A stretch of 64,000 nt of DNA from Monocercomonoides exilis PA203 (taxonomy: Eukaryota; Protista; Preaxostyla). Each line of letters starts with the position of its first letter. Within the stretch, counting starts at the first letter, position 1. Below, in pieces: positions 1 through 64,000 of this stretch. Location of the stretch: assembly GCA_001643675.2 (NCBI GenBank), contig LSRY02000048.1, positions 1 to 64,000 on the forward strand, read 5' to 3'. The notes under the pieces were generated by a model. The model was given only the letters and a program-made list of their open reading frames with translations, was not told the DNA's origin and ran no database searches. A program made the translations under genes and the position numbers.

Positions 1-836
1 CCGCTTGTCTTTCTCCTTAGTGGATGTCTCTTCTCCCAAGCCGTCGTTCCAGTTCGTTGTGAAATTCCTCGGAGCTGCAACATGCTTGCATTCTCTTCTT
101 CTTCTTCTTCTTTTCTTCTTCTTCTTCCTTCTTATGTTACCTTTTCCATCATTTCCTCGTGTTTGAGGCATTGGAGGAAGGTTGATGCTCATCAAAAGCC
201 TGAGAGAAATTTGGAAGAAGAAGGAAAAGAAGAAGAAAGACAAGAGAAGAAGAAAATAGGAAGACGAGACGAAGAGGAAGAAGAAGAAGTGAAAGAAGAC
301 TTTTTATCATTTTTTTCTTTAAGAAGTTTGTTGGTAATTTTGATTATATCGAAAAGAAGAAGAAAGAGAAGGAGAAGATAAAGATTGCGGAAAACAGCGG
401 ACGAACGGAATGATGTGAAAAGGTTGCTTAATCGTTGTGCTGAGAAAGCAAGCATATAAGGTGATTGCTTATGAAGATGAGAGACGAAGAATAGGAAGGC
501 AAAGAGGATGAGAAGACGATGAAACATATTAACAAAATGAACACATTCTGAATTTTGTGGAGAAAAAGAAGACTGAAAGGAAGAGAAGACGACTACGATA
601 AAGACGAAGGAAACGAATATGAAAGAAGAGGAAGAAGAAGAATTATACGAGCAAAAAATGGATTTGAAGACATTTTCAGCAGGAGTAGAATGCATTGTTG
701 TGGTGCAATCGGAATAAGTCATATTTGAAAATCTCAGCAAACAGGAAAAAGTGAAATCCTCGTGATGCAAAAGAAGAATATTATATCGCATCAGCGTTGT
801 GGATGAATGAAATGTTGAAGCTTCAAACTGGTGCAT
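1..836 (-). pseudogene. 5' part of a low-complexity host-type gene or pseudogene running off the left edge
   Basis: Minus-strand ORF 192-836, plus a second minus frame (PNFSQAFDEHQLPPMPQTRG...KEKDKR) open to base 1; no recognisable domain. Confidence 0.3.
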
Positions 837-1031
837 GATTGAAATAGTTATATTTCAAATGACTAAGAAGAATAAGAGCATGAAGACTCAAATTCTATTT
901 GATATTTGACGTCTGTTATAAGCATCAAATGTTCTATATATTGAAATGTGAACAAAATTGTTGTTCTGTCACTGAACACAATGAATCTCACTATAAGAGT
1001 TATTCGATGAAAGAAATGCAGTTTCAGATGC

Positions 1032-1601
1032 ATTTCTGAAAGATGAATTATTATTCTCTTCATTTTCACTGATATTCCATCTCTCGGGCTGACAAATTAT
1101 TTATGAAAAAAATCGTATTGGTTGCTATTATTGCAGCTTTTAATAGAAATAAAATGAGAATATGGTTCAAACACATTAATTGCTTTTGCGCTTTGCTCAC
1201 AAAAATATCCACATGAAAATTAATGCATATTTATTTTTGACAATAAAATACAAAAATTATAAATACGTTCCATTTTCCTGAAAATATGTGAAATTAAAAA
1301 TCTCGATCACGTGGTCACTATTTTTCTTTGGTTTTATAAACAGCATTAAAGATGTGGGAAGCTGTCTGCCGTGGAAATCGTGAAGAAAAATTGAAGCCTT
1401 TTGTGATCGCCAGTCATTTCAATTTTCAGTTTTATAATAGTTCCGATCGTTCAACGGATCAAATCTGATGAGAACCTTAATAAGTGTTTTCAATGATTGG
1501 CGATCACAAAGTGGTCACTTGTTTTTCTCAGATTTCCACGCAGACAGCTTCCCCACATCTTTAATGTCTGTTTGTTGCAAAATCCCTGAAAAAAATTAGT
1601 G
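1032..1601. repeat. Left long inverted repeat with a degraded internal hairpin (1278-1601)
   Basis: atttctgaaagatgaattatt...cgggctgacaaattatttatg... matches the reverse complement of the right repeat, with many 1-4 nt indels in the hairpin part. Confidence 0.9.
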
Positions 1602-1920
1602 TTTACTTTTGAATCATTATTAAGAAAATGAATAAAATTGAATTTATTGTTTTTCTTTATTTTAATTTTTTAATGACAATGGTTTAATAACTTTTTATTG
1701 ACTTTGGCACTTTGGGTTAATACCATGATGAAATTTCGGAATAATTTTTCATTTATAAAAATTATTGAATAAATTTCTGAATAATTGATTTTTCATTTCA
1801 TTTTTCTTATCTGTGAAATCAACAAACTTGCATTTGAAAATTTCACTCAAAAATGACGCTTTGTCATTAATGAAATTGCATGTGCTTTTTTCCCATTAAA
1901 AATTCAAAAAAATCCCAATT

Positions 1921-5894
<3,974 letters not shown>

Positions 5895-6793
5895 GAAACT
5901 AGTTGTTGTGTATGCTTAGCTGGCACTCTATCGGAAGGGTGCTGGACATGACTGTTCGTATTTGATATTGCAGCCTTCGGGCTGCTTTATCCGGACCTGG
6001 AAACGACGAACAGCCTCCCAGGTGCACAACAGTTAGAATCCGATTGTTTTCTTGTGATTTTTGTCCCTATAATGTCACTATAATTATATTGGTTATTGTG
6101 CCGCTTATATTTGTATATATCGAGATTCATTAAAAGAGAGAGTTATTACGGAATTCATTGATCTTTGAGTGAGGTTTTTGGAAGGGGAGAGTTGACGAGA
6201 GTGTGAAATGTTGTTTTATCATTGTGTCTGTCTTTTTTTCTTTGTTGGATTTGATCTTTTAAGTCAAAGAGAGAGAAATATCAGAAAGGGGTGAGTGGAT
6301 AAAAAACAGGTGGAAAATAGACAAGTTAGTTATTGAACTTTTTATATAAGTATTCTTTTTTGTTTGGAATTGTCGTTGATACCACGAATTTGTTGAAATT
6401 GTACAATTTCTTCTTATATTTTTTATTGTTCAAAATTGTTGATATTTAGTTGATATTTGGAGATAGTTTTATGATTATGTGATTGAATTATGTTTTATTG
6501 AAAGTTGATGAATCTGATTCGAAATTTTCTGACAGTTTTCAATTTTATTTATGATCGAAATCATGAAGAACTTTTTGTTTTTTTATGTCATTTTGATTGG
6601 TGAACGATTGATATTTTATAACGTTTTTCTCTCACTTGACATTGTTAGTTTTTCCATATGTTCACGAAAAAGTGTATTTAGGCATATGACAAATAATAAT
6701 AAAGATATCAACAATAAATAATTTCCTTTAAAATACGATAACATAACAAATCAATCAAAATAATCATATAAAACAACAAAAAGCTAATATTTT

Positions 6794-7426
6794 CTGAAAA
6801 TATGTAAAATTAAAAATCTCGATCACAAAAGTGGTCACTAATTTTTCTTCGGATTTTGCAACAAACAGACATTAAAAGATGTGGGGAAGCTGTCTGCGTG
6901 GAAATCTGAGAAAAAATTAGTGACCACTTTTGTGATCGCCAGTCATTTAGAAAAACACTTTTATTAAGGTTCTCATCAGATTTGATCCGTTGAACGATCG
7001 GAACTATTATAAAACTGAAAATTGAAATGACTGGCGATCACAAAAGTGGTCACTAATTTTTTCTCAGATTTCCACGCAGACAGCTTCCCCACATCTTTTA
7101 ATGTCTGTTTGTTGCAAAATCCGAAGAAAAATTAGTGACCACTTTTGTGATCGAGATTTTTAATTTCACATATTTTCAGGAAAATGGAACGTATTTATAA
7201 TTTTTTGTATTTTATTGTGTCAAAAATAAATATGCATTAATTTTCATGTGGATATTTTTGTGAGCAAAGCGCAAAGCAATTAATGTGTTTGAACCATATT
7301 CTCATTTTATTTCTATTAAAAAAGCTGCAATAATAGCAACCAATACGATTTTTTTCATAAATAATTTGTCAGCCCGAGATGGAATATCAGTGAAAATGAA
7401 AGAATAATAATTCATCTTTCAGAAAT
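6794..7426. repeat. Right long inverted repeat containing a near-perfect hairpin (arms 6794-6948 and 7025-7179, 76-nt loop)
   Basis: Arms are reverse complements with one mismatch seen; the motif gatcacaaaagtggtcactaattttt occurs four times in alternating orientation. Confidence 0.95.
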
Positions 7427-8181
7427 ATGTCTGTAAGTGATTCTATTTTAATGAGTATTTCTTTGACTTTATTTTTTATTTCATCATGGTTAATTGGTTT
7501 TTTCTCCATTATTATTAATTCAATCTATCTTTTTTTTGATTCTCTATTTTGACTTATTATTTCTTTGAATATACTCTGAACTTATCTTCATTGATTTTTA
7601 AAATTTATTTATAAATTTATTCATCTGACTTTTGGATTTTATTTTTCATGTTTATCGTATATTGATAGCTATTTATCGTGACACAGCGTGCATTGAAGAT
7701 GGAGAAAAAAAGATGAAAGCAAATTAACTAAATAATGAAGAAATGAATTTATTTTTTAATTAAAAAAGATTTTTGGAGAATTAACAGTTCACTTGAAATG
7801 AAGTTTAATTTTTGTTGGATGAAGATGAAGAAAGAGAACATGACGATAGAGTTCAGAAGAATCAGAAGGAAATATATTTTCTGAATGAAATCATAGCAAA
7901 GAGAAAAGAAACAGGAGCAAAACCATTTGAAAATTGATTCGCACCAGCTAATTAGCATATTCAAAAGGTGAATGAATAAAAAATCAACTTCTTCGTTGGA
8001 AGCACTTCTGTAAATGGCAGAGGAAATGATGTGTTCTTCAGTGGAAGCAGCATAACCCAATCCCAATTTGAGAATTGTGGTTCAACAACTCAAACTAAAA
8101 GAGTGTAGAATCAAGGAACTGCTGACAATGAAACTTTCAATGGCTGGCTCCCCCTCATTGCCCAGAACAAAATAGTCTCAA

Positions 8182-11100
8182 ATGGTGGAAGTGATGCTGA
8201 TGTCTGTGGAAGACCCCAAAAGACCCCATGTGCCGCCATCGAATATGCTCTCAACGGCTTCATTTCCCTCCTCCAAGAAGCATCCCTCACCCCCTTCACC
8301 TCAACATTTGTTCCTCTTCAAGCACTCACCTTCAGTGCGATTGATTCCAAAATCACAGGAAATGACACAGATTCCACCAACATCGCCTCCAGTAGTATTC
8401 CTCAACCATCTTCTTCTTCTTCTTTTTCTTTTTCATCATCATCTTCTTCTTCTGCTGCTGCTAATGCTTTTTCTCAAAAATCTTTTTCCTTTCCCCTCTC
8501 GTCCTTCCATTCATCTCATTCGTCTTCCCATTCTCGCCTATTCCCTTTTCGGTGGTATGTTTTCAACATCAGAGGAATGTGCGAACATTGCTTCATTTTT
8601 TTGCTTGAATGAAGTTCAGTCGCACGACTTCAATGCTTTCATCATCATCTCAAACTTCTCCCCATTTATCGAAAGATTGTTCCATTTCACATTCCTCCTC
8701 TTCATCGTTTTCTTCCTCATATTAATCATAAGCCACTTTTCCAAATAACACATCCACTAAATTATCTTCCTTATCTCCCTCTTCGTTATCATAATTTTCG
8801 TCTTTATTTTCCTCCTCTTTTTCTGCTTCTTCTGCTTCTTCTGCTTCTTCTGCTTCTTCTGCTTCTTCTGCTTCTGCTGCTTCTCCTTCTTCCTCAGTTT
8901 CAGCTTCTCCTCCTTCTCCTCCTCCTTTGCTGTCTCCAACACTCAGACCAGACTCATTTCAGCTCTCAAAGAACAAAACAGCAGACTCTCGTATTCATCC
9001 TCGTCTGCGCACAGCCAATCTTCCTCGCTCGCCTCTTTCAACACACACTTCATCTGCTCCATCACCATCCATTTCACCTTCTCCTTTCTCTTCTTTATCA
9101 TCATCTTCTACCTCCTCCTCTTCTTCTTCGTCGTCGTCATCTTCATCATCATCTTCTTCTTCTCTTCCACCTTCTTCTCTTTCTCCCTTGTCCAACTCCA
9201 CCTCCTTCCAGAAGTTAAGTTCTGCCAAGAAGATCAAGCGCCTCAAGAAGGATTCGAACCTTCGCCTGCTGTCGAGCCGTGTGTTGCGCCATCTTCGCAC
9301 TCTTCAGAATGAGCAACTGGAGAAAGAGCTACTTCAACAACAGCAGCAGCAAATGAGGATGAACCAGCAGATGAGTCAACAGCAACAGCAGCAGCAGCAG
9401 ATGAACAGTTTTACTCCAACTGTTAGATTTGAGCTTCCACCTTCTGATGAGTCTGCTTCAAATGAGACATCAAATGAGGGTAATGGGCAGATGGAGGTGG
9501 AAGAGGAAAGACAATCTTCTGTTGGGAATGCAACAGCAGATGCAATTGACACAGCAAGTGTGAATGAAAGTGGAAGTGTCAATGACAATAGCAATGGAAG
9601 TTTCAATGTGAATGAGAATATGAGTGAGAATGGCAGTTATGCTGCTTCTTTATCTCCTTCTCTGTCTCCCTCTGTTTCTCTTCCTCTTTCCTCTTCCCAT
9701 TCAACATATCTTCCTCATCTTCCCCACTCATCTCATCCATCTCAACTAACACTGTCTGCTCAAGTTCCTCTTTTATCTCTTAATTCTTCTTCTCCTTCTC
9801 TTTCATCCCTTTCCTCCTTTTCTTCTCTCTCTCCTCTCTCTTCTCTCTCCTCTCCTTCTTCAAGCAGCATCCGAACAAGATCTCTTGCTGCCTCTGACAG
9901 ACGAGCCGGCTTCTGCAAAGAGCACATCCCAGCGCCGTTGGAATACGAAGAGCAGCTGTACTCAATCTTCACTCCGCCTTCGTCGCCTGTGAAGAAAGAA
10001 GGAAACATGCTTCTCTCTGCGCATTCAGCTGTTTATTCTGCTTCTGCTTCTGTTTCTTCTTCTCGCCCAATGCTCTCATCTTCATATTCTGTCTCTTTCA
10101 CTCCTTCCTTCACTCCTTCTGTACCTTCTACCATTTCTCCTTCAACTTCCTTTTTTCCTTCTTCTTCTTCTGTCTCTTCCTCTTCTATTACTCCTGTCTC
10201 ATCCATCTTGCCTATCTCCCCAATCTCCACTCTCCCTTCTGTCCCTTCTCTTCCTTCTGCTGCCTCTTCTCCTTCTTCTCCTTCTGACTCTGATGCTGAC
10301 ATGCCCCCAAACAACCGCTTCATCCACTCACTCAGCAAATCTCTGTCTGAAATACTGTTAAAGAAATCAGCAGAAATCACAACCATTTCATCTTCTCGCA
10401 ATCTTCCTCAGCCAACTAAATCTATTTTGCCTTCTTCTTCTTCTTCTTCTTCTTCATTTGTTCTCTCTCACACCTCAAGTCTTCCAACGCCCTCCACTTC
10501 GATCTATGCCATTCTCTCTCAGCGCTCAGATGAAGAGCTGCTGTGTCTGATTGAAGCATATCTGGCTGATTCAATGAAGAAGACGAAGAAGCGCATCAAA
10601 ATGGAATTCAACGAAGAAGAGAGAGAACTGATGGAGTTGAGAAGAAGCAAGAAAGAACGATTGAAGCAGCTGAGGGCAGTGCGAGCAGCAGAGAAAGCAG
10701 AAGAAGAGAGGAAGAGGAGGAAGAGCGAGATGAAAGCGAAAGAGGAGAAGGAGGCGTTGCAGGCAGAGGCCGAGCGGATGATGAAGAGCAGCACATATGC
10801 TGTGCTTAGACAGAAGGCGCTGATTGCACAAATTGGTAATGACATCCCAAAAGTGCGGAGGATGTTCCCAGCAGCTGCAAAGTGTTTGGAGTGGAACAAA
10901 ACAAAAGGAATTGAATGGTTGGCTCATGAAAATGTCACTTACAGAGAATTGGCAAATAATCCGGATTTCCCAACGCTGGGCTTTGGAATAATAATATTAC
11001 CTTCTGAAGCGCGCAAGAATCCATCATTGTAATTATCTTCTTCTTCTTCCACAAAACACTCCACCAATCATACAACCTCTCCTCCTTCCAGCACCAACCC

Positions 11101-14100
11101 CAACACAATTGACAAGAGTGTTTCTATTCTACTTCGCCGTGCCGAAAGCATCGCCTCCTCCTCTCATTCTGCCTTCGTCTTCCACTCTGTCGACTTTGTT
11201 GTGCTCAAAGTGACCCGCCTCTTCTCCTCTCGCGCCTTCGTCCTGGCTGCCTCCCTCGGCTTGTCTGGTGCTGAGCTCACTGCCATCTGGAGGCTGTTTG
11301 TGTTGTGTGTGTCTTCTGCGCATTCGCTCGTGCTGCTGCCAAATCAGTCGCTCCACACGCTGTTTATGGGGTGTGTCTACGTCGTCGCTGCCATCTTCGC
11401 ACAGACAGTGCTGTCTACATTGTTTGAGCAAGAGGTGGATGATGTTGATGAACTGATGGAGAAGGAAGAAGGAGATGATGTGATTATCACAAACAACAAA
11501 GACACACCAAGATGGGTGTATCAGCTGTGTGAGGGAGAGAAAGAGAAAGAAGAAAGGAAGGATCTGCTAAAGAAGAGGCAGCAGCAGCGGAAGGAGATGC
11601 GGAATTCGCAGCTGCTTTCGAATGGGGTTGTGTTTTCGCAGTGGTGTGAGGCCTTTGTGAGGTATTCGCTTGTTGGGCTGACAACAGACAGGATTCTGCA
11701 GCCACGTGCATTTCTGAGCAGTGTCAGTGCAGTGGATCCATCAAAGAGTTCAGTGGCTGAGTTGATGAAGCAGAAGAAGAAGGAAAAGAAGGAGATGGAG
11801 AAGAAACAGAAGATGATGACAATGTTGAATCAGAACAATACAATTTTCAGTGGAAATGGAGTGAGTTCATCTGATTCTCTGATGAATAGCAACATCAGTC
11901 GTGTCAGCAATGAAGCAGGTTTCAGAGAAAACAACAAAAAAGCGAATAAAAGCACAAAAAAGACAAATCCATCCATTCTGACGCTGTCACAGATCATCTC
12001 CACATACTGCAGATGCTTCCCTTCTGTCACAAACACATTGGAATCGAATCGATTCAATCAAAATGCAACTGACAGTTCTGAAAAAGCTAACAAAAGTGCT
12101 GTTTCTGTTGGCTCTGCCACTCCTCCTCTGACTCCAACATATTCTCCGCCTTCTTCTCCATCTCTCACTCCTTCAATGTCTTCTTCTTCGTTCTCTCCTT
12201 CCTCTTTTCCTTCCTCTCCTTCTTCCTCTTCCTCTTCTTCCTCTTCTTTTGGAATTCCAACAGCATCGCTTGCTTCTTCTCCTCTTCTTCCGTCTGTCAC
12301 ATCATCTTCCACTTCATCTGAACATTCCAATCAAATAAATCACCAACATCATTCATCATCATCATCTTCTTCTTCCTCCTCCTCTTCTTCCTCCTCCTCC
12401 TTTTTCCATTTCTCTTCTCTTCCTCTTTTCCTCCAGCCCCGTTTCGTTGCCCATTACATCAACACTCTCTTCATTCCTGAGCTCCATCGTGAATTGGACG
12501 GCATATCAGCTGCGTTTGAGGCAGAGCTGAGAGATTTCGAAAAGCAGAGAGCGAATTACGTGGCTGAACAGCAGCGAGTGAAGGACAAAGAGAAGTCAGC
12601 TCCAAAAGGCGCACTCAGAAATATGCAGGTCATTCCGAAATCTTTGCGTTCTTCTTCTTCTTCTTCCTCCTCCTCCTCTTCTGCTTCCTCTTCTTCCTCT
12701 TCATCATCATCTTCTTCTTCTCATGAGAATTCAACAGCACTTGTGCCTCTTTCACATCCATCGACCAATTATTACTACAGAATGAAGCAGAGGAACATTC
12801 CTCACCCTCAGCTGATGCCTCCTCCTGGTTCATCATCTTCTTCTGCTTCTTCTTCAACTTCTTCTGTTTCTTTTCGTTCTCGTTTATCTTCCTCTTCTTT
12901 AACTTCTTCTTCTTCTCATTTCTCCTCTCTTTCTTCCACCGCCTCTCGTCTTTTGGGCAAGTCTTCTTTGAATTCTCGTCTTTCCATTGTTCCCTCACAC
13001 TCCAGGCGCTCCAGCAAGCATCAAGCACATCCTCCACTTAGCCCTCTCACTCGCACACAGACACAGACACAGACACAGACACAGACACAAAAGATGAACA
13101 TCAACAACTTGCTGAGAAGTGCTAATGATGAGGTGAAAATGGAGAAAGAGAGAGAGAAAGAAAGAGAAAGAGAAAGAGAGAGAGAGAGAGAAGTGGTGGT
13201 GGAAGTGGAAGTGGAAGTGGAATGGGAATGGCTCAGTTGAATGAAGCGCCGAGTGTTCTGTCTCAAACAGTGAAGCAGATGAAGAAAGAGATGATTGAGA
13301 TAAGCAAAGGAGATGTTGTGAAAAGAGAAGAAGACATGATCGGTGAGGACGGAGACAAGGGAAAAATAACACCAACAAATTCAACAGAAATGACATCAGA
13401 TGCTTCTGCTCCTTCATCAGAAGCATCAACTGTGATGTCATCTTCAATAACTTCTTCTTCTGCTGCTTCTGCTGCTTCAAATACTTCTTTTCCTCCTGCA
13501 ACTTCATCATCCATTCCATCAAAGCAATTGCCTTCTCCCCGTTCTCCTTCAAAGAGAAGAAAGGGCATTCCATCTTCTTCCTCTTCCTCCTCCTCTCCTT
13601 CTCCTTCTCCTTCTCCTTCCTCTTCTCCCTCACCTTCACCCTATCCTTCCTCCACCCCCAGTTCCCCTCTGCCCCCTCATCCCTCATCTCCCCTTCGCCA
13701 TCAGCTGTCTGCCTCAGACATCGTCGAAGGGAAAAGGCAAGTGCATGCACCGAAGATGTTAGACCTCGACTTCCGAAAGCCACACAGGGGAAAGCCAAAA
13801 AGAGGGAAGAAGACGATTGGGAAAGAGAATTCATTGTTTGCAGCGAGAGAGGCGAGGGAAGAAGGAGAAGAGAGAGAGGAGAGGGAAGAAAGAGGAAGAA
13901 ATGGAATGGATAGCAATGGTGAAGGTGTAAGTGAAGGTGTATCATCAGATAGAGACAAGATGGATGAAAGTGACTCACTTGGATTTCTGAGTGAAGACGG
14001 AGAGTCTGCAAAGGAAGGGAAGAAAGAAGAAGAGGAAGAAGAGAATGAGAAGAAGAAAGAAGGAAATGAAAATGTAAATGACAATGAAGATGTTAACAAC

Positions 14101-17100
14101 ACAGTGAGTGATTCAAACAAAGTCAGTGAAGAACAACAAACTTTCACAAAAGAGGAAGAAGGAAGCTCAAATTCACTCAATCTTCAGTCTTCTTCTTCTA
14201 CTTCTGCTTCTTCTGCTTCTTCTTCCACCTCTGCATCGTCAAGTGCTGGCTTTCCAACTGCCTCTTTCCCTATATCAAATGCTCAAGCCAAGAATCCCTC
14301 TTCATCATCATCTTCTTCTTCTTATTCTTCTTCTGTTTCACTGCTGAGCATGCCATCAACTGCATTAGGAAGAGCACTCAAACGAAGCGGAGGGAGAAAA
14401 GCGCTAGCTGCCTTCAAGCGGACAGTTCGTATGAAGACACACACAGGCTCAAGAATTGCTCCACCCGAGTTCAAATCAGAAGTGCTGGGACTGACAAACA
14501 AGATGGGTGGAAGCAGCAATTATAACAGCAATAACAATAATAACAGCAAGAAGAAGAAGCTATTACGTGTGGGGATGTAGCAAGTGCCGCTGAATATTCC
14601 ACACGGAAGGCCGCCGAAGATGAAGAGGAAGCGGATAATTACTGCGATGGGGTTGAATCAGCAGGGGAAGAAGAGTGAAGGATGTGCAAATGCAAATGCA
14701 ACAGCGCAGAATACGAGGCGTTTGGAATCAACTGTTGTAACATTGGCGAGCAAGAGGATAGTTTTGAAACAAAGAGAAGGAGAAGGAAAAGGAAAAGGAG
14801 AGAGAAAAGGAAAAGGAGAAAGAGAAAGAGAAGGGAAGAATAATTTATGCGTTTAAAGAGCTTCTTCCAGATGAATAGGAGTTTGGAAGACAAAGAGGAG
14901 CAAAGCGGAGATAGAAAGCGAGCGTGAAAGGGAAAGGAAAAGCGAAAGGAAAAGCATTCCTATCAAAGACAAGTCCGACGATGAGTTCGTTTGATGTGCT
15001 GAGTGAGCTGCTTTCGAGAGAGCTGGAGCTGCTAGGTATGACAGAAGGCAGCATCGCCTTTGACTCTTTTAAGTCTGATATGAGTGAGAAAAGTGGAAGA
15101 AGCAGAAGTGACACCGATAAGAATGAATATGGCGAGGAAGTGGATGATGATGATGAGGAGGAGGAGGAGGAAGAAGACGTGGAGTGAGACAGGATTCTCA
15201 GTGCAAAGATATTTTTGACAAGTACACGGACCATTCGGCAGACACTGGAAAAGAGCAGATCTGTTTTTGAATATGACACCTCGAACACATGCAATTCGGT
15301 AAAAATGAGAGAAAACAGCTGAGTTGAAGCAACATTCAAAGCAGCTGAGATGAAAGAGAGGCAGAATAAGGAGGCACTTACGAAGATGAAGAAGAACATA
15401 CTGAAGCTGACACATGGAAGTATTATTCCTCTAATCAAGCCAGTCTTCCTTCTGCTGCCTTCAAATCTCGTTCAGGAAGAGGAAATCAAGGCAAAGACGC
15501 TCAAAAGAAAGATCTGGCCGAGAGGGAAAGGGAAGAACATGTACTATTTGTTCGAGATGAAGAGAGGAAAGAGTGAGTGAACGGAGCAGGTGCAGCAGAC
15601 ACTGAAGAAGCAGAAGAAGACAGTGAAGATGATGGCAATGACGATAGCGATGATAGTTACGTTAGCGGTGATGAAGACAGTTTGGATATAACACGATCTG
15701 CTGAAACATCAAATGCCGATGAAACATAAAAGACAACAGAAAGAGAAGAAGACTTAACTTCACGCCCTGCCCTGCGCTTCACTCCCAAGCAGCGAAAGAT
15801 GCTTTCATCGGCATCCCAAAATAGCAATCAGAAGAAGTCGCATGTCACTTTCTCACACACCTTAACCATCGTCTGCGGAGAGCTCAGTCCAACCCATCTG
15901 CAGTTCACCTTTCCTTCACCCAAGTATGCAAAGGAAAATGGAGAGAAAGAAGAAGACGAGAACTCAATTGGCTCAGAAGGCAGCAGAGAAGCCAGACAGC
16001 ACCCGCCAGAAGACACAGCAATCACAGCTTGGCGGCTGTTTCTATGTCACGAAGACATCTTGTCTTGTCTGCCATCAGAGCAGCACTCGGCAGAGCAACA
16101 CAGACACACCTCAGAGCAGCTGCAGCGAATGGGTTTGCAACGGTGTCTTCTTCTTCCTCCTCCTCCTCAGCTGGTCTGTCTAACCAGACAGGTTATGCAA
16201 ATATCAATGCCAATGGAAGTGATGGTGGAGGAGTGGATGACTTTGGGATTATCATTCTGTTTGGGAGGAAATGCAGACTGAAGACAGGGCTGGAGAAACT
16301 GTTTTGTGGTCGATGCAGCAGGTTGGGAAGAATGAAGGCGCTGCTTTGCTCCACTCACTCGGAAACGCGCTGTCTCATCTTTTCAACCAGCTTTGACCAC
16401 CTCAGCTCCAAAGTTCACAACCATCCTTCTTCGCATGCTGGTGAAACAGGGAAAGTATTGGCAAATGATGCGAACTCGTTTCTGAGCCTGTTGTGTGGAA
16501 CGAGGCTGTTCAGCTTGGGAGGAGAAGATACTGTGAGAGATGCACAACTGGTGGAGAACATGAGAAAGGAGATGAATGTGTGGAGAGGAGAAGGAAGGAC
16601 AGCTGTTGAAGGAGGGGACGAGGCAAGAGGCACAGTTGAGCTGTTCTGAGAAGAGAGGGGAATCTTCAGCACTATTCCTGATGTGCAGAACAAGATCAAT
16701 AGAAAGAATGATGAACATAATTTCTCTTTGAATGCAGTGGAAAGAGAGTCATATGCAATCAATGCGAATATTCTGCTTGACCCGCTTTTGTTTGCTTCGT
16801 CTGTCTTTTTCGAAGACCAACAACTTCTGCTGTCTGCCTCAGAAAATACAATTTTAGTTCCTCCTCAAAGAACTACATATGTCCCATCCATCGGAGAAAC
16901 TCTGCTCGAACTGACAAATCCATCTTTTCAGGTTGTTCCGCTGTGCATTGAGTATCCACAGAAAGGGGAGCAGCATTCGATTCTGCCTTCTTCTCTCGAG
17001 TTTTCATGAGCGCTTCTTGTCAACGTGTGTCCTCTCCATCTTTCTCATCCACTCACTTCTATCGTCCGCACTCTGCTTTCAAAGATGCTTTCAGTGTCTT

Positions 17101-17680
17101 TCACTTCATCTTCCGTGTTCTCCATCCCTTCTTTATTCACCTCCTTCATCACTTCTTTGAAAATTCTCAGTCCACATCATCATCCATCACAACACCTGCC
17201 ATCATCTCATTCTCCACGCAGCCCCTCGGACCTTCTGCCGCGTTGTCCAATCGCCTGCTGCTTTGTCTGCTGGCCACGCGCACTGCACTCACTGCTGTTG
17301 CAACCGCTGCTCACAGGCTGATGGTGAAGAAGGACTTGCTCCCCAAAATATCAGCCATATTCGAGACACACCATGTCCAGAAACCTTCTTCTTCTCCTTC
17401 GATGTTCATTTCTGCCTCTCTCATCCAGCGATTGGAGGTTGTTGGCGCTGCATTCGCACAAGCCACACCTTCCGCTTTTGCTTCTGTCCAGCAAACATCT
17501 GAGTCTCAGTCAACTTCATTGGCATCGAATATAACAACAGATGCACTGGACCTGAGTGGATCTTCAAATTCTGCTGCTGATGAAGCTAATACAACTTCTG
17601 TTGGCATGCGATAAATGCATAAGGAACAGCAAGTGGAAGAAGAGGAGAACTTCCCTATCAGATAAAGAAAGACTAATTCT
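8182..17680 (+). pseudogene. Very large Ser/Gln/Glu-rich host-type gene interrupted by in-frame stops and frameshifts
   Basis: ORFs 8927-11032 and 11201-13240 share a frame across one TAA; 13222-14580/14584, 14924/15350 and 16029/16683/17025 are likewise joined across stop codons; a frameshift lies at the (GA)n run near 13180; no named domain. Confidence 0.65.
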
Positions 17681-18429
17681 CAGCAATTCTTCCACATCAG
17701 CTTCAGACAAGCGTCACCTCCTCTCAGTTACCTCTCTCTTCTCTTTCGCAATCTCCCTCTCCTTTTCCCTCTTCTCCGTCATTCACATCAAAAAATTCTC
17801 CATCCTTAGTTTTCCTCCCTTTTCCTTCGAATCTCTCTCTCCCACTTCAGAGTCGTGAACGGGTATCTTTTACTTTTTCTTTTCTCCCCCATCTGGAGCA
17901 ATTCCTGAGAATTCTACGATGCGAAGTCTATTTTTTTCAAAATTCTTTCTTTTTTCAAAGGATATTCTTTCATCTTCACCTGCAACTGTCCTCCTTGCTC
18001 TGCTTTTGTTACAGCTACCATCTGATTCATCATCGTAGTCATCATCATCATCTTCTTCTTCTTATCGTATTTCTTCATTTTTTACATCTTCATAAGGAAA
18101 AACAGCGGAAAAAAAAAGAATAGTATTTATGAAGAAATCATCTTCTTCAAAAAATGAAAAGAAAATTATTTGGTGAATGAAGAGAATGAAGATAAAGAGA
18201 AAGATAAATTTATTAAAAACAGAATATTATGAATGGAATTTGGATTTAAAAAAATTGAAGAGATTTTAAAAGAAAAAAGGATAATATGGAAAAGGAGAAA
18301 AGTTGGAAGAGAAGACTTCAACGAGCAGTAAAAGAACGCTAAAACGGAGAAATAATCAATTGTTATTTATCTTTATCATTCCGTCTGCTGCTTCTTTTTC
18401 ATGGGTGTCCTAAAGCACAGCAACAAACA

Positions 18430-19083
18430 TCAGGGAAGGGATTTAAAAGGTGATGCTTCGAAGAGCTTATCCGTGGTTGGGAAACCACTTGGAAGTGCCA
18501 GGGAGTGTGCAGTGGACGGGCTGATCTGTTGCAGGTGAACAAGCAGCTGTCGACATACACACAGTTGTTCACCTCTGAGCTGGTCGAAAAAAATGGTGAT
18601 GAAGAAGGAGTACATCATGCTGAAGAAGCTTATTGACTTTTTTAAACAAAAAGATGAAAATGGCACGCTGAATCATTTAGTTGCCACATTCGTGGTCATG
18701 AGATGATCGAGGGAGCAGCTGGAACCATCGTCGAACAGGAGCACAGGCGAGGCTGCACTTTGGGTGAAGAGGTTGGCGTGGCATAGAAAGAGGGAGGGAG
18801 CGAGAAGATGAAGAACAGTACAGGTGAGGTGGAGGGAATGGACAGATATGTTGGAAAGGCGAAGGGTGCCTTGGCAAGAACAAACGAGAGGAAAGTTGAG
18901 GTCGATATGATGTTCGGGGAAGAATAAGAGGGAGGAGGACACAGCAAGGTATCCGTCGAGGAAGGAGAAGAGGGAAGAGTAAGCAGATGCGAAGGAGGAG
19001 GGGAAGGAGAACTGGCAGTTGGTGAGGATACAGGTGTTGAGAAAGGCGACAACAGCAGAGCATCTGAGGAGGAAGACATCCAA
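18430..19083 (-). pseudogene. Fragment of a host-type gene of unknown family
   Basis: More GC-rich coding-like island with minus ORFs 18673-19083 and 18430-18666. Confidence 0.35.
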
Positions 19084-19567
19084 ATGTATAAAAAAGACGA
19101 GGAAGAGGATAGAAGACAGAGAGAGAGAGAGAGAAAGATGAAAAAGAGCAAGTGAAGATTTTCGTTTAATGGAAGCATTTTTTGCGCAAAAAATGAAAAT
19201 TCACAAATTGTATTGTTCAATTTTTTTAATAGTGATTTTTTTTTTATTATCATCTGTCACTTCTTTTGACGAATAAATCAACAAAAGTTCTTTTGTGCAT
19301 TATTTGTTTTAAAATCGAAATAAACTGCAAACTGTGAATTTCTTGTGAAATATCTTGCATAACTATCATATTTTTGTTTTTGTATTTTTTCTAATTGTTT
19401 GTTTTCAACAAATTTTTTGGATCTTCAACATCCATTTAAAATTTTCTTTTCAATAACATTATTTAACAATTCTTCATTTAAGAAATTGATTTATTGAGTA
19501 TTGAAACAATCATTATCATGCTTCTCAAACAAGATAACTTATGTTTTATAATGTTTATTGAATTTTC

Positions 19568-19602
<35 letters not shown>

Positions 19603-19784
19603 AAATTGTTTTTATTTTATGATATTTGTAATAAAATAAATTGGAAACAAATTAAAAACAACAAATAATTAATAATGATAATATTTTAAGCTATATTTTT
19701 ATCAAAATATTAACAAAAATTTTCTAATAAACCCCACCCTTAATAAAAAATCATAATGATCAAACTTCGTAATTTTTTATGATA

Positions 19785-20836
19785 TCAAAAAAAATCACCC
19801 ATATCATTAATATCAGGAATTTCTTCATTTTCATCAACTTCATCATCATCAATTTCCAGTTCAAATTCATCTTCAGATTGAAAATTTATTACTTTTTCGA
19901 TGAATTCTCCGTATGAAAGAAAACCTGATCTTTTCACAATGAACGTTGCAAGCACTCCAGGAATGAACCGCTCTCTCACTCCATATCTTGGAAAAAAAGA
20001 TCGCAAATGTGCCCACATTCCTTCGATAGTGTTCGTATTGGCTTTTGTAACGGGATCAACGTAATGACGTTTGTGGCAGACGGTTTGGTGTGTGTAACCA
20101 ATTTCTCCTAAGCAAGTGTATGCTTTCCACTCGTCGCTGATTATTGTTGTTCCTTCTTTGATTCTATTTTTTATTATAGGGATTAATGTCTCTTTTTTTC
20201 GATTAGGCACAATGACAACGAATTTTTTTCCTAATTCTTCTTCGCCTTTTCGTTCGACCGCTCCAAATATCCACATCAATTTTTTCTGCTTTCCTAATTC
20301 AAAAAATAGTTATATTCACAACAAATAAATTAATATTTATGAAAACAAAATATATATTCGATGTAAAAACCTTTTTTGTATTTCCGTCTCCTCCATGCTG
20401 CTTCATCAATTTCCACTATTTTGCCTTCCCCTCCAATTTTTTCATTTCTGTAATTTAAGTAATTTAACGCTGTCGACCTTGCAACACTTGTCCAGTATCC
20501 AATCGTCATTTGAGATACATTTAACATCATGCCAATTTGCCAATCTTTGATTTCAAGCCAAAACATCAAAAGAATCATCATCACAGTGGAAATAGGCAAT
20601 TTTGAAGACTCCAGAGTTGTATTTTTAAAGCAGGAAACACTTTTCTTGCACTTTGGGCACTTCGGGAATCTTGAATGTCCCCTTCCTTTACAGATATATT
20701 TGACTTTTTTGCAGTGTTGACAAACTGCAAAAACCTTAGGTAAATATTGTTGTATCCATTTCCAAGATGATTCTTCAGATGAAAATGTTTCATACAGCGC
20801 ATGACATTCCTTTTTGAAAGGTTTTTTCCAAGACAT
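19785..20836 (-). CDS. Merlin/IS1016 (ISXO2-like) DDE transposase, 324 aa after removing intron 20294-20370
   Basis: N-terminal CxxC...CxxC zinc ribbon, IGGEGKIVEIDEA, WIFGAVER, IISDEWKAY, HQTVCH, NTNTIEGMW; the 77-nt GT-AG intron joins the two ORFs in frame (KKG|KQKKLMWIFG). Confidence 0.9.
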
Positions 20837-21358
20837 CTAATTTTTGATCCACAAAAATTTTGTGATCAAACCCATTTTTTATGTGATTTTGAGAAAAAAT
20901 TATATTTTTTATTTTGTCAAGTGGATGCAAAGCGCAGACAAAGTACAAAATATTATTAAACCTAATAAGCAATAGATTGTGAAAATGATTGAAAGAATCA
21001 AAAATATTTGGTATGCTTATTCTATGCTTATGCCAACAAAAGCTCTTTTGTTAATATAACTGTTTATTTTTTCACTTTTTTATTTTGATTATTTAAAACT
21101 TGTTTTATTATGATCAGCAAATTTTTTCTTATCATATCAATATATTTTTATGTGAAAAATAAAAAGAATTGAATAATTTTATGCTTTTGTGTTTTTTCCA
21201 AAAATAATTGATAAACAATAAAAATAAAAAAATTTGACAACATGAAATTCAACATGTTTCAATTAAAAACATTAATATTTTATTTCAATTTTTATATACG
21301 TCATTTGCAAATAATAAATTAATAAAAATAAGAGAAGAATGTACTTTTATTTAAATAT

Positions 21359-22900
21359 GATCAATCACCAGGAATATTTGATATTTGCATTGACTCAGTC
21401 AAATCGATTTTTGTCTGGTTAATCGAATATTACTAATTTTTATCGAATTTCCCTCAATCTCACCGAGGGTGAAATTGTGATTTTTATGATCAAAAGTTGT
21501 GATCGTTCATTTTTTGTATTGTTCGTATTTAACCTTATTAAAGTTATTATTGTTTAATTTTTTAATATGTTACTATTTAATTTGTGTTTTTATTCTCTAT
21601 TTATGGTATTTTTTTTGTGTTTTTCAAGTTTGATTCAGGTTTTTGAAAACTTCACATTTTTGTAATTGTGACGTTGTTATCAGCTTTATCTCTTGAAATG
21701 ATGAAAAAATAGAAAGTATTTTATATAATTAACGTTTGCGTATTATAATAATTATCACTTTTTCATTTTCATAAAATGCTTTCATTTTTCACTTTTTTTC
21801 TTGTGCAGATTGTTTTTTACTCTATTGTTTTTTGATGTTTTGATATTTTCGAACAACAAACAACAAATAAAAAGCTATTTATTCATATTATTCTCTTATT
21901 TGTTTTTTATAAGGAAATCTGAAAGATGTTTTCAAAAACATATGATTCTTTTTTTGGAATGTTCAATAGCGAAATGGGAATTATCAAAATCACATTTTGT
22001 ATGTGACATTAATTATTTAATCTTAATTTAAAACGAATTGAATGAAAATAATTCACGAAAAAATCATTAAATTTGTTATTCTTAAAAATTGAAAAAACAT
22101 CCAATTTAAACAATTATATATTATTTTAATAAAGCATTAAAAGAGAAATAACAAAGTTTTAACTTGAAATATTTTTTGTTCAATTAATGATCAGGAGACC
22201 CAGAATGGAAATGATCGGATGTGACTGAGTCACATCCAATTTGACTGCGTCTTAATGGCATTAGATCAATCTTATTGGATGTTGACCGATCTAATGCCAC
22301 TTGACGCAGTCGAATCAATCAAGTTCTATTTAACCTTAAACGAATTGAGTATGTCAATTCGAATTCATAAAGTCAAAACGTTTTTTGTTTATTTAAACGG
22401 CTTAGACTTAATTAATTCGGTTTTATATTTATTTTGGATCACTGTTTTTCTTCTTTTGTTATGGAAACATTTTGATCTGATTTTTGACATGTTTCATGAA
22501 ACTTAATGTTTAGAACAAATTGACTGAAAAACGTAACTGCGTATGTTTATTTATTAATTATTTTATTGATAACGTGTGGTTTTTTTTCGATCATACATTA
22601 TTATTATGATCCTAAAATTTTTGCATAAAATGTGTTTCAAGCCTTATCTTGAAACGATCTATATTGTTAGTAAGACTCGGACAATCAGGAGTTTAATCAC
22701 AAAGATGAAGCGATAGTTTTTTTCAATTCCATATTTCATTTTCTCTTTTTTTTTATAATTTTAAATTACATTGACTCTTTATTGAAAAAAATGATGAACA
22801 GCTTTTTTTATTGCATATTTTTTAAAAATCTTTCCTCAATTTAAAAAAGAAAATATTCTTAATATCAAAAAGCTTCTGTTTAATATTTTTGAATAGTGAA
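21359..22900. repeat. Two diverged direct copies of a non-coding unit (period about 830 bp); the second copy has strong hairpins at 22217-22315
   Basis: Shared blocks gatca..acc..gaat, tgact(c/g)agtca.atc, gttc.tatttaacctta and aacgt..tgcgtat at a similar offset. Confidence 0.55.
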
Positions 22901-22938
22901 TTGATGTTATTGAAAAAATTGTTAAGAATATTAAATGA

Positions 22939-24874
22939 TTATTCCTTTTGGCTTAGCAGTGATTGCAAGGGACTTGAATATGTGTTCTTTTTTGATGATC
23001 CTGCTTTTTCTGATACATTTGAAGATTTTCTGCATGAAGTTGAGGATGAGGAAGCGGTTTGAGAATATAGAAAATTTAAAGAGTCTGAAGCATTTAGACT
23101 TTCATTTTGAGAAAGAGGAATTGATGAAGATAATTGATCAAAACATGAAAATGAAGAGATTTTGGAAGTTGATGAAAAGGAAGATTCAGATGATGAAAAT
23201 GGTGAAGAAAACGCAGGAAAATGTTGAGAAGATGTTCGAGAAAATAAATTGGTTGACTTCAATTGATTCGGAAAAAACCAAGCCTGAGAATTGTCAGATA
23301 TCAATCCTTGTTCATCAGAAATGCATCATTCTCGTTCAAGAGAATAAATTTTATTATTATTCCTTTGATCTTGAATTGTTTCAATTTCTTTCTCTCTTCG
23401 CTGCTTTGCTTTTTCAGCTCATAATGTTCTGTGATCACTATCAAAATCATATCAAAAAATAATAATATGTCTAAATTTTTTTGAAAAGTTCCTTTTGTTT
23501 AATTTTCAAATTGAATACAAATTACATATTTCGATCAAATTTCTATTTCCACACATAAAATTTTGCTGTTATAAAAATAAAATCTTGACAAAGTTATTAT
23601 TTCCATTTGAGTTATGTTTCGTTCGTTGGAACATAAATTTTATCGAAATATGAAGGTTTTTTTTATTAGAAAATAAAAGGAACTTTACAAAAAATTTGGA
23701 CACACGGTTAACAGAAAAAGAAAAAAAGTCAATAAAAATTAACAACAATGGAATAAAAGTGAAAGATAAGCTTCCAGTTTCTTCCAAAATTGTAGTTATT
23801 GTGGGTGTTAGGGTATTTTCTGGATTGAGTTTATTTGTCATTTTGGCGAAATATCTAGCATTAGCCACCTTCTTTGCATCTGCTTTTTTCAAGTAATCTG
23901 AATATCACTCCTCCAAAAACAATGAATTAGCCTCAAAATCCTTGTTTGCGAGTGGATTGTGCAAGATATGAAAGTTTGTTAGGCAGCATACAACGCAAAA
24001 AATAGTCTGCAACTTTCACAACATCAAATGTCCAAGGTTTTCTGAAGACGGTGAAGAGTATTTTGAGTCTTCCGAATGATCTTTTCTCGATAACGCGATG
24101 AGATGCAAGTTCAGGAGTTCCAACTGGCTTTGCAATAATCGCCCCAAGCTCTGGTTTCGCTCCTATGTTAGCAAAATCAGCTAAAATCTTTGTTCCTCCA
24201 AGCTTTTGAACAAATGTGGTGTAATGTTCTTTGAAAATAGTGAAATCGTGAGTTGACCCAGAGTAGATAGAACTTATTGTACTTGCTGTCCCCACCTTGG
24301 GGTTAACTCCCACCTCTACTTTGACATTGCAGATGTGGTGTTTTCCTGTATAATATTTTTTTCCAAACTCCAACCTCCCAACAGGTTTGTTTGTTGGAAT
24401 AACTGTGCAGTCAAGCACAATTCCCACCTCCTTCATTTGTTTTGGACGATCTGGACGAAATGAAAGAAAAAGATTTGCAAGTTGAGGTTTTAAATTTGAT
24501 GCTGTTGAATGAAGAAGTCGAACAGTTGATGTTTGAGATTCGTGTTTTGATTGAGATATGACGTGAGTTAAAGAAATGGAGCCGTGGTGAAGAAAAACTT
24601 ACAAAAGAAAAAGTTGTTCATCCAAAGATTCGATTGACTTTGCACTTCCACGATGTGGTTTAGCTGAGGATGAAAGAAGACGAAGAAACAAGTCGAATTC
24701 AGAACGAATAAACCCAGTCAATCTGAAAAACACAGTTGACTTATCCAAAAATTTCGAACAAGCTATTTCGATGATTGTTGTGTTTTTTTATTCTTTTGTT
24801 GCATGAATATGTGTCGGAATGACATTCCTTTTTTCTACACATTTCAGAACATCCATAAAAGTGTTTTGATGCAT
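22939..24874 (-). pseudogene. PIF/Harbinger-ISL2EU-type (DDE_Tnp_4-like) transposase, copy A, with a probable Ser-rich 3' exon
   Basis: FFRLTGF, VLDCTVIP, YYTGKHH..KVEVGV, GSTHD, ILAD, FGRLK; internal stops and frameshifts; homologous to 33929-35410. Confidence 0.8.
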
Positions 24875-25610
24875 TATTTCACTCTTTTCAAAACGTCAAA
24901 AACAATGCAACACTTTATTCATCTTTTTCAAATGATCAAATATTAACCCATGATTTGATATCATTGTTTTGACATTGAAAAAACTGTTTTTGATTTATTT
25001 TGTTGGATTAATGTTTGTTAAAATGGGATTGAATATATATAATGCAAAATGATTTATAAAATTTGTTAAATTCTCGTTAATGAATCACAAATCCTGGACA
25101 TTTCATAAATCCTTTAAAATGCAAAATTTTCAGCTTTTATTTAACTTTTAGCTCATCCATTTATTTCAAATCTGATAAAAGGAGCGTTTGAAGTTACAAT
25201 AATTTGTTTTATAATTAAAAAATGAACACAAAACCCGTTCACTTCACATGTTGTATTAAAAATGAAATATGAAGAAAAATTGTTTTTGTGAACACAATAG
25301 TTTTCAAATAGCAATTTTATTAACTTCAAACGTTCACATTATATAATTTGAAACAAATGAATGATCAAGAAATTTATTAAAAGCTGAAATTTATTCACTG
25401 TTCCAGATTTATGACATGCAAATCGGGGAGGAAACCCGTGTCATGAATATTAAAATTGGTTTTTTTTCATATTTCCATTTTTTGTGTTTTTATTTTATTT
25501 CATGAAAAAAAAAAAGAAAAACAGTTAACATTTCTGATAATAAACTTTTATGAAAAAGCAAATAATTCCAAAAAAAGCTGCAGGTACATGGTATTTTTAA
25601 TAAATTGTTT

Positions 25611-26850
25611 TTAGAAAAAATCATATAAATCATCAGAAGAGTAATAAACAGCTTTAAATGAAGATCCGATAGGTGCAGATTTGGATTCAACCCCAGATAA
25701 CGCCCATTCTGGAGGATTATCAGGAAGATTTGATAAAATCTTCTCTGGGTTAAATGGCCATAACCCTGTGCTTTTCCAAGAAGATTTTATAGTTTCTGGA
25801 TACGAAGCGGCTGCAAGTCCGTTTCTCAGGATTTCACTAAAAAATTTCTCTTTTTGAAGATGCTGTGGTTGTTGTTTCGCTTTCTTTGGCTTTTCCAAAC
25901 ACCCTTTTCACACTTGTGCAGATGTATTGATCATTAGGCTGCAAAATGTGTGAAGTGTTCGATGGAAGTTTCACAAGATCAATTAAATTATTCTAACACA
26001 ATTGAAGAATTTCCGGCAGAAAATTTCCCACTCCACAGTCAATAATGAGCACTGCATTCTTTTCTTTCTTTCCCACTGCAATTCTATTATTATTAATCTC
26101 TGTTATTACACACTTCTTGAATAAGTCCAATAAAATAGTTGAAGTTTCATAACACGATGAAGAAGGAATGAACACTTCGTGTGAAGTTGTTACGAGCTTG
26201 TTTTTTTCTGGAAGTTTCACAAAATGCATTAATATGGGTGTCAAATATCTACACCCGTCTGCACTTGTCATGAAGATAATTGAAGTGGAAGTTAACAAGG
26301 GAACATCAAAAACAACAGTTGAAGGCGTTGAGGATTAAAAAGCAACAATTTCATGTTGTTGTTTGGATGAAAAAGTGGAAGTTTCATCAAAGTTTAATAA
26401 TAGCTGGGGAATTGGATTCATACTTTGGAATAATTTTTTCACTTTGTCAAAGAAAGTGCCGATTGAATATTTCAAAGTGTGGGCTGCTCTCCCTCAAAAC
26501 AAAAATAATAGGTTTTGCAAGACTAATTTCAATGTGCCTTTTCAAAAATCGTTTCACTCAATGTCTGTCTACAGTTTTTGCTTCATCTCCTTTTTTTCTT
26601 TTTGTTTTCAACAAATCATTTTCCTGAATAATAAAAAACAATTAGAACAAATAATAATAAGCGAAATACAAACCATTTGTGTTATTTTATTTATGAAAGA
26701 AATGTTCCACTCTCTGCATCATGAATTATCACTGTGGTTAAATACTGTTTGTCTGAATTGTCTTTGAAAGTTGATCTTCCACATTTTCCAGGTTTATTCC
26801 TTTTTTTATCTGCAGCAAGATCTCTTTTCATAAATAAATTAGAAAGAAAC
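25611..26850 (-). pseudogene. pogo/Tigger-type (DDE_1) transposase, copy A; intron 26624-26745
   Basis: SADG, VLIID, LVKLPSNTSHILQP, SWKSTGLWPFNPEK; homologous to 32118-33500, with the intron at the same site. Confidence 0.8.
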
Positions 26851-28303
26851 TGATTTCTGACTATTTCTATTGTTTTAATATTTGAAATGTTGAAAAAGAA
26901 ATTTCTTTCATATGGGGAAAAAATAAGAACTTTCAAGCTTTTTTTGCACAAAGAACAAAAAATTGTTTCACACATTATTATATTTCCTTTTCTCAATTTT
27001 CAAAATTTATAGAATTCTCATATTTTCAAACAGGCATCATTGATGTCACAATACAATGTTTTGTGACATCACAAATATTACTAAAATCGATAAAGAATTT
27101 GCTTGTTTTTTTTTTTTTTTGTTCTCAATAAGTCAAAAAAAGTTCATAATTTTTTATTGAAAAAGCTTTAAGTTACATATTTCCCTTAATGTGTTCAATT
27201 TCTTTCTTTTCAATTTCATCAGTTGCAAAGAGTTCTGATACTGTATTAATTGTTTTTTTCAGCACTTGAAAATTTATAATAATTGCTGTGCCATGTGGTT
27301 GCATCAAGCATAAGTTGTATATATAACAAAATAATAAAAAAAGAAGTTAATTTCAATTTGATCTTAGCAAAATGAATAATCAAAATCACAAAAAAAATTT
27401 ATAAAATAAATTTCATTTGATCGAGAAATTATGGACTGAAATAATTGTTGGTGTTCAAATGCATGAAAAACTAAAAAAATTTCAATCTCTTTTTTTATTA
27501 TCCGAAAAATCATGTTAATTGCTGAGAATTTGCAATAACTGAAATTCTATTGATATATATAATAATTATTAAAAAGTTTTTGTTTTTTTGCGAATAAAAT
27601 GTTTCTTTTCTTTTCTTTTTATTTTATTACACTTTTCTTTTTTTCTTTTTTTCTCTTTCTTTCATTTTTTTCTTTTTTCATTTCATTTCATTTCTTTTTT
27701 TTTGACTTTGAAAATTGTGTTGTCATTTTGTGATAATATGAATACCACAAATTTATTTTTGTTTTTTCTTAAAACACTTCCTTAGTTATGTTTTTTGTTT
27801 CTGAATCTCTTTTCTCGAAAAGAGAGAAAACTGAAATACTCAATCAAACTCATTTCAAGATCATTCATCTAAAAGCAAGCAGAAATATAAAGATGTGTTA
27901 ATGAACAAGATATCATATTATCACTGTATCGATTTTGGGTTCAAAATTATTCGACAATCATATTTGCAACAAAAATCAATCAAAATTAATTTTTTTTTTC
28001 ATTGAAAAAACTTCATATTTTGGATTCTATGATATGTCGAAATTTTTTTGGAAAATTTCCTTTTGTTTAATTTTCAGGTGAATATGAAAATAGTGTGTTA
28101 TTATCAAAACCTATTCTTACTCACAAAAATACACCGATTCGAAAGCAAATGAGTGTAAGGGTACGATGTGGGAGTTTTGAAAACTCCTTAAAACATATTT
28201 ATTTGTTATTAATATGATCACAAATCATCATTATTCATATTTATTATCATCGGATATGTGTGTGGACAAAATATAAAAAATGAAAAAAAAAATAAAAGAA
28301 ATC

Positions 28304-29344
28304 TCAATTATTGTTCATTATCTGAAGTTTTTTTTCTGTCTCGAGCCCTGACGATTTTTCCTCAGTTTCTTCATCTCCCAAAATATCTCCAATTTGAGGT
28401 ATTTCGAAATTTTCATCTTCGACTTCATCTTCCGCAAGATCTTCCTGGCTTTTCAACCGCTTTATGCTTGACGATAGTAGGTGAAATATCAAGAAAATTA
28501 AAATTCAAAGTAGTTTTAAGAAGAAATATAGCTCAATGATTTGCAATCAATGATTTTCTCACTGCACACTTAGTGAATGATTTACACAATGTTCCGAACA
28601 AGCCATCTATTGTATTGGTACATGCAACTGTAACATAATCAACAAAATTTTTTTATGGATAACAGTTTCATGATTGTTATCGTATTGATCCAAAGTGGAG
28701 TTTGCTTTCCACTCGTCATTCATAATTGTTGTACCACTTCGAATTGTTTCCAAAATGATATGAAGAAGAGTCTCCCTCTTCCTGTTTGGCATAACATTCA
28801 CAAAACGAGGACCAGCTCCCCCTCCCTCAAACCTCTCAACTCCACCAAATATCCAAATTCGTGTTTATTTTCTTCCACTCTTGTATTTTCTTCTCCTCCA
28901 CACAGCTTCATCAATATAAACCGCTTTCCCTATTCCTCCTTTTGGTTTTTGATGAAAATACCAAATTTCCATGAAGGAAACTCTGACGATGCTGCACCAA
29001 AATCCAACAGTTTTCCTATCCACTCCCAGCATTTTCGAAACGAACTTTATATTTGCACTTTCCCAATACCACAAAATGATTCTAAAGATCTTCCATAATC
29101 CTAATTTATTCCCAGAGAAAACTGTTTCATCATAAACATATTTGTTTCTATTGCATTTTGAACAGTACCAATATCTGCAAAACTTTTCGCCTTTAAGAAA
29201 AATCATTTTTCATCTGCCACGGACGCAAATTTTCGCTTCGTTTTTCGAAATATTCTCGTAAAACCACCGCCACGCTCCGTCTTCGTCAGTGAAAACATTA
29301 TCCAGCTGAAGAGGTTAAATTATCTGAAGATCCAGCGTTGCCAT
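28304..29344 (-). pseudogene. Merlin/ISXO2-like transposase, degenerate and intronless
   Basis: GGIGKAVYIDEAVWRRRKY, WIFGGVER, PNRKRETLL, NDEWKA; stops and frameshifts. Confidence 0.85.
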
Positions 29345-29353
29345 TTCAATATA

Positions 29354-31500
29354 CAGTCTGTCCCAAAAAAATGTTGATCTGTCCTTTTTTAATGTTGAGC
29401 ATCACGCAATAAATAAAAAATAAATTTCCCACATTCGCCTTTCGTCATAATTAACATTTTATTAGCAAGGGGTTAAACACTGTTTCAAGTACATGAACAA
29501 GATTTTTGTGCTTTTATGTGTTTTTCTTTGAACAAATCAGTGGATGAATGATTGCAATCAATTATTTATTCAGCTTTAAAACTTTTGTTGTTTTTTAAGC
29601 TATATTGTGTATCAATAACCAACTCACTTGTTTTTGAGTAATGTTTTGATTCATTTGAATGAAAATTTCAATCTTACAAAATGTTAATTCAGGTAAACCT
29701 TTTGAATATATTATTCACTAATAATGAATAAAGCATTCAGAAATCTCATGAAAAATTGATAGCTGTGCAATTATTTTTATTACTGAATGATAATTTGAAT
29801 CTTTGTTTTTTTCAAACAATTTTCAAAACTATTAATTATTCTTTTTTTAAATGAACAGTTCATTATTTTTATTCTTTTTGATTGATAGCCTTTAATGACA
29901 TAACGATCTGTGAATGTTTAAGTATTTTTCACTTCCTTTTGGAAAAAAAAAGATTATAAAGAACCAACAAGCCAATTTACTTTGTTATTGGCAAAGATCG
30001 TTGATTAAAATAAAAGAAATGAAAACAAAATGATGTGAGATTAAAGAACAATAAATATAAACTCAAATTAAATTATTCTATCAGACATAAATGAAGCATG
30101 AATAAATAAGTGCAACGTTAAGATCATAGGTCTTTCTTTTCCAAAACCAGTGGCCATATTTCATTCTCAACATTAGCAATTGTTCTTCGCACTTCTCTTG
30201 CTGTAATATCTTTGAAGGTGTCAACAAGCACGGCAATAAAATGGTTTTCTCCTTTCCAGATGCAAGAGCTTTCTTCAGCTCTTTTTTTCCAATAACCAAA
30301 AACGTTTTCTATTGGATTTAGAATAGGTGAATATGCGGCATTGTATAGTACATGATGACCGGCTTCCATAATTATTGCGTCTGTGTTAAGATGATGAATT
30401 GAAGCGTTGTCCATCACAATAACCGATGATCCATGGACTTTTATTGAAAGCAAAAATCTTTTGATGTATGCCTCAAAGACTTCATGATTAATTGATCCTC
30501 TAATAACTTCGGAATATCCCATTCCTGATTGAGAGATGGATGTGATGGCAGTAAGTGACTGATGAACTGGTGGAGGAGGAATGAGAACCTTCTCTCCAAC
30601 TGGGGACCATCCGTATTTTCTGACGCATTCCACATTCCAAGATGTTTCATCTATATAAAATATCATTGCACCATCCATTTGATATTCGTTGAGTTTTTCG
30701 ATGAATTTAATACGGAGAATTTTGTTTTCTTCTGAATTAGCTGCGGATTCTCTCTTTGTTATCCTTTTGAAGGAAAAAATAGGATATTTTTGGGTATCTT
30801 TATTTTTTTCTGTAAGAATACGGTATATTGTTGATTTCCCAATCGGGCTTCCATGATTTGATAATTCAGAAGCAATTTTCCTCACTGTATTCAAAGGATT
30901 CTGCTTCATTTTTTCCCGAACAATTGATTGATATTGTTCGTTTTCGACCTTTTTCTTTCTCCCTTTTTGATGTAATGGAAGTGTAATGTTTATTCCCGCC
31001 TTTAATTTCGATAAGTACCTAGCTGCAGTAATTGTTGTTAATGTGCACTCATTCGCGTACCATGTTTCGCTCTTCTCCTGACCATGGATTTGAAAAAGAT
31101 TAGATAATTTCCTTCTTTTCGCATCAGTTGCATTAATATAAGGATTTTTTATTTTTTGATTCTCATGAACTCCAACATTTCTAAGATCTTCTATTTTCTT
31201 TCTTCTTTCTTCCTCTGCTCTCATTGCTGCTCTCATTTTTATAGTTTGATGAATTCGTTCTTCCAAAGGATGAACAGCAGGTAAAGAAACTGCACTAACT
31301 TTGAATTCTGAAATTGTTGGAACTGATCCTATTATTTTCTTTTTCTTTTCAACTGTTCTAGCATCCAATAATTGAATATTTTCCATATTGTGAAAATGTT
31401 AATTATGACGAAAGGCGAATGTGGGAAATTAAATTTTTATTTATTGCGGGATGCTCAACATTAAAAAAAGGACAGATCAACATTTTTTTGGGACAGACTG
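29354..31500 (-). mobile_element. Tc1/IS630-type element, 2147 bp, TIRs of 107-108 bp, TA target duplication
   Basis: TA|CAGTCTGTCCC...(29354-29460) and (31393-31500)...GGGACAGACTG|TA; TIRs nearly identical. Confidence 0.95.
30124..31386 (-). CDS. Tc1/IS630-family DDE transposase, intact 420 aa (DD33E spacing)
   Basis: HTH-like TVRKIASEL..IGKSTIYRIL; YIDET, VMDNASIH, YSPILNPIENVFG. Confidence 0.95.
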   Translation of the reverse strand: MENIQLLDARTVEKKKKIIGSVPTISEFKVSAVSLPAVHPLEERIHQTIKMRAAMRAEEERRKKIEDLRNVGVHENQKIKNPYINATDAKRRKLSNLFQIHGQEKSETWYANECTLTTITAARYLSKLKAGINITLPLHQKGRKKKVENEQYQSIVREKMKQNPLNTVRKIASELSNHGSPIGKSTIYRILTEKNKDTQKYPIFSFKRITKRESAANSEENKILRIKFIEKLNEYQMDGAMIFYIDETSWNVECVRKYGWSPVGEKVLIPPPPVHQSLTAITSISQSGMGYSEVIRGSINHEVFEAYIKRFLLSIKVHGSSVIVMDNASIHHLNTDAIIMEAGHHVLYNAAYSPILNPIENVFGYWKKRAEESSCIWKGENHFIAVLVDTFKDITAREVRRTIANVENEIWPLVLEKKDL

Positions 31501-32059
31501 TATCAATTTTTTCACAACCCATAACAACTTGAAATTGACATTTTTCAAAAAAGTTTGAAAAATTACAATTATGGATTTCCGATGATTATAAACATGTATT
31601 TTGATGATTAATAATCAAATTAATTACAAACAAATAAGTTTTAAGAAGTTTTGATAACTCCCATATTGTTCCAATATGCCAGCACATGCTTGACAATGTT
31701 ATTATAAACATTCTTGTGTAATTTTGTCAGTTGGAATGAATGCATGAAAAAAATATTCCAATATTATTTTTATCTGAAAATTCATCAATTAGTATTTTTT
31801 GGTAATTTTTAAGAAATGTGGACAGAATTGATCTGACCCAGTATTATTCTATTTATAGGGTTTCAATTCAATAATTATTTCTGTATTAATTGTTTGGTTT
31901 AGGTTGTAGGGTTAGCGAAAAGGTTATTGGGCTTAGTGTTTTATTCTCGTTCTTCTTTCTAGGGTTTGCGCTTGAAAAAACGGGTTCATTTTGTGATCAA
32001 TTTTTAGGGTTGGGATTTTGTTATAAATATTTGTGTAACAAAAGAAGAAGAAATAGTGA

Positions 32060-33722
32060 GGAAGGAAACCCGGGCTAGCGAGGAAACACCCGGGCCATTT
32101 TTTGTTATAAAATATAAATGACGTTTTTGATCAAAATGATAAATACAAAACCCTCCTTTACGCACGTCAACGCAACGAGTGATATTCGATCACTGGGAGA
32201 TCCACACGCAAAAGCCTTGTACGTTCACGATATTCTTGAGTATTCTGAAAGACAAATTAATGAAAGCGGCTTGTCAAAGAGATCTTCACAGCAGCGAGCG
32301 ATCAAAGCAAGGGACAATGGCAAAAGCATTGGGAAATGTAGAAGGCGCACATTATTTAACGAGGCTGAGGAGTTAGAAATGAAACAGTTGTTTCTTGACG
32401 AAATAAAAATTGGTAAATATCCAACAAAAAAATTGATAACTCAAACGGTTTGTAATGGATGTGTTTATATATCATTCTTTAATTTTTTTCTATTCACAGG
32501 TAAATGAAATGTTGCAAAAGAAAAGGAAGGAAGAGGAAGAACGCAAATCAGTTGACAAGCACTGGACGTAATGGTTTTTAAAAAAACATCCAGAAATTGT
32601 GTTTGCAAAGCCAAAGGCTCTTCCAATCGGAAGGGCCGCTCATTCTTGCCGAAAGGTTTTAATACCTTTTTTCGATTTATACGAATCGTATCTTAACGAG
32701 GAAAAACCGATTCCTCAATTGTTATTTAATATCGATGACCTCAACCTTTTTTCATAAAAGAAAAAATGATCTAGTCGCTTCATCTTCATCCTCGAATTCA
32801 GTTATAACTTTGGAAACATCTCTTCCATTTGCAACTTCAATCGTCTTCGTGTGCAGCGCAGATGGCTACAGATATTTGACTCCAATCGAAATTTTATAAA
32901 AAACTTTTCAAACTGAGTGCAAGTCGGCCACAACCTCACAAGTATTCTTCCCATCGACAACTGGACATGTCACATCATCATTGTTTTTTGAATTATTCAG
33001 AATCTGCTTTCTTCCAGAAATTATCAAAAAAAGGATTGCCATTGGGGAGAAATACAGGCATGCAGCGTTGATTATGGACGGCGATGTTGGACATTTCACT
33101 GAAGAAATGAAAAGACTCGGAAAAAATAATTTTGTTGATCTGATTAAACTGCCATCTCACACATCGCATATCATTCAACAAAATGATTAGTTTATTTTCG
33201 CCAACATGAAAAGAGTGTTTGCTAGAGTAACAGAAAGTGGACAAAGACAGCTTCACAGAAAAGAGAAGTTATCACAACAATGCTTCGAGATGTGTTGGAA
33301 GCGGCATGCTATCCCAGCACAATCATCTCATCGTGGAAAGTTATTTGGCTTTGGCCTTTAGATAAATCAGTTGTTCTCAAGCTTTAAAAGGATAATCCAC
33401 CATCTTGGACCTAGAATTCTGTGGATCCAACAAAAGCACCTGAAGGAAGAAATTTCGGAGAGATTTCAAAAGCTTCTGATTCTGATTCTTCTCTTTTTGC
33501 TTAATGTTATCTTTTATGTTTTGTAATTGACTTTTAAATTATTTCATTCATTTTCTGTTGATAATTATTCAAAACTTTCGAAATTAATAATTACAAACAG
33601 TTTTCGATATGTTTTATCCATTTTTTGATTTTGAATAAACAAGGAAGTCTTTTTTTTTTTTGATTAATCATTAACAAATATTCTAAATTTTTATTCTGAT
33701 CGATGGCCCAAGTTTCCTCCCT
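32060..33722 (+). mobile_element. pogo/DDE_1-type element, copy B; degenerate transposase 32118-~33500 with intron 32448-32499
   Basis: WFLKKHPEI, CSADG, LIMDGD, LIKLPSHTSHIIQ; inverted end motif gaggaaac..gggccat at ~32080 and ~33703-33720. Confidence 0.75.
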
Positions 33723-33928
33723 CACAAGAACTTATACGAATTTATTTTGTTATATCGTATTCACATTAACTTTTTTGTATGAGTTTGATATCATTCCAAA
33801 AAGATCGACTAAGTTTCAATGTGATTTAATCGCATCCATTGTTTTTTATCATGGGTGCTTTTTGATCACAAAAATATTTACAAATAAAGGGTGTGTTTGT
33901 TGTTATCATTTTTTGACTGTTTCGATCA

Positions 33929-35410
33929 ATGTCTGAATCTTCACTTTTGAGTGTTTTGGAGAGAGTTGAAGAAAGAAATAAAATGCCTGCTTCTCATGCT
34001 GTCAAAGAAACAAAAAAAAACCACTTCAATCATCGAAAGAGCTTTGATTATTTTGGACAACACACCAACTGCTTTTTTTCGCTGAACTGGCTTCGCCCGT
34101 ATTGAGTTCGATTTGTTTCTCCAACTTCTTCAAAAAGAAATATCTCCTCATCGAGGAAAAGAAAAGGCAATCAACAATTTTTCTGATCAACTTTTTCTAT
34201 TTCTCACTTTTCCTAATCACTGATCCACTACACTCACATTTATGCTTTCTTCTTATTTTTATGACACTCAAAATGCAACAATTCGCCTTCTTCACAGAAT
34301 TGCTGCAGACATCAGAGTGCTCTTGACTGATTTATTTCTCACTTTTCGCCCAGATCGTCTTGAAAGAATGAAGGAGGTGGGTCTTGTTTTGGATTGTGCA
34401 GTAATTCCAACAAATCGACCAGGTGGGAGGTTGGAATATGGAAAGAAATTTTATAGTGGAAAGCATCATATTTACTGTGTGAAGGTGGAAGTTGGTGTTA
34501 ATCCTCGAATTGGTACTGCTTGTACCATCAGTTCAGTTCAAACTGGGTCAACACACGATTTTGTCCTTTTTAAAAAAAATTGACGTCAATTTGAGGGTCA
34601 ATTGGGAGGAGCAAAGATACTTGCTGACTCAGCATACATTGGAGCAAGTCCAGAATTGTGTGCAATTATCTCAAAACCTATCGGAACACCAGAATTGGCA
34701 TCCAAAAGAGTAATTGTCAAGTGAATTTTTGGGAGGTTGAAGACTCTTTTTGCAGTTTTCAGGCGTCCATGGCCATTTGAAGTGGAAAGAGTGGAGGAGT
34801 ATTTTACAATTGCATGCTGTTTGACGAATTTTCACATCCTGAAAAACCCACTGACTGCAGTCGACTCAGATGCAAATTCTCGATTCATTGGATATCTGAT
34901 GCAGTCGCATGAGAAGAAAGTGGAAGCAAAGCGAATCGCTAATGAACGCTATCGAGTCAATATGAAGAAAAGATTGAATCCCGAAGCTCCCACACCATCA
35001 TCAATCACAACTCTGTTTTATTCGGAAGATAGTTAGACTTTTTAATTTTTACCCATATTAATGTTTTTAATGTCTATTTTTCTTGTTTTTATATTAACAT
35101 TACCATAACTATGTTTTTTAGGCGATTCTCATGACTCACAGTCAGAAAATGAAGAAGAAAAGGAAGAAAAAGAGGAAAAAGAGGAAAAGGATAAGAAAAG
35201 GAAAATTTCTGTTGAAGAAAAAGAAAGAAGTGATTGAATAAAAATAAATGAGAGAGACAAAAATGGAATAAGAAACAGAAAGTGGTGATTGTTTACAAGA
35301 TTGACACATCTCAAATTAATGAAGATCTCTTCGCCTGCAGCAACATTCATCAACAACATTATTTCCTTCTGCTTCTTTTTCCAATTCCACAATGAAAGAA
35401 TAAAGAGTTA
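33929..35410 (+). pseudogene. PIF/Harbinger-ISL2EU-type transposase, copy B, with an intron at ~35032-35121 and a charged 3' exon
   Basis: VLDCAVIP, FYSGKHH, GSTHD, ILADSAYIG, FGRLK..F, CCLTNFH; two in-frame TGA codons. Confidence 0.8.
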
Positions 35411-38099
35411 GCAAAACACATTTGCTGAGCTTGCTGAGATAATAACATTTTGTTTTTTAATAGTTTTTTATTTTTCAATTCACTTAACTTTCATTTTTTT
35501 TTTTAAATAGAATATCATTTAATAATTGACAAGTTTTTAAAATTAATTTATATAAAACATAATTAAAAAAACAAGAAATTTTCATTGAATAACTTTATTT
35601 TATTGTTGATTCTTAAAACAAAAAATAAAAATATGAAATGAGTGAATCTGTAAAAAAAAGAATTATTCAATCATTTAGAACTTTTATTAATATACAAAAC
35701 ATATAAAAAATATAGTTAAAAATGGTTAAAAGTTATTTATTCTAGTTAAAACTGCATTAAAACAAGATTCAAATGCACTGTTCAAAAATAAAACAAAAAT
35801 CAAAAAACTTATCAAAAAAAGTTTTAATTACATATAATAGACATACCAACAAAATGTTAAAACCTTACTCAATTTAATGGGGAAGTTATTTAAGAAACGA
35901 TAAAAGTTAAGGTCACGAGTCACAAAACAAAAAGAATTTGAATGTTCGAAAGTTACCAAAAAAAAAGGTTGAAAAAAAATAACTATATAAAGTGATTAAC
36001 ATTCAAAAAGCGAAGTGTAACAAGTCGTTCAATCAATTCAGTGCGGCAGGGAAAATTCGAACAAGATCTATTAAAAGTTGAGCACTCTAACCTATCCGCA
36101 CCAGCGACGATCAAACAAACTTGTAAGTTTGTGAGTGGAAGGTTGGAACCCGGAAGTGTACCATTTTTTGCTATTTTTTCAATAAAAATTTTTGCCAACC
36201 TTTCTTATATCGTACCGTCTTCAAAAAAAAATATAGACAAATAAAACGTTCACTAAATAAATTATTGTTTCTTTCATTTGAAAAATGTTTGAATATTATT
36301 GTCTTCAAAAAAAGAAAGAAAAGAAAACAATTAAAAAGCAGAACTTTAAATGAAAAAATTGGAATATTTTGTGGACTGATACATATAAATACTAAATTCA
36401 TTCAAAATATCTTGATTTGACTTGTGAAAAGAGTTTGTTTCTGGAACATCAATCAACGAAGAAGATAGTTATTTTTACAGCAAAGGATTAAAAAAGAAAT
36501 CTTGATGAACTTGTTCACAAAATCTTGCAGAAATGAGGAATGAAGAAGAAGTTGAATCAAAAACAGAAGAACATATCACTTAAAGCACATCGTTATCTTG
36601 AGGCACTATTTCTTTATGTTAGTGTGTCACAAATCCTGGAAAGGGAGCTTTTTTTCTCAAATGGCTAAATAATTTTGAAAAGATCTTTTTGTTAAAAGTC
36701 ATATTAAATGAAAATTTCATATTTTCATCAAATTTCTTTTTTCACTCACGAAATTTCTCTTAAATGGAAATAAAACCTTAACAATGCAATTATTAATATT
36801 TCAGTGAAATTTGTTGAGTGGGAACAGAAATTAGATGAAATTATGAAATTTTTATAATATTTAAAAATTTAACAAAAAAAATATTTTCAAAAAAAATTTA
36901 GCCAAATAATGTTTTTTTTTATCGAAAAAATGTGAAATGGGTATTTTTTTTTTTTGAAAAGTCACAAAATATTAATTCACCTGAAATTCCCTTCACTAAT
37001 GATCAAAAAAGTTGATCATTACGTTACTATCATTTATTGCTGTGAAATATTCTATTGAGTTTTGTCACCCTTTTCCCAAATATATCGTATCAATTTCATT
37101 TTTTACATATAAAAGTTAAAGAAAAATATTGTATTTGATATTAAAAATAATCTTTTTGGGGAAAAATATATGTCACTTCAGACAATTTCATGGAAATATA
37201 ATGCACTTTTTTTAGACTTTCAGCGATCAAAAAATAATGGAAAAAAAAAAAATTTATTTATTGAAATACGTGTGAGGAAACAAATCATTGTGTCGTGATA
37301 TCAATAATACCTGTTAATGGATATGAGAATCAGATTTATTTTGAAATCTGAGAAAGTTGAGAAAAGTTATGAGTGAAACAAATTTATTGGGCTTAACGCA
37401 AAAAAGGCTTGAGAGTCCGTATTTTCCCTCATATTTCAAATGCTTTCTTTCTTTTTTGCAAACTTCTTTGTTGTGTTACAAAAAGAAAAAACCTTCTTAT
37501 CTTGGTATTCTTTTTTTTTTGAAATTTAAGATTGTGAAAAATTCAACATTTCAATACTTATTATTATTGAACAACTTTCAAAATGAACAACATACGGAAC
37601 ATAAAAAGAAATATTGATTAAAAAACAAAAAGTTTCATCCATTTTTCCCAGAAATGCTCTTTTATTAACAATTCAAAATAGCACTTTTATCTCTTTCAGG
37701 AGACGCAATCATCTTTCATATACTTCATTGTTTTGGCTTATTCATCAGTTTTTTTTCAAAATATTTCTTCTCGTTTCGATTTATCATCAAAGAAATGCAG
37801 CTCCTTCTTGTTCCATAACTCTTAAATAATCGGCTTTTTGAACTTATCTACCACTTTTTCGAATGAAGATATTGTCTTTGCACCAGAGAAGGAGCTTCCA
37901 ACATGTTCAATGACTTTTCTCAAACAATATCCATTTTGTTTCCTCTGTGAAGCAGTTGTCTCTTCTCTGCGTCTTTATTATCTTTTTCAAGAACAGCACG
38001 CTGATTCACTTAATCATTCCGGAGGCAGAGAAGCGAAGAGAAGAAATCTTCAGAGAATGATAAGCCATCATCAGCACTTGTGATTAACTTTTTGGATGC

Positions 38100-39930
38100 G
38101 TTGGCGGTAGCTTCGTCAAACTTGAAGGATTAAGTGATGGACGATATGGAGAGGCGATTGTGGATTGTTGTGACAGAGGCGGCTGGGGAAAATGAGCTGC
38201 ACGTTCCACAGTCGCTGCTGCAACTGTGGGGACATATTGAGGAGCTGTGAGCATTGCAGTGTGGGAGTGTTTTGTGTGTGCCTAAGATGTGGAACTTTTA
38301 GAGATGTTTTCAGTTCCGCTGGTTGTGCCGCTTCCGTCGCATGCAGCATCAGTGAGAAAGAAGTCGGGGAGCAAGCGTATCTTTTCGGTGATAGATGTGA
38401 ATGCTTTCCCGTCGATCGACGATCTGTTTGACCCTTCACTGCAGATATTGTGATCGCCGCAGTTAAAATACTTGGTGAAGTTGAAAGATGAAGTAATGGG
38501 GTGAAGTGTTGCAGCGTGTGATATGGGAGAGATTGTGGAGAAGAAGGCTGTAGATGGAGGGTTGAGGATGGAGGATGTGGTTGCGTTGCCTGAGGAGATT
38601 GCACTGGCTGTGCTGGTGGAGCGCGAAGAGACAGAGGAAGGAGAAAGGAAAAGAAGATAGAGGGAGAGAGGGAGTTGAAAAAAATGAGGCGATAGAAGGC
38701 TATCCTACAGAAACAAGGGAGTTCGTCAAAATCAAACCAAAAAGAATCAGAAGAAGCTGGAAGAAGCAACTGCTAAGTTGGAAGTATAGATTTTCCTGAA
38801 GTGATAACAGACACATAAGTTGAATGTTTCACTCAAATAGCGTTTCCGACAAACAATATTGATTTATATTGAGGAAATGAAAGTCTTGCAGTGGAATCCT
38901 AAATGTGCTTGAGGAAAACAAAAAGGAAAATTGAGTTGGATGTGAAGAGAGTTGTGCATCTGTTGGAAAACCAGTTAATTGCTTTGAAACAAATTGGGAA
39001 CATGGCAAAGCCATATTAAAATCACGGAGGAAAGATGTTTTGATTGATTTGAGATTTTTAGATGAAGAAGATGAAGAAAAAATATGATTATAAAGAAGAT
39101 TTTGATAATCATGATGACAGGAGACGCTGAAGAAGTTCATTTAAAAAAATCAGGAGAATGCAATTTAAAAAACGATCATTCAGAACGCTCAAACTTGTTC
39201 CATCTCCGCTTCAGGACAGCTCCACTGACAGGTCAGCTTCAACAGATCAGTTCGTCTCTGCCATCCTCTTACACGACCAACCGAAGAATTTGTCGCTCCG
39301 TGGAAAACAAAACCAGCACATCCCTTCTCTCTGCATATTTTCTTCATTCATATCCAAAGGCAAAACAAAACAGCTTCCGCGAAGCATTTTTCTCACTGCA
39401 GTGCGCAGCTCATCATACGCTTTATTACAATTTTCAGTGCTCTATTCCATGATGAAAGCAGTATCTGGATGCATTCCATCTGTGCAATCAATATTCAGGT
39501 GTTTGACTGCCAAGGAAATTTTTGGCCTCTTCTTCTCTTCTGAACTCGGATGCTTCTGTTGTTTTGCTGAAGCAGTTGCTGGAAAATACACAGAGAAACC
39601 TGATGGATCTTCTGTTCTCTCCGTTTTTCTGGTCTGGTAAACTGATCCCAGTCTCAAAAGTGGAGAAGAGGTTCAATCCATAGCAGGCTCCCAGGCTGGA
39701 GAATCAGTTTCCCTTCAATGTGATAACCGCACATGTTGTCTTTCTTCACAGATATTCTTTTTGACTCTCCGATGGCGACAAACAGCGAAGCAATTGATCT
39801 CTTCAGCGTTTATATTTGGCAGCCTATAAGCTCCTGCTCAATCAGAAGTGTACTCATCATCATAAACTTCATCACGTTTGCATAAATAGAAATCATTTTT
39901 TCCCTCATAAGCTCCTGTTTCATTGCTCAC
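38100..39930. pseudogene. Degenerate coding-like region of unknown family
   Basis: GC and codon texture differ from the flanks; several 100-217 aa ORFs on both strands, none with a recognisable motif. Confidence 0.3.
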
Positions 39931-40402
39931 ATAAATATAAGTGGGCTGCAATTGGAGAATGAAAAAAATTTTTCGTTCTGTGCGTTGCAAATTTCAGTTC
40001 AATTATAAATAAGAATTATCAACAGAAAAATAAGTTTTCAATAAGAACTGTTTCATGAAAACCATGAACATTCTTGAACTCAGTGATTCCAACATGAACA
40101 AATAAAAGATAAAACATATTCTTTGTTTATAAGCTATTTGAACTTTTATCACGAAACAGAATATGTAATTTTTTGATTCAAAATGCTTTTTCTCATTAAG
40201 AAGTTTGCAATGAACCAACAAACACTGTGGTGAAAGACAGTTTTTTTTAATTTGAATAATGAAAACTTTTCGAGAAAAAACTTTCTTCCATGTGTCAAAT
40301 TTTTGATCTGATGTCATTTTTCAAAAAAAAAACTTCATTTTTAAAACAGCAGAAATTTTTAAATAATCATCAAACCATTATTAATATTTTTTTTCTACAA
40401 AA

Positions 40403-43400
40403 ATGTCTTTTTCAAAACCTCAATCAACTCTTAATTCACGATCAAAAATTCTTTGGAAAGAAATTGAACGCATCGGGGGAGATGACGTTGATTCATTGCT
40501 CGTCTATCTCTTTTACAACTTCAGGCAATCATCTTTTGTTATTTACGATTTGCTGAAGTTTATGAATTGTTTGGTTTTTTATTTTTTTGTATTGTGTTTA
40601 GAATATTATTTTTTCTCTCGATTTTTTTTTCATTAATATTTGTTAATTATTTATTTTTTTGAAACAGAATATCACACAAAGCTGCTGGAAGACCTGTCTG
40701 TGGCTTCCAACAACGCTCAGTTGCACACTCAGACAACAATGCTGCAGGCGCTGTCCCGCAACTCATCATTATCCGATTTACATGACTATGGATATGATGT
40801 CACAGAAGGAAAATTTAGTTACGAGAAACAAACACTGAAGAAGAATCAAGGATTAATCATTCCGCCTCAAAAACCTCACATTCCGTCTTGCAAAAGTGGT
40901 TTGAATTTTATTATATTTTTTTGTCAAATAATTTTCTCTGTTTGTTTAGGTTTGAATGAACAGGACTGGGAAAAGGGCAACAACTGGATGTTGGCCCATT
41001 CAACTGAAGCTTCAACTTCGCTTCAATCAGCAAAGAAAAAGCAGCGAGCGGAGCCAGATTACGCAAGATTTATTGATGAAGCAGCGTGGGAAGATGAAAT
41101 AATAACGGAAAATTCTTCTTCAATCAAAAAACAATCTTCTTCTTCTTCTTTTTCATCAAAACAAAATAAAAAAACAAATATAGTTTCAGAAAAAAATTCT
41201 CCTTCTTCAAATACTTCTTCTTCTCAAGCTGTTGATGCACCTATCAGTTCTCCAATAAGGAGAGAAAGGGGCTCGACAAAAATCAAAATGAAAATTAGAA
41301 TAACAAACGTCACTCTTCTCCATCTCCAATTCCTATTCACAAACTATTCAAACAAAAAACTTTTTCTTCACAAATATCAATTACAAAAAATTGAAAGAAA
41401 AAATAAATTCTTCATCATTTCAGAATGATAATGTGTTTGTGGCGACCAATTGGTCGATTATGCCACTTCACCCACATTAATTCCACCTCAAGCATTTCAA
41501 ACCCTCTTTTTCTCATTTTCAAAAAACAATGACACTTCAACAGTTCAACAACAAAGCATTCAATCTTCAAATAATGAAATATCAATTCAAAACAATTCTT
41601 CAAATAATATTTCAAAAAAGAATGCTAAAGAAAATTCAACAAAAAATCATTCTAATTTTCAATCTTCTTCAAATACATTAATTACTTCGAAAACATTATC
41701 ACAAACAGTAAAAGGATTGCCAAACTTAGGCAACATTTGCTATTTGGCATCTCTTCTTCAATGTTTCTCTTCAATAACAATACAAAAGCCATCTTTATTC
41801 AAAAAACTAACAGCTTTAAAGAACACATCATCGCGTGTTGTTCTGGTATGTCAACAATTGGCTAAAGATGGAACGGCAGTGCGTTCATGGGTCCCATCTC
41901 TTATTGACAAATGGGAAAATTTCTGCAACTATGGAATCAGACAGCAGCAAAACGTGGCTGAGGCATTTGACAATCTTCACCATCTTCTTCAAAAAGATGA
42001 GTTGATAAACAAGGACACCTTCAATCCTGTTTTAATCACTCATCACAAATGCCAAAAATGCCAACAAATCACATCACACTTCATTGAATTTTGTGGCAAT
42101 ATTGTTATCAATTCTTCATCAACGCAACATGGATTATCTTCTCTCTTTGCAACTGAAGTTTTGGATGGAAAGAACACAGTTTATTGCAACAATTGTAAAG
42201 AGAAATGCTATTCTTCAAGATGGGAGGAAAATGCTTCATTTCCAGATGTGCTAGCCCTCCGTCACGAATGCACTGAAACTTCTTGCTCTGTACCTTCAAA
42301 AACCTTCGTCATGGAAACCGATAGAGTGAATCAGCGTTCGTTTTGCAAAGGATTTTCAAATGATAATTTTCAACATCTCCTGAAGAACTATAAAGAAGTG
42401 TATTTTTATCATTTTGTTGGGCAAATTCTTCACAAACAGTTGGATCAACAAAACGGACATTACATCGCAATTGTGAAAAGAAAAAGTGGAATCAATAGTT
42501 TTTGGAGTATTTGCAATGATGAAAGTGTTTCTGAATTCGATAGTGACAAATGGAGTTCTTCATGGAATAATCTTCACTCACAAGGTTTCACTCCTTCGCT
42601 ATCATTCTACATTAAAGAAAACTCACTATCTACGCATCCAACTATTCAATTTGGTGGTTCCTCTATTTCTTCCTCCTCTTCTCAATCTTTAAATATCAAC
42701 AACACAAACACAGATACAACTCCCCCATCATCGTTCATCACACCACCTCCTCGAACAGCTTCCATTCCACAACTTTCTTCATCAATAACAACTGACTTTG
42801 GATTGGAAGCTTTGAAAGAAAGAAGAAAGAAAACGGGCATCTTTTCTCCGAATGAAAAGAGATTAATCTTCAAGCCCAAGACAAAATTATGGAAAGAGTT
42901 TTCCGAAGAAACAAACATCAAAGTTTCTCTGTCACATTTCTACAAACTCACAGCCAACTTTTCCAAAGCTAAAAGGCGCACAGATCTCTGTGGCATGTGT
43001 GAGAAGTTGGACTATCTGGAAAATAAATTGAAGTCATCACAAAACAAAAATGGACTTTCTTCTGCCGAATTTCATACACTCAAACTTCTTCGACAACATC
43101 GACTAGTTGCAGAAATGCAACGAAAACATTATCAATCAACTGTTGATAATCTGAAAGAGGGAGAAGCAGTCTTCGTCTTCGACTTCAAAGAGAAATGGAA
43201 ACTCCCCATCAGAAAGAACCAACTTCAACAAGAATTTTTCAATTATCAACCGGTTTCTCAATTCACTGTCATTTCACTTCAAAAAATTAATAATCAACAA
43301 ATAAAACGAACATTCAACTTCTTCTCCGACTGCCTCTCAAATGATCACAGATTTGTTATTGAGTGTCTGGAATCTGTGATCAAGAGACACTTCTTCTCAG

Positions 43401-44097
43401 ACACTCACACTTTTAAGTTCTTCTGCGATTCGGATCCACACAACCGAAATCGCTTCCTTTTTCACTTCATCCTTTCAAAACAATCCAAACTTCTCAAAAA
43501 GAAAAACACTCAACTCAACTTCTTCGCTGAGCACCATGGAAAAAATATCTGTGATAGTGAATTTGGTGCGTTAGTAAATGCAATCGACAACAATCTTTCA
43601 ACAGAACACATCACCACACTTCATGATTTGATCAACTTCTTCGAAAACAACATGAACACTTCGACATCAGCTTCTTCAACTTCTCGATCAAACAACTTCT
43701 CAACATCATCATCAAACACTTCATTATCTTCAACATCTGTCAATAACTTTGAGCATGAGAGGTACTTTTGAGAATATGTACCATCTCAACAAATCTCATG
43801 GCCGTCATTGTCAGTCCCTCACATGAAGGACTACTTATATTTTGAGCGCAAGGGCTCATTTGTCTGTGCATCTGCTGTTGGATATCTTCCTCAACGCTCT
43901 CTGGTTGCCCTCGAATCTTCGACAATGAAAGAAAAAGTCCAAAGATCAAGAAAGTCATTTCTCTCTGATATCACATCATCTAACTCTTCTCCTCTTTCTC
44001 AATCTTCTCAAAATCTTCTTTCAAGGAGATTTGAGCTTCTTCTTGACTTTTTTTTTTTTACGAATTTCAAAATTGTTCTTTTGGTGTACCCTATTAA
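40403..44097 (+). pseudogene. USP-containing Sola-like DDD transposase, copy 2
   Basis: One uninterrupted 773-aa ORF (41450-43771) holds GLPNLGNICYLASLLQC, GHYIA, WSICNDESV, TDLCGMC, DFKE, CDSDPH and HHGKNICDSEFG; 5' exons with introns ending ~40667 and at ~40899-40949; indels near 41290-41445; in-frame TGA at 43769. Confidence 0.9.
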
Positions 44098-46228
44098 GAA
44101 ACTAGTTGTTGTGTATGCTCAGCTGGCACTCTGTAGGAAGATTGCTGGACATGACTGTTCGTATTTGATATTGCAGCTTTCGGGCTGCTTTATCCGGACC
44201 TGGAAACGACGAACAGCCTCCCAGGTGCACAATAGTTAGAATCCGATTGTTTTCTTGTGGTTTTTGTCCCTATATTGTCCCTATAATAAAATTGGTTATT
44301 GTCCCGCATATATTTGTATTTATAGAGATTCATTAATAGAGAGAGTTGTGAGGGAATTCATTGATCTTTGGGTTAAGGTTTTTGGAAGGGAGAGTTGTTG
44401 AGAGTGTGAAATGTTGATTTATGAACACAATTAAAACCGGATATAATTACATCGAATATAATCAACATCGTTTGAAGTCACATTTTTCCATGCACAAACA
44501 TTTTTGTCCAAATTTTCATTCATTTTCCATCACACATTGTCACAGGGCTGAAAATATATAATCACAATTTTTATTATTATAGGTGCTTTTTTCAATGAAA
44601 TATCGATTTTTTGATCAAAATTTTCAATTTTTTAATTTTTCAAAATTATGTTTAAAAAAGTCTAAATAATGTGTATTAATAAAAAAATTGATTTCGCAAG
44701 TGAAAAATGCGTTTTAATGAAAAAATTTTCAAAAAATAAAAGTTTCACCCAAATTTAATTAATTAATTAATTAATTTTAATAATTTTCTGTGATAAACAG
44801 CATCGTATATTATCACAATCGGATAAAGTCACAAAAAGTTGTGCAAAAACAGATGTGATTATATCCAGAATAGACTGTATTCGTCATTTTCATACGTTTC
44901 AGCCACTTCAGATACAATAATCCAAAACCGTCTTCCTCTGTTATTCTCGCTACTGATGAAAAATATTTCTGCAAATCATCTGAAGCATCTGATGGGTCAA
45001 TTGCAGACACAGATGTTAAGGATAATTTTTTATCTTCTTCTCTTTTCTACTCTTTGTTAGTCGTGTCTGTATGAATCGAGTCTGGAATCGATGTACTGCT
45101 CCAGTGAAGTAAATGAAGTTGAAATGTTCAGCAAACATTATGATAAATAATATAGGAAGAAGAAAAGAAGGAAAGAAAATGCTTCAACAAATGCAAAAGA
45201 AAATACAGCCACAAGTTGCAAAAGTTGTGAAGATGAAGAGATCTGAAATACTGCAGAATTTGACACATCTTCAGCAAACGTCAACAGGATGCAGAAGTTT
45301 AACCGACAGAAGAAAAACAAAAAGAACAGAGATGGAAAGAGATGAAGTGTTTCAGATTGAGATAAATATAAAAGCTACATTTGCAAGGTCATTGGCTAAA
45401 GATACAATTTTTCTGATGGAGACAAAGAGAACATATCATGAAGATTTCTTCAAGAAGAAGAGATAGATACCAAAAAGAAACAGAAAATTATTATATATTT
45501 GATTAATCTATAAATAACGCAAAGGAAAATATTAAATATTTGAAGTCAAAGAAGAAGAAAGAGACGTCATGAAAATAATGCAGATGAGGCTGAAAGAGAT
45601 AACAGAAAAAAGGAAAAAGAAAACGATGAAGTTTTGAAAGAAATAAGAAATAAATTAGTTAAATTGAGAAAGAAATTATATTGGATAATAAAAAAAGAGA
45701 GAAGTGATCCAGCAGGATAGATTTCGCTGGAAATGGAAAAAGAGCTTTATGAAAGGCAGCATCTGAAAAAAAAATCTGATCAAGAGGATTTGCTGTGCTG
45801 GAGATAGCAGGAATTACACTCGATGGAGAAGTGATCAGTGAGCAAATGAAAGGCATTCTAGCTGTGAAAGTCGAGACTATCAACGTTAAACATAAAAAGA
45901 ACCTGGAGCTGAAGGAGTCATGCAGCAAGAGAGAGAAAGGGGGAATATTCAAGCAGTCAACCAGATTTGAACAATAACAAAGAAAATGTGAACATGCGAA
46001 TTCCTGAACGAATTGAACGTTTGAGACTTTGGAATGAGTAAAATCAATTTTTCATTTTCAAAACGTGAAACATAAACTGGTTTTTCTTGAATCAGTTGGT
46101 TCGAATATGATTTAAAAAGAATTTATTTTTTCTATTCTTTTTTCATTTGAATGTTGTTCTCTTTGCTGATAAACGGATCGATCTTTCTATGAAAGATATT
46201 TTAAACATAAAAGACAGAAAACACACAA

Positions 46229-49200
46229 ATGTCACCAAAACAATACACTTTGAGCAAGTGGTCCAGAAAGCTGTGGGAATATGCCTCCTCAATTTCTGGA
46301 GATTTCACTTTCGAGTTATTTGAGTATTTCTTTTTTTCATTTCGAAAAATGAAGGAAATCAAAGACTCGTTATATAAAAAATCAAATGGTGTGTGCAGCA
46401 TTTCATAAATAATTGAAATTTTATTGTTTGACCTTTTTTTATTTATGCATGTGCTATTTTACAGATCAACTTGATGGAGTGATGAATTCTTTGAGTTCAT
46501 TATTTCCAAAGCTTCAGAATAATTTGCAAGTCAAATTACTTAAAAATCTGAGCACTTACTGTTCTTTTTCTCAATTGAGAGATTACCATTTTGATATTAC
46601 ACAGGGACAACACAATTTCGCGAACGATGGATCACTTTTTCATTATTTGGATAATGAAAGTGAAAGTGAAGATAGAAAGTGCAAAAAATGGAGTTATCTG
46701 GATAATGAATCACTTGCAAAAGTAAATATGTTTTTGTTTGAAAACACATATAAATCCTCAGAGCTCCATAAAATAAAAAATAAATTCAAAAATATTTCGT
46801 TGACTCTGAAGAAATGTGTTTTTTTATTTTCGGTTATTTATTTTGTTATTTATTTTTCAAAAAAAATCTTGACAATGATGATGGTTTTTTCTTTTTGAGC
46901 GAAAATCATCTTTTCTCAGGTATTGATGGCCAAAAAAATGAATATTTTGATGAAGACATTCAAAATTTCGATGAATCATCTCATGCATCTGTTCCACATA
47001 TCCAACAATTGATTATTAATGAGCAGAAGATGTTTGAATTATATCCATATTCTACATCAAAACAAGTTGGGTTGAAAAATTTAGGAAATAGCTGTTTTTT
47101 CGATGCAGCTTTACAAATGTTTGCATCAATGAATAAATTCCATTCGAGGGAATTTCAGATAGAAACGAAAAATATTCTTTCTTCAACAGTCATCAATATT
47201 TGCAGATCAATAGTTGATCAACAGGAGAATATTGAATCTTACTGGTATGAAGAGTTCTACGAAAAATGGCACAATGAAAATTATATTTTAAAAATGGAGG
47301 AGCACGAATCGGATGATGCAATAGAATGGTTACTGAAAATAATACGAAAACAATCTCCAACTGCAATGAACAATTTGGGTTGTCATTCAACAGATAATAT
47401 CATTTGCCAAATGTGTGGATATGAATCTTTTTAAATGCCACAAAAAGTTGATACTATCATTCTGCAATGTCATTCAATTGAACATTCGTTGAACGAGTTT
47501 CAAATCCTTCAATTTCAAAGAAAGAGCGAAGAATTGAGCTGTCCATTGCGCAGATCGATATGTGGAGTGATTCAGCAAACTCAATATGAAAACAACTCAG
47601 ATTTCTTGTTATTTCAACTTGAGAATATCTTTATTTCAACAAATGAACAAAACAAAAAAGCCACTGGATTGAATAGATCATTATGGATGATTGAAATTTC
47701 AAAAAACACGCAATACACTGATCAAGATTCAAATCAGAAAGAGAAATTCAATCTTCTTTCCATAATTTTGTTCAATCCAACTGTCCATCATTACATTTGT
47801 GTAACTATATCAGATATTGAACAAATCGAAAACAGCAATGAATGTAATTTTCGTTGGAAAATTTGCAACAACGAAAATGTGGAAGTGGTTAATGATCTTG
47901 AAATTAAAAGCAAATATGAAGAGTTGTATTCAAACGGACGGAAAACAAGTTTTCAATTCATGTACAAAGTTCATTTATTCAAATGAAGACTTAAAGACAA
48001 TCTGTTAATCTCGGTTCTTCTTTTTATCATTTCAGCAATGATTCTAATAATTCAAACAATGAACATAAAAACAATATAAATAATTCTTTGTTTTGTGGAG
48101 TAGTAAACAGAACAACTTATTAAACGAAAAAACAACTTCACAATGAATTTGTGCAAAAACCATGAATTAATATGTCCCACTCATATTTCTGCAAATTTGC
48201 TCAATGTATCAACGCAAAACCTAGAAACAAAACTGACTTATGCTCCATTTGCGAAAGAGCTAGATATTTACGGAAAATATCTCAAAACAGACAATTCAGA
48301 AATCAGGATAATGAAGGGCTGCAATCCATAACAGAGCCCAAAAAATAGGCAAAATGCCAAAAACAATCATCAGTTGACTCAAAAAGCAAACTTTGAAAAC
48401 ATAGATCTTCTTTTGCTGCAAGACTTTAAAGAGAATTGGCAGCTTATGCTTTCAAGACAAGAAATCAGTAAAGCTTTTACACAAAAAAACAAGTGTCTGA
48501 CATTTGCAATATTTTATACACAAAACAAAATGATTCACTTAACAAAACATGTCATCACTTTATTTCGGACTGTTTATCTCATGATTTAAGATACGCCATT
48601 GAATGCTTGAACGTTGTTATCGAAAACATATATCAGAATTACACACACTCCAATCAACTCTGACAGTTTTTTCAGACTCTGGTCCTCACTTTAGGAATAA
48701 ATTTTTTTTTAGTAATTTTCTTAGTGACAGTCAAAATCGACAACAATTTTCATCGATATTTGTAAAGTTTTTCCCGGAGCAGCATGGTAAATCGGAATGC
48801 GATAGAGAGTTTGGATCAGTTTCTTCCAAATTATCAACAACATGTCTGGAAACTGGAAGAAATGCTTAATCATTTTGTGCCTTTTTTAAACAAATTTTTG
48901 ATTCTTCGATTCAAAGCACCATAAACGAGAAAATGAACAGACAGTTTCACTTGTGTGTTTCACTTTTTTTCATTTTATAACGTTGAAGTTATATATATAT
49001 ATATATTTTGGCTTCAGATACACTCCGTCAAATAAAAAAACTTGGAAATGGCTGAAAATTCCATCTATGATGATTTATTTATCTTTCAAAAGACAAAACG
49101 TTCATATATACACGGCATCTCATTCACAATTGTTGCAAGACAAATGGAAAATCATCAGTGATTGCGAAAGTGTCCAAGAAAAAATAGTTGGAGAAAGATA

Positions 49201-49290
49201 GTGGCTTACAGGAACAAATGCAGATCATTCAAACATGTTCATCAAAGACCTAACATTATCTCGAATAAATCAAAGAATGTCAATAAAAAA
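46229..49290 (+). pseudogene. USP-containing Sola-like transposase, copy 3 (distant subfamily, heavily decayed)
   Basis: MSPKQYTLSKWSRKLW N-terminus, GLKNLGNSCFFDAALQ, HHYIC, WKICNNENV, LLQDFKENW, FSDSGPHFRN, FFPEQHGKSECDREFG. Confidence 0.85.
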
Positions 49291-50452
49291 ATAAACATCC
49301 TTTTCATTTTTGAAGAAAATTGCATCAAACGATTGTTCAAGTCCAAATCAAAGCATTCAATTTGAAAGGAAAAAAAGAATGAAAAATTACGAAACAAAAA
49401 TGATACACAAATTTTTCACTGCATACGAAAGAATTCTACAAATATCAATGAAAACTTGATGATTATTGAAATAAATGAAATAAGAAATAAAAAAAACAAT
49501 GTTTTTATTCAGAAATGGATAATCGTTCAAACAAACGAAATTGTAAAATCTCTATTGAGTATTTTGTTGCTCAAATTTGTTAAAATAATGAGTTTATTGT
49601 TTTTGAACTGTTACAACTTTTGTTAATTCAATCGTCAATATCGTGACTATTTTTTTCAACTGTAATGATTTGAAGTTCCTAGGCACTTTTCAATTTTTGT
49701 TGTTATTTCCTTATTTTTAATGAATTTTTTGAGTTTATCAAAAAGCTCTTTGCATTCGAGTCGATTACGAAAAAAAAATATTCATAAAACATAAAGGGGT
49801 TGAAGTTCCCGAAACGCAGACTCCCAGGGTAAAATTATAATATAGTTTTCCAAACTTCATAGTTATTATTTTGCTTAGCTTGCAAAAGTCTGATCGATTT
49901 CACATTATGTCAAAATGAATACTTGAGGAAGGTGTTCCAGGAATTATGACTCTCAGGATGAAGTTATAATATATTAATTTAAAGTTTTTTAAACTTTCTT
50001 CAAGAAGCATTCATATTTTATTTTGAAATTACATGAATTAGTTTCAATTGTGGAAACGTTTCAAAATTTTTTCACATTTTTCTCGTTCATTTTCACCTTT
50101 TTTGAATACCAAAGTACTATAATTATTAACGTTTTAAAATTTAATGGAATGATGAATATTGTAAAGAGTATAATTTGTTTTTCAGAAAAAAAGAACAAAT
50201 AAATCAAATATTGCTATGATTAATATTTTTATGACAATGTATTTTTATTTTATTAGAATAATGAAAACTGTTCCACACAATTAATTTTCGTTTCTGTGGA
50301 AATAATACAAGTGTTTAAAAATTATGACTTTCCGTATTTCGTCCCATATGTTGTTAAGTTGATTTATGCACTTCTTCTTTATCGGAAATGAGTGTGTGAT
50401 GTGGAAAAAATAATTCGAATAAAAGGAATATTTTACGGGTAAAATTACAAAA

Positions 50453-51400
50453 TTAATATATATAAAAATTTTTGTGTTCGTAATCAGAAGTTTTTTCTTC
50501 TTCTTGTGAAAGGCCCGATGTTTCTTCTTCGCTGTTTTCATTATTGATAATGTCATCGATTGTTGGCAATTCTTCTTCGCTATTTTCTGAATCATTTTCC
50601 ACTTGCTCATATTTTTTTTTTTCTATCTCGTATTTATTGACAAATTCCAAAATTTCCAAAAAATCGTATTCTTTCGATGCTTTGACCAAAACAATTGCAA
50701 GGTGATTTGCAATAAATGAGTATCTGACTCCATAGAGGAAAAATGCTATTCTCAGAGAACCTCATAACACTTTAATCGTGATTGTTCACGTTTTTGTAAC
50801 AGCGTGTACGAAATACCATCAGTGGGACACTGTTCTGTGATCATTTCCATATTTATTTCAGGATTTGTATGCCTTCCACTCATCGCTCGAAATGATTTTT
50901 TCTTGATAAGACGCATTCAAGCATAATTGGAAGGAGGGTTTTTTTTGTTCTGTTGGGGACAATCATCACAAATCGAGGTTGTGCTCCTCCATAGTCAAGC
51001 CTTTCCACTCCGCTAAACAACCAAATTTACTCTTTTCTTTTTCCTTTTCTATCCTTTCTTTGAAGCCATTCAGATTGCCCATATCAACAATGTTTTCTTT
51101 TCCCTCGATTAATAATCATTTCGAATTTTATATCATTATGTGCACAACCCTTTGACGCTCACCCGAAAAACGACTGTGTTGATATTAACACCAATTTATT
51201 CCACAGTTCAACTGATAGAAATTACAACCAACTATTGCAAATTTGTTCTTATAGACGGACTTAATCCATTTTCGCTTCAAAAAATTTATTTTATTCTCGG
51301 AAAATTATTAAATTCATCAGTGAGAACAATTATTATACAGGCACTTTTTTATGAAAAGTTGCATAGATCAGAAATCTGACCCATTAAAGTTTTTTGTTAA
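50453..51400 (-). pseudogene. Merlin/ISXO2-like transposase, copy 3, degenerate
   Basis: Broken minus frames give IWLFSGVER, VPNRTKKTLLPI and SDEWKAY, with an acidic tail like the other two Merlin copies. Confidence 0.75.
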
Positions 51401-51848
51401 ACATTCCATTTCCATGTAACTTATTACAGTATTCAACTTTCACAGTGATGTTTATTGGTTCATATAAAACTTTATTTTCAAAAAAAAACATTTTTAATTT
51501 ATATATTATGAATCCAATATTTTGATAAAAATAACAATTTCATTTTTTTGAAAATGAAAAGGTTTTGTAAGCTCGGACTTCTAAGCAATAATGAATTCAT
51601 AAAATGGTTATGAATTGTTCAAGGCAAGTTCAGATATTTTTTGTGAATATTCTATAATTCATTGATAATACAATTTATCCTTTGAATGTTATTTTTAATT
51701 GTACAGAATGGACCTGGAATTTCAATATATTCAAAAATTTCTCTTTCAAATATGATTGAGATGTTGAGCTCGTTAATCTAACGGTTTTCATCAATCTTTC
51801 ACTAGAATAAAAAATATTTTTATAACAATTGGAACTTTCTATTATTTT

Positions 51849-52352
51849 TTGAAAGACAAATTAGCTGCATATTTCAGAGCTCCATTTGTGAAGGAATTGG
51901 CTATATGGGGATGCACAACAGATTTGTTTGTGGAGGAAGAAGATCTTCTGCTGAGGGTTATGAAATACCAGAGCGAGACGATATTTGTGTCTTCTGCAGC
52001 AGACAATCACAAAGATAGTAAGCAATGTGGAGAGTTCAATATGCCATGCCACTCATTGGATGTTGGAGTTCAACATATTATTCCATCTCTGTATTCACAG
52101 CTGTTGATCTTGTGGAAAACAGAAATTATTGGGAAGTGTGATGTTCTTGATGTGACAATCCGCTCATTACAATCTTCCTCAGCTGCTTATGTCCATCTGA
52201 ACTCAACAATTGCTGAAGAGGAAAGTCTAATTACAACCTCAGTAAAAGTTCGAATTGAAAATGTAAAATTCAACTTTGGTTTGTTTTTTTTCATACTCAG
52301 GAAATTCAATCATTCACGAAGCAAATGGAAAGCTTTCCCTTTCATCTGTTAA
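51849..52352 (+). pseudogene. Internal fragment of a large host multigene-family protein (TIFVSS...CGEFNMPCHSL repeat-type motif)
   Basis: Clean 167-aa frame lacking a true start; the CG....PC.S motif resembles expanded oxymonad surface-protein families (from memory, not searched). Confidence 0.45.
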
Positions 52353-53399
52353 TTTTTCTTCGGTTGTCCAATCAGAAAATATGGGTGATAATTTTTGAAA
52401 TCATATTTTTTCATTCATAAATTTCGGTGGAAAAATATTTTTGAATATCAATAAAAAAAACTGAAAAGTGAAAAGGATTATTGAATACATTTTAATCTTT
52501 GATTCGGAATAACCATTAGTTATTAGAAACAATCATTATGTTTCTTTTCTTTTGCAAAAATAATTTTCTTTCGAAAAATTTAAAATCTTTGAGAAATCAT
52601 CACCCCGAAAAAATATATGATTTAAAAAATAATCACCCATATTAAATCTATAATTCTCAATTCAACATTGTTAACAATCGAAAATGGAGTTCTGCATGTT
52701 GATAACTGCACAATGATGGCACTTTCATCCAAAAAGCCTTCATTTCTGTTTTGTTCAAAAATGATTTCGTTGAAAATGAGAAGGATGCACATATTGAGGA
52801 TACATCAAATATCAATGAAATTGGACAACACAAAGAAGTTTCATTTTATTAGGTTGTTGCTGATTAAGTGAAGCTATCTGAAAAATTAATCATTGTGATA
52901 CAAAATTCTGTATCTGTTCAAAAATTAAAATTGATATTATATCGTTCAATAATATCTCAAGAAAAACAAAAGGAGTTTCTTTTATTTATTTGTTTCATTC
53001 TACTTCACCTTCTTCATTTTTTTTATTATCAATTTTTATTTTCTCAGAAATAAGCAAAAAGAAGAAAAAACGTTCTCAATGTTGATGATATATTTGTTTT
53101 TCTAAAAAAAATGCTGAAAAAGAGTATGAATGAAATAAGAAACAGGTGATTGAAGAAGAATGAAGTTAATGAATAAAACAACATTTAATTTGGAAAATAA
53201 ATTGAGAGTATCAAAATCGATAAATATTGATAAGAAGAGAAAAAAAATGAAGATGAGGAAAAAGAATAAGAAGAATAATTTAGAGAAAAATACGAATAGG
53301 AGGATGTAAATGCCAATGAAAATCATTTTCAAGGCTTTCCTATTTGCCCCCTCCTCAACGTCACTGTCTGAAGAAACTTCACCTATCACAACCAATTTT

Positions 53400-54860
53400 T
53401 TAAACGAAGATCAAACCAGATCGCCTATTTTTTAGTCGTTCTTTTACAGCTTTTATCTGCAACAGCCATTGCAGCAGCACCATCTGGAATAATACCGACA
53501 TCTCCACCTCGTTATTCTTCTGTTATGCGTGCTTATCTCAAAAACAAATGCACAAATAGCTCTCAAGCCAAGGACTTGGAACAGTTACTCCAACCAACAT
53601 GAGATTACCCATTCAAAGATCTGCTTCAATGTTCTCTCTCCATCACCCCCGGATCCTCGAAATTATCAACACAATCAATGTCTGCAGCCCTGTCTCCAGC
53701 AGTATCAGTAAAAGCCACATCAGCACAGACGATCGCCACTTGGAAGGCGTCCGAAGCAGAAGCACAGTTTCGAACACATCCTGCTGCAGAGACCCAGACA
53801 GTCATGCCTCATATCTTATAAACAAAGTTGCAGGCTACTCGGACTCTTCCTTGTTTCTGCTATCTGTTGTCCGTAGTCTGCTCAAGAGGCATAAACAATT
53901 TTTATCACTACAGTGTTCTTTCCTTCCCATTTGTTAACCTTTTTGAAAGTTGAAGCTAGCATCCAGTTCTCCTGTTCTTTTTTTGAATTTTCATTCAGCA
54001 ACAGCTGTATTCAACGCAGTGCAAATGTTTCTCTTTCATTATCTTTCTCAACTTCCTGTTCAAACTCGTATGTGCAGACTTAACTTCTGTTCTTCTTCCT
54101 CCTTCTCTTCTTAATCTTCAATGTCCAACTTTCCATTCTCCAACCAAAGTCCTTCTTCACAACCTGCACCACCAACTTCCTCGCATTCTTAACCAAGCGC
54201 GGAACCACATCTTCATACAAAGCTTTCATTTTCTTCTGTTCCCACTTCTTTTGAGGAAGCTCCATCTACATCTTGTCAGTCATCCATTGAGCAAGGGTCT
54301 TCGCATGTATATCGTCTTTAACTGCACTTCAAACAGCCATTTTCTTTTCATATCTTTTCTGACTAATCCCAGATCTAGTTTTCTCACTTCCACAGCAACC
54401 CCTTTTCTGTTCGTGTCTGGCACAAGCATCACAGCACTTCCATCCTTGAAGCTGTCTGTTAACTTATCCTTGAACTTTTCATACAGCCCAGAATTCAGAA
54501 TCAATCAAACAGGAGACAGAACCATTCAGCACACCTCAGATAAAAACGAAAAGAGTGTGGAAAGCGGAAAACACACATCTCGCCAACATCATCTCCCTTT
54601 CAACGCTCACCAATTTACCCTGATTAATTCAGAGCTTCTTCTTCTTTTCAATATCCCAATCAGTCAGCTGCACCTTCTCTTTTTCAGTTTCCAGCTATTC
54701 CAGAGTCTCTTCAGCCTTCTCGTTGTTCTTCTAGCTCAGCTTCAGAAGTTTCCTTTGATTCATTCAGAAGATTTCAATTATCTCCTACTGCATCTCTGTA
54801 GAGTCGACTCACATAATTCAAAACTTGCTTATCCATTTGGTTCTTATGCAGCAGCATGAA
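53400..54860 (-). pseudogene. Decayed host-type gene with an N-terminal coiled-coil-like segment
   Basis: Minus frame ...NQRKLLKLS*KNNEKAEETLE*LETEKEKVQLTDWDIEKKKKL*...; many stops. Confidence 0.45.
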
Positions 54861-56087
54861 AAACTCTTAATCCCTATTTTCCATTTTCTTCTCCACCTGG
54901 GCAATAATTATTGAATCCATATTTATTCTGAAATATTTTTTATAAAAAAATTCTTTTTGAATATAGGTACTTATTTTTGAAATCATAACTTTTTTTGTGG
55001 TGTGGATATTAATGAAAAAAAATTTTGAATTTGAAAATAAAATTTGAGTTGAAATGTTTTATTCATTTTTTTGCATCGAATGACAAAGTTTGATGTGAAA
55101 TAAAGACGGAATTGTTTTTTTATGGGAGTCATTTCTTTTCTGTGTCCATTGACCAAAAATTTTTAAAAATAATTTAAAACCGATATTTTTGTTCGAAAAA
55201 ATCTGATTTCAAAAATTTTCACCCATATTGAAAATAGAACGCTTAAAGATCAACACTCCAAAATAGTTATAATTACAAACATAACGTTGAAGAATATTTT
55301 TGAAAATAAAAAATTATTGAAACTGGAAAGTTCACAAACTGATATCACTTCACGTTCCAACACATTGTGAAAAATTACTGTGTTTCAAAGGAGTCTTGCA
55401 TTCCTCTTTTTTGTCAATAGAATGATGATGAATTATCTTTTGTTGGATAAACAAAACAATTTCATATAATTCATTATTCATTTCACTTAACGTTTTTCAA
55501 CTTATTTTGCTGTTTGTAATCTTCATTCCTTTGTTCCTTTCATTGGTTGCTTTGTTATTTTTTAATGCAACATTTTCGATTTGGCTGAACTTCTGTTTTT
55601 GAAAAACAATTACATAAAAATAAGCTCTATTAATTTGTCATTTATTTCCTTCTGCAGTGTTTCATAATTGAAACAACTTCTCTTTTCGAATCAGCTGCAA
55701 ACAACAAAAAGTTAAAAAAGTTTGATATAAAGAGAGGAACAACAGAAAAGATGAAAACAAACAGTTTTCACAAGAAGTTCACTTTAAATTAATGAATTTT
55801 CCATTTCCGCATTTGCAAAGTTAATAAATTTTCGACAAAGTTTGGATAATTAAGTTTTTTGTATAAAAAATGGGAAAAACCTTTATCACTTCGTAAATTT
55901 GTTTGGTATCACATCGAATTTCTATTTAAAAATAACTGAATAAATGTTGTTCTCGAATCTTTCATTGTACGGAAAAGTGAGAAGTTCAAGGATGTTTAGA
56001 ACTTCATTGATGATAATTTAGTACATAAAGTTGTTGAGATGAAAAAGTACATGTTTCTACACACTAGCAAATGAATAAAGAACACCT

Positions 56088-56520
56088 CTGTGACGTGACA
56101 AATGAAAATTGAAACAATGACAAAATGACTGACAAGATTTTTTTGATTTATCTAAAAGAGTAATTTTTAACGATTTCACAATTCTTTATAACAAAAAAAT
56201 TCATTCGAAAATCGATATACAACAATTCTTATTATTTTGAAGAAATCAAATTTTTTAAAATATGATAAAGTTTCCAATATATGGGTAATTCTTTTCGAAA
56301 AGTTGCAAATGTTAAATTTTCAAATAAATCAAAAATTTTTCATTATGCTCAAAATTTTGTTTTCATTCACGAAACTTCATTTTAATGATCGAAATAGCAC
56401 AATCAAGAGATTGATTCCATGTAAGTGATAAAAGATGTGTGTTAACAAAATATTTTGCAAAATATGAAATTTTTCATATATTAGAAAATTTAACATTTGC
56501 GACTTTTCAAAAAGAATCAC

Positions 56521-56587
<67 letters not shown>

Positions 56588-56770
56588 TTTGATAGAAAAT
56601 GTCAGATTAAAAAATTTTTTGTCACAATTTGTCATTGACCTTCACTGACTGACACTGACAAAAGAGAAAATGGTAGATATTTCTCATTCTATCATCTAAT
56701 TTTTTCCAAAGCTTTTTGAAAAAATTTTAAAAGATTTCGCAATAATTCGTATTATTCTGTTTTTAATTAA

Positions 56771-56825
<55 letters not shown>

Positions 56826-58203
56826 ATGGATAAAACTCAAAATTATTTATCAGTTTTCAGAGGCATAGAATAAAATATTTCACAAAGATGCAGAAAAATT
56901 GATGACAGTTTATGTCAATTTATTTATTTGAGTGGATCATAAGATCCTTTTATAACGGATAAAAAATAAAGAAAAATCAAAATGAATTTTATTTTGAATA
57001 GCAAGTTTTGAATAATTCGGAGGGCAAGCATGTAAAAGTGGAACAAATATGAAACAGTTTGCCATGAATAAAGCTTTGATCAATTGGAGAAGTGTGGATT
57101 TAATTGCACAATAGACAATTACAAATACGCAAATATGAGCTCCTCGAATATAAGCTTTGATATTTCACAAGCAAAGGAACAACCCTCAAGATAATAATAT
57201 CAAGTTTGATTGAATTCTTTCTTCTTTCAACACTTTAATTAATTCATTTGTATATTTTCGAATTAAGTTATGAAGATTAAGTACTTTTTGAAAAATTCAT
57301 GATGAACATTTTCGCTGAATCTTCGGAATGTTCAAAAATGAAACCAAAATGTTGGAATTGTTTGCATCAATTACCAATTCTTGAAATATTTTCATTTATT
57401 TCACAATAAATTTCGTTTTGTTGAACCAACAAAAGAAAAACCTGATTTATTTCAACGACTACAATTTCACAATCTTGAATTGTGATGAAATGACTGAAAA
57501 GGATGAAGATCCACTTCATGGCTATTTCAATTCGAGCCAAGATGTTCTAACCAATGATTCGAATTTTTGATCACAGAACAATTTATGCATGCAAATTGAA
57601 GATGAAAGTGATAACGATCTATTGTTGGAGGTGGAGGAAATTGATGAAGAAGATTCAATAGGTTGCTACACAAACGGAGCGAACGAAAGGAATTCATGCA
57701 TATGAATGGAGCTGACAAAAATCAATCTTTTTCTCATTCATCGGATATTGAAATGGATATTGAACACCCCATTGATGAATTTTATTATGCGGCTCGTGAT
57801 AATGCAAATAATTATGATTCAAGAACAATCACTGAAGAAACCAAAGGTTTTGTTGATATTGGAGATACTCAACATTCTGTAAAATTTTTGTCCATTATCG
57901 CCTTTTCCCAACTTCGGAAATACATGTTGTTTTGCTTCCATGGTTCAACTTTTTTGATCAATTTATCAAAGTTGTCAGATGAAAAAGCGTTTGGTGATGT
58001 TCGAACAGATTCACCTCAATCTTTATTCTCTTTGTTCATGCAAACAAGGAATTAACCATAATCACAGCTCTCTTGATAATAATTAATGGAAAGAACGATA
58101 AGTATCCAGTTGGAACTTAAAACACAATTTGTCAATTGGAAATCAACAGGAAATATACTGTGTGTTTGAAAGATGATACAAGATTTTTCGCCTGTCACGC
58201 CAG
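56088..58203 (+). mobile_element. Deleted paralog of the 5' end of the adjacent hAT-like element
   Basis: 56088-56150 matches 58236-58298 and 56640-56750 matches 58488-58600; weak inverted end motif at 58183-58203. Confidence 0.5.
56523..56823. repeat. Two (TA)n microsatellites (~56523-56583 and ~56774-56823)
   Basis: Directly visible. Confidence 0.95.
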
Positions 58204-58235
58204 AACTAGAACATCAAATAATTGTGACTGAACCT

Positions 58236-60800
58236 CAGTGACGTAACAAGAGAAAATCGACACAATGATAAAATGACTGATTAGATTTTGACAATTTGAC
58301 AAAAAAAAATATCTATTTGAGTTTCACCATATTTGAAAGCACAATTGTATGATCAGTGAATTATCATTAAACAATTAAAGATATTTTTTTGATAAATAAA
58401 TATTTTTCTTTCGAAGATCATTTACCCAACAATCATATTATTAAATAACAAGAAAAGTCAGTTGAGGAATTTTTCTGTTTGGTTTTGTCATTGACTGTCA
58501 TTGACAAATGAAAAAAAATGGATGATATTTCAGATGTGATAATCAAATCTTTTCCAAAAAGCTTAAAAAAATTTTGGAAAACTTCGCAGTTGTTTGCCTT
58601 TTATTTTCCATTTTGTTTATTTTTTTATTCAATATTTCTTTTTTATGTTCCGGAAGCGTCATTTGAAAGGAAATTTAAAGAGCTGGAAAATGCAAATTTC
58701 AACTTTGTTCATATTGAACCTATTATTTTTAACGAAAATGTGATATACATGCTTGTTATGAACAAAATTTCAACTTTAATTACTCATAAAAAGATTCATA
58801 ATTTATGTACATTCTTTTTCATAGTTATAAACATCCAACAAAGAAAAATGAATTCAAAAAACAAGTTGCATTTTTTGATTATTTACAATGACATTTGGCT
58901 TTGTTACTTCTGCGTGAAGCCTGATGGAATTACAAAAATTGATGGGAATCACATGTTGATGTGTATGTGTGAAAAGAACGAAGTGGCTTGCAGCTGCTCA
59001 GGAAGGGAAAATTCGATATCAATCAAATCATTCAAGTGCCCGTTTCTAAATACAATGCTGGACAAATGGTTTTGGATAAAAAAAGCAACAAAAGATAAAA
59101 ATGCAAAGGAAGTGCTTCCTTCGGAGAACAAATATAATCAAAAACCAAACATTTTATGTGATCTGTTTTTAAACCTTATTTCTCGATGCAACCTATCTTT
59201 TCTTTCTGCAGGATCAAAGGAATTTTATTCTTTTGAAAAACTTTAATGATATACTCACGGCATCATTCAGACACTCCAAGTTCTTCAATATTTCATCATC
59301 CAACGCGCACGACAATAACAAATTTTATTAAAGATTGAAAATCGAAAACCATTCTGGGGAGAGGAAATACGACAAAAGTTCAATGTGTTGGATTAATGAC
59401 GGATGGAGGATTAATCACTGGGAAAAAATGCACAATTGTGACCTTGACTGTTCATTCAGATAATTCAATTCCATTGTTTTGGAAATTGACTAATCCCTGT
59501 TTCAGTTCTGAAGAATCAAAAAATCTAAGAAAAAACATGCATTAAAGAATTGTCGAATAACGGTGCAGAAGGAAGATCTTTATGCGGTGATGGATTGCTT
59601 TTGAAAAAGAAATTTTAAAAGGAATTGTCATGTGAAAAAGATGTTGCTATCCATTGGAATTATTCTCGATCAATGCAATTTAAGTTTCTTGTTCAAACCT
59701 AATAATCAATTTAGTCATCATTATTTATTGAAAAAAGGCTTTCGCCAAAAACAATTATTGATAAATCATCTTTCTTGATCTTAAAGCAACATCTGCTGAC
59801 TTGAATTTATCTTCAGACTATCAGCCTGCAAACAACGAAAATTGCAAAAAATTTCATGTTATATCTTCTCTATTATCGCAGAGTAATTTTCGAAATGCAT
59901 ACTCTGAAGTTATATCAACGAAAGACAAAATACTTCAACATTTGAATAGCATTTCTTCTTCTTCTTTTTCTTCTTCTTCTTCTTTTTCTTCTTCTTCTTC
60001 AACACATTCGACAAGCACGGAGTGTATTTCTTCGGATTCTTTTTATTCTCAACTGGATGAATTGCAACACATATTGAATGATTTAGAAGAAACTATTTCT
60101 TTCAATCGCAAAGATGATGAAAGAGAAGTTAAAGACGAAGATAATGACTCTGCAGAATTTACGTATTATGATGAAGAAGAAGATCAATTAATAGATGATT
60201 ATGCATGTGAAGATATTGATGAAACTGTGTGTAATTGCTGTCAAACAAGATCTGGATGTTTTTCAAAAACACCAGCAACATCATCAGAAATCTCTTCGGT
60301 AGAAATTTCAAGTTAAGAAAAGAGACAAGCTGAAAACAAACAAGAAAATGACAAAGAAACAGTTTTTTCTTTGGTTCAAATGATAAATTAGATTATCGAA
60401 CATGTTTTTCAATCAAAGAAGTGAACAATTTTGAAACAAAAATCGAAGAAAGAATTTCTTCTAATTGGCACAGTAGGATTTTTGTATCATTTTCTAACAA
60501 CGTTTATCAAACATTAACGAGGTGCTGCGAGGAGATTCAAAAAGAATGCCTTTCCTTATTCAAGCTATAAATAGCTGCTCAGACCAATTTCAGTCCGTAA
60601 GGAGAACCAGTTGTGTTTAACAGTCTTATCGCATCAATAAGAAAAGTCAATACCATCTTCGCAAATATTTGCTATTGCCTTTTGACTGCACCATGAAGTT
60701 AAGCCTCTTGTGAAAAGCTTTTTTCACGGTTGAAACGGATAGTCAGCTATCGAAAACATTCCTTATTCATTGAAACTTTAAACTGTTTATTATTGTAATG
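58236..60800 (+). mobile_element. hAT-superfamily element with a degenerate transposase (~58850-60800)
   Basis: Begins CAGTGACG; LISRCNLSFLSAGSKEFYSF; LMTDGG; C-terminal dimerisation-like LLTAP*S*ASCEKLFSRLKRIVSYRKHSL. Confidence 0.7.
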
Positions 60801-61889
60801 ACATTGTTGTTTTTTTATTTGTTGTTTAATTCAAACAAATTTTCAATTTTCTATTGATTTTCACAAATAAAGTAAATCCGAAAATAAATCAAAGAATCAT
60901 AAATATGTTATTCATTAATATCGCTCAAAAGAAGATAGCACATTTCCAAAATTTTTCGTTCTTCTCTTTTTTGTTGATAAACAACTTTCAGAGACCAAGA
61001 GCACAAAAAAAAGAAACTCAAGCGGGAAGCTTCAGTTTTGAAGGGTATGAAATTTCACTTTGATCAACCTTATTTTTTAAATATTTTCTATTAACATTTA
61101 ATTAAATGAACTTTTAAAAACGTTCAGATAAAAAAAAGTGTTCTTCATAGAAAACCATATGAAAAACAAACCTCTCACAAAAATTTCAACATGACTATTG
61201 TAACAAAACCTCGATGATATCTTTCAAAACCATTATTTATTCAAAAGCATATTTTTCTCTTGTACGAAAGTGTTGAGATAATAACATATTCAATCAAAAT
61301 TTCAAACTTTTTATCAGCTATTAACATGAACAAAATTTCTTTTGAATGCTGCTATCTTTCTTTCTCTTTCGATTTAAAACGTTTTCTTAAAGAATTATAA
61401 AAAAAATTGCATCAAACCATAAAAATTTAAAAATGAAGTCACAAACAATTTGTCAAATAATGCATCCTGAACAGTTATAAAATTTTAATATTATTAATTG
61501 TTCAAAGATTGGAGTTATTTGTGCAAGTTTCATTTATTTTTCAAACTTTTTTCAATAGAATTGTTAATTAACACAAGCAATTCTTAATGAAAAAAACTTT
61601 TTATAGAATAATATTCATCTGTAAATTTTGTTCCTTGTGACTTGAACAACAAAGTTCAACTTTTATGAACATATAATTTTGTTCACACCTATTCAATATG
61701 ATGTGTTTCAATAAAAATATTATTTTTAATAAACAAAAACATTTTGGTTTAGAAAATAGATTCAGTCACTCACCATTCATGTAAATTGTTAAATGTTGGA
61801 AACATTAATTCTTTAATTATTATGGTTGTTCAAACAAAACTAATTTGTCTATCTGTTTATTGGAAATGCCTTTATTATTATCAACTTAA

Positions 61890-63271
61890 TGTTTCCCTTC
61901 ATTTGAAACAGTGTGAACAGGATTCATTCCAAAATTAGACCTCCACTTCATTTCATCCTTCTTGTCTCGAAAACCTTCAAAAACAAAAGTTTCATTAATT
62001 CGTTCATTCTTCGACGCATGCAAAATAAGAAAAGCAAAAATACCTTCAAACGTTCGAATTGCAAAGGCACTCAACTGCACACCGAGCCTTGTCTGTCAGA
62101 TTCGAACAGGATATATAATAATAAAGGTTATCGAGAAAAAGAACAAGTTGATGACTCGAAAGCAAGAAAAACGAGTCATGGAAATTTTTAAAAATCTGAG
62201 AGAGAAAAGAAAGCAAATCACACAGAAAACGCTGAGAGCCGTTGTTGCAAAAGTTTGTCATAAAACTCCTTCTCACAATTTTCATTCTTCATTCATAAAA
62301 AGGCATAGCGAGGAATTGATGATCGTTCCTTCAAGCGTGAGAGAAGAAAAAAGAATGAAAATATCGGAACAAAGCATTGTCATCTGGAAAAATCATTTTG
62401 TTCAATATGTGTGTGGAAAATATTCATCCATGATCTTCTGTGCTGATGAATCAGGCTATCACGCGTATGAAGATACAAGAAAGATGAACCTTATAGTCGG
62501 AACAAATGAAAATCGTGCAATTGATCACACGCCTGTTGACAGAGGAGAAAAAAAGTTTTCATTGCTTCATTGTATTTCACTTGATGGTACTTTTGTCCCT
62601 CCTTGTTTTCTGGTGCAAAAACCGTTCAACACAAGATCGCTTCGGTCTCTAGGCTATTAAATAGGAATTCATGGTTGCGTAGAAATCGGAAATTCGTCTT
62701 ATTTCACAAAGGAGTGGTTTGAAAACTGGATTGAGAAAGTTTTCATTCCTCATGTCAACATTAAAAGAATGATTTTGCCAGATAAACACGCACAAGCAGT
62801 GTTGATGCTTGATGGTTGCCGAATACACCTGTCGGACAACGTATTGACTCGACTTGCTAATGAAAAAATATTGCTTTTGGTTTTGCCTCCGAATACTACA
62901 CACTTGTTGCAGTCATTGGATTTATTAATTTTTTCCCTTTGGAAACTTCATATTCAACAGGTTCGTTTGTGTTCTGCACACGTCTGCATGGAACATCTTT
63001 TGTGGGGTGCAATGAATGCAATACTGCAAGTTGCTTTATCCATTTATATTTTTCTGCTTTTAAAGAAAATGGACTTGTGAATGATTTGCAGAAAACTGCA
63101 TCAACAGCTCAGATTTTCGAAGAAAGCATCCAAAAAGTGATCGAAATTGTGAAATTGGACAACAAATCATTGCCGCTTTCATGCACCAGAAAAACAAAAC
63201 AAACAAAGGGAGTAGAGTGGGGAATTATGATCATTGACAAAATGCCAGTTTATTTTGGACTTCCGCAATAA
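61890..63271 (+). pseudogene. pogo/DDE_1-type transposase, copy C (DD35D), with few lesions
   Basis: IFCADESG, HCISLDG, LMLDGCRIH, LPPNTTHLLQSLD; an in-frame TAA at 62658-62660, a frameshift near 63050 and a disrupted 5' end. Confidence 0.88.
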
Positions 63272-63459
63272 ACAATACTTGGTGTACAATAGATATGTTT
63301 AAGAGTTTTTTTCATTCATATTTCATGGAGCATTTCAAAAATAACATTATTAAATAAACAAAATATTCATCAAATTTTTGTTTTTCTTTTATGTCAATGA
63401 TACAAAAAGAATTAACAATTAACAAGAACAGTGAATATCTGTTTTGATTATTTTAAATA

Positions 63460-63672
<213 letters not shown>

Positions 63673-64000
63673 ACTTTTTATCAACTGTCACCTTTTTTTT
63701 TCGTTTCTCTTCATCAGGAATTGCGAAAAGACAAGCATGCTGTTGCAGATAAAAGGTTAGAGAGAAAAAACGACTTATGCGTTTCATCAAGAACACAAAC
63801 AAAACATCATCGTTTGACAAGAAATATTTATCTGCTGAGAAAACCTACTTTTTTCCTTCAATTTTGAAAATATGAAACAGGAAATCTTTCAAAAATTCCT
63901 GAAGTGAAATAAAAAAGAGTAGAAAAACACACATGATGAAATGAAATCAACTTAAATAAAACAAACTGTTTGTATCTTAAAATGAGAATTGATCAAAATT

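Follow-up and report, generated by a model that had tools for sequence, protein, structure and literature searches.

A ubiquitin-specific protease domain within a Sola2-type transposase of Monocercomonoides exilis

What would a DNA transposon gain from a deubiquitinase built into its own transposase? This question is raised by an open reading frame at positions 41450-43771 (forward strand) of the window, by which we mean the whole stretch of 64,000 nucleotides that was analysed (positions 1 to 64,000 of contig LSRY02000048.1 of Monocercomonoides exilis PA203). The frame is stop-free over 773 codons and encodes a domain of the ubiquitin-specific protease (USP, peptidase C19) family, followed by a transposase domain of the DDD type with a predicted RNase H fold. 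In our opinion, it probably belongs to the Sola2 transposase gene of a family of M. exilis elements of about 20 kb, in which the inserted USP would be an active isopeptidase aiding propagation of the element.

The preliminary description of this DNA had presented the frame as a transposase carrying a complete USP domain. Every motif named there was found and both domains stood, but the frame does not represent the whole gene: it has no ATG, and is only a part of a larger intron-bearing gene, whose N-terminal exons and C-terminal continuation lie outside it. The former were located at 40403..41248 (forward strand) by tblastn with residues 1-232 of the annotated MONOS_11334; they correspond to the conserved Sola2 N-terminal region, split by short in-frame introns, and resemble the N-termini of the homologue P0008 and of Sola2_DFa-2/PPa-1. 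They are followed by a Ser-rich linker and by the stops TGA/TAA at 41426-41431. Beyond the TGA at 43769-43771, a position read through in most other copies, the same frame continues on the forward strand (43772..44239), running on to about 44029-44239. Self-comparison of the window gave 40403..44422 (forward strand) as the full extent of this copy, which is a 4-kb internal fragment of an element, and revealed neither flanking inverted repeats nor termini around it. The copy is a truncated, stop-bearing relic of the Sola2 family. A ciliate-type genetic code was considered as the explanation of the in-frame stops and rejected, since these are rare and differ by copy, and most copies are open.

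The USP catalytic domain was placed at 41714..42625 (forward strand) by Pfam, alignment to the boxes of USP15, AlphaFold2 (AF2) modelling, Foldseek and invariant columns. Pfam UCH (PF00443) matches residues 89-367 of the frame with an E value of 1.1e-12 and 48.5 bits, the curated cut-off being 23.9 bits, and recognizes lineages B-E of the family at 30-61 bits (E 1e-7 to 1e-16). The domain contains the Cys box GLPNLGNICY (Cys97, 41738-41740), the QQ(D/N)-type box QQQNVAEAF, a zinc ribbon of two CxxC pairs (C201/C204 and C246/C249), the His box GHYIA (His337, 42458-42460) and the box WSICND (N356/D357, 42515-42520); in the alignment with USP15, C97, H337 and N356/D357 coincide with its catalytic residues. 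Across lineages whose USPs are only 20-40% identical, the Cys, QQN, His and ND boxes and the four cysteines of the zinc ribbon do not vary, and the catalytic residues are unchanged in every aligned copy. The AF2 model (pLDDT 77.5, pTM 0.79) has the USP fold of fingers, palm and thumb. It gave 457 Foldseek matches in the PDB at E < 0.001, the best 50 of which are all USPs, with a best E of 9.8e-18 and TM of 0.61-0.65; among the matches listed, the closest by structure are USP46, USP12, USP35, USP2, USP1 and USP21, at E values of 1e-17 (USP46, USP12, USP35, USP2 and USP1) to 1e-15, a ranking which does not discriminate between them. Pfam and AlphaFold analyses had been proposed in the preliminary description for its claim of a complete USP-family domain, and both bear it out. 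Judging from sequence and model together, the N-terminal half of the frame is a complete C19/USP catalytic domain.

When the domain was modelled with the ubiquitin of M. exilis itself, the predicted complex scored 0.69, compared with 0.09 for the best control, a result that may echo solved USP-ubiquitin structures; of 78 solved complexes, 51 reach the mark used for this score, as do 2 of 108 mismatched pairs. Agreement of contacts over three runs was at least 97%, and pLDDT of the partner at least 85. Ubiquitin tail residues 68-76 are predicted to lie on the Cys and His boxes (residues 12-18 and 254-258), and the Ile44 patch on the fingers. By inference, the domain would be an active ubiquitin-directed isopeptidase.

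One may ask if the protease acts mainly on its own polypeptide instead, as a cis-acting processing enzyme that cuts the transposase precursor after a Gly-Gly just downstream and so separates an N-terminal part, with DNA binding and USP, from the catalytic one. The coronavirus papain-like protease, an enzyme of USP fold, cuts LXGG. In the M. exilis family, a Gly-Gly is found 12-13 residues past the end of the USP fold, and in lineages A and B it is invariant in each of the 15 copies aligned, while the residues around it vary (QFGG, SKGG, LKGG, IRGG); disorder is predicted for this segment, which would therefore be accessible. There is also a precedent, as viral deubiquitinases often double as polyprotein proteases (PMC9741609). 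On the other hand, lineages C, D and E have no Gly-Gly at that place, though they have kept the catalytic residues, and in the model the tail (pLDDT < 50) is not docked into the active site. Moreover, canonical USPs require the body of ubiquitin for activity, and the predicted complex has ubiquitin in the usual pose. We consider such self-processing improbable, and return to the transposase with a ubiquitin-directed isopeptidase.

Sola2 DNA transposons, reportedly described by Bao, Jurka and Kapitonov in 2009, are the group to which the C-terminal half of the frame was assigned. Its core, delimited at 42857..43669 (forward strand) by homologues, invariant columns, AF2 and structural alignment, contains a zinc-type motif DxCxxC...H (TDLCGMC...H; D512, C514, C517 and H550) and a DDD triad consisting of D578 in DFKE (43181-43183), D660 in CDSDPH (43427-43429) and D702 in HGKNICD (43553-43555). 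There are 605 homologous cluster representatives, one of which is PPL_04538 (P0109) of Heterostelium album (phmmer E 1.1e-15); supplementary file 3 of Bao and Jurka 2013 (PMC3627910) gives its sequence under the name Sola2_PPa-1. Sola2_DFa-2 shows the motifs of the core as well. The triad does not vary among 30 diverse homologues or across six M. exilis lineages, and DxCxxC..H is also invariant. No Pfam model matches the core, and a profile search with it against PDB sequences returned nothing. The AF2 model of the core (pLDDT 88), in which the order of strands and helices is b1-b2-b3-a1-b4-a2-b5-a3, was aligned by VIA-align with the catalytic cores of SIV integrase (Z 11.8, rmsd 2.8, 133 residues aligned) and Mos1/Metnase (Z 11.1). 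Thus, the Sola2-like DDD transposase that had been recognized from a few motifs is supported by homology and by the RNase H fold predicted for this half, at Z of 11-12 to integrase and mariner cores, and the half is, at the level of sequence and model, a Sola2-type DDD transposase. As a side observation, the nearest entry of the ESM Atlas for the core was DUF7869 (0.95), a domain matched weakly by one homologue.

The number of genomic copies and dN/dS of the USP part had also been proposed as checks. The M. exilis genome contains 142 matches to the transposase and 125 to the USP; more than 100 copies, from at least five diverged lineages, have both domains in one frame, which is stop-free over 1,028-1,429 codons spanning both domains in more than 50 of them. 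Many copies of the family are near-identical, and intact frames are present. Over 21 copies, the Nei-Gojobori omega of the USP was 0.20 and that of the transposase 0.04, values in which selection in the active lineages is mixed with the neutral decay of copies that are dead. The USP half differs from the catalytic half both in dN (0.18 vs 0.016) and in synonymous divergence (0.98 vs 0.43), and the segment just upstream of the USP diverges even more than the USP half. The two-fold difference in synonymous divergence indicates that the halves may have partly separate histories, involving recombination or gene conversion. Pairwise identities of the USP and the transposase over six lineages are correlated with r = 0.94, and such co-divergence fits one old fusion. 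As judged from the compared copies, the USP catalytic residues were shown to have been kept by long-term purifying selection.

These data bear on the possibility that the USP is a captured piece of a host gene, carried as passenger cargo, or that it serves only as a non-catalytic ubiquitin-binding module. Capture of host fragments is common in DNA transposons, the USP evolves much faster than the transposase (56-84% vs 90-98% amino acid identity within lineage A), and Sola2 elements elsewhere do without it: none of 20 Sola2-type proteins of other organisms has a USP, so the domain is dispensable for Sola2 transposition in general. A full-length profile run against other organisms returned only Heterostelium paralogues, which makes it uninformative on fusions, and a word-based USP search retrieved M. 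exilis proteins only. However, a neutral passenger would lose the features that are preserved here, namely the low omega, the catalytic and zinc residues invariant down to 20-25% identity, the in-frame position inside the transposase in the long open frames, and the co-divergence of both parts. The passenger reading is therefore disfavoured, and we regard it as quite unlikely in comparison with a USP retained for its catalytic activity.

The elements themselves are about 20 kb long, with inverted pairs of terminal inverted repeats (TIRs) 19.5-22 kb apart; the pairs C1:1577369/1596866, C9:353449/375400 and C7:1637506/1658657 bracket the gene copies L001, L004 and C7:1645714-1647723. The terminus of about 30 bp is 87-97% conserved between lineages A and B. 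It is matched in the genome 1,171 times in forward and 1,169 times in reverse orientation (2,340 in all; 0 for the reversed control), mostly by 256-bp MITEs, of which there are about 1,100 derivatives. A 4-bp AT-rich target duplication was deduced from two MITEs, neither of which is a full-length element. The MITE at L024:8246-8501 lies between two copies of TTAT, which restores an (ATTT)n tract, and the one at 52383..52638 of the window, which carries the TIRs of the family, is flanked by ATAT duplicated at 52379-52382 and 52639-52642; ATAT precedes every one of seven further termini. The multi-copy transposon family postulated in the preliminary description was thereby recovered with its TIRs, target duplications and MITEs. 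On these sequence features, it is a family of large cut-and-paste DNA transposons, and it looks recently active. That it would instead be an expanded or domesticated family of host genes with a transposase-derived domain, and no transposon gene at all, is scarcely credible: NCBI labels its members 'uncharacterized protein MONOS_...' and many copies have long intact frames, but many others among the more than 100 have stops or truncations, conserved TIRs bracket gene copies, MITEs share these termini with 4-bp duplications, and the DDD triad is invariant.

The architecture was said to occur three times in the window, and it does, at 3120-5567, 41450-43771 and 47069-48833. The first of these frames shares 71% amino acid identity with the frame at 41450-43771, and has an in-frame TAA (3468) right behind the Cys box and a TGA at 5565. 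It belongs to a gene at about 1921-6220 (forward strand) in a large Sola2 element at 1..19800 (forward strand), the left side of which is cut by the contig end. The gene cassette is enclosed by internal inverted repeats at 1001..1611 and 6790..7457 (91% over 622 nt), the right arm containing nested hairpins. Downstream of the gene, a module of 4.3 kb at 14180-18514 is conserved. The right TIR, at 19773..19800 on the reverse strand, reads 5'-GGGTGATTTTTTTTGATATCAT... inwards and is flanked by ATAT at 19801-19804; this terminus is a recurring homology breakpoint in at least six copies, and gives an inverted match to the left ends of L035 and L034 and to the subfamily B ends of L025 and L026. The internal repeats of about 600 bp were rejected as element termini, because what lies beyond them also recurs in more than 10 copies, they vary between sublineages with no target duplication visible, and the true termini lie about 8-14 kb off. 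Similarly, the 'empty sites' L021-L023, considered as excision footprints, are deletions between 340-bp direct repeats within the inverted-repeat structure. The third copy, at 46229..49290 (forward strand), is a decayed member of the distant lineage C, with frameshifts and with diverged fragments of the USP (47069-47968) and the transposase (48085-48833); its intact relatives elsewhere have one frame of 704-731 codons. A search of the whole window against Rfam gave no match.

How could the USP act? Its place in the protein is behind the conserved Sola2 N-terminal region and ahead of the zinc motif with the DDD core, and the transposase itself would bring it to the transposon ends, where its work would help the element to propagate. 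Most likely, it would strip ubiquitin off the transposase or the transpososome, which would then escape proteasomal removal; alternatively, its targets might be ubiquitinated chromatin or repair factors where excision and integration take place. A more far-reaching proposal, which we put forward only tentatively and consider doubtful, is that transposition of these Sola2 elements requires the built-in USP, which would counter a restriction that the host imposes, through ubiquitin, on the transposase or transpososome, host-element conflict driving the several-fold faster divergence of the USP half and of the segment upstream. If true, this would provide the first mechanistic reason why unrelated transposons (MULE, CACTA, Ginger, Helitron, Helentron, IS5-like and Sola2) repeatedly gained ubiquitin or SUMO proteases. 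Proteases specific for ubiquitin-like proteins (Ulp1, OTU, VTD and one C19 case) were acquired independently by many DNA transposon superfamilies, and the M. exilis family offers an unusually clean test case: a canonical, easily assayed USP, located within the transposase and not in a separate gene, and kept catalytically intact through deep diversification, in a family abundant in a protist that can be cultured and has a good genome. The family also extends the range of Sola2 to Preaxostyla, accounts for a part of the 35% of the M. exilis genome reported as "unclassified repeats" (PMC8767320), and identifies several annotated MONOS_ "uncharacterized proteins" as transposase fragments.

Among known elements, the closest are the dictyostelid Sola2-Fanzor elements DFa/PPa (PMC3627910), whose DDD transposase is homologous and shares the N-terminal region. 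Sola2 and the M. exilis family share DxCxxC..H, DFKE, DxGxHF and HGKxxCD, short TIRs and 4-bp AT-rich target duplications, and both are large, although the described Sola2 elements measure 10-15 kb and those of M. exilis about 20 kb. The described Sola2 transposases have no protease or deubiquitinase domain, whereas a USP of about 310 residues lies inside the M. exilis one. Unlike in Sola2-Fanzor, no Fanzor/TnpB-like gene was recognized in the part of the M. exilis element seen, and long internal inverted repeats flank its gene cassette.

Cellular USPs resemble the M. exilis domain in their fingers-palm-thumb architecture, QQ(D/N) box, zinc ribbon of four cysteines and Cys/His/Asn-Asp triad; for the M. 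exilis domain, ubiquitin is predicted in the canonical pose. Identity to them is only 15-20%, and the M. exilis USP is devoid of host-type accessory domains and embedded in a transposase. Proteases were found previously in other transposons: Ulp1 (C48) in Mutator-like, CACTA and Ginger1 transposases, OTU in Ginger1 and Helitrons, and VTD in Helentrons (PMC2836005; PMC9741609), the Helentron VTDs having been shown to be active deubiquitinases. As in M. exilis, a cysteine protease directed to ubiquitin or a ubiquitin-like protein lies within the mobility protein or is fused to it, but protease families, folds and transposon superfamilies are other ones, and these proteases are appended at the C-terminus while the USP occupies the middle of the transposase.

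The preliminary description had named mostly Ulp1/C48 or OTU, not USP, as known protease cargo of DNA transposons. No USP-Sola2 fusion was found in the literature, but to regard USP as unknown in DNA transposons is not quite right: the Trichomonas vaginalis protein XP_001314237.1, mentioned in a one-sentence remark by Bao, Kapitonov and Jurka in 2010, citing Gladyshev and Arkhipova 2009 (PMC2836005), combines transposase_11 (IS4/IS5-like DDE) with peptidase C19. Its transposase (pfam01609) is unrelated in sequence to Sola2, and the case is set apart from the M. exilis family by being the description of one protein. The USP fused to a Sola2 transposase is thus an undescribed combination, while the joining of C19 to a transposase has itself been known since 2010; in both cases a C19/USP domain is joined to a DNA transposase in a metamonad protist.

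The stop-free frame at window positions 41450-43771 of the forward strand (773 codons, in AT-rich eukaryotic DNA) joins a ubiquitin-specific protease (USP) domain to a Sola2 transposase. In a protein database search its product was 92-96% identical to four annotated M. exilis proteins, MONOS_5520, MONOS_11334, MONOS_7069 and MONOS_12024. Each motif named in the preliminary description was found in the translation, and residues 89-367 match Pfam UCH (PF00443) with an E value of 1.1e-12, far over the curated cut-off. When compared with solved structures, the Cys, His and Asn-Asp boxes line up with the catalytic boxes of USP15. An AlphaFold2 model of the domain, based on an alignment of 15 element copies (pLDDT 77.5, pTM 0.79), adopts the USP fold; all of its best 50 Foldseek matches were USPs, among them USP46, USP12, USP35, USP2, USP1 and USP21 (E 1e-17 to 1e-15, TM ~0.6).

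The second half had been described as a Sola2-like DDD transposase, and this proved right because homology, invariant motifs, predicted fold and structural matches all agree. No Pfam family matched residues 470-740 of the frame; when 1.8 billion representatives were searched exhaustively with phmmer, 605 homologous clusters emerged, 208 of them with E below 1e-10. Among them, with an E value of 1.1e-15, is PPL_04538 from Heterostelium album PN500, which Bao and Jurka 2013 (PMC3627910) list in their supplementary file 3 as Sola2_PPa-1; Sola2_DFa-2, given there too, has the same motif series as the M. exilis protein. An alignment of 30 diverse homologues revealed invariant D, C, C and H (DxCxxC...H), the D of DFKE, D and H of DxGxHF, and HGK..D. 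In the AlphaFold2 model (pLDDT 88) the order beta1-beta2-beta3-alpha1-beta4-alpha2-beta5-alpha3 is that of RNase H-like transposases, and the three aspartates of the DDD triad sit where expected. Structure searches against representatives found retroviral integrase cores as best matches (Z 11.8, rmsd 2.8, 133 residues aligned), along with the catalytic domains of Mos1 and Metnase (Z 11.1) and IstA (Z 9.9). By language-model features, the ESM Atlas clusters nearest to the core (42857-43669) are animal DUF7869 (PF25273) proteins, with a score of 0.95, and one Sola2-type homologue shows a weak DUF7869 match; Pfam may thus describe a related transposase core under the name DUF7869.

Both domains do lie in one open reading frame, as originally described, but this frame is part of a larger gene. 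Judging from the MONOS_11334 model and from P0008, a metagenomic relative with a chromodomain in place of the USP, Sola2 transposases start with a conserved N-terminal region. In the copy discussed here (copy 2) this region lies at ~40403-41248 (+), with short in-frame introns, and a C-terminal continuation follows in the same frame at 43808-44239 (+), past a TGA at 43769 that is read through in most other copies. Homology of copy 2 to other copies is confined to 40403-44422, the flanking repeats are absent, and two stops interrupt the linker at 41426-41431. It is thus a truncated relic, whose USP and transposase parts are still open by chance. The architecture indeed occurs three times in the window, the other occurrences being copy 1 (3120-5567, +), with a TAA directly after the Cys box, and copy 3 (47069-48833, +), which is frameshifted. 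The TGA is common to copies 1 (5565-5567) and 2 (43769-43771), is a sense codon in most copies, and removes the last ~110-150 transposase residues. Two dead copies may have inherited it from a common ancestor, or it may yield a short transposase that is functional.

The family is large. A whole-genome search found at least 142 transposase-core and at least 125 USP-domain places. More than 50 copies hold both domains in a single stop-free frame of 1,028-1,429 codons, and in each of the 20 extracted copies such a frame includes the Cys box, His box, DFKE and HGKxxCD. The main lineage, A, is joined by lineage B (transposase 51-59% identical, USP 35%), by lineage C, comprising intact relatives of copy 3 (704-731 codons), and by D (992 codons) and E (916 codons); the annotated MONOS_18616 (P0009) maps to C13, the contig that also carries lineage E. 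Pfam UCH matches over threshold were obtained in each of lineages B-E, and the catalytic Cys, His and Asn-Asp, four zinc cysteines and the DDD triad are invariant alignment columns in every lineage. Since pairwise identities of the two domains correlate (r = 0.94, six sequences) and give identical groupings, the data fit a single old fusion followed by co-divergence of both domains.

Nei-Gojobori estimates for 21 lineage-A copies gave dN 0.18, dS 0.98 and omega 0.20 for the USP segment, and dN 0.016, dS 0.43 and omega 0.04 for the transposase core. These values indicate that the USP is under constraint, yet evolves about 10 times faster in dN than the transposase core. Synonymous divergence of the USP half is also twice that of the transposase half, which hints that recombination or gene conversion among elements has given the halves partly separate histories; copies 1 and 2 are 79% identical in DNA sequence over the USP half and 93.5% over the transposase half. 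Genome-wide, UCH matched best inside giant frames that run 3,200-10,690 codons without a stop (for example at C18:971861-973780, C69:1943494-1944951, C2:942835-944391 and C36:2171498-2173009), apparently very large host USPs not related to the transposon copies.

As to function, we favor a transposase-tethered deubiquitinase that would benefit the element, because catalytic and zinc residues are invariant over deep divergence, omega is 0.20, and a complex with ubiquitin is predicted. The complex of the USP domain with M. exilis ubiquitin (L038:1495-1722) scored 0.69 against 0.09 for the best control. Of 78 solved complexes 51 attained that mark, as did 2 of 108 mismatched pairs; the high score may stem from the predictor having learned solved USP-ubiquitin structures. 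Contact agreement between runs was at least 97%, with partner pLDDT of at least 85. Residues 68-76, the tail of ubiquitin, are placed next to the Cys and His boxes, and residues of its Ile44 patch rest on the fingers. Most likely, the tethered USP would strip ubiquitin from the transposase or transpososome; alternatively, its targets might be ubiquitin on chromatin or on repair factors at the element ends. A minor possibility is a self-processing protease cutting the transposase at a Gly-Gly located 12-13 residues beyond the USP fold (window 42413-42418-type position, residues 322-323 of the alignment): this pair, in contexts QFGG, SKGG, LKGG and IRGG, resembles the ubiquitin tail and coronavirus PLpro sites and is invariant in lineages A and B, but it is absent from lineages C-E, and its segment is disordered in the USP model.

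The ends of the element were traced from copy 1, whose repeated unit extends to 19800-19805, a shared breakpoint of at least six copies. Its last 440 nt are the inverted counterpart of a left end (L035:2295) situated 8.7 kb upstream of the transposase core in a different copy. Conservation of the outermost ~30 nt (GGGTGATTTTTTTTGATATCAT...) is 87-97% among five ends from lineage A and B elements. Genome-wide, there are 1,171 forward and 1,169 reverse occurrences of this motif (reversed control, 0), and the ~2,340 termini therefore imply roughly 1,100 elements, mainly MITEs. Gene copies on contigs C1, C9 and C7 are bracketed by inverted pairs of the terminal repeat 19.5-22 kb apart, and most remaining pairs, ~235 nt apart, are MITEs. 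A ~256-bp MITE family has only the ~30-bp termini in common with the USP-Sola2 elements. The 4-bp target duplication was read at two MITEs, one at 52383-52638, with ATAT flanking both ends, the other at L024:8246-8501, flanked by TTAT; if the latter is taken out together with one TTAT, what is left is a perfect (ATTT)n tract.

The ~600-bp inverted repeats at 1001-1611 and 6790-7457, beside the copy 1 gene, were rejected as termini and are internal, because sequence outside them is repeated too, they differ among sublineages, and three copies have lost the cassette. The gene cassette sits between long internal inverted repeats (200 to >1,280 bp, arms up to 100% identical, with nested hairpins). 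In two otherwise similar loci, L017 and L018, its orientation relative to the repeat's outer ends is opposite, and in L021-L023 (C41, C30, C36) it is gone by deletion between ~340-bp direct repeats, which suggests that the internal segment is invertible or unstable. Downstream of the transposase gene, at a distance of 2.5-9 kb, lies a GC-richer module (14180-18514; 4.3 kb, 44-47% GC) that shows 82-94% conservation across more than 12 elements from various sublineages; its ORFs had no match in a Pfam search, and it may be a second, intron-rich element gene. Three long Ser-rich low-complexity ORFs (8927-14580; 701, 679 and 452 codons, GC 44-46%) inside the copy-1-type element gave only a weak RB_B match, and some copies are without part of this stretch, which may be captured host sequence. 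An IS1595/Merlin-type DDE fragment (19785-20279, -; E 7e-19) adjoins the Sola2 right end, and a Tc1/mariner-type DDE_3 ORF with HTH domains lies at 30124-31386 (-; 420 codons, E 6.5e-21). Copies often lie <30 kb from contig ends (C10, C50, C76, C78, C91, C24, C87, C23, C93, C82, C56 and the start of C45, where the window lies), either because the family prefers subtelomeric regions or because the assembly breaks at repeats.

According to the M. exilis genome paper (PMC8767320), 46% of the genome is repeats, mainly unclassified; neither Sola nor a USP-Sola2 family is mentioned in it. A full-text literature search found no USP-Sola fusion, so that the novelty supposed in the preliminary description holds in this respect, and 20 long Sola2-type proteins of other origin, including Blattamonas nauphoetae BLNAU_20614 and the Heterostelium protein, all lack a UCH domain. 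In its short terminal inverted repeats and 4-bp AT-rich duplication the family agrees with Sola2 as described by Bao and Jurka 2013 (PMC3627910). The notion that transposon protease cargo is mostly Ulp1 or OTU, not USP, stands in its first part: Ginger1 transposases carry OTU or Ulp1 domains, MULEs Ulp1 and Helitrons OTU (PMC2836005; PMC9741609). Its second part needs qualifying, as a Trichomonas vaginalis protein combines transposase_11 with peptidase C19 (Bao, Kapitonov and Jurka 2010, PMC2836005). The same authors proposed wide involvement of the ubiquitin pathway in transposition, and the VTD domains of Helentrons are proven deubiquitinases (PMC9741609). The general idea of a ubiquitin-type protease joined to a DNA transposase is already known, so what is new here is the USP within Sola2 as a protease-superfamily pairing, the Sola2 host group, and the unusual internal position of the protease.
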